Source: Macrostomum lignano
Lineage: Eukaryota
DNA: 64,000 nt
Assembly (NCBI GenBank): GCA_002269645.1
Contig: NIVC01001194.1
Location: 1 to 64,000 of the forward strand
Direction of reading: 5' to 3'
In this document: in pieces, positions 1 to 64,000 of the stretch
How the letters are laid out: every line of letters starts with the position of its first letter
Numbering within the stretch: position 1 is the stretch's first letter
Made by a program: the position numbers and the translations under genes
Notes under the pieces: generated by a model
Databases searched by the model: none
Seen by the model: the letters and a program-made list of their open reading frames with translations, nothing else
Told to the model about the DNA's origin: nothing

Positions 1-410
1 TGCGTTCTCATATCTACTCTCTTCTTTCTCCTCACTACTTTCTCCTCTCTACTTTTTCCTCTCTCCTCTTTTATCTCTTCTCTCTCCTCTCTCTTTATCT
101 CCTCTCTGCTCTCTCATCTCTCTACTTTCTCCCCTCTCCTCTCTCCCTTTATCCTCTCGCTTCTCTCTCCTCTCTCTCCCCTCATCTCTACTCATATATC
201 TCTTCTCTCTCGTCTTTCGGCTCTACTTCCTCCTGTCTCCTCTTTCTCCTCTCTTACCCCCCTCTCCTCTCTCCTCTCAATTACCTTATCTCTTCTCTCG
301 CCTTTATTCTCTTTTTTTCTTTTCTCTAATCTGTCCCTTTTAATTCTCTCTTTTCATGTTCTCTTTCATCTAATCTTTTATCTTCTCTCTCCTTTTCTCT
401 TTTCTCTATT
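1..410. repeat. CT-rich (polypyrimidine) low-complexity tract
   Basis: Almost only C and T on the + strand, with imperfect (CT)n/(CTT)n runs. Confidence 0.9.
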
Positions 411-456
411 CCCGGGAGGGGACACAGCGGGAAGGCGCGGGCGCCCATTCCGCTAC
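411..456 (-). mobile_element. Short 3'-end fragment related to the LINE at 23363-24770
   Basis: Reverse complement reads tagcggaatgggcgcccgcgccttcccgctgtgtcccctcccggg. It matches LINE 3' UTR 24696-24740 with two substitutions and one indel. Confidence 0.7.
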
Positions 457-843
457 TGGACTGGACTTGAAACTCAAACCTCACCGAATAACCCAGCCCT
501 CGGCAACAGTGAAGATTGCTTGTATTACTTGTGTGCCCCGCAATTGCCATTGTGTATTCTACTCGTATCTTAAGGAAATTTTGCAGCTTAAGACATCAGA
601 CACCTGCGTTTTAATTTGGACTTATATGTAGACTATCTGTGCCTTAAGGGGTTGTGGTTGAAAGAAATAAACGAAATAAAAATAAAGAATTAGAAACAAA
701 GTTAAAACTGAAAGCAAATTTATGGATTGTATTATAGTAGACATAATCAATCAAACTTAATTAAATTTATTATCAAGCAACCAGTTCAGTACAAATGCCA
801 ATATTTAAAAATAAAAAATCACCGGACAAGTCACTCGGGACTC

Positions 844-3800
844 TCAGTCTCCAAGGCATTCGTTATCCATCGGGTCGTGAGCTCTGATCGACAGCTCCAA
901 GTCATCGATGAGGCACAGAATTCGCTTGCATGCCGCGTCATCACAGCTGGTTGCCGCATCCCCAGACTCTTCATCAGCCGAGTCCCCAGCTCCATCATCG
1001 AGCAGTCGGCATCGCTCATCCAGTCGGTGCAGCGCCAGTCTCAAACTGACGCCAAGACCTTCATCAGCGATCCCAGCTTCGCCCAGACGGTCGAGAGCGG
1101 CTGACACGGCGGCTCGAATGTCCGGCAGGCCGTCAAGTGGCAGACGGTCGGATTCGCTGCCGCCACCAGCCGCTGCAGACACCAGCTGAGCAAGGCTCCT
1201 GACCACTTCCGGTGGCGCACAATTTCCAGGATCGGCGAGAAGATCGCCAGCAAATTTGGCTGCAGCGTGAGCAGCTTCCGGTGCCAGTGAACCGCTGGCT
1301 GCATCGGCTTTGGCGCTGCGACAGAGAGTGCAGATGCCAGCTTGAAGTCGGGCGTTGTTCAATGATTTGCTGCTGGTTTTCGTTTCCGGTTTGACCTTTG
1401 TAATATTGGTACTTCCGGTGACGACTGAGTTCCAAATGCTTAAGTCTGTTGATTGGTTAACTTGTTCATTTCCGGTTGAGACACCTTGTCCACTTCCGGT
1501 TGAGTCACCTTGTCCACTTCCGGTTGAGTCACCTTGTCCACTTCCGGTTGATTCACCTTGTCGACTTCCGGTTGAGTCACCTTGTCCATTTTCGGTTGAG
1601 TCACCTTGTCCATTTCCGGTTGAGTCACCTTGTCCGTTTCCTGTGGAGGCACCTTGTCCACTTCCGGTTGAGACACCTTGTCCACTTCCGGTTGAGTCAC
1701 CTTGTCCACTTCCGGTTGAGTCACCTTGTCCACTTCCGGTTGATTCACCTTGTCGACTTCCGGTTGAGTCACCTTGTCTATTTTCGGTTGAGTCACCTTG
1801 TCCATTTCCGGTTGAGTCACCTTGTCCGTTTCCTGTGGAGGCACCTTGTCCACTTCCGGTTGAGACACCTTGTCCACTTCCGGTTGAGTCTCCTTGTCCA
1901 CTTCCGGTTGAGTCACCTTGTCCACTTCCGGTTGATTCACCTTGTCGACTTCCGGTTGAGTCACCTTGTCCATTTTCGGTTGAGTCACCTTGTCCACTTC
2001 CGGTTGAGTCAGCTTGTCCACTTACGTTTTCCTTCCGGTTCCACTCTCCGGTTACACTCCTGATCTCACTTCCGGTTCCAACAAGGCAGTCGCGAAGGCA
2101 CAGAAACAGGGCAGCGTCCGGCCCACGCCAGTCGCCGTGTCCGAGGCGGCCGCAATCAGACCGGCCAAAGTGTCCGGACTCGGACAGCTGGCCGAGAAGT
2201 AGGCCAAAGCAGCGTCGCGAGCTGTCGGTCTGGAGGCTGCGGACAGGCAGAAGTCGTCTGCCTTTTGAGGAGTTAGAAAAGTTTATTTTTATTTGTCATT
2301 AACAGCCAATTCTAATCGGTTATTAACAGCCAATTCTAATTGGTCATTAACAGCCAATTCTAATCGGTTATTAACAGCCAATTCTAATTAGTCATTAACA
2401 GCCAATTCTAATTGGTCATTAACAGCCAATTCTAATCGGTTATTAACAGGCAATTCTAATCGGTTATTAACAGCCAATAATTATAATTGGTCATTAACAG
2501 CCAATTCTAATCAGTCATTGACAGCCAATTCTAATTGGTCATTAACAGCCAATTCTAATTGGTCATTAACAGCCAATTCTAATCAGTCATTAACAGCCAA
2601 TTCTAATCAGTCATTAACAGCCAATTCTAATTGGTCATTAACAGCCAATTCTAATCAGTCATTAACAGATAATTCTAATCGATCATTAACAGCCAATTCA
2701 ATTGGTCATGCATTAGGTCATAAACTAAGGTCATAACTCCCAGCAGTGAACTCCGGCCCCTCACCAGCTTCTTAGCAGTCCCTGGCAGCCGCAGGAAGAG
2801 GCCTCTCCTGGCCAAGTCAGCCAGCGTCAGGGTTTTACTACGGTAATCCCAGCTCCCATCGGAGGACAGAAACTCAACCAGATCTTCCCGCAATTTCCCA
2901 GCCGGAACTGCAACTTCAAGAATCAACTCCAAAGCCCTTTCGAAGCCTCGAGTTCGGGAAAATTTCGGAGCAGAAGAGAAATACAGCAGCCGTTTGAGCA
3001 GTTGGATTCGAGCTGGTGAAGTGAGACCAGAGGACCAGGATGTCACGGTGTCCGGTTTTAATGCGGCCAGCACCAACACGGATTCAGTGGGCCAAGACTC
3101 AGTAGCCTCCGCTGGTGCTGGCAGTGAGATCAAATTTGAGTCTAATATAATTCTAATTTGGTTAATAGTTGAGCAGGTGGCAAAGAGCATATTGCAGACT
3201 GTTTCCATTAGGATGTCTTCTGGTAGATTGGCTGTGCAGGCTGGAGTTTGCTGGGATCTGAAAGTGCGATTGGATTGGGAATAAATGTTCACAGCGAATT
3301 GCTTATAAGGTTTCTAAATAGAATAAAAAATTGTAAGTACACAAGAGAGTTCTGAGAAAGTACATGGTAGACTTTTAGTTTTCTAGAAACTAAGCGACAC
3401 GACAAATTTCTTATTCGTTACAAAGTACACGACGGACTTTTTATTCTCTAGATAGCACACGACGAACTTATCGATCTCCAGAAAGTACACGACGAACTTT
3501 TAATTCTGTAGAAAATACACGACATACTTTTCATTATTTAGAAAGTACAAAACGAACTTTTCATTCTCTAGAAAGTACACGGCGAACTTCTTTTTGCTAG
3601 AAAGTTTCTGCATTTATGGACTTCCTAATCTTTACCGACATTATTTTCTAAAATTACACAACGCAGTAGCAAATTATAGAATAGAATAATCAGGACATTC
3701 TTTCGAATGCCTAGAATTTTTCACTCACCGAGTCCACACGTGCGCCAGCGCCAGGCACAGCGCAGCCCTGGCGTGCAGGTTGCCAGTGACATCTGGCCGG

Positions 3801-4565
3801 GTTAGGGCGTCGGCCAGAGCCGCAGCCAGGCCGGCCCAGTCGGAGGCATCGAACCGGTCAGCTGCCGATGCGGACAGCCGCCAGCACAGCACATCGGCGC
3901 CGATCCTGGCTTGCCGAGGCCGGCCAGACCGAAGCGAATTAAGCAGGGCGCCAACTAGCAGGGATTTGGCTTCATTGGCCACCTGCGGCATGGCTGCTGG
4001 CTGTGGGATCAATGAGGGTGAGGGTGATCCCAGTGCTGCCTGAATGATCCCAGTGCTGCCTGAATGATCCCAGTGCTACCTGAATGATCCAGAGCTGCCT
4101 AAGTGATCCCAGTGTTACCTGCACTCCAAAGCCAGGACAGAATCCCTACAAAGCTACACTAATCAGCACTGCAGCCTCACCTCAGAGGTGAGGACAGCCT
4201 CAGCCACAGGCAGGTACAGCGGCAGCAGCTCAGCATGCTGCTCAGCACCGGATCCGCAATCCGATTTTCCAACAGCAGCCTGACAATATCTCCTCAGAAT
4301 AGCCAGCAGATGCTCTGCCTCATCAACTGATGAAGGACTCAGCTTCACAGAGGACAGCTCGGCAGCCAGCTGCTGCACAAGGCTGTCGTCAAGGTGCTCG
4401 GAGAAGGCGAAGGTCAGACTGTCGAGCAGGCGGCAGAGCCTGCGGCCGACACTCGCGGCATCGGAGGCGGCTGCTGGGGAAAACAGCAACAATTTATGGG
4501 AGTTTTATACTACTCAAGCTTCCCTTGTGAGTAGTGCGGTACTTTTTATCGTTTTCTATCGACAT
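844..4565 (-). CDS. Multi-exon gene for an uncharacterised Leu/Ala-rich, probably alpha-helical protein (~632 aa)
   Basis: Exons 4565-4514 (tentative ATG exon), 4473-4181, 4145-4119 (27-nt microexon), 4000-3729, 3257-2765, 2229-2070 and 1445-844 (TGA). All junctions are GT-AG and the phases join (1,0,0,2,0,1). No family motif recognised. The first exon is the least certain. Confidence 0.65.
1460..2025. repeat. Intronic 24-bp minisatellite (ccacttccggttgagtcaccttgt)n
   Basis: About 23 tandem units filling intron 1446-2069. Confidence 0.95.
2296..2700. repeat. Intronic 24-bp minisatellite (cattaacagccaattctaattggt)n
   Basis: Directly visible tandem units. Confidence 0.95.
4020..4110. repeat. 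20-bp minisatellite (tgaatgatcccagtgctgcc)n
   Basis: About 4 units. The same unit occurs at 9650-9860 and 17915-18220. Confidence 0.85.
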
Positions 4566-4602
4566 TTATGTTACATGAAAGTTGGGAAATATTGGGATTT
4601 TT

Positions 4603-4915
4603 GGGATCTGTGCTCAGGGGATCAGGGATCTGTGCTCAGGGATCAGGGATCTGTGCTCAGGGGATCAGGGATCTGTGCTCAGGGGATCAGGGATCTGTGC
4701 TCAGGGGATCAGGGATCTGTGCTTAGGGGATTAGGGATCTGTGCTCAGGGGATTAGGCCGATCTGTGCTCAGGGGATCAGGGATCTGTGCTCAGGGGATC
4801 AGGGATCTGTGCTTAGGGGATTAGGGATCTGTGCTCAGGGGATTAGGGATCTGTGCTCAGGGGATTAGGATCTGTGCTCAGGGGATTAGGGATCTGTGCT
4901 CAGGGGATTAGGGAT
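4603..4915. repeat. ~22-bp minisatellite (gggatctgtgctcaggggatca)n
   Basis: Directly visible tandem units. Confidence 0.95.
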
Positions 4916-5559
4916 TTGTACTCAAGGGATCAGATATCGAAATCAGCTTTTAGGTAGTGAAGTTTTTAGTAGCAATCTTTATGAATTGCACATAATTTTG
5001 AATTTATAATGCTAAAAATAAGAAACAAGTAGCAAATACAGAAAGCATTATTCAATTATTAAACAAACAAAACAAAGAGCCAAATATACAGTTTATTTGA
5101 GAATCTCGGATTAGAAAATTCCGACACACAGCTGAAAATTTATAAATTGCAGCATAAAAGAAAGCGCAACGCTGCCTACTTACAAAAGTACAGCTAAGTA
5201 TTATGATAATATTTGGCAAATACAGTTTTGATAAACAAAGGCGCATGATAAATAGTGCTAAAATCAAGCACACAGGACAGACAGTCTGACAAATAATTCC
5301 ACAGTACCCCTAGAACTAACAAAGTACAAAAAAGAGCTAAGGATTTGCAGTGAATATATGGAAATTAGATATTGTGATATGTGCCTGTCTTTGGGGCGCC
5401 ATGGACTTGAAAATATGAAGAAAATAGCTTGATAAACAGCCGCAAGCTTAGCTTTGGCGCCAGGGGTTGCTGAAGAAAAACAGGAACAAAAAATGTATCG
5501 ATATCTATAGTTTAGTAAATTTGAATAGAATATTACAGTGCTCAGTGAGTATTGACTTT

Positions 5560-6180
5560 ATGTATACTCGATTCACACATGCATTCATTTTGTATGTGAA
5601 TATGCACACAGATCTAATTCACAAATTCACTCAGTCGGTGTGTGTGAATACACACAGACCCAATTCACACATTCACTCAGTCTGTGTGTAAATGCACACA
5701 GATCCAATTCACATTCACTCAGTCGGTGTGTGTGAATACACACAGACCCAATTCACACATTCACTCAGTCTGTGTGTAAATGTACACAGATCCAATTCAC
5801 ATTCACTCAGTCGGTGTGTGTGAATGCATACAGATCTAATTCACAAATTCACTCAGTCGGTGTGTGTGAATGAACACAGATCCAATTCACATATTCATTC
5901 AGTCGGTGTGTGTGTGAATGCACAAAGTTCCAATTCACACATTCACTCAGTCTTTGTGTGTGAATGAACACAGATCCAATTCACATATTCATTCAGTCGG
6001 TGTGTGTGTGAATGCACAAAGTTCCAATTCACACATTCACTCAGTCTTTGTGTGTGAATGCACACAGATCCAATTCACATATTCATTCAGTCGGTGTGTG
6101 TGTGAATGCACAAAGTTCCAATTCACACATTCACTCAGTCTGTGTGTAAATGTACACAGACCCAATTCACACATTTATTC
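5560..6180. repeat. ~40-45-bp minisatellite (cacagatccaattcacacattcactcagtcggtgtgtgtgaat-like)
   Basis: Degenerate tandem units. Confidence 0.9.
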
Positions 6181-6594
6181 ATTCATGAAAAATGGCACAA
6201 AAATAAATCATATAGCAAAATATGGATAGCTTAATTTGTCAAGATAATAGCTGTGTAAAATTGATAAAAGTGGAATTGCATATCAGTTTGAAGAAAAAAT
6301 TGCAATGAATAAACTGGGGCAGCGGGAATGCACAGGAAATTCTGATAAATAATGTACAACAAAAAATGTAATATGTTAAACTGACAAAAGTTATGTAATA
6401 TCTGACCGCAAATGTACGTTTTAACAATTTTTAAAAAAAAATCGGGGAAAATGTAAAGTGGCACTATCTCAGCTGGTTTTTACTAGGGCACCTTTTCACA
6501 CCGTCTGTGCGAGTGGAGCGGCAATTATGTTGGCCTTTGAAAGTGAGAACCGCGAAGCAAGCTCTTAATACAAATACACAGGCTAAACAGCTGT

Positions 6595-9500
6595 TTATCT
6601 GCTCACGTAGCCTTCGGGAGCTTCAATGCTGCCAGCTGACGAAGGGTCCTCCTGATGCAGAAGCGACTGCGCTGTGTCATAGGGCAGCCCAGCCGAAAGA
6701 AGCTGGAATGTTGAGGAAAGGTGTGTACATTTGGGTGGTGGGGGAGGTGTTACATTGGGGTGGTAGGGGAGGTGTGCACGTTGGGGTGGTAGGGGAGGTG
6801 TGTACATTGGGGTGTAATGGAGGTGTGCACATTGGGGTGGTGGGGGAGGTGTGTGTACATTGGGGTGGTGGGGAGGTGTTACATTGGGGTGGTAGGGGAG
6901 GTGTGCACATTGGGGTGGAAGGGGAGGTGTGTACATTGGGGTGGTAAGGGAGGTGTGCACATTGGGGTGGTGGGGGAGGTGTGTGTACATTGGGGTGGTA
7001 AGGGAGGTGTGCACATTGGGGTGGTGGGGGAGGTGTGTGTACATTGGGGTGGTAGGGGAGGTGTTATATTTGGGTGGTGGAGGAGGTGTGTACATAGGGG
7101 TGGTGGGGGAGGTGTGTACATTGGGGTGGTGGGGGAGGTGTGCACATTGGGTGGTGGGGGAGGTGTGTACATTGGGTGGTAAGGGAGGTGTGCACATTGG
7201 GGTGGTGGGGGAGGTGTGTGTACATTGGGTGGTAAGGGAGGTGTGCACATTGGGGTGGTGGAGGAGGTGTGTACATAGGGGTGGTGGGGGAGGTGTGTAC
7301 ATTGGGTGGTGGGGGAGGTGTGCACATTGGGGTGGTGGGGGAGGTGTGTACATTGGGGTGGTAAGGGAGGTGTGCACATTGGGGTGGTGGGGGAGGTGTG
7401 TGTACATTGGGGTGGTAAGGGAGGTGTGTACATTGGGGTGGTGGGGGAGGTGTGTACATTGGGGTGGTAGGGGAGGTGTGTACATTGGGGTGGTAAGGGA
7501 GGTGTGTACATAGGGGTGGTGGGGGTGTGTACATTGGGGTGGTGGGGGAGGTGTTACATTGGGGTGGTAGGGGAGGTGTGCACGTTGGGGTGGTAGGGGA
7601 GGTGTGTACATTGGGGTGTAATGGAGGTGTGCACATTGGGGTGGTGGGGGAGGTGTGTGTACATTGGGGTGGTAGGGGAGGTGTGCACGTTGGGGTGGTA
7701 GGGGAGGTGTGTACATTGGGGTGTAATGGAGGTGTGCACATTGGGGTGGTGGGGGAGGTGTGCACATTGGGGTGGTGGGGAGGTGTTACATTGGGGTGGT
7801 AGGGGAGGTGTGCACATTGGGGTGGTAGGGGAGGTGTGTACATTGGGGTGGTAAGGGAGGTGTGCACATTGGGGTGGTGGGGGAGGTGTGTGTACATTGG
7901 GGTGGTAAGGGAGGTGTGCACATTGGGGTGGTGGGGGAGGTGTGTGTACATTGGGGTGGTAGGGGAGGTGTGTGTACATTGGGGTGGTAGGGGAGGTGTG
8001 TACATTGGGGTGGTAAGGGAGGTGTGTACATTGGGGTGGTGGGGGAGGTGTGTACATTGGGGTGGCGGGGGAGGTGTGTACATTGGGTGGTAAGGGAGGT
8101 GTGTACATTGGGGTGGTGGGGAGGTGTGTACATTGGGGTGGCGGGGAGGTGTGTACATTGGGGTGGTAGGGGAGGTGTGTACATTGGGGTGGTAAGGGAG
8201 GTGTGTACATAGGGGTGGTGGGGGTGTGTACATTGGGGTGGTAGGGGAGGTGTGCACATTGGGGTGGTAGGGGAGGCGTTTGGGGTGGTAAGGGAGGTGG
8301 GCACATTGGGGTGGTGGGGGAGGTGTGTGTATATTGGGGTGGTAGGGGAGGTGTGTACATTAGGGTGGTGAGGTGTGTTTACATTGGGGTGGTAGGGGAG
8401 GTGTGTACAATGGGGGCGGCAAGGCAAGTATGTACATTGACAACCAGTCAGTATGCTAAAACTGGCTACATAAACTTCATAGCCATGAATTTAAAAGCAA
8501 CTCACCGTTGCGTCGGGTTCAGAAATGTACTTTTGTGGGTCAGACAATGGCACTGCTTCAGCTCGACGCCGCATTGTCCAGCGTCTAACAGCCATAGCAA
8601 CGCCAATTGCAGAGACAATTAAAATTGAACCTACAACAAGCAGAACCAGACGCCAGGATGAAAAACTGGATGAACCTTCAGCCGTTGCAAAAGCAGAAAC
8701 AGGCAAAACTGGACACGCAACACCTCTGCGAATTTGCCAGGTGTCTTTGGAAAATCCTCGATTACCGGTCACGTGACCAGACCGGTTGCAGTCTGCGATA
8801 AAGTTTGTTGAGTTCACCAGGCAGCTGACAAATGTCTGACTGTCAGAGCCACCTGAGCAAGCAGCTGTCAAAGGTGGCAGGTGAATTAAACGATTTGGCA
8901 AACTTGAATTCTCGCCGTAAGATGTGGAGGCGAAGATTGCCAAAGTCGATTCGAACTCGAGGCTGAGCATGGAGGAGTTGAGGACAATGCTGAGATATGA
9001 GGCTGTTGAGAATTTGTCAGAAACAGCCAGCGTTTCACTCTGATTGGTGCCGAGGTTTGCGACTCTGTAGAGCAGGATTCGGCCGTTCCTGCAGCGCCTG
9101 TGCGATTTTGAAGGGGCGATTCTAGAGAGGCGATTCTGAAGAGGCGATTTCAAAATGTAATTTGTGAAAAAGCAAAAAGATGGGAATATCGAAAATAATT
9201 TGTGGGACCAATTGACCACAAATCCTGTAATTTACAGCAGATGATGAAGTTGCAAAAAAACGAAAGCGCTCTCTCACCTGTCGGAGGCTGGGAACACCAG
9301 CTGGCTGGGAGGCAGCAGAAATGCCTCATCAAGCTCCGGGTTGCATGGCAGCCACTCCCCTGATCTGCCGCTACCGCTCGAGTTGTCGCTCCAGTGGCCG
9401 CTGAAGTGCCGCGGTCTGCAGCGGACGGTCACCGAGTACTTCGTGTCGGGACTGACTGCAACGGAGACGGCTGTGGAGTTGGTTGCCAGGCTGCGGCCGT

Positions 9501-12500
9501 CAGACAGAAGCACCTGGTAGCTGTACTCCTGGTTGCCAGGCAACGGTGAGCTTGGTGCCGTCCAGCTGATGTTGAGCTGCTGGGGCTCAAAGTGGAGGGC
9601 CAGCTTCCTGACGGGGCCGGGCTTCTCTGGAATGCATTTGGAGTGATCCCGGTTATGACTGAGTGATCCCGGTGATGACTGAGTGATCCCGGTGATGACT
9701 GAGTCATCCCAGTGCTACCTGAATGATCCCAGTGCTACCTGAATGATCCCAGTGCTGCCTGAATGATCCCAGTGCTACCTGAATGATCCCAGTGCTACCT
9801 GAATGATCGCAGTGCTACCTGAATGATCCCAGTGCTACCTGAATGATCCCAGTGCTAACTTATAAAAGGTCCCTAAGGCATGAGCAACTTACCTTTGTCT
9901 CTAAGGTCAAACACAGAAGACTCATTAACACACCAGCCCAGCTGATTGCACAAGCTCAGAGTCAGCCGGACAATGTCAGGCCCATACTCAGATGACTGGT
10001 GAATCATGCCAAATTCGCAGTAACCAGAGCTGTCGCAGGTGCAGCTGCAATCGGCCTCTTTGCGGGACAAACTGCGAAAATTTATGGAAAAAAAGTTGCT
10101 ATTGTTACTGATTCAGATTGTGCCCTCACTTTATTGTAAGAAAGGCAAAAGTAACAGGAAATATGCATTGAGTAATCAGAAGTAAAGCCAACATTCAGGA
10201 GGAGAGGTATGACAGATTAGCTGAGAGATAATTATTCATAAAAGTAACCGCTTTATCCTTAAAGTGCATTGGAACCTTTAACTGCAGTATCAATATTTAC
10301 AGTGGCGTAGACACTGAGGATCTGGGAGGCTGGCCGAGCAACTGAGGATCTGGAAGGCTGGCCCAGCAACTGAGGATCTGGGAGGCTGGCCCAGCAACTG
10401 AGGATCTGGGAGGCTGGCCCAGCAACTGAGGATCTGGGAGGCAGGCCCAGCAACTGAGGATCTGGGAGGCAGGCCCAGCAACTGAGGATCTGGGAGGCTT
10501 GCCCAGCAACTGAGGATCTGGGAGGCTGGTGGCCCAGCAACTGAGGATCTGGGAGGCAGGCCCAGCAACTGAGGATCTGGGAGGCAGGCCCAGCAACTGA
10601 GGATCTGGGAGGCTTGCCCAGCAACTGAGGATCTGGGAGGCTGGTGGCCCAGCAACTGAGGATCTGGGAGGCTGGTCGAGCAACTGAGGATCTTGGAGGC
10701 TGGTGGCCCAGCAACTGAGGATCTGGGAGGCTGGTGGCCCAGCAACTGAGGATCTGGGAGGCTGGTGGCCCAGCAACTGAGGATCTGGGAGGCTGGTGGC
10801 CCAGCAACTGAGGATCTGGGAGGCTGGCCCAGCAACTGAGGATCTGGGAGGCTGCATAGCAACTGAGGATCTGGGAGGCTGCATAGCAACTGAGGATCTT
10901 GGAGTTTGGCAGTGACCTAGCAACTGAGGGTTTGGGAAAAAAGGCAGTTTTTAATCTTCATCGAATTTAATAAAAATGATTTAGAGTTTGAAACGATAAG
11001 GCATACGGTTTTAAGTAACATGAAAACATAAAAAATTACATACATTTACGTACAGAACACCATAAATAACACACATGACAAAAAAAGCGTGCATCGTTAC
11101 ATATAACACCCATAAATGAATTTTATAAACAAATCGAAATGCCATAACGATAACGATAATAAATAAGCCAAACTATCTATGCTTAACCAACTAGTAAACG
11201 TGATGACATACCTCAGATGCACTGAAAGCACATTATTTGCTTCTGCTCAAACTTCAGCATCAGAACCCGACTACAAACAGGCGTTTAGAATAGCAAAAAA
11301 ATAAATGCCATAATTTATAAATCAATTAAGAGCCTCGTGCAACAGAAAAGCTACAAAAGGCGATTTTAAAAGTGGCAAACTAAGATAAAACAAATACATA
11401 CTACTATAAATAGGGGAAATCAGTAGTATATAGAGAGGACACAGACTGCAAAAATGATATAAAGAACAATCTATAAAGAGTAAATCAGAAACATCGATAC
11501 AACAGCTACCTGACATCATCATTAGTAAAGAAGAGATCTGGCGATGCAGCTGGTTGACATGCCGAGCAGATCTCATCCAATCGAATGATCTGCGTTCTGC
11601 AGGTTAATTCAGTTTCTCTGGTCTAAGTTTAGGAGTTGCTGAGTGCGTGTCACCCTTGGTGCTGGCGCCCCTTGGTGCTGGCGCCCCTTGGTGCTGGGCG
11701 CCCCTTGGTGCTGGCGCCCCTTGGTGCTGGCGCCCCTTGGTGCTGGCGCCCCTTGGTGCTGGCGCCCCTTGGTGCTGGCGCCCCTTGGTGCTGGCGCCCC
11801 TTGGTGCTGGCGCCCCTTGGTGCTGGCGCCCCTTGGTGACTCTATTTTACAGCAAAACTAAATTTACCAAATAACTGAATAATCGCTAAAACTATATGGT
11901 GGATTTCTAACAAAATGGTGTCTATTATAGGATTGCACAGTCTCAACAAGCAAACTGAACTCACAACTGCAGCACGCCCACAGCCAGAGTCAGTCGGCCT
12001 CCAAGACTCGGCGGGACACCTGTGGAGTTGGCGATCGCCGGCAGGCTGGGCCGCACAACCAGAGTGGCGTAGCGCCGGTCCTGCCAGAAGAAATCCACTG
12101 CGGTCGGGACTGGGAGCGCTGGGGGATGGGGAGTGAGGGCGACTGATGAAGCAGCCTGTGCAAGTATGCAGCTGTGCTTCAGTTTCAGCAGATATGACAA
12201 AAGTTTTAAGACAATAGATTTTAAAATCCAATATCCCCCGTTGCTGGGCCAGCCTCCCAGACCCCCAGTTGCTGGGCCAGCCTCCCAGATCCCCAGTTGC
12301 TGGGCCACCAGCCTCCCAGACCCCTAGTTGCTGTGCCAACCTCCCAGATCCCCAGTTGCTGGGCCACCAGCCTCCCAGATCCTCAGTTGCTGGGCCATCA
12401 GCCTCCCAGATCCCTAGTTGCTGGGCCAGCCTTCCAGATCCTCAGTTGCTGGGCCAGCCTTCCAGATCCTCAGTTGCTGGGCCAGCCTCCCAGATCCTCA

Positions 12501-13802
12501 GTTGCTGGGCCACCAGCCTCCCAGATCCTCAGTTGCTGGGCCACCAGCCTCCCAGATCCCTAGTTGCTGGGCCAGCCTTCCAGATCCCCAGTTGCTGGGC
12601 CACCAGCCTCCCAGATCCTCAGTTGCTGGGCCAGCCTCCCAGATCGTCAGTTGCTGGGCCACCAGCCTCCCAGATCCTCAGTTGCTGGGCCACCAGCCTC
12701 CCAGATCCTCAGTTGCTGGGCCACCAGCCTCCCAGATCCCTAGTTGCTGGGCCAGCCTTCCAGATCCTCAGTTGCTGGGCCACCAGCCTCCCAGATCCTC
12801 AGTTGCTGGGCCACCAGCCTCCCAGATCCTCAGTTGCTGGGCCACCAGCCTCCCAGATCCCTAGTTGCTGGGCCAGCCTCCCAGACCCCCAGTTGCTGGG
12901 CCAGCCTCCCAGATCCCCAGTTGCTGGGCCACCAGCCTCCCAGACCCCTAGTTGCTGTGCCAACCTCCCAGATCCCCAGTTGCTGGGCCACCAGCCTCCC
13001 AGATCCTCAGTTGCTGGGCCATCAGCCTCCCAGATCCCTAGTTGCTGGGCCAGCCTTCCAGATCCTTAGTTGCTGGGCCAGCCTTCCAGATCCTCAGTTG
13101 CTGGGCCAGCCTCCCAGATCCTCAGTTGCTGGGCCACCAGCCTCCCAGATCCTCAGTTGCTGGGCCACCAGCCTCCCAGATCCCTAGTTGCTGGGCCAGC
13201 CTTCCAGATCCCCAGTTGCTGGGCCAGCCTCCCAGATCCTCAGTTGCTGGGTCAGCCTCACAGATCCCCAGTTGCTGGGCCATGATGTACACCAAAGCAC
13301 ACCAGAAGCCGTCACTCACATCCCACAGTGAGCTGAGTCGCCTCGCTCATCACCAGAGGCCGCCCACTGCTGTCCCGGCAACCGCACCGGTACCAGCCGC
13401 TGTGCCGGCTAACGCTGACGTTGGCAAAATGAAAAGCAGCAACGCTAGAATTGCGCCACAGCTGTGGCAGAAACGTCATCTTGGTTGAGTCCGATGGGTC
13501 CTGGTTGAATAGCAAACGGACTTGGTCCAGTGGAGTGCTGTTAACAAGAGCTTGCAGTTGCTTCTGATAGTGGCAGAAAAATGTTACATTGCTGCTTTCT
13601 AGAAGCACTTTGTCTGCTGGACTTTGCTCCAGAACTGTGGGAAAAGTTGGTGCATTTAAAGTGTTAAAAATACATCAAACTGAGTTGCTATCAGTTAATA
13701 CTTCAGAGTCTCACCAAACACTGCTGGAAGCTGAGCTGCAGCAGCCACCATCAGACCCGTCAGCAGAGTTGCTGCTGTCAGGCCAGCCCCACCGATCAGC
13801 AT
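6595..13802 (-). CDS. Class I cytokine receptor-like protein A (gp130/Domeless-like: signal peptide, Ig, cytokine-binding module, FN3, TM, short tail), ~602 aa
   Basis: Exons 13802-13715 (signal MLIGGAGLTAATLLTGLMVAAAA), 13634-13320 (Ig: VTFFC...SGWYRCGC...LTVG), 12142-11965, 10071-9893 (CNQLGW...FDLRDK), 9626-9278 (EKPGPVRKL...[16 protein letters not shown]), 9097-8506 (NGRILLYRV FN3; TM LVLLVVGSILIVSAIGVAMAV) and 6702-6595. Phases are consistent. From recalled gp130 sequence, the motifs parallel NALG...KPNPPHNL, IRC...GYWSDWS and NGKILDYEV. A possible extra last exon lies at 5469-5365. Confidence 0.75.
6720..8420. repeat. G-rich 25-28-bp intronic minisatellite (acattggggtggtaggggaggtgtgt)n
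   Basis: 1.7-kb array in the last intron of receptor A. It produces the spurious Pro/His/Thr-rich ORFs. Confidence 0.95.
9650..9860. repeat. 20-bp minisatellite (tgaatgatcccagtgctacc)n
   Basis: Fills intron 9627-9892 of receptor A. Confidence 0.95.
10313..10930. repeat. 28-31-bp minisatellite (cagcaactgaggatctgggaggctggtggcc)n, left arm of an inverted pair
   Basis: The unit is the reverse complement of the array at 12235-13282. Confidence 0.95.
11655..11838. repeat. 16-bp minisatellite (ggtgctggcgcccctt)n
   Basis: About 11 near-perfect units. Confidence 0.95.
12235..13282. repeat. 28-31-bp minisatellite (gttgctgggccaccagcctcccagatcctca)n, right arm of an inverted pair
   Basis: Reverse complement of the 10313-10930 unit. 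Confidence 0.95.
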
Positions 13803-13894
13803 GGCAACAAACACTGCTGCTTGTTGATACTGGCTGCAATTTTGTTATAATCAGTATATATGATAATAGCTCAGTTGCTTGATTTTCAACTATT

Positions 13895-14175
13895 AATAAT
13901 AAAAATAATCGATTACCCCTGCCCCAATTGGGCCAGATGTGCAACCGACAGCTCAGCCGCAGCTATTGCGCGGCGCATCTGAAAGCTGCGTACGGCTGTT
14001 CAGTCCAAGGACTGGGGGAGGGGGGGGGTCGCCACACACCCTCAATTACCCCAGCTAATGCTGGCACCCATTTTACAGCTGGGTGAACTGAAGCAATGCA
14101 GAGTTATAAGTGTCTTGCTCAGGGGACACAGATTGTTCCTAGTGGGATCGGGAATCGAACCCCCTCGCTACAACC
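13895..14175 (-). mobile_element. 5'-truncated tRNA-derived CORE-type SINE remnant
   Basis: The minus strand has a Pol III B-box (GGTTCGATTCCC) followed by ctgtgtcccctgagcaagacactt...cttcagttcacccagctgtaaaatggg. This resembles the MIR CORE (ctgtgtgaccttgggcaagttactt...ctcagtttcctcatctgtaaaatggg). It ends in an A/T-rich tail. Confidence 0.7.
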
Positions 14176-14677
14176 CCCTGGAGAAGAATATTCCTTCAAC
14201 GGAATTCCCCACAAGAAGAATTTCCAAGAACCGCCGAATTTTTCTGTAAAGAAGAACTTTTCTATTGGGAATTCCTTTTCAGAGAAGAATTCTCCTGCAT
14301 CGGTATGAGTAAAGTATTTAAAAAGCGACTCTAAAACGAGTAGATGTCAAGGTACAAGTTGCCCCAGAATCATGCACATTGAGGCGTCTTAATGTCTTCT
14401 GCGACTCTAAAACAGCTCGGGAGCGACAGTATAACGACTATGGGGGCGTAGTGTCCACAGTAAAGTTGCGTTTGAACCACTAACTAGCTTACTGAGTAAG
14501 TAGAAAGTTAAGCGTCAACACAACGATTCTTGGGCAACTCTTTTAAGATTCTAAGTTAAAAAAGGGGGGGGCATCACAAACCCTAATAATCACAACTCCA
14601 AAAAGCGCTTTCCATCATAAACCCGAAATATCATAAACCCAAAATTGATAGCAATGTCCAACACTATTTTGGTTTTC

Positions 14678-15210
14678 GGAGTTATGATATTTCGGTTTTA
14701 TGAAGGGCGTTGCTAACACTTTCGGAGTTATGATATTTCGGTTTTATGAAGGGCGTTGCTAACACTTTCGGAGTTATGATATTTCGGTTTTATGAAGGGC
14801 GTTGCTAACACTTTCGGAGTTATGATATTTCGGTTTTATGAAGGGCGTTGCTAACACTTTCGGAGTTATGATATTTCGGTTTTATGATGGGCGTTGCGAA
14901 CACTTTCGGAGTTATGATATTTCGGTTTTATGAAGGGCGTTGCTAACACTTTCGGAGTTATGATATTTCGGGTTTATGAAGGGCGTTGCTAACACTTTCG
15001 GAGTTATGATATTTCGGGTTTATGAAGGGCGTTGCTAACACTTTCGGAGTTATGATATTTCGGGTTTATGAAGGGCGTTGCTAACACTTTCGGAGTTATG
15101 ATATTTCGGTTTTATGAAGGGCGTTGCTAACACTTTCGGAGTTATGATATTTCGGTTTTATGAAGGGCGTTGCTAACACTTTCGGAGTTATGATATTTCG
15201 GTTTTGTGAT
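14678..15210. repeat. 46-bp minisatellite (ttcggagttatgatatttcggttttatgaagggcgttgctaacact)n
   Basis: About 11-12 near-identical units. An inverted partial unit lies at ~14615-14645. Confidence 0.95.
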
Positions 15211-15717
15211 GGCGACCCTTAAAAGTCGCAAGAATCCGAGCCCGAGAGTTGCAATGATTTTTTAGCGATTCTTGTTTTCAACGGGTCCGCTCATTACGCT
15301 GATCCCTGGGCCCTTTTTAGACTTTCTAATCGTCAGGCATGTACACTCTCCGTGTCTTATGGGGGTTGGGCTAATTTTCGTGAATCGAACCTGGGGGGGG
15401 GGGAATCTCTGCTTCCCTGCCCCACCCTATCCTTAGCTTTTACAGTAAGCTCAGAAAGAAAATATGAACACAAAAAGACATTTCTGGAAGGAAAAATGCT
15501 TTAAAAATGTATATTGAAGAACTATCAAACCGGAACCATAATAAAAAAGAGTAAATAAAAAGTCAGACTAGAGTGTAAAATATACATGTAAACTTTAGGA
15601 AGAAAAGTTATTGAGCAACAATAAAAGGGGAGGATAAAAAAGAACCCATAAAAAAGTTAAGTACACAGAGTACTCTATAAATTTGAACACTGAAAAAAAT
15701 CGATCAATTCGATATCG

Positions 15718-18700
15718 CTAGAAGCACTGGGACCGGCTGCTGTATCCCGGTTCGACTGTGGTGGTGCAATCAGCAGCGGTAGACTCAGTCTGCTGACTGG
15801 CAGCTGGTGTCTCTGATGTCGCAAATTGATGAGCAACTGACATGGCAGACTTCGGCCAACTGGCTGCATTGTGAGTGTTTTGAGTTTCGTTGCTGTCAGC
15901 GGCTGCAGCAGATGGGGGCCAAGAGTAGCTCTGCTCTGCCATCAGCATCTGTTGGCAGGCATTGGGTGTGGGTAAATAATTCCCTTACTATTAGACAAGC
16001 AATTAATTCTCTAATCCAAATAAACAGGTAAATAATTCCCCTCTGCAGTTACATTAGGGGCGGTAGCGGATGTGTACATTGGGGGCGGCAGGGGAGGTGT
16101 GTACATTGGGGGTGGCAGGGGAGGTGTGTACATTGGGGTGGCAGGGGAGGTGTGTACATTGGGGTGGCAGGGGAGGTGTGTACATTGGGGGTGGCAGGGG
16201 AGGTGTGTACATTGGGGGTGGCAGGGGAGGTGTGTACATTGGGGGTGGTAGGGGAGGTGTGTACAATGGGGGTGGCAAGGCAAGTATGTACATTGACAAC
16301 CAGTCAGTATGCTAAACCCGGCTACATAAACTTCATAACCATGATTTGAAAAGCGACTCACCGTTGCGTCGGGTTCAGAAATGTACTTTTGTGGGTCAGA
16401 CTTTGGCACTGCTTGAGCCTGACGCCGCATTTTCAAACGTCTAACAGCCATAGCAACGCCAACGACAATTAAAACTGAAACTGCTAAAAGAACCAGATGC
16501 CAGGATAAAAAACCGGATGAACCTTCAGTCGTTGCAAAAGCAGACACAGGCAAAACTGGACACGCAACACCTCTGCGAATTTGCCAGGTGTTTTTGGCAA
16601 ATCCTCGATTCTGATGATTGGCTACAGATGACGTCACCGGCTTGGTCACGTGACCAGACCGGTTGCAGTCTGCGATAAAGTTTGTTGAGTTCATCAGGCA
16701 GCTGACAAATGTCTGACTGTCCGAACCACCTGAGCAAGCAGCTGTCAAAGGTGGCAGGTGAATTAAACGATTTGGCAAACTTGAATTCTCGCCGTAAGAT
16801 GTGGAGGCGAAGATTGCCAAAGTTGACTCAAACTCGAGGCTGAGCATGGAGGAGTTGAGAACAATGCTGAGATATGAGGCTGTTGAGAATTTGTCAGAAA
16901 CAGCCAGCGTTTCACTCTGATTGGTGCCGAGGTTTGCGACTCTGTAGAGCAGGACTCGGCCGTTCCTGCAGCTCCTGCGGCGATTTTAAAGGGCGATTTT
17001 TACAAACAATTCTGAAGAGGCGATTCTGCAGAGGCGATTCTGAAGAGGCGATTTTGAAGAGCCGATTCTGAAGAGGCGATTCTGCAGAGGCGATTCTGAA
17101 GAGGCGATTTTGAAGAGGCGATTCTGAAGGGGCGATTCTGCAGAGGCGATTCTGAAGAGGCGATTTTGAAGAGGCGATTTTAACGAGGCGATTTTGAGGA
17201 GGCGATTCTGCAGAGGCGATTCTGAAGAGGCGATTCTGAAGAGGCGATTCTGCAGAGGCGATTCTGAAGAGGCGATTCTGCAGAGGCGATTCTGAAGAGG
17301 CGATTCTGAAGAGGCGATTCTGAAGAAGTGATTTTTAAGTAGCGTTTAAAAAGAGGCCATTCCGAAAAAGCGATTTTAAGATGCGATTCTGAAGAGGCAA
17401 TTCTGAAGAGGCGATTTCAAAATGTAATTTGTGAAAAAGCTAAAAGATGGGAACTTCGAAAATAATTTGTGGGACTACCGGTAATCGATCACCTATCCTG
17501 TAATTTACAGCAGATGATGAAGTTGCAAAAAAACGAAAGCGCTCTCTCACCTGTCGGAGGCTGGGAACAACAGCTGGCTGGGAGGCAGCAGAAATGCCTC
17601 ATCAAGCTCCGGGTTGCATGGCAGCCACTCCCCTGATCTGCCGCTACCGCTCGAGTTGTCGCTCCAGTGGCCGCTGAAGTGCCGCGGTCTGCAGCGGACG
17701 GTCACCGAGTACTTCGTGTCGGGACTGACTGCAACGGAGACGGCTGTGGAGTTGGTTGCGAGGCTGCGGCCGTCAGACAGAAGCACCTGGTAGCTGTACT
17801 CCTGGTTGCCAGGCAACGGTGAGCTTGGTGCCGTCCAGCTGATGTTGAGCTGCTGGGGCTCAAAGTGGAGGGCCAGCTTCTTGACGGGGCTGGGCTTCTC
17901 TGGAATGCATTTGGAGTGATCCCGGTTATGACTGAGTGATCCCGGTGCTACCTGAATGATCCCAGTGCTACCTGAATGATCCCAGTGCTGCCTGAATGAT
18001 CCCAGTGCTACCTGAATGATCCCAGTGCTACCTGAATGATCCCAGTGCTACCTGAATGATCCCAGTGCTACCTGAATGATCCCAGTGCTGCCTGAATGAT
18101 CCCAGTGCTACCTGAATGATCCCAGTGCTACCTGACTGATCCCAGTGCTACCTGAATGATCCCAGTGCTACCTGAATGATCGCAGTGCTACCTGAATGAT
18201 CCCAGTGCTGCCTGAATGATCTCACATCTACCTAACAATAAAATCTATGCAATAATCGCAAAAGCCAAACTTATGGAACACCTTTATCTCACCTTTATCG
18301 CGCAAATCAAACTCATACAGCTGAGTGCTGCACCATTGCAGCTGATTGCACAGTGTCAGAGTCACATTGACCCGATATTTAAATATGTACACAGAGCTCT
18401 GAGCCAGCTCCAAGCCCCAGTCGCAGACACCTGTCCTGTCATTGTAATTATCGCAATCGCCCTGCTTATCTCTGCAATTTGAGTCGCTTTGTACAGTCAG
18501 TTTGGTCTATGGCAGAAAGCACTACATCTGCAAAGTGGCTCTGACTTACCCCAGATAATAATGGAGCCGTATTGAGACTGAACCGCCCAGCTCAGGCGGA
18601 ACTCCACTGGCATTGGCGATGAAGGATGGGGCCGGGTGAATTTTTGAACTCAAAACTTTTCGGTCTAGCCAATAGAAACTGAGGTTCGCAGCGCGAGGCT

Positions 18701-18954
18701 TTGCTGGAAACATCGAAGGATAATGCGCTCGGGTATTTAAATATGCGAGCTTTGTTGCCAGCTCTGCTTTTGTATGCCTTGTGCGAATGTCTGCGTGCGA
18801 TTCTGTCATGCTGTAGCTGTCCCAGGATTTGCGATAGACAGACAACTGGTGTCAGCTCTGGTTGCCTTAGTGTCTGTCTTTCTGTCTTTCTGCCTGTCTG
18901 CCTGTGTGCCTGTCTATCTCTCTGTCTGTCTGTCTGTATTAGTGTTTGTCTGTG

Positions 18955-18989
<35 letters not shown>

Positions 18990-19142
18990 GCGTGTGTCTG
19001 TCTGTCTGTCTGTCTGTCTGTCTTAGTGTCTGTCTGTCTTTCTGTCTGTCAGTTTGTCTCTGTCTGTGTGTCTGTCTGTCTGTCTGTGCGTGTGTCTGTC
19101 TGTCTGTCTGTCTTAGTGTTTGTCTATGTGTCTGTCTGTCTG

Positions 19143-19200
<58 letters not shown>

Positions 19201-20026
19201 GCGTGTGTCTGTCTGTCTGTCTGTCTGTCTGTATTAGTGTTTGTCTGTGTGTCTTTCTGTCTGGTCTGTCTGTCTGTCTGTGCGTGTGTCTGTCTGTCTG
19301 TCTGGTCTGGTCTGGTTTGTCTGTCTGTCTGTCTTAGTGTCTAGTGTCTGTCTGTCCGTCCGTCCGTCTGTATGTCTACCTGTCTGCCTGTCTGTCTGTG
19401 TGAGTGTCTGAGTGTCTTTCTGTCTACCAGTCAAACTGCCTACCTACCTATCTAGCTGGCTGTCTGCCTACCTACCTAACTACCTACCTATCCGTCTATC
19501 TGACTTTCTTCAACTGTCTGTCTGTTTTAGCGTTTGTTTTTTAGTATGTCTGTCTATCTGTCTTCCAAACCCGTCACTCACAGCCAACCAAAAGTCTGGT
19601 GGGGTGACTCAAAACCCACAGCCGATTTGTAGAGACGTTCGCAGAGTCAGCGGCAGTAAAAGTGCAGCCGCACCAATACCAGCCGGTGTAGCCGCCGAAT
19701 GTGCTCACATTGCTGAGCAGAAAACTCGCTAAAGAATGATTCCGGCATGAGTGATTTATCATCAGCAGCTCAGTAGTGCTGGCAGATTGCCAATCAGATC
19801 TCCTCGGTGAGTACAGCAGAGTCAAATTCGAGCATCGCTGATTGGCTGCTGCTTGGCCGGAGCATTGAAAAGTGACGTCACTGCCAGCTTGAAGCACGTG
19901 GCTGCCGTTTGGCCATATATTTGGCCTTAAAAAATCATTGGAGACTGAGGAATATTCTTCCAATTTAGCACTGAGCAGTGGGAGCAAAACTAATCCGATA
20001 ATTGCCGGCCAGATCGAGGCGAGCAT
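15718..20026 (-). CDS. Class I cytokine receptor-like protein B (gp130/Domeless-like), ~685 aa
   Basis: Exons 20026-19582 (signal [20 protein letters not shown] plus Ig VTFQC...YTGWYWCGC...LLVG), 18790-18550 (FPAKP..NLS), 18471-18293, 17899-17551 (GHWSDNS), 16974-16362 (FN3, TM) and 15948-15718 (TAG). Total 2058 nt with consistent phases 1,2,1,2,0. Confidence 0.78.
16070..16290. repeat. G-rich minisatellite, short counterpart of 6720-8420
   Basis: Unit ggggtggcaggggaggtgtgtacatt, in the equivalent intron of receptor B. Confidence 0.9.
17010..17415. repeat. 14-bp minisatellite (gaagaggcgattct)n
   Basis: Expanded in receptor B. Only about 2-3 units occur at the equivalent site in receptor A (~9110-9150). 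Confidence 0.9.
17915..18220. repeat. 20-bp minisatellite (tgaatgatcccagtgctacc)n
   Basis: Intron of receptor B, equivalent to 9650-9860. Confidence 0.95.
18840..19560. repeat. (GTCT)n-type compound microsatellite
   Basis: Imperfect tetranucleotide runs in intron 1 of receptor B. Confidence 0.95.
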
Positions 20027-20134
20027 TCGTGGGGAGGCTGGAAAAGTGACGAATTAGAAGCATTGGCTGCGGATTGCAGTGCCCTGCTGGCCTAATAATA
20101 ACTACATAAATATAGTAGCTCTTATTACGAGCGT

Positions 20135-20189
20135 AGTAACAGTAGTAGTAGTAGTAGTAGTAGTAGCAGTAGTAAGTAGTAGTAGTAAT

Positions 20190-20222
<33 letters not shown>

Positions 20223-20229
20223 CAGTAGT

Positions 20230-20266
<37 letters not shown>

Positions 20267-20330
20267 CGCAGCAGCAGTAGTAGCAGTAGTAGTACTAGTA
20301 GTAGTAGTAGTAGTAACAGTAGTAGTATTA
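20135..20330. repeat. (TAG)n microsatellite
   Basis: Directly visible. Confidence 0.95.
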
Positions 20331-22288
20331 CAAGTACCTAGCCGGACGCAAAGCGAAAATGAACAAGATATTACATCGTATTAAAACTTTTTTGGAAAGA
20401 AACTTTTTAAGGCAGGCAACTGTGTTTACTTTCTCGCATCAATAGAGCATCTGAGATTAATTATTATAGCCAGCAGCAATCGTAAAAAATCGTTAAGAAG
20501 ATGCAGGTTTTTTATACAGCTTGGGCACGACAATGGCCAGCAGAGTTTTATGTGCCTGCAGAGATTACTATCCAGTTATTTGAATGAATTCGAAAATTAA
20601 CAATAAATAAAGCAAAAACATAAAAAAATACAGATATGCTTTTACACTACTGTCAGTAGTTTTAGCTTAGGGAATAATTATGGCAGGGATAGATCGTGTA
20701 GTTGGGTGTTCCTTATAATTTGTAAAAATGTAAAAAACGTTGTAAAAAACAGCCAAAAATAAATTGTATCCGAATTAGTATAAAAATTTGAATATCGTGA
20801 AATCATTTTGACATCGCGAAATTCGACAATTAAGTATAAAAAATAGCGTGAGCGCTCGAATATAGGGCTGATGCCCATGCCTTAATATATATCAAGTCAA
20901 TATTCTAGTACGTATTATTATATTTCCTCATTTTATCAGATCCCTTCTGTGTGCGGGATTCCCCTTCCGTCTTTTTTTATCCCTAAATTTGCTAAATACT
21001 ACAAAGTATTAACAAAATAGTTTTATTTATTTTTTGATATTCGTATAAATTTTCCGATCGAAATCTTGTAAATATTTTAACTTTATCGATCAAAAAAAGC
21101 AACACTGCGGCAGAGTTCTTCTGAACTGACCCGCGCCGGTTTCGACGGCACCTCGTTTTAACAAAAATGCATAACAATTAAAGTCGGTTTTCAGTCTTAA
21201 ACAGAATTCTAACTTAAAAGAATATAAGGGTAAGATCAATTTGCACCAATAAAAGGAAGAATATTCTAAAAACGATTGTATGCCTATTCCATCATTTTTC
21301 TGTTTTACATATTTTGAGTAAATAAATCTTACGGTTTCCTGTTTTGATTCTTTAATATTTAGTATCGCATATAACATAATAAAATACAATATCTAAATAC
21401 TGTGATTAGCGAATATATCAGGAACCAGGTGGTAGGATTCTACCAACTAAAACAGTAGTCTACTAAAGAGAACTAAGAATTGTAATAACTTCGAAAGGCA
21501 AACTGCAAAGGCTGGCTTGTAGCACGAAACAGTTGGCTCTGCTGAACTGAGAATTGCAGAGATACCGGAAAGGTAGTTGCAATTCCAAAGCAGAGTGGGA
21601 GGCACCTTTATGGCAGTGTATTTGGGGTGGGTACGCCCCGAGCTTCGTAGAGGGAAGGTAGTGGAACGCACATAGACATAGAAAGATACAATGGGGTGAG
21701 TCACACGCAGACAGACAGACAGAGAGATGTCGGAACCAGACAGACACGCAGTGATTCCATTCCATTCCATTCCGAATGGAATAATGAGAAGGTATTGATG
21801 CCTTTGTAGTGAGCCGCTAGTTTATTGTTAGGCGTCGCCCTTTGTCAGCAGTCGCCCTTGCTCTCGCCCCTCTGCGGGTTGCTGTCTGCCGCTGGTCAGC
21901 TTCCCGCTCCCTTGTCTGTCTGCTCCTGTCCCTTTTGATGAAAAAATTCATCTTATTATAACGATATTTGTTGCTGAAGCATGTCATTTTTCGTAACTTC
22001 TAACTAGACCAACTAATAATTATGTCGTCTAGTTGTGAATAATTGATTACGCGAACTTATACAACTTCAAACGATTTACTTGGCGTTTTAAAGTTTGACG
22101 GAGTTAATGACAAAGTTTTAGTCTTACGAGCGGCACTAAAAAAGTTTTGAGCCTGACCAAGATCTTATAGTGGCAAAGTGTTGAAACTTTAGGCTCTAAA
22201 AGTGCCACATGTTAATAGTCTATTGTCAACTATTCAGAATTTTCTGCATTCCCTAAGCCCCACCGCACCATTTTATTTCCAGCACCCC

Positions 22289-23340
22289 ATGGCATTTTCG
22301 TAAGAATTGAAGCTTGAGCACAGGGCAGTGATTAAATTTCTGACTCTGGAGGGCTCAAAGCCTGCTGAAATTCAAAGCCGCATGGCTAGTGTGTACGCTG
22401 ACGCTGCCCCCTCATACGCCACCATCAAGCGCTAGGCAGCCAAGTTCAAGCGTGGCCGCGACTCGCTCGAAGATGACCCCCGATGTGGACGACCCCGGAA
22501 TGCTGTCACCGCCGACAACATCCAGCGCATCCAGGCTCTGGTTGACAGTGACCAGCGGGTGAAAGTCAGGGAACTTGCAGCATACACTAGACTCTCTGAC
22601 CCGCAAGTCATTGAGATCCTGCACCAGCATCTTCATCTGTCGAAGGTTTCTGCCAGATGGATCCCACGAATCTTGACAAGGGACCAAAAGACCGCACGGG
22701 TGCAGTACTCAAAGCTTGTCATGGACTCCTACGATCCGGACCCTGCCAACTTTCTGTCCTGCTGCGTGACCGGGGATGAGACGTGGATCCATCACCACGA
22801 TCCCGAGTCCAAGCAGTGGCTGCCAGTTGGTTCACCTGCACCACTGAAAGCACGGACTGCATGCAGTGCGGGCAAGATTATGCTGACCGTCTTCTGGGAT
22901 GCCAAGGGCCCGCTGCTGCTGGACTTTCTACTGCACAAGCAGACAGTCACAGGCGCCTACTACGCTGACCTGATCGCCCGTCTGCGCGAGGCAATCAAGG
23001 AAAATAGGCGAGGGATGCTGAGCCGAGGTGTTGTGCTGCTGCACAATGCACCGGCCCACACCAGAAGGATTGCCAAGGCTGCTGTCAGTGTCGCAGGGTT
23101 CCGAGAGCTGCCGCACCCGGCCTATTCATCGGACCTGGCCCCGAGCGACTTCCACCTGTTTCCACATCTCAAGCGGGCGCTCCATGGACAGCGATTTGAC
23201 ACTGATGATGCGCTAAAGGATGCTGCAACTGCTTGGTTTGAGGCTGCTCGGTGCAATTCTTCCAGAGTGGCATTGAGGCGCTGCGATCAAGATGCCATAA
23301 GTGCAGCTTGGTTAGGGGAGACTATGTTGAGAAAAGCTGA
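22289..23340 (+). pseudogene. Mariner transposase pseudogene
   Basis: Two in-frame stops in the N-terminal HTH region (MAFS*ELK..., ATIKR*AAK). The second catalytic Asp is missing (LLHNAPAH instead of LLHDNAPAH). Confidence 0.85.
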
Positions 23341-23362
23341 TCTCACTTTGCCCATATCTCCT

Positions 23363-24770
23363 GGGTTAGCGCTACCCAGGTCAAAAGCCATGCAGACCTG
23401 CTCAACACGATCCAAGGCAGAGCGTGTAGGCTCATCTGCAACGCCACCAGGCCCACGCCCTTTGCTGGCATGGGGGCCTTCCTTAATCTTCCGCCTATTG
23501 ACCTCTTCATCAGGGGTGAGGCGGCTAGAACGACGCGGCGTCTAATTGATGCCGGCGTCAAATTCATTTACATGAGAGCACCTGCTAAGCGGAACCTTGT
23601 CCCGCATAGCGATCTGTGCCTCAACTTTCTCAACGAGTGTCAGGCCAATCGCGTTTTCACCGATGGCATTGCCTCAACGCTCAACCTGAGACAGCGCTAC
23701 TCCGTAGCTATCGACTCGCGCGATAACATCAATGACCAATGGAACCCTGGTGAGCTTCATTGCTACACCGACGGTTCTAAGCAGTCAGCCAACACCGGCT
23801 TTGGTGTTGGAATCTTTCTGAACGGGAGGGTCATCGCTACCCACGCTCAATACACTGGGGTCAACTCCAGTGTTTTCCAAAATGAAGTTCTGGCCATCAG
23901 CTCCTGCACTGCAGAGCTTCTCGCCACTGGCGTTACTGGTAAGAACATCATTTTCCATTCGGACAGCCAAGCTGCCTTGCACGCCATCAGTGGCTGCAGC
24001 ACCAACTCTGCTACAGTCCTCGACTGTATCAAACTCCTCAACGTGTTGGGTTCCGCCAACACAATTACCCTTAAGTGGGTTCCGGGGCATGTGGGGATCC
24101 GAGGAAATGAGTTGGCTGACACCCTTGCAAAAGTTGGTGCCTCCGGCTCCTCTCTCGGCCCCGAACCTCTTGTCCCGATTCCTGGCTGTGTCATCGACTC
24201 GCGCATCAAAGCGTGGATCAGGACTCAGCACCGCTCGACTTGGGCGAACCGCACGAACTGCAGGCAATCCAGAGGCGCTGTCCCTCAGCCCTCTCACCAG
24301 CTCCGGAAGCTCCTCTTGCGCCTCTCACGCAGAGACATCCGGGCTGCCATCATGACCCTCTCTGGTCACGGCTGCTTCTCCAGGCACCAGTACCTGCAGG
24401 GCAACGCCACCAACGCCACCTGTAGTTTCTGCAACTCAGGTGACGAAACCGCTGAGCATTTCGTCAGCATCTGTCCCGCCTTCACGCGGGCCAGACTCAC
24501 TTACCTCGGGCCACACACATCTATTACTGAAGCGTGCAAACCCGAAAACTTTAATCAGCTCATGCGTTACCTTCGGGCCACCCGCAGGGCTGAACTCTCC
24601 TTTCCAGAGAGCACCATAGCTGCTGGCGACACTGGGGGACCTCCCTGGGCGGCGCCAACCCTCCGTCCATAGCGACGCGTCGGCCGTTCAGGGACTAGCG
24701 GAATGGGCGCCCGCGCCTTGCCACTGTGTCCCCTCCGGGACAGCCCTGCAGCTAAGTCAAGTAAGTCAAG
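23363..24770 (+). mobile_element. 5'-truncated non-LTR retrotransposon (LINE with RNase H; I/R1/LOA-type group)
   Basis: 14-bp TSD tgcccatatctcct at 23349-23362 and 24771-24784. The open frame has a post-RT region, RNase H (YTDGSK, SVFQNE, HSDSQAAL, WVPGHVGIRGNELAD) and a CCHC knuckle (CSFCNSGDETAEHFVSIC). The tail is short tandem (taagtcaag)n. Confidence 0.92.
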
Positions 24771-24884
24771 TGCCCATATCTCCTCTCTTTCATATTGAGG
24801 CTCAGAACTTTAATAGTGCCCCTCGTAGTTACTCTTAGATTGAGTTTATTGAAAGCTTTTAATAGGAACTCGTCATATACATCT

Positions 24885-25310
24885 CTCTGCCCCCATTGAG
24901 TCTGCCTCTCTGCCCCCATCGAGTCTGCCTCTCTGCCCCCATCGAGTCTGCCTCTCTGCCCCCATCAAGTCTGCCTCTCTGCCCCCATCAAGTCTGCCTT
25001 TCTGCCCCCATCAAGTCTGCCTCTCTGCCCCCATCGAGTCTGCCTTTCTGCCCCCAACGAGTCCGCCTCTCTGCCCCCATCGTGTCTGCCTCTCTGCCCC
25101 TAACGAGTCTGCCTCTCTGCCCCCATCGAGTCTGCCTCTCTGCCCCCAACGAGTCTGCCTCTCTGCCCCCATCGAGTCTGCCTCTCTGCCCCTCTGCCCC
25201 CATCAAGTCTGCCTCTCTGCCCCCATCAAGTCTGCCTCTCTGCCCCCTTGAGTCCGCCTCTCTGCCTTTTGAGTCTGCCTATCTGCCTCCTTAAGGCCGC
25301 CTCTCTGCCC
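24885..25310. repeat. 23-bp minisatellite (gagtctgcctctctgcccccatc)n
   Basis: Directly visible tandem units. Confidence 0.95.
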
Positions 25311-25835
25311 TTATAGCTAACGAAATTTTTGTCAGCTAGTTGGATTTTAAAATAATTTTTGATATAGTATTATTGTTTTCATATAAAATGAACAAATTAC
25401 ACGACTTGTACGAGTATTCCATTTTAGAATTCTAATAAGCATGTGAAAAGCCGTGAAATAAGCATTCGGCAAACTGGTTACCGGTTAACCCTGATACACC
25501 CAGGGAACATGTTAAAGTTTCCACCCCGAAGCCAATGGTTTGAATTATTCTCAGCTCTCAGCTCTAGTTGACGCAATTCCTAATACGCTCGCGGTTCTCG
25601 TCTCAACTGTGCATTATGGAATTTTCGTCACAAGAAACAAGCTTAGGATAGTGAAGAGAAGGATGCCAAAATGTCATTAACAAAAAAATACATTATGCAT
25701 ATTATGCTTTTAATTATTGATTTTAAGCAATTATATGCAACTCCTGAATTAGTGACCACAATGCAGGATGAAGACCAGCATCCTGACCGCTATTTGAATC
25801 GTTGATGATAGAAATTTTTGTCAGTGAACAGAAAT

Positions 25836-27680
25836 TCACAATCGCAGCGCAATGCGACGACTCAACAAATAAGTTGCGATAAAAAGTGAAGCCACACGTA
25901 ACTCCAACTCATCCGCATCCTCCATTTGAGCCACATCCCGGATCCAGTCTTCACTTATATAGTCTACTACTCCAGGCAGGTTCAGGCGAAGTATATTTAG
26001 CACGGCATCAAAGTTCACGTAAGCTCGGTTGTTTTGCATCCGGAAAGAAAAGAACTCCAAATCAACAAACTGGCTTGCAAATGGCAGTCTAGGCTGCTCG
26101 TCAAACTTAAAGCAGAACTTCCACGCAGAGTCTCGGCTCCTCAGGTGCTGCATCACGAAGTCCGCAGTCGCCTCACTCGCCGATCTCTCAGCGGACCAGT
26201 CGATGCCTCTACTCGCCCTGAACTGCCTGCAGTCGCTCACGACTTTCGCTGCAGCCTCTCTGTCGCCGAACTTCAGGCAGCTCAGCGCCCTCAGAGACTC
26301 TCGCGCCGAGCGGGCGCAGTCTGGCAGCTTGCCGATCAGCTCCGAGAGACGCTGTCGGGACTCTGGGCTTCGGTCTCGGTCCGACACACGGAGCACCGAC
26401 TCTCTCACGACGTCGTAGATCTCGTGGTACTCGATTTTCTTCGCTTGTGACACAGGTACATCAGCTTCAATGATAGGCAGAATGAGGAACGGGTGGAAGT
26501 GGAATCGGCCCGAGTCGGTGACGGGTCGCAGGCTGTCCTCGAACTCCAGCAGCAGCTCAGGCAGCCTATCGATCACATCTCTCACTGCATCGGCTGCCTG
26601 ACTCAAAGCTTCGCTCACCTTCTCAGCCGATGTGCTGGTGTCCACGCCTCTCAGGTACACAGCGGCATCGCGAAGGAAGAAGTGGTCCATGATCTTGGCG
26701 TCAGGTCCGCCTGATCTGCAGTCGCTCTCAAGCATCTGCAGCGAGCGTCTCGCGAGACTCACGAGATTCCGAGCGTCGCTCCACTGCTCGGCCGGTGTCT
26801 CCTCCAGCATTCGGAACGCGATGGTCTTTGCGTGATACGACTTGAAGCCGTCGTGTCGGACGGCCTTCTTCAGCAGCCACTTGAGCGTGACGAACAGCTG
26901 GCCCTGCAGAGTGGTGAGACTCCGCAGCAGCCGCCTCTCCAGGAAGCTGGTGCTCACTCGGAGCTGCTCGCCCTCCTTTCCGGGAGCAGCTGCGTGCACC
27001 ACGTGACAGGGCGATGAGGCAGAGGTGAGGAGATGCTGGAGCGACTGCAGCACGGACTGGGGGATGCTTGAGTCGGAGACTCGGTTCTTGAGTAGCGGCG
27101 CGATGGGCGGGTAGCAGCAGAGGCGTCGGGCGTCAACGTTGTCAAAGGCCGGTCTCAGCCCAAACCTATCCAGTGGCACCGATGGCTTGGATGCTGCAAC
27201 CGTTGATTCGGAACAGTAGATCGAGTTTTCAAAGCGCAATGCGCTAGTAATGCAGTTGACATATGTAATAAATTTTACACAGTAAAATATTTGTACCTAT
27301 CTTATGTCAGGACATATAGGAAATCGCTCTCACCGTATCCGGGATACAACACGTGTCCATTGCTGTACTTCACTGTATCAAGCTCCGGTACATCGCACTT
27401 GCACAGATCTCTCAGATGGATGTTGCTTCCTGAGACTAGATGCAACACATCGATGTCGGAGTCAGGGTCAGTTCTGCCATCCAGAGTAGCCAGGCTGTTG
27501 CCCCAGCCCTCAGAGAAGCTACCCACAACGAATAAATCATTATGGTCAAGTCTTCTCCTCAGAAGGCCCTGCAGCGTATCAGCCACGGCGCTCTGCAAGG
27601 CGGCTCTGGAGTCCACGAATCCCGACTGATTGAGTGCTTGGTGCAGCTGCTGGCTCAGCTCTGCGTCGCTGCGGGTGACT
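25836..27680 (-). CDS. Mab-21/cGAS-like nucleotidyltransferase domain (exons 2-3)
   Basis: GSFSEG activation loop, DSDID catalytic pair and a candidate third Asp (NVDAR). [10 protein letters not shown] resembles the WRxSFSxxE motif. The Mab-21 C-terminal helical lobe shows FKSYHAKT...W...IMDHFF. Confidence 0.88.
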
Positions 27681-30600
27681 CTGAGGGTTAAGCACAACGG
27701 GATCTCTTTGTCTAGTTAGTTACACATATATATCGGACTTTTTCGTTTTGTACTAAAAGGTAAAAGTTATACATGCAAAAAAGCGTGGCAGCCAGCGCAT
27801 TTAATACATCATAGCATATGTAGCTAAATAAAAGCATTAGTCAACCAGAACTTTTACCGATGGCAAAGCATAGAAAGACGTTTTAAAAAATCATGAAACA
27901 CCGCTTTACAAGCTCAACAGAAGACAAACCCAACCATAAAAATAATGATCTTAGCAACATTGATTTACCTTTTAGAAACGGTCGGCATTGAAAGTTGCCA
28001 GTAACCATTACTCATAGCTTGAATCAGCATCCGAGAGGCCACTTTATTTCCGATTATCCGAGATCGATTCAATGCGGCCTTAAGAATATCATGGTGAGAC
28101 TCCGCGTTACAGGCGTGAAGAAGCAGATCCAAGACCAGAATGTGGCCATTCTGTACCACAACGTCAAGAGGTGAGCTGCCACCAACTGTCTTAAAACTGA
28201 CGTTGGCCTCTGCTTTAATGAGTGCCTCTATCACTTTGTGATGACCATTCTGTGATGCAACGTAGAGAGGTGACCCGCCATTGTTTCGCTGAAGATTGAC
28301 GTCTGCTTGCGCTTTAATGAGTGACTCAATTACTTTGTGATGACCATTTTGTGATGCAACGTACAGAGCTGATCCGCCATGGTTTTCTTGAAGATTGACG
28401 TCTGCTTGTGCTTTAACGAGTGAGTCAATTACTTTGTGATGACCAGTCTGTGATGCAATGAAGAGAGGTGATTCACCAGTCTTTAATCGAAGATTGACGT
28501 CTGCTTGTGCTTTAATGAGTGAGTCAACTACTTTTAGATGACCATTTTGTGATGCAACGAAGAGAGGTGATCCGCCATGGCTTTGTTGAAGATTGACGTC
28601 GGCTTGTGCTTTGATGAGTGACTCAATTACTTGGTGATGCCCATTCTGTGATGAAAAAAATAGAGGCGATTCGCCTTGTTTTGCTTGAAGATTGACGTCA
28701 GCTTGTGCTTTGATGAGTGATTTAATTACTTTCTGATGACCCATTCTAGATGCACACAGGAGAGGCGACTCACCAGTGCTTCGTTGAAGATTGACGTTGG
28801 CTTGTGCTTTGACGAGCAAGTCAAGGACTTTGTGATGGCCATTTTGCGATGCAATGTAGAGAGGTGACTCGCCAGTATTTACTTGAAGATTGACGTCTGC
28901 TTGTGCTACGACGAGGGAGTCAATTACCTTTTCATGGCCATTTGCAGACGCCATGTAGAGAGGTGACTCGCCAGTGTTTCGTTGAATATTGACTTCAGCT
29001 TGTGCTTGGATGAGTGACTCAATTACTTTGTGATGACCTTTTGCAGCTGCAATGTACAGAGGTGACTCGCCAGTGCTTCGTTGAAGATTGACGTCGGCTT
29101 GTGCTTTGATGAGTGACTTAATTACGTTGTGATGACCGTTCGCAGTTGCAACGTAGAGAGGTGAATTGCCAGTGTTTGCTTGAAGATTGACGTCGGCCTG
29201 TGCTTTGATGAGTGACTCAATTACTTTGTGATGACCATTCTGGGATCCAATGTAAAGAGGTGACTCACCAGTGACGAGTTGAATATTGACTTCTGCTTGT
29301 GCTTTGATGAGTGACTCAGTTACTTTGTGATGACCTTTTATAGATGCAATGTGTAGAGGTGAGTAGCCTTGGTGCTGTTGAAGATTGACGTCAACTTGTG
29401 CTTTAATGAGTGACTCAATTACTTTGTGATGACCATTTTGTGATGCAATGTAGAGAGGCGAGCATCCTTCAAAGTCTTGAAGATTGACGTCGGCTTGTGC
29501 TTTAATGAGTGACTCAATTACTTTGTGATGACCATTCTGTGTTGCAATGTAGAGAGGCGAGCATCCTTCAAAGTCTTGAAGATTGACGTCGGCTTGTGCT
29601 TTAATGAGTGACTCAATTACTTTTTGATGACCATTCTGTGATGCAATGTAGAGAGGCGAGCATCCTTCAACGTCTTGAAGATTGACGTCTGCTTGTGCTA
29701 CGACGAGGGAGTCAATTACTTTTTCATGGTCATTTGCAGACACCATGAAGAGAGGTGACTCGCCAGTGTTTCGTTGAATATTGACTTTAGCTTGTGCTTT
29801 GATGAGTGCCTCAATTACTTCGTGATGACCTTTTGCAGCTGCAATGTACAGAGGTGAATTGGTAGTGTTTGCTTGAAGATCGACGTCGGCCTGTGCTTTG
29901 ATGAGTGACTCAATTATTCTACGATGACCATTCTGTGATGCAATGTAGAGAGGTGACTCACCAGTGTTGAGTTGAATATTGACTTCTGCTTGTGCTTTGA
30001 TGAGTGACTCAATTATTTTACGATGACCATTCTGTGATGCAATGTACAGAGGTGACTCACCAGTGTTGAGTTGAATATTGACTTCTGCTTGTGCTTTGAT
30101 GAGTGCCTCAATTACTTTGTGATGACCATTCTGTGATGCAATGCAGAGAGGCGAGCATCCTTTAAAGTCTTGAAGATTGACGTCAACTTGTGCTTTAATG
30201 AGTGACACAATTACTAGGTGATAGCCATTCTGTGATGCAATGTTCAGAGGTGAGCAGCCTTCAAAGTCTTGAAGATTGACGTCGGCTTGTGCTTTGATGA
30301 GTGATTCAACTACTTTGTGATAACCATTCTGTGATGCAATGTAGAGAGGCGAGCATCCTTCAAGGTCTTGAAGATTGACGTCGGCTTGTGCTTTGATTAG
30401 TGACTCAATTACTTTGTGATGACCATTTTGTGATGTAATGTAGAGAGGCGAGAAGCCTTCAAAGTCTTGAAGATTGACGTCCGCTTGTGCTTTGATGAGT
30501 GACTCAATTACTTTGTGATGACCATTCTGTGATGCAATATGGAGAGGTGCGTAACCAGTGTTTGCTTGAAGATTGACGTCGGCCTGTGCTTTGATGAGTG

Positions 30601-31042
30601 ACTCAATTACTTTGTGATGACCATTATATGATGCAATGTAGAGAGGTGAGTAGCCTTCGGAGTCTTGAAGATTGACGTCGGCTTGTGCTTTGATAAGTAA
30701 GTCAACAACTTCGTCATGTCCTAGCTGGGATGCAATTAGCAGTGCTGTAATTCCGTCTTTAGTTTTTTCATCAAGATTCGCTTTTGCTGCAATTAGTTTT
30801 GTTAATATTTCGTGTCTACCAAACATACTTGCCAGCATCGCGAGCGTCAAATTCTTTCCAGATAATTTTACAACCTTGTCGACACTTCTCGCCCTGGAGA
30901 CAAATCTATGGATCCTGTTTAGGTCGTTCATAATTATCGCCTCAATGAGAGTTTCATCCAAGAGCTCTGCGTCAGATCCGGATTCGAACACGGGCATGCA
31001 GAAGGCACCTACGAAATTCAGCAGCCATTTCAGGAATCGCAT
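25836..31042 (-). CDS. Ankyrin-repeat / Mab-21 (cGAS-like receptor, cGLR) fusion protein, ~1,590 aa
   Basis: Exon 31042-27969 (ankyrin array; donor AAAAG|GTAAAT, phase 2) joins exon 27680-27334 (acceptor gtgcttaaccctcag|A, phase 2) and exon 27193-25836 (phase 1). All joins are in frame. The supplied ORF start at 31096 is GTG; the first ATG is at 31042. Confidence 0.75.
27969..31042 (-). CDS. Ankyrin repeat exon: ~25 highly similar 33-aa repeats plus 3-4 divergent capping repeats
   Basis: Consensus [33 protein letters not shown], visible at DNA level as a 99-bp tandem repeat, with one uninterrupted 3-kb reading frame. Confidence 0.95.
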
Positions 31043-31377
31043 CGCAGAGGATTTTATTTTTTTTCTCGTTTCTGAATCGCGTTTATACGTCTTCACTTGT
31101 GTGCGCTGGGTATGCTTTGCGACTGGAATGATGCCAGATTTTTACAAGAGATGCAAGTGAGTTTCTGTCTGTTAGATGAGGTTACCCAGTCTTTTTTAAG
31201 ACTTGATTGATCTGAAGCAGCAGTTCGGGGTGTTAGTCTCAAGCAACAAATTCACTATTGTATTTTTAAGAGTATGCGAAATGCGTTTTAACTTTGGGCC
31301 TGTGCCACCGCTTTCCTAAGCTTTTTTGTACATCTTTTCATAATTAAAAAACCTTTAATGTTGTTTGTGTGCTGTTG

Positions 31378-31436
31378 GCAGTGGTATTAGTAGTAGCAGT
31401 AGTAGCAGCAGTAGTAGTAGTAGTAGTAGTAGTAGC

Positions 31437-31467
<31 letters not shown>

Positions 31468-31468
31468 A
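31378..31468. repeat. (TAG)n microsatellite
   Basis: Directly visible. Confidence 0.95.
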
Positions 31469-31784
31469 AACTAATACTAAATGCTAAAGAAAAAATGATC
31501 GAATTCAGATTCCTTGAACATAAAATAAGATCTGTACTGACAGTCATACAAAATGACGTTTATTTACTTTTAAAAAACAAAGCAAGACAGTCTTTCAGGC
31601 AATGGAAACGCAAAATTATCAGCAGGGGGTCGTCAGGAATGAATGATGGCACATTCTGCCAGTTGGTGATGCGAGTCGGGCTCCCTAATTACACATAAAT
31701 GCGACAATACTGCTCAGGTCATTATTTAGGTCTGTACTGAGTAAATAAACACAAAATGCTCACAATTAGTATTCATGCCGCAGC

Positions 31785-34700
31785 TTATTTCTCATCCTTG
31801 CACTCGGCAATGGCACTGACGCCTCCGCCCGACCGCTTCTTCTGTGGCATCTCCTCGCCGAATGCCTCCAGCTCCTGCGGGATGCTCAGCATGCCATCAG
31901 CCAGGCTGTTGTCCCAGGTGTCTATGGTGAAATCCGACCCGGCGAACTCGTCTCCGCCCTGCTTGTTCTGCGTAGGCGGATTGCAACTGGTTCTGTTGCT
32001 TTTCGATACATATCGGTAGGTGAGTAAAATGGGTCAGGATCACACAGAATCGGTCAGGATCACACAGAATCGGTCAGGGATCACACAGAATCGGTCAGGA
32101 TCACACAGAATCGGTCAGGGATCACACAGAATCGGTCAGGATAACACAGAATTGGTCAGGATCACACAGAATCGGTCAGGGATCACACAGAATCGGTCCG
32201 GGATCACACAGAATCAGTCAGGGATCACACAGAATCGGTCAGGGATCGCACAGAATCAGTCAGGGATCACACAGAATCGGTCCGGGAGCACACAGAATCG
32301 GTCCGGGATCACACAGAATCAGTCAGGGATCACACAGAGAATCGGTCAGGGATCACACAGAATCAGTCAGGGATCACACAGAATCGGTCCGGGAGCACAC
32401 AGAATCGGTCAGGGATCACACAGAATCGGTCAGGATCACACAGAATCGGTCGGGATCACACAGAATCGGTCAGGGATCACAGAATTGGTCAGGATCACAC
32501 AGAATCGGTCAGGGATCACAGAATCAGTCAGAATCACACAGAATCGGTCAGGGATCACACAGAATCGGTCAGGATCACACAGGATCGGTCAGGATCACAC
32601 AGAATCGGTCAGGGGCACACAGAATCGGTCAGGGATCACACAGAATCGGTCAGGATCACACAGAATCGGTCAGGATCACACAGAATCGGTCAGGATCACA
32701 CAGAATCGGTCAGGATCACACAGAATCAGTCAGGATCACACAGAATCGGTCAGGATCACACAGAATCGGTCAGGATCACACAGAATCGGTCAGGGATCAC
32801 AGAATTGGTCAGGATCACACAGAATCGGTCAGGGATCACACAGAATCGGTCAGGATCACACAGAATCGGTCAGGATCACACAGAATCGGTCAGGATCACA
32901 CAGAATCGGTCAGGGATCACAGAATTGGTCAGGATCACACAGAATCGGTCAGGGATCACAGAATCGGTCAGAATCACACAGAATCGGTCAGGATAACACA
33001 GAATCGGTCAGGGATCACACAGGATCGGTCAGGATAACACAGAATCGGTCAGGGATCACACAGGATCGGTCAGGGGCACACAGAATCGGTCAGGGATCAC
33101 ACAGGATCGGTCAGGATCACACAGAATCGGTCAGGGATCACACAGGATCGGTCAGGGATCACGCAGAATCGGTCAGGGATCACACAGAATCGGTCAGGAT
33201 CACACAGAATCGGTCAGGATCACACAGAATTGGTCAGGATCACACAGAATCGGTCAGGGATCACATAGAATCGGTCAGGAATCACACAGAATCGGTCCGG
33301 GATCACACAGAATCGGTCCGGATCACACAGAATCGGTCAGGATCACACAGAATCGGTCAGGATCACACAGAATCGGTCAGGATCACACAGAATCGGTCAG
33401 GATCACACAGAATCGGTCAGGATCACACAGAATCGGTCAGGGATCACAGAATCGGTCAGGATCACACAGAATCGGTCAGGGATCACAGAATCGGTCAGAA
33501 TCACACAGAATCGGTCAGGATAACACAGAATCGGTCAGGGACCACACAGGATCGGTCAGGATAACACAGAATCGGTCAGGGATCACACAGAATCGGTCAG
33601 GGACCACAGAATTGGTCAGGATCACACAGAATCGGTCAGGGATCACAGAATCGGTCAGAATCACACAGAATCGGTCAGGATAACACAGAATCGGTCAGGG
33701 ATCACACAGGATCGGTCAGGATAACACAGAATCGGTCAGGATCACACAGAATCGGTCAGGGGCACACAGAATCGGTCAGGATCACAGAATCGGTCAGGAT
33801 AACACAAAATCGGTCAGGGATCACACAGAATCGGTCAGAATCACACAGAATCGGTCAGGATAACACAGAATCGGTCAGGATCACACAGAATCGGTCAGGA
33901 TCACACAGAATCGGTCAGAATCACACAGAATCGGTCAGGATCACAGAATCGGTCAGGATCATACCATGATAAAGAATCGGTCAGGATCACACAGAATTGG
34001 TCAGGATCACACAGAATCGGTCAGGATCACACAGAATTGGTCAGGATCACACAGAATCAGTCAGGGATCACACAGAATCGGTCAGGATCACACAGAATCA
34101 GTCAGGGATCACACAGAATCGGTCCGGGATCACACAGAATCGGTCAGGGATCACAGAATCGGTCAGGATCACACAGAATCGGTCAGGGATCACAGAATCG
34201 GTCAGAATCACACAGAATCGGTCAGGATAACACAGAATCGGTCAGGGATCACACAGGATCGGTCAGGATAACACAGAATCGGTCAGGGATCACACAGGAT
34301 CGGTCAGGGGCACACAGAATCGGTCAGGGATCACACAGGATCGGTCAGGATCACACAGAATCGGTCAGGGATCACACAGGATCGGTCAGGGATCACGCAG
34401 AATCGGTCAGGGATCACACAGAATCGGTCAGGATCACACAGAATCGGTCAGGATAACACAGAATTGGTCAGGATCACACAGAATCGGTCAGGGATCACAC
34501 AGAATCGGTCAGGAATCACACAGGATCGGTCAGGGATCACACAGAATCCGTCAGGGATCACACAGAATCGGTTAGGATCACACAGAATCGGTCAGGATCA
34601 CACAGAATCGGTCAGGGGCACACAGAATCGGTCAGGATCACACAGAATTGGTCAGGATCACACAGAATCGGTCACGATCACACAGAATCGGTCAGGATCA

Positions 34701-37700
34701 CACAGAATCGGTCAGGATCACACAGAATTGGTCAGGATCACACAGAATCGGTCAGAATCACACAGAATCGGTCAGGATAACACAGAATCGGTCAGGATAA
34801 CACAGAATCGGTCAGAATCACACAGAATCGGTCAGGATAACACAGAATCGGTCAGGATCACACAGAATCGGTCAGGATCACAGAATCGGTCAGGATCATA
34901 CCATGATAAAGAATCGGTCAGGATCACACAGAATTGGTCAGGATCACACAGAATCGGTCAGGATCACACAGAATCGGTCAGGATCACACAGAATCGGTCA
35001 GGGATCACACAGAATCGGTCAGGATCACAGAATCGGTCAGGATAACACAGAATCAGTCAGGATCACACAGAATCGGTCAGGATCACACAGAATCGGTCAG
35101 GATCACAGAATCGTTCAGGATCACACAGAATCGGTCAGGGGCACACAGAATCGGTCAGGATCACACAGAATTGGTCAGGATCACACAGAATCGGTCAGGG
35201 GCACACAGAATCGGTCAGGATAACACAGAATCGGTCAGGATCACAGAATCGGTCAGGATCACACAGAATCGGTCAGGGGCACACAGAATCGGTCAGGATC
35301 ACACAGAATTGGTCAGGATCACACAGAATCGGTCAGGATCACACAGAATCGGTCAGGATCACACAGAATCGGTCAGGATCACACAGAATTGGTCAGGATC
35401 ACACAGAATCGGTCAGGATCACACAGAATCGGTCAGGGATCACAGAATCGGTCAGGATCACACAGAATCGGTCAGGGATCACAGAATCGGTCAGAATCAC
35501 ACAGAATCGGTCAGGATAACACAGAATCGGTCAGGGATCACACAGGATCGGTCAGGATAACACAGAATCGGTCAGGGATCACACAGGATCGGTCAGGGGC
35601 ACACAGAATCGGTCAGGGATCACACAGGATCGGTCAGGATAACACAGAATTGGTCAGGATCACACAGAATCGGTCAGGGATCACACAGAATCGGTCAGGA
35701 ATCACACAGGATCGGTCAGGGATCACACAGAATCCGTCAGGGATCACACAGAATCGGTTAGGATCACACAGAATCGGTCAGGATCACACAGAATCGGTCA
35801 GGGGCACACAGAATCGGTCAGGATCACACAGAATTGGTCAGGATCACACAGAATCGGTCACGATCACACAGAATCGGTCAGAATCACACAGAATCGGTCA
35901 GGATCACACAGAATCGGTCAGGATAACACAGAATCGGTCAGGATCACACAGAATCGGTCAGGATCACAGAATCGGTCAGGATCATACCATGATAAAGAAT
36001 CGGTCAGGATCACACAGAATTGGTCAGGATCACACAGAATCGGTCAGGATAACACAGAATCGGTCAGGATCACACAGAATCGGTCAGGGATCACACAGAA
36101 TCGGTCAGGATCACAGAATCGGTCAGGATAACACAGAATCAGTCAGGATCACACAGAATTGGTCAGGATCACACAGAATCGGTCAGGGGCACACAGAATC
36201 GGTCAGGATCACACAGAATCGGTCAGGGGCACACAGAATCGGTCAGGATCACACAGAATTGGTCAGGATCACACAGAATCGGTCAGGGGCACACAGAATC
36301 GGTCAGGATAACACAGAATCCGTCAGGATCACAGAATCGGTCAGGATCACACAGAATCGGTCAGGGGCACACAGAATCGGTCAGGATCACACAGAATTGG
36401 TCAGGATCACACAGAATCGGTCAGGATCACACAGAATCGGTCAGGATCACACAGAATCGGTCAGGATCACACAGAATTGGTCAGGATCACACAGAATCGG
36501 TCAGAATCACACAGAATCGGTCAGGATAACACAGAATCGGTCAGGATAACACAGACTCGGTCAGGATCACACAGAATCGGTCAGGATCACAGAATCGGTC
36601 AGGATCATACCATGATAAAGAATCGGTCAGGATCACACAGAATTGGTCAGGATCACACAGAATCGGTCAGGATCACACAGAATCGGTCAGGATCACACAG
36701 AATCGGTCAGGATCACACAGAATCGGTCAGGGATCACACAGAATCGGTCAGGATCACAGAATCGGTCAGGATCACAGAATCGGTCAGGATCACAGAATCG
36801 GTCAGGATCACACAGAATCGGTCAGGATCACACAGAATCGGTCAGGATCACACAGAATCAGTCAGGGATCACACAGAATCGGTCAGGATCACAGAATCGG
36901 TCAGGATCACAGAATCGGTCAGGATCACAGAATCGGTCAGGATCACAGAATCGGTCAGGATCACACAGAATCGGTCAGGATCACAGAACCGGTCAGGATC
37001 ACAGAATCGGTCAGGATCACAGAATCGATCAAGATTACACAGAACCTATCAGAGCCACACAATAAACAGGCCATACCTTCGCATCCTGCTGAGCGAACCG
37101 ATCAAACATGCCAGCAAACCGCCGCCTCTCCCGCTGCTCCACCTGCTTGGCCCCATCCAGAGCTCTCTGCAAGCCCGCCTTGGCAGCCGAATTACTCGAA
37201 TTCACAGCTAAACAAGCTCGAAAATCATCCGCAGCCAAATCAAAGTCGCAAGTCTCCAGCCGAGCCTGACCCCGCCTGTACAGAGCCTTCTCATTCTTTG
37301 AGTCCAGTTTCTCCAGCACTGACGAGCACTGAGTGACCGCCTGCTGAAATCGGCGGGTTTTCAGACAGGCGAGTGCGAGGTTGAGCCGGCCCGCCAGCAA
37401 CAGGCGATGGCGCTGAGTTTGCAGATCCGCGTCGCCTTGGAAATCCGCGTCCCATTCAAGGTAGTCAACCACCTGGGGATCGGAGATGCAAGGGGGCGGT
37501 GAGAGTGGGGACCAAATCATTGAGACTCACATAAACAATCGCCTTGAACCCACAGATAATCGCCCATGACCACCATAAATGACCATCCTTGACCCCAATA
37601 GAGAATCACCCTGACCCCCATAGAGAATCGCCCCCGACACGCCATAGAGATTCGCCCCTGACACCCCATAGAGAATCGCCCCTGACACTCCATAGAGAAT

Positions 37701-40700
37701 CGCCCCCGACACGCCATAGAGAATCGCCCCCGACATCCCATAGAGAGCCCCTGGCCCCCATAGAGAATCGCCCCTGGCCCCCATAGAGAATCGCCCCCGA
37801 CACGCCATAGAGAATCGCCCCCGACATCCCATAGAGAATCGCCCTAGCCCCCATAGAGAATCGCCCCTAGCCCCCATAGAGAATCGCCCCTGGCCCCCAT
37901 AGAGAATCGCCCTAGCCCCCATAGAGAATCGCCCTAGCCCCCATAGAGAATCGCCCTAGCCCCATAGAGAATCGCCCTAGCCCCATAGAGAATCGCCCCT
38001 AGCCCCATGGAGAATCGCCCTAGCCCCATAGAGAATCGCCCCTAGCCCCATAGAGAATCGCCCCTAGCCCCATAGAGAATCGCCCCTAGCCCCATAGAGA
38101 ATCGCCCCTGGCCCCCATAGAGAATCGCCCCTGGCCCCCATAGAGAATCGCCCTAGCCCCATAGAGAATCGCCCTAGCCCCCATAGAGAATCGCCCCTGG
38201 CCCCCATAGAGAATCGCCCCTGACACCCCATAGAGAATCGCCCCTGACTCCCATAGAGAATCGCCCCTGACACCCCATAGAGAATCGCCCCTGGCCCCCA
38301 TAGAGAATCGCCCCTGACACCCCATAGAGAATCGCCCCTGACACCCTATAGAGAATCGCCCCTGACTCCCATAGAGAATCACCCCTGACCCCCATAGAGA
38401 ATCGCCCCTGACCTTAAACGAAATCGCTCCTGACCCCAGAAACAAAAGGCAGGCAACAAACCCGTTTGCAGTGCACAAAGGCCAGCCGCAGGTTGCCGGC
38501 AGTCAAGCAGGCGACACTCCTGGCCTTGGCAGACTCGGCCTCAGCAATTTTCTCCACCCGATTGAGCTGCCAAACTTCTTTCGGTTTAACAAAATCCAGC
38601 AGTTCGATCTGATACACCAGATTGGCATTCGGAGGCACTGACAGATCCGCACAGCCTCCGGCGCCAAAGCCGAGCTCACTGGAATCCAACAGCCAAATAT
38701 TGGCCTGCTCGCACTTGTACATTTTGCACAGAGCAGCCTCAATGCCTGGGCAATATCCCTCAGCTGGGGGAAGCGTGTCCCCGAGTTCGAACTCCAGCTG
38801 CTTGGATGGCAGGAACTCTTTCAATTGATTAGCAGGCGATTGAAGAATTTGAAAGCCGCGCAACTTCACCGTGACTTGACTGCCCAGGGTGGGGTTCACG
38901 AATCCTGGCGATTGTGGGAATTTGGCATTTTTATGTGAGCGATTCTTTACAGTTGTCATGATCGATTCCGTATGGGGTCAGAGCGATTCTTTATGGGATG
39001 TCAGGGGCGATTCTCTATGGGATGTCAGGGGCGATTCTCTATGGCGTGTCGGGTGCGATTCTCTATGGCGTGTCGGGGGCGATTCTCTATGGGATGTCAG
39101 GGGCGATTCTCTATGGTGTGTCGGGGGCGATTCTCTATGGCGTGTCAGGGGCGATTCTCTATGGGATGTCAGGGGCGATTCTCTATAGGGTGTCAGGGGC
39201 GATTCTCTATGGGGTGTCAGGGGCGATTCTCTATGGGGGCCAGGGGCGATTCTCTATGGGGTGTCAGGGGCGATTCTCTATGGGAGTCAGGGGCGATTCT
39301 CTATGGGGTGTCAGGGGCGATTCTCTATGGGGGCCAGGGGCGATTCTCTATGGGGGCCAGGGGCGATTCTCTATGGGGGCTAGGGCGATTCTCTATGGGG
39401 GCTAGGGCGATTCTCTATGGGATGTCAGGGGCGATTCTCTATGGGATGTCGGGGGCGATTCTCTATGGCGTGTCGGGGGCGATTCTCTATGGGAGTCAGG
39501 GGCGATTCTCTATGGAATGTCGGGGGCGATTCTCTATGAGGGTCAGAGACAATTCCAGCTACATGTATGGGGATCAGAAGCGGTTCTGGGTATGGAGGTC
39601 AGTGGCGATCTTCTATGGGGGTCAGAGCGATTCTTTTTGGGATCAGGGGCGATTCTATATGGGGGTCAGAGGCGATTCTATATGGGGGTCAGGGGCGATT
39701 CTCTATAAATAAATCTGAGACTAATTTATTCTCAGGCCAGAAGAGAGTCCTCACGTTGGTGACTGATAATTGCAAGTTTTCTATAGCGCCTAAATAGAGG
39801 GTTACATTTTTAGAGAATAGAGGACACACACACTACTACTAATAATACTAACCTTCCCCATGCCTGGCCACGCTCCGCAGCAGGCTGCCATTTTTATTCG
39901 CCGATATGTCGTCTCCCCGCCAGTCGATCAGCTCCACATCCATGACAACATCGGCATTCGGTCCAGCGCAGCGGCCGGAAGCAGCAGCTGCAGTGGCGGC
40001 AGAAGCAGAAGACTTGCAGGAGCCGTTGCAGCAGCCAGAATGATCATCCGTTTCATCGCCGAATGCGTAGTCGCTTCTGGCGTACAGGCGGCACAGCTGG
40101 CCTGGCTGCATTGTGGGCAGGCAGAGCTCCAGGGCTTTGAGGGATTCGCCTGCGAATGCCAAAAATGAACCTTTCATACTACTCACTGCAAATCGATTGT
40201 TAAGTAAGTAGCAAGTTTGGCATTTGTGATTATAAATAAAAGATTCATAAATGACTCGAAATTCAATTTAATATGAAAATTCTTGTGGATTCTATTGAAA
40301 TTCTTATGAAGTTCTTATGGGATTCTTTAAGGTATCTAATGGAAGAAGTTAATTTTTATGAGGGAATTAATGGGGATTCTTATAGGGATAATGGGAAAAC
40401 TTATGGGAATTCTTTTGGGAAATCTAATGGGGAACCTATTGGGGAATCTATTGGGGAACCTATTGGGGATTCTTTTGGGAAATCTAATGAGGAATAGATG
40501 GGGAATCTAATGGGGAATCTAATGGAAAATATATTGCGAAATATACTGGGGCACTATTGGAGAATATATTGGGAAATATACTGGGGCACTATTAGAGAAT
40601 ATATTGGGAAATATATTGGGGAACCTATTGGGGAATCGAATGAGAAATCTAATGTAAAAACTATTGGGGAATACGAGGGATACTCCAAAAGTTTTGCAAT

Positions 40701-42823
40701 TCAACCACTTGCGCAAGTCGCACAATCTTCAAAACCAACTCTCTGTACAATAAACATGTACATAGTCCCCACCTCAATTTTCAAGTGAATTCATACATAT
40801 ACGCCTGCTCAGCCCCCAGTCAAAGTCAGAGACTCCTTAACTGTACAGCTGCAGCCATGGAATTGAATCGTGAGCAGAATCGGCTACTAATTTGGTACTG
40901 CCACAAGCGAAAGCTCACGGCGCTTGAGACTCATGCCGAGCTACTAGCAACATTGGAGGCTCAAGCGCCGTCATATGCTACGGTTAAACGCTGGTACGCG
41001 AGTTCCAGGCCGGCAGGACCAGCTTTTCTGACGACCCCCGGCCCGGGAGACCTCCGACAGCAGTGACGGAGGAAAACATCGCTGCAGTGCAGGAGCTGAT
41101 TCATCAGGATCCGCGAATCACCACGGACATGCTAGCTATGAATGTCGGCATTGGATCGGCAGCGGTCGATACGATTCTACACGATCACCTGAGAGTCAGG
41201 AAGCTTTGTGCCCGATGGATACCCCACATCCTGACAGATGCTCAAAAACAGGCCCGCATGGAGTTCTGTCAGTTTCTCATCAATCGATATGAGCACGGGA
41301 GCCATCAGCGCCGCTCTGAGGTCATCACTGGTGATGAGACGTTTCTGTATCATTTTGACGTCGAGACAAAGCGCAGCAGTGCAGAGTGGGTGCCGGAAGG
41401 TGGTCAACGACCCCTGAAAGCAAGGCGGTCCCGGTCCCAGGGCAAGCGGATGTTTGCCATCTTCTTCGACTCACAAGGCGTGGTGGCGATGGTGAAGCTG
41501 GAGGGTCAAGCTACAGTCACTGCTCGATGGTACACTGAAGAGTGCTTGCCAGTCGTGATCGACAGCGTGACCCAGAGGGCGCCAAGGACGGGAATGCGAG
41601 GGCGGAAGCTTCACCATGACAACGCCCCCGCCCACACGGCTGCTGCAACTCGAGCGTTCCTGGACCAAGAGGGCATTTCAACGCTACCACACCCGGCCTA
41701 CTCACCAGACCTCGCCCCCTGCGACTTCTGGCTCTTTCCAGAAATCAAAAAGTCGCTTAGGGGGCGCAGGTTTCAGTCCGACGAGGAGCTGGAGCAGGCG
41801 GCGAAGGAGGCGATTGACGGCATCCCAATTGAAGACTTCCAGGGCTTGATGAACAAGTGGCTCGGACGAGCGCACAAGTGTTTGCAGTTCCGGGGAGCCT
41901 ACTTTGAAGGATTGTAATAGAAAAGTTTGGCAAAATTAACTTTAAATAGTCGAATTGCAAAACTTTTAGAGTATCCCTCGTATAATGGGGAATCTATGGG
42001 GAAATAATGGAGAATTTATTGGGGAATCTAATGGGGAATCTATTGAAGAATCTAATGGGGAATCTAACGCGGAAACTTTTGGGGATTCTTAAGGAACTTT
42101 CAGCGAGATTCTTATGGGGATTCTCGGGGAGATTCTTATGGGGATTCCTATGGTGACTCTTATGTGGATTCTAATGGGGAAATTTATGGAGAATCTTACG
42201 GGGAACCTAATAGTGATTTCTATGGGGACTCTTGGAGATTCTTAAATATGGGGATTCTTATAGGAAATTTTAAGAAATCTTATGGGGAATATTATGGGGG
42301 TATCTATGAGTAATTTTATGGAGATCTTATAGAAATATGTTGGGGATTCTTTTAGGTATTTTCATGGCAATTTTCATAAGAATTCCTATGACAGCCTATC
42401 GAAGACTTATTAGTAAAAACACAATAATAACGACAAGTTTAATCCAGACCAACCATTATCCAATTTAAAAGTGACGCCCTCCCCAGCGCCACCCTGGCTG
42501 TCTCCGCGGGTTGTGCCATAGACCTGGCCATCCCGAGGCCCGCCAAAAAAGCGGCCAGTCCAGTGCACCGTCACCCAGTCTCCTGGATTCGGCCTCAACA
42601 AGCTGGCATCGGCGGCTGGCAATTGTTCTGTATTACTAACAGTAGTAGCACCGCCAGTAGTAGAAGACTCTTCTCTGTTTAAAATCAATTTGAAGACGCC
42701 ACCATCCTCAGTCAGAGGTACAGCTTCTGGAGGCACGTTATTCAATGCTGGCAGAGGCTGCGGCTGCTGTGCGACCCCAGCAGTCGTGCTCTGCTCTTTG
42801 CTGTTATCAGCTGAAGAGGTCAT
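31785..42823 (-). CDS. FKBP4: FKBP4/FKBP5 (FKBP52/51/59)-type immunophilin: two FKBP-type PPIase domains plus TPR domain, ~562 aa
   Basis: Exons 42823-42454, 40149-39853, 38904-38462, 37472-37077 and 31967-31785, in phase. Motifs EDGGVFKLIL, GDWVTVHWTG, GPNADVVMDVELIDW.GDDIS..KNGSLLR, VPPNANLVYQIELLDF, and TPR LNLALACLK...NEKALYRRGQA. FKBP4 versus FKBP5 cannot be resolved. Confidence 0.85.
32030..37045. repeat. 5-kb intronic satellite of 18-21-bp units (ggatcacacagaatcggtca)n
   Basis: Fills the last FKBP intron and is the source of the RITQNRSG ORFs. Confidence 0.97.
37560..38412. repeat. ~22-23-bp minisatellite (ccccatagagaatcgcccctag)n, left arm of an inverted pair
   Basis: Reverse complement of the 38965-39710 unit. 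Confidence 0.95.
38965..39710. repeat. ~23-bp minisatellite (gtcaggggcgattctctatggg)n, right arm of an inverted pair
   Basis: Reverse complement of the 37560-38412 unit. Confidence 0.95.
40674..41980 (+). mobile_element. Full-length mariner transposon (1307 bp) in FKBP intron 1; DD34D transposase with one frameshift
   Basis: TIRs cgagggatactccaaaagttttgcaattc / gaattgcaaaacttttagagtatccctcg (1 mismatch), flanked by TA. The transposase starts at ATG ~40857. Motifs ARWIPHILT, ITGDET, HHDNAPAH and YSPDLAPCD, with 34 residues between the last two Asp. A 1-nt deletion near 40995 splits the ORF. Confidence 0.95.
41985..42400. repeat. Degenerate (ggggaatctaat/ggggattctt)-type repeat, continuous with 40300-40665 across the mariner insertion
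   Basis: Similar low-complexity units on both sides of the element. Confidence 0.75.
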
Positions 42824-43114
42824 TGCGTGCTGGGGCATGCAAGGGATTGAAAAAAACAAATTTACTGATAATGCAGCATCTTTTCAAAATCAGTCATAAA
42901 ACGGCCTTTTGGGGGCACTTGCTAGTCTTATAATTTTATTTTTTAATTTTCGGGATTTTAATAATAAAAATAGCAGCAGCAGCAGCAGTAGTAGTAGTAG
43001 CAGCAATAGTACTAGTAGTTATGGGGATTTTTATGGGGATTCTTAATCGCAGATCTTATGGGGATTTTTATCGGATTCTTATTGGAGATTTTATCGGGAA
43101 TCTATGGGGAATAT

Positions 43115-43233
43115 GAAGTAGTAGTAGTCGTAGTAGTATTAGTAGTAGTGGTAGTAGTAGTAGTAGTCGTAGTAGCAGTAGTAGTAGTAGTAGTAGTAGT
43201 AGCAGTAGTAGTAGTAGTAGTAGTAGTAGTAGC

Positions 43234-43265
<32 letters not shown>

Positions 43266-43850
43266 TAGTAGTCGTAGTAGTATTAGTAGTAGTGGTAGTA
43301 GTAGTAGTAGTAGTGGTAGTAGTAGTAGTAGTAGTGGTAGTAGTAGTAGTAGTATAGTAGTAGTGGTAGTAGTAGTGGTAGTAGTAGTAGTAGTAGTGGT
43401 AGTAGTAGTAGTAGTATAGTAGTAGTGGTAGTAGTAGTAGTAGTATTAGTAGTAGTGGTAGTAGTAGTAGTCGTCGTAGTAGTAGTAGTATTAGTAGTAG
43501 TGGTAGTAGTAGTAGTAGTAGTGGTAGTAGTAGTATTAGTATAGCAGTATTGGTAGTAGTAGTAGCAGTAGTAGTAGTAGTAGTAGTAGTCGTAGTAGTA
43601 TTAGTAGTAGTGGTAGTAGTAGTAGTAGTAGTGGTAGTAGTAGTCGTAGTAGTATTAGTAGTAGTGGTAGTAGTAGTAGTAGTAGTGGTAGTAGTAGTAG
43701 TAGTAGTGGTAGTAGTAGTAGTAGTATAGTAGTAGTGGTAGTAGTAGTAGTAGTATAGTAGTAGTGGTAGTAGTAGTAGTAGTATAGTAGTAGTGGTAGT
43801 AGTAGTAGTATAGTAGTAGTGGTAGTAGTAGTATTAGTATAGTAGTAGTG

Positions 43851-43893
<43 letters not shown>

Positions 43894-44002
43894 TAGTAGT
43901 AGTAGTATAGTAGTAGTGGTAGTAGTAGTAGTAGTATAGTAGTAGTGGTAGTAGTAGTAGTATAGTAGTAGTGGTAGTAGTAGTATTAGTATAGTAGTAG
44001 TG

Positions 44003-44085
<83 letters not shown>

Positions 44086-44142
44086 CGTAGTAGTAGTAGT
44101 AGTAGGCGTAGTAGCAGTAGTAGCAGTAGTAGTAGTAGTAGC
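43115..44142. repeat. ~1-kb (TAG)n microsatellite
   Basis: Directly visible; gives the poly-Val ORF. Confidence 0.97.
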
Positions 44143-44534
44143 TTTTTAAAAAAATGTATAAAACGGCCCTATTTGCTTACAATTCAACTCTCAGTAGTAT
44201 AGATCAAGAACTTACACTATAATATAGACGATTGGAAGATTATTTAGAGTTAAGCAGAATTGATTGCGGTTAGTACGCAGTTAAATGTAAAGTGCTTGCG
44301 CTTACCAAGGAACACTATGTAGAAATCTTATCTAACGTGGGCAGTAATTCATCATGAAGTTACAAAATCAAAGGAAAAAAACGAACACCTTTTCTCCGAC
44401 AAAATCGGTCCGCCACACAAAAATGCCAGCATATGTTGAGCATTGAAATGCCAGCGCGAACAGAACTATATTTAATGAATTATTTTCGCAAACAATATAC
44501 TTTATACACGTAGGCCATAGTTGTCAGTCTGAAG

Positions 44535-46769
44535 TTAACGCTTCCTGCCTTGGCTCTTGTTCTTGTTCTTTCCAAAACCTCCGCCGCCTCCCTTGGACCT
44601 CTTCTGATTCTGCACTTTAAACTTCGCTGCCTTTTTCGCGGTGGCCCCGTGCTTGGCCGTGTTGAACCCGCTGAAGCTCCTGGCGCTGTCTTTCGTATTG
44701 TACTTTGACCGCTTCTTCTGCCCGCCAAAGCCGAATTTCTGGTTCTTGTAGTCGCGTTTTTTGTTCGACCTGCGAGCATTGCCGCCTTTCTGCTGCTGCT
44801 GCTTGTGCATGATTGGCGTGTCTTCAAGGCCTTCTGGCTTGCCAACCCGCCTCTTGCCGCTCAGCATGCCTGAGCAGTTGGTGAGCAATGGGTTCAGATT
44901 TTTAGAAACCTAAATTATTCTTTGTAATTGCGCGTAATCAGAGGTGCACATTTTTGGATTAAATATTAGGATCCCAGATCTCAGAGTGTCTCAAAATTGA
45001 CACTAAACTATAATCCCATACCAAACCCACCCCCTTCACTAGACCCAATTCCAACCCACCAGATCTCATCCCCACACCAGATCCCATTCTCACAACAGAT
45101 CCCATTTCCACACCAGATCCCATTCCTACACAAGATCCCATCCCCCACAAGATCCCATTCCCACACTAGATCCCATTCCCACACCAGATCCCATCACCAC
45201 AACAGATCCCATTTCCACACCAGATCCCATTCCCACACCAGATCCCATTTCCACACAAGATCCCATCCCCCACAAGATCCCATTCCCACACCAGATCCCA
45301 TTCCCACACCAGATCCCATTCCCACACCAGATCCCATCACCACACCAGATCCCATTCCCACACCAGATCCCATTCCCACACCAGATCCCATCCCCCACAA
45401 GATCCCATCCCCCACAAGATCCCATTCCCACACCAGATCCCATTCCCACACCAGATCCCATTCCCACACCAGATCCCATTCCCACACCCGATCTATCCCC
45501 TCACCAGATCCCATTCCCACACCAGATCCTATCACCACACCAGATCCCATTTCCACACCAGATCCCATCGCCACAATAGATCCCACCCCAACAGATCCCA
45601 CCCAATGGCTAATCCCAATCCCCAAACAATACAGATCCCCAAAAATCCCAATCCACACCTTCTAAATCCTCGGCGCCAACGCCCTTCTTCTTAATCTTCT
45701 TAATCGCCTCGGTGAACTGCTTCTTCTCGGCCTGCTTTTTGAGCTGCGCCTCAACCTGAGCCTGTTTAGCAAACTTGCGCTGCTGCCGCAACTCCTTGGC
45801 CTTCTCCCTAGCCTGCAGATCCTGCTGCTTAGCAACCAGATTCGATCGCACCCGTGCCATGTGATCGTCAGATTTCACCATCTCGGCCAGGTAGTCGTCC
45901 GGCCTTTTAGTTGGGACACCTTCGGCTTTCAGCCGGCTGAGGCCGTCAGCGGCGGCCGACTGGGCCAGCCGATAGAACAGCAGCTCGCGCTTGAAGTCAT
46001 CTCGGGCGTCAACCTGAGATGGGTGGAAGATGGCCGGTGATAACTAAAATGCGCAACTTTCGCATAGATACTATCTGATACATATACACATAGACTAATC
46101 CCACACCTTCCAAGACTAATCCCACACCCTCCATAGACTAATCCCATACCTCTCTATAGACGAATCCCATACCTCTCTATAGACTAATCCCACACCCTCC
46201 ATAGACTAATCTCACACCCTCTATAGACTAATCCCACACCCTCCATAGATTAATCCCACACCCTCTATAGACTAATCCCACACCCTCAATAGACTAATCC
46301 CATACCTCCCTAGACCAATGCACACACCTACCTAGACTAATCCCACCTCCCTAGACTAATCCCACCTACCTAGACTAATCCCACCTCCCTAGACTAATCC
46401 CACCTACCTAGACTAATCCCACCTCCCTAGCCTAATCCCACCTCCCTAGACTAATCCCACACCTCCCTTAGACCTCGCTAACCCTACCACACGCAAACAA
46501 GCAAGCCAAAAGCCGCTCACAGTCTTAGGATCGAAATCCAGCTCGCTGCCCGGCACAGCCGCAGGCGCCGGCTCGCACAGCACGTCCAGCCGCTCGATCC
46601 AAGGCAGAGAGTCGGCCTGGCTGAACTCGGCCAGTCTGGCAGTCAGGCCGGCCGTGTCGCACACGTGCGAGCGCTCGTTCTGAACGAACAGCCCGGGCCC
46701 GGCCAGGGCGACGGCTTCGCGCAGGTCCTCGTCTGAATCGCTGGCACCGCTGGCATCGCTGAGGTCCAT
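44535..46769 (-). CDS. EBNA1BP2: rRNA-processing protein EBP2 (EBNA1-binding protein 2), ~312 aa
   Basis: Exons 46769-46521, 46013-45659 and 44869-44535, in phase. Motifs LPWIERLDV, DDFKRELLFYRLAQ, PTKRPDDYLAEMVKSDDHM.RVR and KNQKFGFGGQKKRSKYNT. Confidence 0.93.
45055..45610. repeat. 18-bp minisatellite (ccagatcccattcccaca)n
   Basis: EBP2 intron 2. Confidence 0.93.
46095..46470. repeat. 19-24-bp minisatellite (tagactaatcccacaccctc)n
   Basis: EBP2 intron 1. Confidence 0.9.
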
Positions 46770-46814
46770 TGTTATTGCTGCAGAGTCGCGATGGTTAAGG
46801 AATGGGCGGGCACA

Positions 46815-47310
46815 TTAGGGCGATTTTTCTAGTTGACTTTGGAGCGATTTTTCTATGGGCTGAAATTAAGGCAATTTTTCTAGGGCCGAGATTGGGGCGA
46901 TTTTTCCAAGGGCTGAGATTGGTGCGATTTCTCTATGGGCTGAGATTGGGGCGAATTTTCTATGGGCTGAGATTGGGGCGATTTCTCTATGGGCTGAGAT
47001 TGGGGCGATTTTTCTATGGGCTGAGATTGGGGCGATTTTTCTATGGGCTGAGATTGCGGCGATTTTTCTAGGGTTGAGATTGGGGCGATTTTTCTAGGGT
47101 TGAGATTGGGGCGATTTGTCTATGGGCTGAGATTGCGGCGATTTTTCTAGGGTTGAGATTGGGGCGATTTGTCTATGGGCTGAGATTGCGGCGATTTTTC
47201 TAGGGTTGAGATTGGGGCGATTTGTCTATGGGCTGAGATTGGGGCGATTTTTCTATGGGCTGAGATTGGGGCGATTTTTCTATGGGCTGAGATTGGGGCG
47301 ATTTTTCTAA
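46815..47310. repeat. ~24-bp minisatellite (ctatgggctgagattggggcgatttt)n
   Basis: Immediately upstream of EBP2. Confidence 0.93.
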
Positions 47311-48322
47311 GGCTAAACAATAAACAATTGGTAATATATTCAATAGTAAAATCGCGCAAAAATTTTTCATATTTTCAAACAGATTTATTAATTTACGCCA
47401 AATAGTGCAGGAAAAAATAAATATAGTATTCAAAATCAAATTAATAAATGGTGCAGTGAAGAAACAAAACTGAACTGAAAATCGCACACCACAATACAAA
47501 GTGTTTTCCGTCTAAATCTAGTCACGCTAGGAAACTTCATACAATTTTTTATCTAATTAAATTTGTCAAATGAACACCAATTACAAAAATAAAGTTTTGG
47601 TATTTGCCTCTCCGCTCCCTCATCAATTCTTAACACCCCTGCCTGATATATACTGTATTCATTAATTAACAATACAATTACACACAATAGAAATACACGC
47701 AATTAAACAATATTGAGAAAAGACTATTAAGACTAAAAATCACAGATAATTTCTAACACAGCAATAAACCAGTTGTTGTTGTCTTGAATTGTATGCGAGT
47801 AAACACAAAATAAAAAGCGGATATACAGGGAAAGTTAAAGCTTAAGGAACAATTGATATCATGACAAAAATATTTACTACATGTTTACGGTGTACACTGA
47901 ACTATATTAGCTTAATGACCCTCGATGCATAAATTGCAGTTATAACAAAATTTAGAAGTCAATTACAGCGCAAACAAAACAATTTTATAAGCAAAAATTA
48001 GCTCAGCATAATCATCATACTACTTACGAAACAACACATTTCTATGAGAGTATTAGGTTGTGTTGGTAGCAAAGTTCTATTAGCAAAACCGTAAGGACCA
48101 ACCTCTAAAGCACAGAGTATGCATGTACTAACCGCGACCAAGTTTGCTTAACTTACGTAACCTATCTTTGCTTTAATTTAATAGAATTGCTAGATAGCTA
48201 CTCACACGATTACTACTACTACTCAACAGCAACAATTAATCGAGTAGTATGTATATATATCAAACTAAATATGAATTCAATTAAACAGTTCAATACTAAC
48301 AACAGTAGTTACTTCGGGCATG

Positions 48323-51300
48323 TCAGTATTGAATCCGATTCTGCAGGTACTGGATGGCATCGTACCCGGCCGTGCGCCAGTGCTCGCGGCAGCTGCGCAC
48401 AATTCTTAGGAAATACTGTGCCGCCATTCGCTCGCCGTCGTGAGGAAAGAATCTCTCCCGGAGCTGCTTGATGGTCTGCCCGCGAAAGCAGTCCAGTCCA
48501 GTGTCTAGCATCAGGGACACCAGGGCTACCAGGGACTCCCGGTGCGGTCTGACTGCCAGGAATGCCTGGTTTGAACAAGATTGAATAGTGAGGCTTTAGC
48601 AGGCTTGGCCCTAAGCTGTCTGACCCCCCTAATTAAAGCTCCATGACCCTCTAATTAAAGCTCCATGACTGACTAATTAAAGCTCCATGACCCTCTAATT
48701 AAAGCTCAATGACCCCCTAATTAAAGCTTAATGACCCCCCTAATTAAAGCTCCATGACTGACTAATTAAAGCTCCATGACCCTATAATTAAAGCTCAATG
48801 ACCCCCCTAATTAAAGCTCCATGACCCTATAATTAAAGCTCAATGACCCCCCTAATTAAAGCTCCATGACCCTATAATTAAAGCTCAATGACCCCCCTAA
48901 TTAAAGCTCCATGACCCTATAATTAAAGCTCAATGACCCCCCTAATTAAAGCTCCATGACCCTATAATTAAAGCTCAATGACCCCCCTAATTAAAGCTCC
49001 ATGACTGACTAATTAAAGCTCCATGACCCTCTAATTAAAGCTCAATGACCCCCTAATTAAAGCTTAATGACCCCCCTAATTAAAGCTCCATGACCCTATA
49101 ATTAAAGCTCCATGACTCACTAATTAAAGCTCCATGATTTACTAATAAAAACTCCATGAACTATAAATAAATATTTATGACACATAGCCAAACTAAAGTT
49201 TTATTGCCATGAGGCCCCTAAACATCTATGACCTGGGGTTCCATAAGCCCCTGAATATCTATGACCTAAAATTCCATGAGCCCCTTGAACATCTTTGACC
49301 TGAAGTTTCATGAGCACCTGAACATCTATGACCTGAAGTTTCATGAGCACCTGAACATCTATGACCTGAAGTTGCATGAGCCCCTGAACATCTATGACCT
49401 AAATTTCCATAAACTCACCAATCAAATAGGATTCTTAGCTAGTGAAAGCAGTAGCCCGTACTATAAAATCTTTATTCTTCATCCATATGAATTTACCTGA
49501 ACGCAAAGCTCTTCAAACCACTTGTAGCTCTCGCTATCAGTGCCGTTGCCCATGACCATAACCATCTCGTTGGAGATTTTCATCTCCGGCTCGAATCCCA
49601 TGTTACCGCCTGGTGAGGTTTCAAACAGGAATCCGAAATCGATGTGAATCAGATGGCCCTCATCGTCAAGCATGATGTTAGCATTGTGCCTGTCTTTAAT
49701 ATTAAGAATGTAGCACACTACTGAGTACGCGGCCATGCTAGTGATGAAGTTGCGTCTGGCCGCCTGGAATCTGGGCGTGCTCTCCTCGCCGTAGGTGCTG
49801 ATGAAGTAGTCGTGCAGAGAGGACTCCGTGTTGCGGCCGATCTGATCTCGGGATTTCGAGTTCGGGACGCACCTGGGAAATAGAGAGTTCGGGGTCCGCC
49901 GCGTTGAATATGCTATTGTTCTACAATAGAACTCATAGGATGTGCCATTATTCAAGACTGGGCCCGTGGACCAACTTCGATAGATCATTCATTTAAACAT
50001 AGGGTCATAGCCACGATCGGTCATAACTGTAGGGCCGTAGTAATGATAGACAACTATTTAAAGCTGTCATTATGATTGGTCATTGTCTAGGGTTATGATT
50101 AGGATTGGTCATTGTCTAGGGTCATGATTAGGATTGGTCATTGTCTAGGGTCATGATTAGGATTGGTCATTGTCTGGGGCCATGATTAAGATTGGTCATT
50201 GTCTAGGGTCATGATTAGGATTGGTCATTATCTAGGGTCATGATTAGGATTGGTCATTGTCTAGGTCATTACTAGGATCGGTCATTATCTAGGGTCATGA
50301 ATCTGATCGGTCATTATCTAGGGTCATGAATCTGATCGGTCATTATCTAGGGTCATAAAACTGATCGGTCATTGTCTAGGGTCATGATTAGGATTGGTCA
50401 TTGTCTGGGGCCATGATTAAGATTGGTCATTGTCTAGGGTCCTGATTAGGATTGGTCATTATCTAGGGTCATGATTAGGATTGGTCATTGTCTAGGGTCA
50501 TTACTAGGATTGGTCATTATCTAGGGTCATGAATCTGATCGGTCATTATCTAAGGGTCATGAATCTGATCGGTCATTATCTAGGGTCATGAATCTATGCA
50601 ACCGCTAACAAGCCAACCATGTCACAGGCACTATCTGCAACCCAGTAAGTCATATCATCCATTGCCCAAGCAGAGGGGAACTCACTCGATAACTCCGCAT
50701 CCAGGATTAGTAGCCACCACCTTATACGGATACAAGAACAGATCCAACCCAATCTGGCGGTAGATATTCTGAAACAATCCGATAACTTGCAACGCCAGGA
50801 TGTCTTGTCGAACATCGTCGCCAACTTTGAAGATGCAGGCCATCATTGGATCTGGCTGAGCAGTCGACTCTCTCGCCTGCAGATCGGACTCCGAAGTCAG
50901 GGCCAATCGCTCGACATTTCGAATGCCGATTCTTCGAACTCGAAATCTGGCCAGAAACGGAGCTTTAGCGGCGCTCTGCATCGGAATGCCGGATGAGTAG
51001 TCGATCTCCGTCACTAACGCGTCGGGATTCGTTGGCAGGTAGCAACCGGTTCGAAGTTGGACGTCGCGGAGAGCTCGTCGACAAGCTTCCCGACGGCGTT
51101 CGCCTTTCTCGTAGTCTTTGATGATGGCGGAGATGTTGGTGACCTCGTGGAAGAAATCGAACTCGCGATCGTAGAAACTTCTGAAGGAAATCAGATGGTT
51201 AATATTGACAGCATTAAAAGTGATTTGCCCAATATGTATTGAAGAAAATATAACAAATGGAACATCGATCTATCAATAGATACTACTGTACTTTGCCGAT

Positions 51301-54300
51301 ATGTATTGAATGAAACAACTAGTGGGGCATTGAAACACGGATGGATAGTTTGCCGATATGTATCGAATGAAACATAACTAATGGGCATTAAATTACTGAT
51401 GGACAGTTTGTCGATATGTATCTAAAGTTATTAAACCTAAAGTCACCAGAAGGAATTACGGGGAGTTTTTATGTAGCCGATATGTATCTTTAACTTTCAA
51501 AAATCCTCACCTAGAATTGCCGTCCAACTGTCCAACAATATGATCCATCAGTTTTAACAGAGTAGACCCAATCGCCGGATCGATAACTTTGCCCTCATCG
51601 TCTTTGTAGGCGTTGGTCTGCATATTCCACAACAACTGATGGGCGCACAGCTGAGATCGCTTGGCCAAGTTGAGAATGAACTCAGTCATGTAGCCCATCT
51701 GATCGTAGCGAACTGCCTGCACCAGCTGGGGAATGTAGAATATCATCGCCTCGGGCGGGTAGGAAGCCAGGGTGCGCACCGCGTACTGATGAGTCAGCGG
51801 GTGGGCGGCGTACATTCGGCTGAAGAAGGCCAGGGCGTCCACTGGGCTTACCGGCGCCCAGGTGAGCATATGGGTGAGTTCAGGTACGTCATTATCTACG
51901 TTGCTAGGCGTGGCCAGGAATTGGAGCGCCTCAGGCACGCTGTTCACGTAGTCCGGGTTGCAGCGGACCAGCCGGCACACCTGGCGAGGGCGGGTTTGGG
52001 ATTATTAGCTAGAAGTGATAGTCAAATCCCTAATAATTAGAAATGGTACATATTCCTAATTAGAAATGGCACATATCCCTAATTAGAAATGGCACATATC
52101 TCTAATTAGAAATGGCACATATCCCTAATTAGAAATGGCACATATCTCTAATTAGAAATGGCACATATCCCTAATTAGAAATGGCACATATCCCTAATTA
52201 GAAATGGTACATATCCCTAATTAGAAATGGTACATATCCCTAATTAGAAATGGTACATATCCCTAATTAGAAATGGTACATATCCCTAATTAGAAATTGC
52301 ACATATCTCTAATTAGAAATGGCACATATCCCTAATTAGAAATGGCACATATCCCTAATAATTAGAAATGGCACATATCCCTAATTAGAAATGGTACATA
52401 TCCCTAATTAAAAATGGCACACATCACTAATTAAAAAGGGAACACAATCATAAATCAGCAACCGCATACCTCCGTAAGCAGCTCATTAGAGTTGGGAAAC
52501 CGCAGCGGAAGGAACACGGCAAGCACAGGGTTGACCCGCCAAGCAAGGCCAGCGTAGGCTCGCAGTTCCTTCTGTTTCAAAGTCTGCTTGGACAAGAAAT
52601 CGTTTAGCTTGGCCTCCTTATCGGCGGGGAAGGCTTGATCCTGCCGAGCGATGGGGTTGCACCAGGTGATGAGGCGCTCGAGCTCGTTAGTAACTAACAG
52701 CAGAATCAGCTGACGCCGTCTTAGATACTCCTTAGTAACGGTGTTAGAAGATGGGGCGCCGATGCCGGCGGTGGACGCCGCGCCGGAAATGCCGCCGCCG
52801 CCTCCGACGCCGCTTCCGGCGCCCAAAGTTGCAGAACCGTCGCGCACAACGCCCAGTCGCTGATGGCCGCTGGCGCTGCTGCCGGCGCCCACCCTGCCAA
52901 GCGTCGACGACGCAGCGCCTGAAATGGTCGCCGAAGTTCCAGTCGCTGCAGCCAAGGACGGCGAGGTGGACATCGAATGGCCGTGATGATGATGCTGCTG
53001 ATGCTGACTGACATTCATCGTTGAAGCCGACGAAGCGACGGTAGCCGCTGCCGTCGCCAGTCGATCGTCGAATCGATGCACCGTCGCCGTGGCGTCGAAC
53101 CGACCAGAGGCGGCGCGGCCGCTGCCAATGGCACTGCCGCCGCTGCCAGAGCCGACGCCGACACCGCCGGCGCCGCCAGCGTGAAGAGTCAGCGCTGTCA
53201 TGGCCTGGCTTTCCAGGCCGCCCTCCAGCGACTTCTTCTCCACCTGGTTTGGTTGAAGCATTTCTGTATGAGTCTCAGGGTCGACTATTTATTTGAGAAT
53301 ATGAAGGGCGATTTTAGGGAGACTTCAAAAGCGATTTTTGGGGGATCTTTAGAAGCGATTTTTTTGAAGATCTCAAGGGCGACTTTGAAGGATCTGAAAG
53401 GCAATTTTTCGGGAATCGCAAACGTGATTTTGGGGGATTTCAAGGGCGATTTTAAGTGATTTCAGGGGCGATTACTGGGTATTTCAAGGGGCGATTTTTT
53501 GGAATTTTAAGGCCTTTCTTAGGGGATTTCAGGGGCGATTACTGGGGATTTTGAGGGGCGATTTTTTGGATTTCTCAGGGGCAATATATCTGAGAATTTC
53601 AATGACGATTATAAGGGGGTTTCAATAACGACTTTTAGAAAAGTTTAGGGGCGTTCTTAAGGATTTTAAAAAGCGGTTATTGGAAACCTAGAGGGCGATT
53701 TTCGGAATCTCAAACGTTATTTTCGAGGATCCCAAGGCGATTCTTAATTAGAATATTTACCAAGGGAATGTAGTGAATTGAACTTACAAGCATATTCTCA
53801 AAGAAGTCAATCAGAGCCAGCACATCGTTACGCAACTGCCAGCCATACTGAGCCGGGAAACTCGGCCGCCTAGTGAAATGCTTTAATGCGCAGGCGTAGA
53901 CTTTATCCCGCAGCACGGCCTTAGCAACCGGTTGGAGACGGCCGCTAGCCTGTATGACAACCAGGCCCATCCATAGCAGGCGGAACAGCACGCCCGTAGC
54001 GGCGATATGTTTCGAAACAAATGGCAGCGATCTGGTGAGCATATTGGCAACTAGAGACACCCGCTCCGTGCTGATGTACTTGAATGCGGTGAGCTGCTCG
54101 CTGAGGAAGCCAACCCAGATTCTGTGCGGCTCAACATCCGGCACTGGCTGGCTCAGCTGGTAATCCTCGCAGAAGACCAGTGGGGTTGGGTCCGCCTTCG
54201 ACTTGGCAAACAGGCCGATGCGGCGCTCTGCGCTCACCTGTATAAGTTTTGCGATGGTGATTTTTACTACTAAAGCTACTGTGAGTAGTCAATTGCATGG

Positions 54301-57300
54301 CAGATTGCTTAGTAAATTAGATGCCCGAGCACAAATATCTATAGACCAGTCTGACACTTCTAATAAGCAATCTATCTAGATTATTAGAATTATGTTATAC
54401 AAAATCTACACTCAATCTAAAAGCCGCATACATTAATCTATAGATTAGTATGGTAACTCAAAACGGAAGTCTATAGATCAGTCTGGTGACTCATCACGGA
54501 AATCTATAAATCAGTCTAATTAACAAATTACGGAAATCTATAGATCAGTCTGATGACTCATCACAGAAATCTATAGATCAGCCTGATGACTCATCACAGA
54601 AATCTATAGATCAGCCTGATGACTCATCACAGAAATCTATAAATCAGTTTGATTAAGAAATTACGGAAATCAATAGATCAGTCTGATGGCTCATCACAGA
54701 AATCTATATATCTGCCTGATAACTCATCACGGAAATCTATAGATCAGCCTGATGACTCATCACAGAAATCTATAGATCAGCCTGATGACTCATTACAGAA
54801 ATCTATAGATCAGCCTGATGACTCAGCACAGAAATCTATAGATCAGCCTGATGACTCATCACAGAAATCTATAGATCAGCCTGATGACTCATCACAGAAA
54901 TCTATAGATCAGCCTGATGACTCATCACAGAAATCTATAGATCAGCCTGATGACTCATCACGGAAATCTATCGATCAGCCTGATGACTCATCACAGAAAT
55001 CTATAAATCAGTTTGATTAAGAAATTACGGAAATCTATAGATCAGTCTGATGGCTCATCACAGAAATCTATATATCTGCCTGATGACTCATCACAGAAAT
55101 CTATAGACTAGCCTGATGACTCAGCACGGAAATCTATAGACTAGCCTGATAACTCATCACGGAAATATATAGACTGGCCTGATGACTCAGCACGGAAATC
55201 TATAGACTAGCCTGATAACTCATCACGGAAATCTATAGACTAGCCTGATAACTCATCACGGAAATATATAGACTGGCCTGATGACTCAGCACGGAAATCT
55301 ATAGACTAGCCTGATAACTCATCACGGAAATCTATAGACTAGCCTGATAACTCATCACGGAAATCCATAGACTAGCCTGATGACTCAGCACGGAAATCTA
55401 TAGACTAGCCTGATGACTCAGCACGGAAATCTATAGACTAGCCTGATAACTCATCACGGAAATCTATAGACTAGCCTGATAACTCATCACGGAAATCCAT
55501 AGACTAGCCTGATGACTCAGCACGGAAATCTATAGACTAGCCTGATGACTCAGCACGGAAATCTATAGACTAGCTTGATGACTCAGCACGGAAATCTATA
55601 GACTAGCTTGATGACTCAGCACGGAAATCTATAGATCAGCTCCTGACGGCGCGCCTCACCTGAAAAGCGGAGCAACACTCGGTGAAGAGCAGGGAGCTGA
55701 GGTGCGGCTTGGCGGTGATCACCCACAGCCAGCAGGACACGGCAGCGTCGAGTACATCGGAGTTGAACTGCCTCAGCCCCGCCCAGCACAGGTCGTGCAA
55801 TAGCGGCCGGACACATTTGTCCGGAGTGTCCGGGTGAACAATCAGGGCGCAGAGGCGGAACAGGGAGCTGGTGTGATCCGGGCTGGAGAGCAGCTGGTCG
55901 GTCAGTAGGCTCTGCAGCTGGGGCAGGTCTGTCAAGGACCGCATGCCATCTACCGCCCCAAGGCACCTGTTGGGTTAGGTGGATCGGATGGTTAACTTTG
56001 TCAGTGCATGCCAATTGATTTGGTTTGTGAGAATACCATATGTAGGAGTCTTAGTGCCACACCACAGCCCGATTTCACACCACAGCCAGATCCCACACCA
56101 CAGCCCGATCCCACACCACAACCCGATCCCACACCACAGCCCGATCCCACACCACAGCCCGATTTCACACCACAGCCCGATCCCACACCACAGCCCGATC
56201 CCACACCACAGCCCGATCCCACACCACAGCCCGATCCCACACCACAGACCGATCCCACACCACAGCCCGATCACACACCACAGCCCGATCCCACACCACA
56301 GCCCGATCCCACACCACAGCCCGATCCCACACCACAGCCCGATCCCACACCACAGCCTGATCCCACACCCTGGTCCCTGGATCCCATAGCATAAAACACC
56401 CGATTCCATACCCTACAATCAGCGATCCCATACCCTACAATCAGCGATCCCATACCCTACAATCAGCGATCCCATACCCTACAATCAGCGATCCCATACC
56501 CTACAATCAGCGATCCCATACCCTAGAATCAGCGATCCAATACCCTACAATCAGCGGTACCATACCCTACAATCAGCGATCCCATACCCTACAATCAGCG
56601 ATCCAATACCCTACAATCAGCGATCCCATACCCTACAATCAGCGATCTTATACCCTAGAATCAGCGATCCCATACCCTACAATCAGCGATCTTATACCCT
56701 AGAATCAGCGATCCAATACCCTACAATCAGCGATCCCATACCCTACAATCAGCGATCCCATACCCTACAATCAGCGATCCCATACCCTAGAATCAGCGAT
56801 CCAATACCCTACAATCACCGATCCCATACCCTACAATCAGCGATCCCATACCCTACAATCAGCGATCCAATACCCTACAATCAGCGATCCCATACCCTAC
56901 AATCAGCGATCTTATACCCTAGAATCAGCGATCCAATACCCTACAATCACCGATCCCATACCCTACAATCAGCGATCCCATACCCTACAATCAGCGATCC
57001 AATACCCTACAATCAGCGATCCCATACCCTACAATCAGCGATCCAATACCCTACAATCAGCGATCCCATACCCTACAATCAGCGATCTTATACCCTAGAA
57101 TCAGCGATCCAATACCCTACAATCAGCGATCCCATACCCTACAATCAGCGATCTTATACCCTACAATCACCGATTCCATACCTTACAATCAGCGATCCCA
57201 TCCCCTACAATCACCGATTCCATACCCTACAATCAGCGATCCCATACCCTAGAATCAGCGATCCCATACCCTGCAATCACCGATCCCATACCCTACAATC

Positions 57301-60300
57301 AGCGATCCCATACCCTATAATCACCGATCACATACCCCACAACATCCCAATCCCACACTGTAAAAACCAGCACCGCAACCCCACACCCAAACCCCACACG
57401 CACCTGGCCCTGAGCTGCAGTACAGCCACGCAGTTGCTCATATCCCTGCTGATACACCTGGGCAATTCCGAAGTCTCCTGATTGGGCTTCGATTTCGAAT
57501 ACCGGTGATAACCGGCCAGCGCGAGAATCTGCTCGGCAGCGTACGATAAGCCGCAATGCTGGCCCCGGATAGCCTCGGCAACGCTCTGATTATCCAACAG
57601 GTAGTGCACCAGGTGAGACCGAACCAGACCGGGACACCAGGTGGTAGCCTCTCGCAGAATATTACTGCAGTGACCAACAAAATGAGTCACTCGAGTTTTC
57701 CTCTCGCTAAGCCGATCGGCTATCACCAGGGTGAATGGGGTGTTGGGAACGGAGTACACGGGTGCGGCCTCGTTGGGATCGACTTCCAAGGATTGGCTGA
57801 GCAGTTGGCAGATGTTCAAGATGGCCGTTAGAACTTTTCCGCTCCACATGACGTGAGGGAAATTTTTTATTAGCGTAGTCAACTGCTCGTCAGCTTGATT
57901 GCGCACCTTCTGCTTGACGTGGTTGAACATTACCAGCAGGAATTGGGCGTGCGATTCTACCAGGTTGGAGACGGCCACGTGATCCGAGTGGCGCTTCAGG
58001 TGTTGCAGGTATTTTAACCAGATTCGCCGGCTCAGGGCTGCTAGGCAGTTCCACATTGAGGCTGGTAGGATAAAATCAATTATTTTCTATCGATTAGGAG
58101 TTCACTAATTGTTAGGCTAATTGTTTCATTAATTGATTCGCTAATGATTTTCACTAATCAGTTGGCTAATGATTTTCACTAATCAGTTGGCTAATGATTT
58201 TCACTAATTGGTTGGCTAATGATTTTCACTAATCAGTTGGCTAATGATTTTCACTAATTGGTTGGCTAATGATTTTCACTAATCAGTTGGCTAATGATTT
58301 TCACTAATTGGTTGGCTAATGATTTTCACTAATCAGTTGGCTAATGCTTTCACAAATTGATTTTTTTACTGATTTATTTATGAGAAATTACAATTTCTCA
58401 TAAATAACATTCTCATTTATCATTTCTCATTTATCATTTCTCATTTCTCAATATGAGAAAATTATTTTACTGATTTATTTGCTAATGAATTCACTAATTG
58501 ATTTGCTAATTGGTTCACTAATTAATTTGCTAATTAGTTCACTAACGGATTCGCTAATTAATTTACAAATTGATTTGTTAATGAATCCACTTATTGGTTC
58601 GCTAATGATTCCATTAATTGATTTGCTAATGCTTTTATTACTGATTATCTAATTATTTTACTGATTAATTTGCCAACTATTTCACTAATTGATTCCTAAT
58701 GCTTCTACTAATTGATTTCCTAATGGCTTCACTATTTCACTAATCAGTTAGCTAATGATTCCACTGATTGATAAATAACGTACTATTTTTCTCTTTAAGA
58801 AATATTTCATCTTCCAAATAGCGAAACAGTCGAGCAGGTGCGCCCTCGTGACTGGAGTTCAGTATGCTGAAATTGCATTATAAAATTTTTATTTGGCCAA
58901 TTATTAATACGGCAAGGATAATTAGGTGCGAAAACTGAAGTCCTGCATTTAAACTAACCAGAGCAGTTCCAGATTGTACACAGCCAATAGATAGGCCACC
59001 TGAGGCGGGGTCAGCGGCCTGATGTCGTACTCTAACGAAGTCTTGCTAGCGTCCAACAATACAATGATGCGGAGTCGCTGCTTCAACTCTTGATCTTCGG
59101 TCTGAGGAGAATGAGCCAACATTATTGCTAATTGGTTAATTTCTGACTGTAATTAGATTCTATAAATACTATATGGTTAATTACTACTTTAGTGATAATT
59201 GATAAGGACAAAATGATTATTATAAATGGGTTGATATATATAGACAGGCAGTTAAAGATATAGCTCTAATAGGTCTAATAGGTGGACAGTCAGGAAAGTA
59301 TATATATAACTAGCTGGTATTTGGTAAGATAAGATAATGTAGGTAGGTACGTAGATAGGTAGGTAGATAAGGTAGGTGTATGTGCAGATAAGGTAGGTGT
59401 ATGTGTAGATAAGGTAGGTGTATGTGCAGATAAGGTAGGTGTATGTGCAGATAAGGTAGGTGTATGTGCAGATAAGGTAGGTGTATGTGCAGATAAGGTA
59501 GGTGTATGTGTAGATAAGGTAGGTGTATGTGCAGATAAGGTAGGTGTATGTGTAGATAAGGTAGGTGTATGTGCAGATAAGGTAGGTGTATGTGTAGATA
59601 AGGTAGGTGTATGTGTAGATAAGGTAGGTGTATGTGTAGATAAGGTAGGTGTATGTGTAGATAAGGTAGGTGTATGTGCAGATAAGGTAGGTGTATGTGT
59701 AGATAAGGTAGGTGTATGTGCAGATAAGGTAGGTGTATGTGTAGATAAGGTAGGTGTATTTGTAGATAAGGTAGGTGTATTTGTAGATAAGGTAGGTGTA
59801 TGTGCAGATAAGGTAGGTGTATGTGCAGATAAGGTAGGTGTTTGTGCAGATAAGGTAGGTGTATGTGCAGATAAGGTAGGTGTATGTGCAGATAAGGTAG
59901 GTGTATGTGTAGATAAGGTAGGTGTATTTGTAGATAAGGTAGGTGTATGTGTAGATAAGGTAGGTGTATGTGTAGATAAGGTAGGTGTATGTGTAGATAA
60001 GGTAGGTGTATGTGCAGATAAGGTAGGTGTTTGTGCAGATAAGGTAGGTGTATGTGCAGATAAGGTAGGTGTATGTGCAGATAAGGTAGGTGTATTTGTA
60101 GATAAGGTAGGTGTATTTGTAGATAAGGTAGGTGTATTTGTAGATAAGGTAGGTGTATGTGTAGATAAGGTGAGGTGTATGTGTAGATAAGGTAGGTGTA
60201 TGTGTAGATAAGGTAGGTGTATGTGCAGATAAGGTGAGGTGTATGTGTAGATAAGGTAGGTGTATGTGCAGATAAGGTAGGTGTATGTGTAGATAAGGTA

Positions 60301-63300
60301 GGTGTATGTGTAGATAAGGTAGGTGTATGTGCAGATAAGGTAGGTGTATGTGTAGATAAGGTAGGTGTATTTGTAGATAAGGTAGGTGTATGTGTAGATA
60401 AGGTAGGTGTATGTGTAGATAAGGTAGGTGTATGTGTAGATAAGGTAGGTGTATGTGCAGATAAGGTAGGTGTTTGTGCAGATAAGGTAGGTGTATGTGC
60501 AGATAAGGTAGGTGTATGTGCAGATAAGGTAGGTGTATTTGTAGATAAGGTAGGTGTATGTGTAGATAAGGTAGGTGTATTTGTAGATAAGGTAGGTGTA
60601 TGTGTAGATAAGGTGAGGTGTATGTGTAGATAAGGTAGGTGTATGTGTAGATAAGGTAGGTGTATGTGCAGATAAGGTGAGGTGTATGTGTAGATAAGGT
60701 AGGTGTATGTGCAGATAAGGTAGGTGTATGTGTAGATAAGGTAGGTGTATTTGTAGATAAGGTAGGTGTATGTGTAGATAAGGTAGGTGTATGTGTAGAT
60801 AAGGTAGGTGTATGTGTAGATAAGGTAGGTGTATGTGTAGATAAGGTAGGTGTATGTGCAGATACAGATAAGGTAGGTGTATGTGCAGATACAGATAAGG
60901 TAGGTGTATGTGCAGATACAGATAAGGTAGGTGTATGTGCAGATACAGATAAGGTAGGTGTATGTGCAGATACAGATAAGGTAGGTGTATGTGTAGATAA
61001 GGTAGGTATAAATGCAGATACACAAAGAGAACAGGCAGAAAGGCAGGGAAGCCACAGAAAACGCGCATCAAACCGCAGACCCACCACATTGGAGGGCAGA
61101 GGCAGAGCGGTCGGCACCCGTTCAGAGTTCTGCTTCTCGGCACCGCTCAGCAGCAGAGGACTTTTCACCGCGATTTCCCGAATACCGCGAAGCCACTCCT
61201 TGGGCCACTCTGTAATGACAAGCGAATGCAACGATACAAAAAAAATACAATAAGCAAAATGCTCGGCATATACTACTTACTATTAACTGGAGCATTCTCG
61301 TGCACAAAGTCCAGCAGTACGCAGTAGAGCCAGAAGTCTTTGAACAGTTTGCCCAAACGCATTTTGGGCTCAACGGTGGTTGGAAGCCGGCTGACAAGCT
61401 GGAAGGAATGTTTCAAAATGAGTTCTAGGATGAGACTGAGACACGTTAGGAGCCCGTAAAAGCCTTTTAAAAATTCATTATCAAAGATTAAGGACTCGAT
61501 TAAAAATATCAGGTATGACTGTGACATAGTATCATGTGTATGAATATTGGTGTGATGAAAATCTCATCTGAGATATTCAAGATGCTAAATAATCTCTCGT
61601 GAGATTATTGAGATGACAGATAATCTCAGGTGAGATTACTGAGACGATAGATAATCTCAGGTGAGATATGCAAGATGCTAAATATTCACAGGTGAGATTA
61701 CTCAGACAATAAATATTCTCAGGGGGGGGATTACTGAGACGATAGATAATCTCAGGTGAGATATGCAAGATACTAAATAATCTCAGGTGAGACTACCGAG
61801 ACGATAGATAATCTCAGGTGAGATATGCAAGATGCTAAATAATCTTAGGTGAGATTATCACGGTGGCAAATAATCCTAAAGTAAGACAACCAAACAATAG
61901 AAATCCTCAACAACCAAGACAGACTCACCACGGCAATAACTGGAATGAGCGACCCCAGGCACTCGGTGACCTTCCTACGAACCGCTTTCAAATCAGTCAA
62001 TCGATTTCTGGCCTCCAAATCCAGCAGTACAAACAGCTCCAGCAGGCGACCCAACAGATCGTACAGACTTTCCTCGCCAGTGACGCTGGCTCCCATATTT
62101 GCGTAGGCGTTGATCACGTGATTTAGCAGGGTTTGACTCGATGACGGGTCGGACAAGGAATGACGGACTGATAGCTCGCTAAATAAGCTCAGAATTTGAT
62201 GGTCCACCGTAGGCTGAATTGGGGAGGATAATGATGTTAGTTTTAGAGCTTGTGAAGTTCTCAATCCATGAGGTTTCGAGCTTGTGAAGTTTCGAGTTTG
62301 TGAAGATTCCAGTTTGCGAAGATTCGAGTTTGTGAATTGAAGATTCAAGTTTGTGAAGATTCGAGCTTGTGAAGATTCGAGTTTGTGAAGATTTGAGTTT
62401 GTGAAGATTTGAGTTTGTGAAGATTCGAGTTAATGAAGTTTTGAGCTTGTGAATTGAAGATTCAAGTTTGTGAAGTTTTGAGCATGTGAAGATTCGAGTT
62501 TGTAAAGATTTGAGTTTGTGAATTCTCAAGTTTGTGAAGATTCGTGTTTGTAAAGATTTGAGTTTGTGAAGATTTGAGTTTGTGAATTCTCAAGTTTGTG
62601 AAGATTCGAGTTTGTGAATTCTCAAGTTTGTGAAGATTCGAGTTTGTGAATATTCGAGTTTGTTAATATTCGAGTTAATGAAGTTTTGAGCTTGTGAATT
62701 GAAGATTCAAGTTTGTGAATTCTCAAGTTTGTGAAGATTCGAGTTTGTGAAGATTTGAGTTTGTGAAGATTTGAGTTTGTGAAGATTTGAGTTTGTGAAT
62801 TCTCAAGTTTGTGAAGATTCGAGTTTGTGAAGATTTGAGTTTGTGAAGATTTGAGTTTGTGAAGATTTGAGTTTGTGAATTCTCAAGTTTGTGAAGATTC
62901 GAGTTTGTGAAGATTTGAGTTTGTGAATTCTCAAGTTTGTGAAGATTCGAGTTTGTGAAGATTTGAGTTTGTGAATTCTCAAGTTTGTGAAGATTCGAGT
63001 TTGTGAAGATTTGAGTTTGTGAAGATTTGAGTTTGTGAATTCTCAAGTTTGTGAAGATTCGAGTTTGTGAAGATTCGAGTTTGTGAAGATTTGAGTTTGT
63101 GAAGATTCGAGTTTGTGAATATTCGAGTTTGTTAATATTCGAGTTAATGAAGTTTTGAGCTTGTGAATTGAAGATTCAAGTTTGTGAATTCTCAAGTTTG
63201 TGAAGATTCGAGTTTGTGAAGATTCGAGTTTGTGAAGGTTTGAGTTTGTGAAGATTTGAGTTTGTGAAGATTTGAGTTTGTGAATTCTCAAGTTTGTGAA

Positions 63301-63737
63301 GATTCGAGTTTGTGAAGATTTGAGTTTGTGAATTCTCAAGTTTGTGAAGATTCGAGTTTGTGAAGATTTGAGTTTGTGAAGATTTGAGTTTGTGAATTCT
63401 CAAGTTTGTGAAGATTCGAGTTTGTGAATATTCGAGTTTGTGAAGTTTCGAGCTTGTGAAGATTCGAGTTTGTACAGCTCAAAAACACGCTCACGCATCC
63501 AGCTATGATGAGGCAGCCCAGCTGGTCAATAATAGTGCCGCCCAGATCCACAGGCAGACGCTGCGTTTGCACCTGTTGCAGACTCTGCTGAAAGAATTGC
63601 ACAACAGCTTCTTGTGTTCGACTGCCGCGATTGTCTTCGATGCAGTTGCGGAGTTCCACGGCAACTCGACCCAGCGACAGGATGGTGTTCACGTACATCA
63701 GGTTCGTGTCTCTGTGGGCGGCAAGGTTCAGTTCTGG
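48323..63737 (-). CDS. PI4KA: Phosphatidylinositol 4-kinase III alpha (PI4KA/Stt4), 3' portion; the gene continues beyond the window
   Basis: Exons 63737-63495, 62213-61929, 61398-61281, 61209-~61084, 59101-58959, 58866-58784, 58061-57404, 55966-55660, 54237-53788, 53243-52470, 51980-51511, 51180-50686, 49872-49497 and 48565-48323. Motifs [65 protein letters not shown], and C-terminus [13 protein letters not shown]. Confidence 0.96.
48625..49150. repeat. ~22-bp minisatellite (taattaaagctccatgaccccc)n
   Basis: PI4KA last intron. Confidence 0.93.
49215..49410. repeat. 33-bp minisatellite (ctgaacatctatgacctgaagtttcatgagcac)n
   Basis: About 5-6 units. Confidence 0.85.
50080..50600. repeat. ~29-bp minisatellite (gattggtcattgtctagggtcatgattag)n
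   Basis: PI4KA intron. Confidence 0.92.
52035..52425. repeat. 23-bp minisatellite (ctaattagaaatggcacatatcc)n
   Basis: PI4KA intron. Confidence 0.95.
54500..55640. repeat. 33-bp minisatellite (gatgactcatcacagaaatctatagatcagcct)n
   Basis: PI4KA intron, about 34 units. Confidence 0.95.
56055..57340. repeat. Two adjacent minisatellites: 18-bp (cacagcccgatcccacac)n then 22-bp (ccataccctacaatcagcgatc)n
   Basis: PI4KA intron; the switch is at ~56370-56400. Confidence 0.95.
58135..58770. repeat. AT-rich ~26-bp repeat (gctaatgattttcactaatcagttg) and degenerate derivatives
   Basis: Clean units at 58135-58330, degenerate at 58480-58770. Confidence 0.8.
59335..61010. repeat. 21-bp minisatellite (gataaggtaggtgtatgtgta)n
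   Basis: 1.7-kb array; source of the 580-660-aa pseudo-ORFs. Confidence 0.97.
61560..61860. repeat. Degenerate minisatellite (ataatctcaggtgagat... core)
   Basis: PI4KA intron. Confidence 0.8.
62240..63475. repeat. 15-17-bp minisatellite (gagtttgtgaagatt[t/c])n
   Basis: PI4KA intron. Confidence 0.95.
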
Positions 63738-63794
63738 CTGTCAGACTCTGGTGTGAAAGTACGCTTTCTACCTGAGACCATTCACTGCTTATCA

Positions 63795-64000
63795 CTGAGC
63801 ATCACAGCTCACATCAGCTACATGAGCACCCTCCCCGAGCATCACAGCTCATACCAGCTACATGAGCACCCTCCCCGAGCATCACAGCTCACATCAGCTA
63901 CATGAGCACCCTCCCCGAGCATCACAGCTCATACCAGCTACATGAGCACCCTCCCCGAGCATCACAGCTCACATCAGCTACATGAGCAACCCTCCCCGAG
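63795..64000. repeat. 40-bp minisatellite (catcacagctcacatcagctacatgagcaccctccccgag)n
   Basis: About 5 units, running off the window end. Confidence 0.9.

What the first reader, a model, noticed from the sequence alone, without database searches (positions are those of the whole stretch)
6595..20026. Tandem pair of gp130/Domeless-like class I cytokine receptors hidden among satellite-filled introns
Seen: two complete multi-exon genes with signal peptide, Ig domain ending L.VG, a Cys-containing D2 (CNQL[G/Q]W...FDLRDK), D3 with VRC...GHWSDNS, one further FN3, a TM helix and 60-100-aa tails with conserved Tyr (KYISEP, and GY[V/S]SR). Known: this order and these motifs parallel gp130 (WSxWS, preceded by RC). 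Invertebrate members are best known from arthropod Domeless and its adjacent truncated paralogue Latran/Eye transformer. Here WSxWS is altered to WSDNS, there are fewer membrane-proximal FN3 domains than in gp130, and the Box1 Pro motif is degenerate (AVP[L/K]SDP). Inference: a little-studied cytokine-type receptor system in a probable flatworm, possibly a heterodimer or a receptor/decoy pair.
Basis: partly seen in the sequence, partly recalled or inferred. Interest (0 to 1): 0.8.

Follow-up and report, generated by a model that had tools for sequence, protein, structure and literature searches.

The report
Flatworm gp130-like receptor gene pair
Two neighbouring genes of the flatworm Macrostomum lignano encode membrane receptors whose outer part most resembles the gp130 and leptin-receptor type of cytokine receptor, a receptor class not so far described in flatworms, but several hallmark motifs are missing and no signalling partner is known.

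Summary
On the minus strand of 6595-20026 lie two complete genes with canonical GT-AG splicing, gene A (7 exons, 591 aa) and gene B (6 exons, 656 aa). About two thirds of their intron sequence is satellite DNA.

The DNA is Macrostomum lignano. The only sequence relatives among 1.8 billion representative proteins are M. lignano paralogues and generic bacterial FN3 repeats.

A three-paralogue profile searched against all PDB sequences hits only gp130 (E 3.6e-6) and IL-12 p40 in its first 22 places. The D3 profile hits both WSXWS domains of the leptin receptor (E 2e-6). hhalign against gp130 gives 94% probability over 190 collinear columns (D2 C-half, D3, start of D4). A reversed-sequence control hits nothing.

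The canonical signatures are incomplete:
- the first CHD disulfide and its C-x-W are absent;
- WSXWS reads WSDNS, and YDSDP in the third paralogue;
- there is no PxxPxP Box1 and no YxxQ.

Structure prediction failed.

The two genes are a mosaic. Ig-D2 and the tail exons are old and diverged, while D3 to TM were homogenised by gene conversion.

Verdict: divergent gp130-like receptors, probability about 0.6. Cytokine-type signalling is untested.

The parts
19582..20026 (-). Gene B exon 1: signal peptide ([20 protein letters not shown]|K) plus the Ig domain, ending LLVG. Phase-1 donor GTGAGT.
   Evidence: The Ig profile hits LILR, VEGFR and FGFR Ig domains (E 3e-5).
18550..18703 (-). Gene B exon 2: N-terminal half of D2 ([16 protein letters not shown]...RLHYYLG).
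   Evidence: Present in public model P0001.
18293..18471 (-). Gene B exon 3: C-terminal half of D2, with C-x9-C ([14 protein letters not shown]), CNQLQWC and FDLRDK.
   Evidence: HMMER aligns C-x9-C onto gp130 ADCKAKRDTPTSC; hhalign agrees.
17551..17899 (-). Gene B exon 4: D3 FN3 domain with [18 protein letters not shown], plus the first strand of D4.
   Evidence: Pfam fn3 E 1e-4, below threshold. The D3 profile hits the leptin-receptor WSXWS domains at E 2.3e-6.
16362..16974 (-). Gene B exon 5: rest of D4 ([11 protein letters not shown]...), a Cys-containing stalk, the TM helix (aa 531-553) and the juxtamembrane segment [27 protein letters not shown].
   Evidence: The start of D4 aligns with gp130 D4 (and the longer gp130 chains).
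15718..15948 (-). Gene B exon 6: cytoplasmic tail ending ...[11 protein letters not shown]. This is my prediction; no public model contains it.
   Evidence: It is 99.6% identical in L001, where the surrounding DNA is 96% identical.
13715..13802 (-). Gene A exon 1: signal peptide MLIGGAGLTAATLLTGLMVAAAAQLPAVF. Phase-1 donor GTGAGA.
   Evidence: The exon 1-2 join AVF|VLEQSP is present in public model P0009.
13320..13634 (-). Gene A exon 2: Ig domain ending LTVG.
11965..12109 (-). Gene A exon 3: N-terminal half of D2 (FPTAVDFFWQDRRYATL...). Flanked by inverted arrays of one satellite.
9893..10071 (-). Gene A exon 4: C-terminal half of D2 (DCSCTCDSSGYCEFG...CNQLGWC...FDLRDK).
9278..9626 (-). Gene A exon 5: D3 (WSDNS) plus the start of D4. 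D3 is 98% identical in protein to gene B's D3.
8506..9097 (-). Gene A exon 6: D4, Cys stalk, TM (aa 504-529) and the juxtamembrane segment [17 protein letters not shown].
6595..6702 (-). Gene A exon 7: tail LLSAGLPYDTAQ...EAPEGYVSR*.
   Evidence: Present in P0001 and P0003.
8206..9860 (-). Gene-conversion tract in gene A, covering exons 5-6 with the intron between them and parts of the flanking introns. It is 87-95% identical in DNA to 16050-18133 in gene B.
   Evidence: dS is 0.016-0.07 inside the tract and saturated outside it.
16050..18133 (-). The matching gene-conversion tract in gene B.

Best explanation
These are two tandemly duplicated Macrostomum lignano genes. Each encodes a glycosylated type I membrane receptor whose ectodomain is a very divergent homologue of the 'tall' gp130/leptin-receptor class of class I cytokine receptors. 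The domain order is: signal peptide, Ig domain, a two-domain cytokine-receptor-homology module (D2 and D3), one further FN3-like domain (D4), a Cys-containing stalk, a TM helix, and a short tail of 62 or 103 aa.

Shown:
- the gene structures;
- purifying selection on both genes;
- specific profile similarity of D2(C-half)-D3-D4(start) to gp130, LEPR and IL-12 p40, including retention of the second CHD disulfide (C-x9-C) and a WSXWS-position motif, G-H-W-S-D-N-S, after V-R-C-R;
- the mosaic history. Ig-D2 and the last tail exon are old and diverged. D3, D4, the stalk and the TM were homogenised by gene conversion.

Inferred:
- each chain binds a secreted protein ligand through its paralogue-specific Ig-D2 face and the D2-D3 elbow;
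- ligand binding drives homo- or heterodimerisation, which the shared D3-D4-stalk-TM would favour;
- the signal passes through the shared juxtamembrane AVPxSDPxKY segment and three conserved tail tyrosines (KYISEP, a middle Y, and GY[V/S]SR), by recruiting a cytoplasmic kinase or a longer signalling co-receptor.

Because the tails are short and lack Box1 and YxxQ, an alpha-chain-like (ligand-capturing) role is as likely as autonomous JAK/STAT signalling.
For: - Gene models with GT-AG sites and consistent phases.
- All exons and splice sites are kept in a second copy of the locus, without stop codons, with pN/pS 0.27 and 0.35.
- A versus B dN/dS is 0.25-0.33 in Ig and D2.
- Single-sequence phmmer against PDB returns gp130 only (E 0.07).
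- The three-paralogue profile against PDB gives gp130 (E 3.6e-6 to 2e-5) and IL-12 p40 (1.2e-4) in the first 22 places. The first non-cytokine hit is ROBO2 at 0.005. The alignment runs from the C-x9-C, laid on gp130 C-KAKRDTPTS-C, through the linker to WSxWS.
- For chain 1bqu, the gp130 score falls from 29.5 bits (D2+D3) to 14 bits (D3 alone), so D2 contributes to the match.
- The D3 profile hits both WSXWS domains of the leptin receptor (E 2.3e-6; [19 protein letters not shown] against [19 protein letters not shown]), then p40, OSMR, gp130 and PRLR.
- hhalign against gp130 D2-D4 gives 93.8% probability and E 1.7e-7 over 190 collinear columns reaching CRNGRxxxYxV in D4.
- The reversed-profile control gives 0 hits at E<=10.
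- The Ig domain is confirmed, with a weak LIF-R_Ig-like Pfam hit (E 0.004).
- The Ig-CHD-FBN-TM topology matches the dome/gp130 archetype as described in PMC1963337.
Against: - The literal CHD motif CX9-10CXWX26-32CX10-15C is absent. There is no first disulfide, and the only CX9CXW lies where the second pair belongs.
- WSXWS lacks its second W. In paralogue P0005 the motif is YDSDP.
- The D2-only profile and the D4-only profile hit nothing in PDB.
- Pfam sees only sub-threshold fn3.
- An exhaustive HMMER scan of 1.84 billion representatives finds no cytokine receptor at E<1e-3. The best hits outside M. lignano are bacterial FN3/cadherin repeat proteins carrying a generic 'G.G.WSDSGSG'.
- Both AlphaFold runs failed (pLDDT 40 and 32), so there is no fold evidence.
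- The tails have no PxxPxP Box1 and no YxxQ.
- One survey reports JAK and STAT as not detected in Platyhelminthes (PMC13203501). That text is internally inconsistent, and a planarian STAT has been reported (PMC8797187).
Confidence: 0.6

Rival explanations
1. These are lineage-specific Ig-FN3 surface glycoproteins, for example adhesion or recognition molecules. Their resemblance to cytokine receptors reflects generic FN3 features plus chance or convergent motifs (R-C-R ... G-x-W-S). They do not bind helical cytokines or engage JAK-type kinases.
For: - The canonical Cys motif, WSXWS, Box1 and YxxQ all fail.
- D2 alone and D4 alone have no detectable relatives.
- The strongest hits outside M. lignano in the exhaustive search are bacterial FN3 repeats with a similar 'WSDSGSGRT'.
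- The WS motif is not conserved in paralogue P0005.
- Monobody, ROBO2 and neogenin FN3 domains appear among the weaker PDB hits.
Against: - PDB holds very many non-cytokine FN3 chains, yet the top 22 places (D2-D3 profile) and top 5 places (D3 profile) are all class I cytokine receptors.
- The match is collinear across three domains and includes an aligned disulfide.
- One N-terminal Ig domain followed by a CHR-like pair is the gp130 and IL-6R-alpha plan, not the multi-Ig plus multi-FN3 plan of adhesion molecules.
Confidence: 0.3
2. The pair works like Drosophila Domeless and Latran: one gene is the signalling receptor, and the other is a short non-signalling decoy that heterodimerises with it and damps signalling.
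For: - The two genes are adjacent, on the same strand, and arose by duplication, as dome and lat did (PMC2914635).
- The tails differ in length (62 against 103 aa) and their last exons are diverged.
- The near-identical D3-D4-stalk-TM could favour heteromer formation.
Against: - Neither protein is truncated. Both keep Ig, D2, D3, D4, TM, the same juxtamembrane segment and three aligned tail tyrosines. Latran lacks the FN3 domains and the STAT site.
- Neither tail has a STAT-type YxxQ, so no 'signalling' partner can be singled out.
- Both are under purifying selection in the ligand-binding half, which points instead to two different ligand specificities.
Confidence: 0.1
3. The reading frames are decaying duplicates (pseudogenes), or artefacts of assembly or prediction in a satellite-rich, highly duplicated genome.
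For: - The public models of the locus are inconsistent and chimeric (P0001, P0002, P0003, P0009).
- No transcript data could be examined.
- Gene B's last exon is my prediction only.
Against: - There are 13 exons with canonical splice sites and no stop or frameshift, in two independent copies of the locus.
- pN/pS is 0.27-0.35 between copies and dN/dS is 0.25-0.33 between paralogues.
- No exon base overlaps a tandem repeat.
Confidence: 0.03

Closest known systems
Human gp130 (IL6ST), the 'tall' group 2 class I cytokine receptor
   Same: - It has the same order of N-terminal Ig, two-domain CHR, FN3 and TM.
- It is the best PDB match of the family profile (E 3.6e-6) and gives hhalign 94% over 190 columns.
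- The second CHD disulfide (C-x9-C), the D2-D3 linker (K-P-x-P), the F-strand R-C-R and the G-x-W-S-D-x-S are aligned, and so is the 'NG+I..Y.V' motif of the next FN3.
   Different: - The flatworm proteins have no first CHD disulfide or C-x-W.
- WSDNS replaces WSDWS.
- There is one FN3-like domain plus a Cys-rich stalk, instead of three FN3 domains.
- The tail is 62-103 aa instead of about 277 aa (gp130 figure from my own knowledge) and has no Box1 PxxPxP, Box2 or YxxQ.
- Sequence identity is only about 28% in the aligned part.
Leptin receptor (LEPR), CRH1 and CRH2 membrane-proximal domains
   Same: It is the best match of D3 alone (E 2.3e-6). Both WSXWS-bearing domains align, including VxVRCR....G.WS.xSS.
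   Different: - LEPR has duplicated CHRs and a different overall layout.
- Only D3 matches.
- The second W of the motif is missing in the flatworm proteins.
IL-12 p40, and the IL-6R-alpha-type (group 3) Ig+CHR chains
   Same: - They have Ig plus CHR with little or no cytoplasmic signalling capacity.
- p40 is the second-best family in both profile searches.
- The short tails of genes A and B fit a ligand-capturing alpha-chain role (group 3 definition in PMC1963337).
   Different: - p40 is secreted, whereas A and B have a TM helix and conserved tail tyrosines.
- A and B carry an extra D4 and stalk.
Drosophila Domeless and Latran (Eye transformer)
   Same: - It is an invertebrate gp130-related receptor gene with an adjacent same-strand paralogue (PMC2914635).
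- Its CBM motifs are degenerate (this point is from my own knowledge).
   Different: - No sequence comparison with Dome could be run here.
- Latran is a truncated decoy without FN3 domains, whereas genes A and B have equal architectures.
- Dome's CHD is a single exon (PMC1963337). Here D2 is split into two exons, and D3 shares an exon with the start of D4.

Membership tests
Class I cytokine receptor (CHD-containing) | Two tandem FN3-type domains form the roughly 200-aa cytokine receptor homology domain. | tested here: inconclusive
   - D3 is an FN3 domain (Pfam fn3 E 1e-4, below threshold; specific PDB hits).
- The C-terminal half of D2 aligns with gp130 D2, but the D2-only profile finds nothing.
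- Both AlphaFold models were unusable.
Class I cytokine receptor (CHD-containing) | The motif CX(9-10)CXWX(26-32)CX(10-15)C, two disulfides in the first domain (PMC1963337). | tested here: not met
   - The regex is absent in A, B, P0001 and P0005.
- Only one pair, C-x9-C, is aligned, and it falls on gp130's second disulfide.
- An extra C-x5-C lies in the region that aligns with the last two strands of gp130 D2.
- The first pair and its C-x-W are missing.
Class I cytokine receptor (CHD-containing) | A WSXWS motif at the C-terminal end of the second domain. | tested here: not met
   - A and B have WSDNS. It sits at the right position and is preceded by VRCR, but the second W is N.
- Paralogue P0005 has YDSDP.
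- The family definition allows variants, as in GHR, so this is a partial failure.
Class I cytokine receptor (signalling chains) | A membrane-proximal Box1 (proline-rich) and a Box2 for JAK docking. | tested here: not met
   There is no PxxPxP in either tail. Only AVP[L/K]SDP is present, 10 residues after the TM. JAK binding cannot be tested with these tools.
gp130 / Dome archetype (group 2) | The topology Ig - CHD - FN3 module(s) - TM - Box1. | tested here: inconclusive
   - The Ig domain is confirmed.
- The CHD-like pair and the start of one FN3 align collinearly with gp130.
- There is only one FN3-like domain and no clear Box1.
gp130 / Dome archetype (group 2) | STAT docking tyrosines (YxxQ) in the tail. 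| tested here: not met
   Neither cytoplasmic tail has a YxxQ. The tail tyrosines are in YISE, YDTA/YSWP and YVSR/YSSR.
Dome/Latran-type receptor plus decoy pair | An adjacent paralogue that is truncated: no FN3 domains, a short tail and no STAT site. | tested here: not met
   The genes are adjacent and on the same strand, but both proteins have the full architecture (definition).
Multi-Ig/multi-FN3 adhesion receptors (Robo, DCC, NCAM type) | Several N-terminal Ig domains followed by several canonical FN3 domains, with best similarity to those families. | tested here: not met
   There is a single Ig domain. The best adhesion-type hit (ROBO2) has E 0.005 and ranks behind 22 cytokine-receptor entries.

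The most novel reading that the evidence does not exclude
Flatworms retain a gp130/Dome-type cytokine receptor lineage. It would have diverged so far (first CHD disulfide lost, WSXWS and Box1 degenerate, short tails) that homology surveys have missed it. In Macrostomum it would have expanded into at least three paralogue types. In the tandem pair, conversion keeps one shared 'chassis' (D3, D4, stalk, TM), while the ligand-binding heads and signalling tails diverge. This would be a cytokine-like signalling axis, possibly coupled to a non-canonical kinase, in a regeneration model where no such axis is described.
Probability: 0.3. Interest if true: 0.75.

Novelty: new variant of a known kind. Interest (0 to 1): 0.55.

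Why it matters
Surveys of cytokine-receptor, JAK and STAT evolution either leave flatworms out or report the components as not detected there (PMC13203501; no flatworm is mentioned in PMC3296744). I found no paper linking M. lignano to cytokine receptors. The public records call these proteins 'hypothetical', 'Fibronectin type-III domain-containing' or even 'Cadherin domain-containing'.

If these proteins really are gp130-type receptors, three things follow:
- The ancestral bilaterian receptor was not lost in Platyhelminthes.
- There is a concrete entry point (RNAi, in situ hybridisation, a ligand hunt) for studying cytokine-like signalling in a stem-cell and regeneration model.
- They show how far the CHD signatures can erode.

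The mosaic pattern is also a neat case of domain-selective concerted evolution in a receptor pair: conversion is confined to D3 through TM, while the heads and tails diverge.

Tried and rejected
I used the public model P0001 instead. It turned out to be a chimera of the other copy's gene B exons 1-4 with that copy's gene A exons 6-7.
- AlphaFold. P0001 alone gave pLDDT 40. With the only available MSA of 5 M. lignano sequences it gave pLDDT 32. Both models are unusable, so I ran no Foldseek search, because matches would be meaningless.
- Word-indexed homology searches with gene B and with P0005 returned only M. lignano proteins.
- The exhaustive HMMER scan added only one true paralogue (P0005) and bacterial FN3 repeat proteins.
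- Pfam shows only sub-threshold fn3, Ig_3 and LIF-R_Ig-like.
- The D2-only and D4+stalk profiles hit nothing in PDB.
- Looking up P0005's locus found no record.
- Literature searches on JAK/STAT in flatworms or Macrostomum gave nothing decisive.
- I ran no further search on JAK or STAT. Hits cannot be filtered by species, so an M. lignano orthologue would be buried.
- I first took [14 protein letters not shown] (CX9CXW) for the first CHD disulfide. I rejected this because only about 40 residues follow it before D3. Both HMMER and hhalign place it on gp130's second disulfide.
- I guessed that the ORF at 25836-27239 was Mab-21-like. Pfam shows no hit.
Full report
**Observation**

The interval 6595-20026 holds two genes on the minus strand. 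I located the exon fragments by six-frame translation, read the splice sites directly, and assembled two uninterrupted coding sequences with canonical GT-AG introns and consistent phases.

- Gene A has 7 exons and encodes 591 aa: 13802-13715, 13634-13320, 12109-11965, 10071-9893, 9626-9278, 9097-8506, 6702-6595.
- Gene B has 6 exons and encodes 656 aa: 20026-19582, 18703-18550, 18471-18293, 17899-17551, 16974-16362, 15948-15718.

One exon per gene encodes the N-terminal half of D2. Gene A's signal peptide lies on a separate 88-nt exon. D3 shares its exon with the first strand of the next domain.

Tandem repeats (periods 4, 14, 16, 20, 26-31 and 59 nt) cover 69% of gene A's intron bases, 64% of gene B's, and no exon base. 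'Hidden among satellite-filled introns' is accurate.

**Organism and relatives**

A search with gene B found only three proteins, all from the free-living flatworm Macrostomum lignano. An exhaustive HMMER scan of 1.84 billion representative proteins with the public model P0001 found:

- fragments of the same genes;
- one real paralogue, P0005 (760 aa, 32% identity over the matched stretches), which is also M. lignano;
- giant bacterial FN3/cadherin-repeat proteins that share a generic 'SYQVQVRATN..G.G.WSDSGSGRT' with D3.

No cytokine receptor reached E<1e-3 at that database size. By ordinary sequence search, then, the family is confined to Macrostomum. Part of the 'WSDNS' resemblance is generic to FN3 domains.

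**Are the genes real?**

A second M. lignano copy of the locus exists: L001, GCA_002269645.1 contig NIVC01001685.1, 92-98% identical in DNA. It keeps both genes in tandem. All 13 exons and their AG/GT sites are intact, the only indel is in frame, and there are no stop codons. Between the two copies pN/pS is 0.27 for gene A and 0.35 for gene B.

The public protein models of the locus are inconsistent. P0001 joins the exons 1-4 of L001's gene B to the exons 6-7 of its gene A. P0009 joins gene B 3' pieces to gene A 5' exons. P0002 is mispredicted at its 3' end. Even so, they independently contain most of my junctions. Gene B's last exon is my prediction only. It is 99.6% identical in L001, against about 96% for the surrounding DNA.

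**Mosaic history of the pair**

A and B differ in a striking pattern.

| Region | Protein identity | dS | dN/dS |
|---|---|---|---|
| Ig | 31% | saturated | 0.25 |
| D2 | 42% | saturated | 0.33 |
| D3, D4, stalk | 93-98% | 0.016-0.07 | 0.24-0.65 |
| TM and juxtamembrane | 78% | 0.17 | 0.72 |
| Last tail exon | 40% | saturated | 0.14 |

In the D3-to-TM region the introns are also 87-95% identical (8206-9860 against 16050-18133). The simplest reading is an old duplication followed by an internal gene-conversion tract. The tract keeps a common D3-D4-stalk-TM 'chassis', while the N-terminal head and the distal tail evolve separately under purifying selection.

**What the protein is**

The deduced plan is:

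- a signal peptide;
- an Ig domain, with its Cys pair 63-64 residues apart and a G-W-Y-x-C motif; its profile hits LILR, VEGFR and FGFR Ig domains at E 3e-5, with a weak Pfam LIF-R_Ig-like hit at E 0.004;
- D2, about 110 aa on two exons;
- D3, an FN3 domain;
- D4;
- a stalk of about 80 aa with four cysteines;
- a TM helix;
- a tail of 62 aa (A) or 103 aa (B).

There are 14 to 18 N-glycosylation sequons.

The key test was a search against all PDB sequences.

- Gene B alone returned only gp130 (E 0.07).
- A profile of the three paralogues' ectodomains returned gp130 in the first ten places (E 3.6e-6 to 2e-5). IL-12 p40 (1.2e-4) and further gp130 entries followed, so all 22 first places are class I cytokine receptors. 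The first other protein, ROBO2, has E 0.005. Prolactin and leptin receptors follow further down.
- The alignment runs from the C-x9-C of D2, laid exactly on gp130's ADCKAKRDTPTSC (the second CHD disulfide), through the last two D2 strands and the K-P-x-P linker, to the F strand and the WSxWS position of D3. The longer gp130 chains extend the alignment into D4.
- With D3 alone, the best hits are both WSXWS-bearing domains of the leptin receptor (E 2.3e-6). The match is '[20 protein letters not shown]' against '[19 protein letters not shown]'. IL-12 p40, OSMR, gp130 and PRLR follow.
- For gp130 chain 1bqu the score falls from 29.5 bits (D2+D3) to 14 bits (D3 only), so D2 contributes to the match.
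- hhalign of the family profile against gp130 D2-D4 gives 93.8% probability and E 1.7e-7 over 190 collinear columns, reaching '[11 protein letters not shown]' against 'EANGKILDYEV' in D4. The stretch covered by the alignments (up to ...YEDRPSKAP) agrees with what HMMER printed there. The D4 part rests on memory.
- A reversed-sequence control profile gave no hit at E<=10.

**What does not fit**

The literal definition of the family (PMC1963337) is not met.

- The CX9-10CXWX26-32CX10-15C motif is absent. There is no first disulfide and no C-x-W in place.
- WSXWS reads WSDNS in A and B and YDSDP in P0005.
- The tails have no PxxPxP Box1, no recognisable Box2 and no YxxQ.
- Profiles of D2 alone and of D4+stalk alone find nothing.
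- Pfam reports only sub-threshold fn3.
- Both AlphaFold runs failed (pLDDT 40 and 32), so I could not test the fold and did not run Foldseek.
- Whether M. lignano has a JAK, a STAT or a helical cytokine could not be tested with these tools. One survey reports JAK and STAT as not detected in Platyhelminthes, though its text is inconsistent (PMC13203501). A planarian STAT has been reported (PMC8797187).

**Most likely function**

I conclude, with about 0.6 confidence, that A and B are very divergent homologues of the gp130/LEPR-type class I cytokine receptors.

Shown: gene structure, selective constraint, domain order, specific profile similarity, and the conversion mosaic.

Inferred:
- ligand binding through the paralogue-specific Ig-D2 face and the D2-D3 elbow;
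- dimerisation, homo- or hetero-, plausibly favoured by the identical D3-D4-stalk-TM;
- signalling through the shared juxtamembrane AVPxSDPxKYISEP segment and three aligned tail tyrosines. The last of these lies in G-Y-[V/S]-S-R, and P0005 carries a similar G-Y-S-P-R.

The short tails without Box1 or YxxQ make an alpha-chain-like role as plausible as autonomous JAK/STAT signalling. In that role they would capture ligand and need a longer co-receptor.

The main rival (about 0.3) is a lineage-specific Ig-FN3 surface protein with no cytokine-type function. A Dome/Latran-like receptor/decoy relation (about 0.1) gets no support. Neither protein is truncated, and both keep the same juxtamembrane segment and tyrosines. 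Pseudogenes or artefacts are unlikely (about 0.03).

**Novelty**

I found no paper connecting M. lignano with cytokine receptors. The public names of these proteins are 'hypothetical protein', 'Fibronectin type-III domain-containing protein' and 'Cadherin domain-containing protein'.

Because defining motifs were tested and not met, I do not file the proteins as plain members of the family. I rate them a new variant of a known kind: gp130-like in architecture and profile similarity, with eroded signatures, a reduced membrane-proximal region and a short tail, in a phylum where this receptor class is undescribed.

Interest is moderate to fairly high for cytokine-receptor evolution and for flatworm regeneration biology. 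It is limited by the missing structural and pathway evidence.

Noticed in passing
window 10313-10904 and 12233-13282: The same 28-31-nt satellite lies in opposite orientations in the two introns that flank gene A's D2a exon (12109-11965). The inverted arms reach 181 nt at 96% complementarity. In the pre-mRNA this could loop out the exon, causing exon skipping or back-splicing. Gene B has no equivalent arrangement.
   Followed up: partly
window 8206-9860 vs 16050-18133: The same satellite families sit in the equivalent introns of both genes: a 20-nt CTGAATGATCCCAGTGCTAC array before the D3 exon, a 14-nt ATTCTGAAGAGGCG array after it (48 nt in A, 408 nt in B), and a 26/27-nt G-rich array in the last intron (1.7 kb in A, 246 nt in B). 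The arrays were therefore copied with the conversion tract and then changed in length.
   Followed up: partly
L001 (GCA_002269645.1 NIVC01001685.1) 10001-21819: The public gene model BOX15_Mlig031173g2 (P0001) spans both genes of the homologous locus. It joins that copy's gene B exons 1-4 to its gene A exons 6-7. UniProt-derived models P0009 and P0002 are also chimeric or mispredicted. No public model has the correct two-gene structure.
   Followed up: yes
window 27965-31096 (-): A single uninterrupted 1043-aa ORF consists almost entirely of ankyrin repeats (Pfam Ank_2 E 2e-199). It is apparently an intronless gene, next to a 467-aa ORF (25836-27239, minus strand) with no Pfam match.
   Followed up: partly
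window 22559-24672 and 41063-41917: There are mariner/DDE-type transposase ORFs (22559-23545 and 41063-41917) and an RNase H-containing ORF (23470-24672, probably a retroelement fragment). L001 aligns with the window only up to about 23362 and again from about 24771.
   Followed up: partly
window 37035-42859 (-) and 49479-63900 (-): The neighbouring multi-exon genes are an FKBP-type isomerase gene (FKBP_C, E 5e-6) and a PI3/PI4-kinase gene (PI3_PI4_kinase, E 4.5e-29, probably PI4K-alpha). Their introns are also full of satellites.
   Followed up: partly
window 32020-37211: About 5 kb of a long tandem array with strong A-over-T skew (0.32-0.39) gives long artificial ORFs ('ITQNRSGSHRIGQ...'). 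Similar arrays lie at 59252-61231 and 1355-2302. I did not examine them.
   Followed up: no

Follow-up and report, generated by a model that had tools for sequence, protein, structure and literature searches.

The minus strand of a 64,000-nucleotide stretch of the Macrostomum lignano genome (contig NIVC01001194.1, positions 1 to 64,000; hereafter, the window) carries an open reading frame (ORF) for a long ankyrin array followed by two ORFs for parts of a nucleotidyltransferase, which raises the question of whether the three are pieces of a single gene and, if so, what kind of enzyme lies behind the array and what the ankyrin repeats might do for it.

Gene structure and splicing

The three minus-strand ORFs are exons of a single M. 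lignano gene, joined in frame by GT-AG introns, and the original prediction was correct on this point. The ORFs, exons, and introns are as follows (positions in the window).

27965-31096, minus strand: ankyrin ORF in the ORF list
27302-27697, minus strand: first part of the nucleotidyltransferase ORF in the ORF list
25836-27239, minus strand: second part of the nucleotidyltransferase ORF in the ORF list
27969..31042, minus strand: exon 1 (residues 1-1024 plus two bases of codon 1025), running from the hydrophobic leader through the ankyrin array to a short linker
27681..27968, minus strand: intron 1, 288 nt, phase 2 (GTAAAT...CTAAC...CCCTCAG)
27334..27680, minus strand: exon 2, with the spine helix, β1 bearing G53-S54, an enlarged activation loop, and β2 bearing D75-I-D77 (secondary structure taken from the AF2 model)
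27194..27333, minus strand: intron 2, 140 nt, phase 1 (GTGAGA...GTTGCAG)
25836..27193, minus strand: exon 3, completing the nucleotidyltransferase core and continuing through the Mab-21 C-terminal helical lobe into the orphan C-terminal domain

As had been claimed, the ankyrin ORF ends at a phase-2 donor (AAAAG/GTAAAT, a slash marking the splice site), with 27969 as the last base of exon 1 and with the TAA stop codon of the ORF (27965-27967) overlapping the donor. The proposed branch-point-bearing acceptor (CCCTCAG/A) was also located, with CTAAC 39 nt upstream; exon 2 begins at 27680, and the splice reads ...PTVSKR/VTRSDAEL in the nucleotidyltransferase frame. The next junction is likewise in phase and is now placed at 27334/27193, between the donor GGATACG/GTGAGA after the last base of exon 2 and the acceptor GGTTGCAG/CA before the first base of exon 3. 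A nearer alternative AG for intron 2 (exon start, 27243) was rejected, being out of frame with 24 stops. The start ATG (31040-31042) was picked by aligning the N-termini of the complete paralogues P0002 and P0174, and the stop codon of the spliced gene (25836-25838) lies within exon 3; the coding sequence spliced from the ATG at 31042 comprises 4779 nt and translates into 1592 residues with one terminal stop.

Where paralogues were tested for the junction peptides, the first (SKR/VTRSD) is contained in P0001 (UniProt A0A1I8IE30, M. lignano, 99% identical) and in P0170 (GenBank PAA80295.1, 1460 aa), the latter being one of the BOX15 GenBank models built from a genome-guided RNA-seq transcriptome, and the second (PGY/ASKP) is contained in P0001, with the PGY/AS junction retained at the genomic loci of paralogues P0002 and P0009. 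It is very improbable that two separate genes lie here, namely an ankyrin protein ending at TAA 27965-27967 and an independent nucleotidyltransferase gene, or that the fusion is a gene-prediction chimera: GenBank models derived from transcripts show the same junction, as do many paralogues, both introns are canonical and keep the phase, and the enzyme part cannot be translated alone, because the first in-frame Met of its exons appears only at residue 244. Two observations speak for separate genes, namely that UniProt holds several enzyme-only fragments, and that the stop codon overlaps the donor, so that unspliced RNA would yield a 1025-aa ankyrin-only protein (retention of intron 1 would end translation at codon 1026).

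The nucleotidyltransferase core and the C-terminal domain

The ~300 residues following the ankyrin repeats form a Mab-21/cGAS-like nucleotidyltransferase, in agreement with the original prediction, aligning by hhalign with an alignment of cGAS and cGLRs at a probability of 97.4% (E 4.5e-11). In this alignment, G53-S54, D75, D77, and D133 correspond to G212-S213, E225, D227, and D319 of human cGAS, and the motifs GSFSEG, DSDID, and AFDNV are all found in the enzyme part, so that the GS..EG and DxD motifs and the candidate third Asp reported earlier hold up. The paralogue survey that had been suggested found the full catalytic signature (GS, DxD, and the third D) intact in 73 of the 81 family domains, with Asp at the D133 position in 75 and Glu in one, and the catalytic residues are kept in family sequences down to about 30-40% identity. 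By its sequence, the domain is a cGLR nucleotidyltransferase with a predicted active site composed of GS, [DE]h[DE], and a third acidic residue. The features of the enzyme part and of the segment following it are listed below.

27449..27523, minus strand: active-site segment, with G53-S54 at 27518-27523 and DID at 27449-27457, kept in 78-79 of the 81 family domains
27141..27143, minus strand: third catalytic Asp, D133 (AFDNV), aligned to D319 of human cGAS
26823..26960, minus strand: Mab-21 hallmark motifs, RVSTSFLE at 26937-26960 and SYHAKT at 26823-26840
25839..26639, minus strand: family-specific C-terminal domain, 267 aa, α/β, acidic with pI 5.3 (AF2 pLDDT, 77.6)

In the AF2 model, the strands predicted to carry the catalytic residues are E49-54, E77-89, and E131-140. 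The hallmark motifs RVSTSFLE and SYHAKT align with WRLSFSxxE and SYHVKT of cGAS and mark the Mab-21 C-terminal helical lobe, over which the family profile also matched cGAS chains in the PDB (E 9e-6). Taken singly, the sequence reaches just 14 bits against PF20266, the Pfam model of this lobe (gathering cut-off, 24.1), and does not match PF03281; this sub-threshold score is a detection limit and not a structural feature, several paralogues having precomputed PF20266 matches and more distant relatives, reached by the family profile, passing both Pfam models. Comparison of a predicted structure with cGAS, another check proposed at the outset, gave MB21D2, cGAS, and MAB21L1 as the best PDB folds in Foldseek, and all 50 of the 50 PDB matches listed were one of these three (best E, 1.8e-4; probability, 1.00), with TM-scores of only 0.42-0.54 on a model of pLDDT 73. 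The model thus supports a bilobed cGAS-like fold with moderate confidence. Human MB21D2 (PDB 7lt1), the best match at E 1.8e-4 yet with a TM-score of 0.42, is an orphan cGLR like the M. lignano protein, but lacks an ankyrin array, and profile searches favour cGAS among the PDB cGLRs.

The enzyme resembles vertebrate cGAS and Drosophila cGLR1 in its predicted bilobed Mab-21 fold, GS activation loop, equivalent acidic triad, and WRLSFS/SYHxKT motifs, whereas its identity to them is only about 15-19%, and it differs by an insertion in the activation loop, by ~1000 residues of N-terminal ankyrins, and by the 267-aa domain at its C-terminus. The GS-DxD loop is 9-10 residues longer than that of cGAS and is modelled at pLDDT <50 (residues 54-76). 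The Zn-thumb segment of cGAS falls in a 12-column gap of the alignment. The enzyme core has a pI of 7.8, which falls to 6.2 when the C-terminal domain is included, near-neutral to acidic rather than basic; nucleic-acid-sensing cGLRs have pI >8.5 (Li et al. 2023, PMC9980059), and the near-neutral core therefore lacks the charge of the known DNA or RNA sensors. A vertebrate-type cGAS orthologue was accordingly rejected, the H(X5)CC(X6)C insertion of the Zn thumb being absent and the core pI being 7.8 against >8.5, and for these two reasons the protein is filed as a cGLR and not as cGAS.

A non-catalytic protein of the MAB21L1/2 type was also rejected, because GS and the acidic triad occur in this protein and are conserved in the family. 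The wider possibility of a pseudoenzyme, in which a Mab-21 scaffold of the MAB21L1 or MiD49/51 type serves protein–protein interactions only and makes no second messenger, is quite improbable. It would fit with MAB21L1 being among the fold matches, with the enlarged and poorly modelled activation loop, and with the 15 characterised active enzymes of Li et al. (2023, PMC9980059) including no M. lignano protein; the retention of the signature in the family domains and the exact correspondence of its residues to those of cGAS argue against it, and the same authors set Mab21L1/2/3, without a predicted active site, apart from the cGLRs.

The 267-aa C-terminal domain is conserved across the paralogues and has no recognisable fold (best PDB match, E 0.98; no match in Pfam). 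The candidate that it is a second nucleotidyltransferase was rejected at an hhalign probability of 1.4%. The C-terminal tail of this copy is ~40 residues shorter than in most paralogues.

The ankyrin array and its family

The ~28 ankyrins of the original prediction were recovered as 28 units of 33 residues in register.

28100..30871, minus strand: 28 ankyrin repeats, residues 58-981, 33-aa register without breaks

Repeat 1 and the final two are degenerate and of the capping type. Tandem Repeats Finder gave a 99-bp unit in 25.3 copies with an 81% match, Pfam Ank matched over 24 stretches (E 1.6e-168) and Ank_2 at E 2.1e-199, and the 33-residue tandem repeats fit the ANK consensus, placing the product among ankyrin-repeat proteins. 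The framework positions G4, P7, L8, G15, L23, A26, and V30 are nearly invariant, and the most variable positions of the repeat are 1, 2, 3, and 5 (2.0-2.5 bits), residues that fall on the canonical ankyrin binding face. This variability could, on the other hand, be mere drift after recent tandem duplication.

The variable residues on the binding face are the reason why we propose the solenoid as a recognition or regulatory surface. The array may instead localise, scaffold, or oligomerise an active cGLR, for example as a tether to the membrane or cytoskeleton, with the ligand binding to the core or to the C-terminal domain; we regard this as unlikely, though deserving serious consideration. Repeat number varies from ~3 in P0002 and 11 in P0006 to 28 here with a similar enzyme domain, some members have no recorded ankyrins (several of these being fragments), the C-terminal domain is conserved with no role assigned to it, and the N-termini of the closest paralogues share a hydrophobic leader with Cys, suggestive of membrane targeting. 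Set against this are the location of the variability, a register unbroken across ~2.8 kb of array, and a core without the basic charge of nucleic-acid sensors.

As judged by profile searches, the gene is one member of a large lineage-specific ANK-cGLR expansion, with 84 clusters at E <1e-30, in which all close members looked up are from M. lignano and family genes occur in tandem clusters; the nearest relatives found outside Macrostomum are annelid and bivalve Mab-21 proteins (E about 1e-15 to 1e-10). The layout of ankyrins, core, and C-terminal domain and the catalytic motif are shared by A0A1I8IE30, PAA80295.1 (BOX15_Mlig023319g1), PAA65921.1, PAA93879.1, PAA86972.1, PAA45980.1, and PAA57558.1, with identities to the present protein of 99% for A0A1I8IE30 (a 678-aa fragment only), 89% for PAA80295.1, and 38% for PAA86972.1. 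Among the members with counted repeats, this copy has the longest array (motif count, 25, versus 20 in PAA80295.1 and 17 in PAA93879.1).

The novelty implied by the original prediction did not survive comparison with public records, in which both architecture and family are already known. Giant members of 1460-2111 aa are deposited in GenBank or UniProt, as is the near-identical A0A1I8IE30. Li et al. (2023, PMC9980059), who found extra domains in ~13% of cGLRs, reported ANK-cGLR fusions, treated members from M. lignano as cGLRs, with Ank-cGLR proteins of this species on their list, and took clones of five M. lignano proteins into their screen, including PAA86972.1, PAA45980.1, and PAA57558.1; of the five, the three constructs examined lack the ankyrins and begin directly with the enzyme domain, and construct 89 of that study shows 38% identity to the present protein (E 2e-63). 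The ankyrin- and TPR-fused cGLRs of other animals, such as Stylophora pistillata, likewise combine a core with a repeat module for protein interaction, proposed to interact with ligand (PMC9980059), whereas a C-terminal domain and an enlarged GS-DxD loop of its own distinguish the M. lignano clade.

A possible ligand-switched enzyme and its meaning

Taken as a whole, the locus is probably best explained as a single ANK-cGLR gene encoding a ligand-switched enzyme, with the ankyrins as the recognition or regulatory surface and a nucleotide messenger as the output. The encoded 1592-aa protein, cytosolic in this reading, is composed of the hydrophobic leader, 28 ankyrins, a cGLR core predicted to be catalytically competent, and the 267-aa C-terminal domain. 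The enzyme would be kept inactive, as in other cGLRs, until switched on by ligand binding. Because of the near-neutral core, the gapped Zn thumb, and the ankyrin variability at binding positions, the ligand is unlikely to be a nucleic acid. Upon activation, the D75/D77/D133 centre would convert NTPs into a second messenger, a nucleotide that is probably a cyclic dinucleotide and would act on a downstream receptor.

The role of such an active enzyme may not be immune: a nucleotide signal, or nucleotidylation of a target, might serve a developmental, germline, or stem-cell process in this regenerating flatworm. This is improbable in our assessment, since, purely by analogy, a large lineage-specific expansion, tandem clustering, and a variable repeat surface are typical of immune receptor families. 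It draws on the developmental roles known for MAB21 family members and on a sequence without any tie to infection, and flatworms have been reported to lack STING, NF-kB, and IRF3. Older surveys give both cGAS and STING as lost in flatworms (STING according to Wu et al. 2014), which counts also against the ligand-switched enzyme, as does the absence of M. lignano proteins from the 15 active enzymes. The STING table (Table S5) of Li et al. (2023, PMC9980059) does not contain M. lignano.

A bolder extension of the ligand-switched enzyme, which we consider doubtful and put forward as speculation, is that the family is a repertoire of receptors for protein ligands, in which the variable concave ankyrin face binds a pathogen or damage-associated protein and frees an autoinhibited core, with the nucleotide product acting on a receptor that is not canonical STING and possibly involving the C-terminal domain. 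The cGLRs with a known trigger all sense double-stranded nucleic acids, and the activator of many inactive cGLRs was posed as an open question (Li et al. 2023, PMC9980059); the ankyrin-fused enzymes are natural candidates for protein-sensing cGLRs. The present locus itself adds little beyond a clean, intact, full-length example whose array is very long and whose exon coordinates are exact. Since M. lignano is a transgenic, RNAi-tractable animal with dozens of ANK-cGLRs, the family is a sensible one in which to seek a trigger other than nucleic acid and signalling independent of STING. If true, the protein-ligand repertoire would amount to a cGLR pathway novel in both trigger and output, operating in a lineage of flatworms that is generally regarded as having lost cGAS–STING.

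Splicing of three open reading frames into one gene

The gene lies on the minus strand and appears in the window as three separate open reading frames (ORFs):

27965-31096, minus strand: ORF 1, 1043 aa
27302-27697, minus strand: ORF 2, 131 aa
25836-27239, minus strand: ORF 3, 467 aa

The 3' end of ORF 1 reads AAAAG/GTAAAT (slash, splice site), with the donor overlapped by the ORF's own TAA stop, and the acceptor of intron 1 (CCCTCAG/A) is found 288 nt downstream, CTAAC being located 39 nt before the acceptor; the frame across this junction reads ...PTVSKR/VTRSDAEL. The second junction, whose phase but not position was given in the original prediction, is indeed in phase, connecting GGATACG/GTGAGA (27334) to GTTGCAG/CA (27193) through a 140-nt intron with an open frame. 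As the second acceptor, the AG closest to ORF 3 on its upstream side (exon start 27243) was rejected, being out of frame with 24 stops; the acceptor was therefore placed at 27193, which agrees with P0001, a 678-aa UniProt fragment (A0A1I8IE30; 99% identical). The coding sequence from the ATG at 31042, the end coordinate originally proposed, comprises 4779 nt encoding 1592 aa, and its start is in line with the N-terminus of P0002, a complete paralogue.

The proposal that the three ORFs constitute one in-frame spliced gene is borne out by this open coding sequence, by the presence of both junction peptides in P0001, and by the first junction in GenBank PAA80295.1 (BOX15_Mlig023319g1, 1460 aa, partial; ~89% identical). 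The PGY/AS junction is also kept in the paralogue loci of P0002 and P0009. Two separate genes, one for the ankyrin array and one for the enzyme, are disfavoured by these junction peptides and by the origin of the BOX15 annotation in a genome-guided RNA-seq transcriptome, from which it follows that the nearest GenBank copy is transcribed as a fusion. Moreover, the first Met in the enzyme exons occurs no earlier than residue 244, and retention of intron 1 would lead to a translation stop at codon 1026; thus, the enzyme domain can be made only within the fusion.

The surroundings are rich in repeats, including several minisatellites, in keeping with a M. lignano genome that is over half repetitive, and the minisatellites and microsatellites in the window give long spurious ORFs. 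The main elements are as follows:

22559-23545, plus strand: mariner-type DDE transposase ORF (Pfam Transposase_1/DDE_3)
41063-41917, plus strand: second mariner-type DDE transposase ORF (Pfam Transposase_1/DDE_3)
23470-24672, plus strand: RNase H-domain ORF of 400 aa (domain match), just 3' of the gene
24896-25294: repeat giving 'SLPLCPHRVCLSAP' units
31344-31547: (ACN)n tract, ~300 bp upstream of the gene start
32020-33564, plus strand: 7-aa-period repeat (ITQNRSG/SHRIGQG), a spurious 514-aa ORF

The RNase H ORF is probably a retroelement remnant. No further paralogues were found within the 64,000-nt window.

Ankyrin array and N-terminal leader

Residues 58-981 contain 28 ankyrin repeats in a 33-aa register without a break (Pfam Ank, E 1.6e-168), in accord with the approximately 28 counted at first. 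At the DNA level, the array has a 99-bp period with 25.3 copies matching at 81%, a divergence sufficient to show that it is no assembly artefact. In the 25 repeats at the centre of the array, the framework positions hardly vary, and entropy is highest at repeat positions 1, 2, 3, and 5 (2.0-2.5 bits), followed by positions 9, 10, 13, and 17. In ankyrin proteins and designed ankyrin binders, the usual binding face is made up of hairpin-tip and first-helix sites, to which these variable positions presumably correspond. Within the array, the repeat pair 388-453 closely resembles the pair 652-717 (window ~28892-29879, minus strand), each with ...AAAKGHH... and then ...SAN[DG], a likeness that points to block duplication of ~8 repeats rather than unit-by-unit growth.

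A hydrophobic, Cys-containing leader is located at the start of the protein (window 30986-31042, minus strand). It is common only to the closest paralogues (P0002, P0174, and P0170, the last being PAA80295.1), with similar leaders in P0042 and P0018, and may serve as a membrane anchor or signal-like peptide or be a site of palmitoylation.

If any part of the protein serves for recognition or autoinhibition, the ankyrin solenoid, with its variable binding face, would be the leading candidate. The ankyrins may instead be a localisation or scaffold module and not a sensor, a reading that draws on a repeat number ranging from ~3 to 28 among the paralogues and on the leader common to the closest paralogues.

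Nucleotidyltransferase and C-terminal domains

The Mab-21/cGAS-like nucleotidyltransferase domain occupies residues 1026-1325. Since Pfam searches with the single ORFs or the spliced domain gave only sub-threshold matches (Mab-21_C, E 0.04-0.05; MTPAP-like, E 0.02), profiles were needed. A 12-paralogue profile matched cGAS chains at E 9e-6, and an hhalign comparison with aligned cGAS sequences from human and mouse plus three cnidarian cGAS-like receptors (cGLRs; sequences from Li et al. Table S3) gave a probability of 97.4% (E 4.5e-11, 271 columns). In this alignment (enzyme-part numbering), G53-S54, D75, D77, and D133 pair with G212-S213, E225, D227, and D319 of human cGAS, respectively, and the motifs RVSTSFLE and SYHAKT with WRLSFSxxE and SYHVKT. 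A poly(A) polymerase or TUTase reading was set aside, as the cGAS alignment spans both lobes. In the AlphaFold2 model of the enzyme (pLDDT 73, below 50 in loop residues 54-76), the aligned residues are on the expected strands, and its best PDB fold matches all belong to MB21D2, cGAS, or MAB21L1 (E from 1.8e-4; TM-score, 0.42-0.54). The cGAS-like (Mab-21) classification in the original prediction is therefore correct, and the GS, DxD, and candidate third Asp that it described as retained are aligned with the catalytic positions of human cGAS. All elements of the G-S...D-x-D...D signature are preserved in 73 of the 81 family domains (79 proteins), which argues for retained catalysis in the family and disfavours a pseudoenzyme serving as a scaffold.

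In comparison with cGAS, the M. lignano enzyme lacks the Zn thumb, and its loop from GS to DxD is longer by 9-10 residues. The enzyme core also has a conserved, family-specific His/Cys set without counterpart in cGAS:

27353-27418 and codons 27117-27119 and 27003-27005, minus strand: H88, C93, C95, H109, C141, and H179, each conserved in 65-80 of the 81 domains

This set may be a metal-binding site replacing the missing Zn thumb.

A separate acidic α/β domain (model pLDDT 77.6) makes up the C-terminal 267 aa, without a Pfam match or resemblance to the enzyme domain; a Foldseek search against the PDB gave no acceptable fold, the best match having E 0.98 and the matches being scattered TPR-like helices. 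A second, degenerate cGLR domain (OAS2-like), considered from a weak phmmer stretch, was rejected on an hhalign probability of 1.4%. The window copy retains the family-conserved DWIRDV...EDADE motif, and its product ends ~40 aa before most paralogues. The last ~26 aa of P0170 match window 25836-25990 (minus strand) in another reading frame, and thus the P0170 copy or model is frameshifted near its 3' end.

Family context and possible trigger

All 35 homologues of the enzyme part are M. lignano (a free-living flatworm) or MetaClust entries. When 1.84 billion representative proteins were searched with a profile, 732 had an E of 1e-3 or lower, 84 of them an E of 1e-30 or lower; the close members looked up were all from M. 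lignano, and the nearest source-named outsiders are annelid and bivalve proteins. Ten matches at this distance, the bivalve protein among them, lie at E about 1e-14 to 1e-10 and are recognised by both Pfam Mab-21 models. Close relatives include PAA80295, PAA65921, and PAA51373, and other giants of the family are PAA93879.1 (1575 aa; 'Mab-21-like HhH/H2TH-like domain-containing protein') and PAA93319.1 (2111 aa). At one paralogue locus (NIVC01001606.1), at least three enzyme-exon copies are arranged in tandem at 775-1704 (minus strand), 8190-11161, and 22619-25442 (both plus strand; locus coordinates). The 871-aa GenBank model from this locus, PAA65921.1, joins the ankyrin exon to the second downstream enzyme copy over ~16 kb, skipping the first, a structure that may reflect either alternative splicing or an erroneous join. 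Another paralogue, P0036 (UniProt A0A1I8GXZ3, 1346 aa), contains a tandem pair of complete cGLR cores without ankyrin motifs; it may be a double-domain protein of the OAS2 kind or two neighbouring genes that were merged.

In the survey by Li et al. 2023 (PMC9980059), 87% of the cGLRs stand alone but some have TPR or ankyrin modules, and 'most platyhelminthes' are without cGLRs beyond Mab21-like proteins. In its supplement, Ank_2 matches are listed on M. lignano PAA accessions (Table S2), and five M. lignano proteins were cloned for the screen (Table S3). Construct 89 (PAA86972.1), 38% identical to the window protein (E 2e-63), starts at the enzyme domain, and the note column is empty for the three M. 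lignano entries 89-91, placing them outside the 15 characterised active enzymes. The novelty implied at the outset thus does not hold, as this type of protein, its family, and sequences almost identical to it are all public (PMC9980059, GenBank, UniProt); the locus belongs to an already catalogued M. lignano ANK-cGLR family, of which it is an intact, full-length member with a very long array.

As to mechanism, the domain structure and conserved active site are established, and the other steps we infer; the original interpretation is thus supported in part, for structure and family, with gating, product, and STING as its putative elements. The pI is 7.8 for the enzyme core and 6.2 for the core with the C-terminal domain, whereas nucleic-acid-sensing cGLRs have a pI above 8.5 (PMC9980059); these values, together with the missing Zn thumb, make a nucleic-acid trigger appear less likely for the window enzyme. 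The enlarged activation loop would be the likely switch, and the enzyme would probably make a cyclic dinucleotide, as analogy with the family suggests. At the sequence level, a non-immune role is a less probable alternative. cGAS and STING were reported as lost in flatworms (Wu et al. 2014), in a paper that predates the annotated M. lignano assembly, and M. lignano is not among the species in the STING table of Li et al. (Table S5, PMC9980059). The M. lignano ANK-cGLR family is a sensible system for finding non-nucleic-acid triggers of cGLRs.
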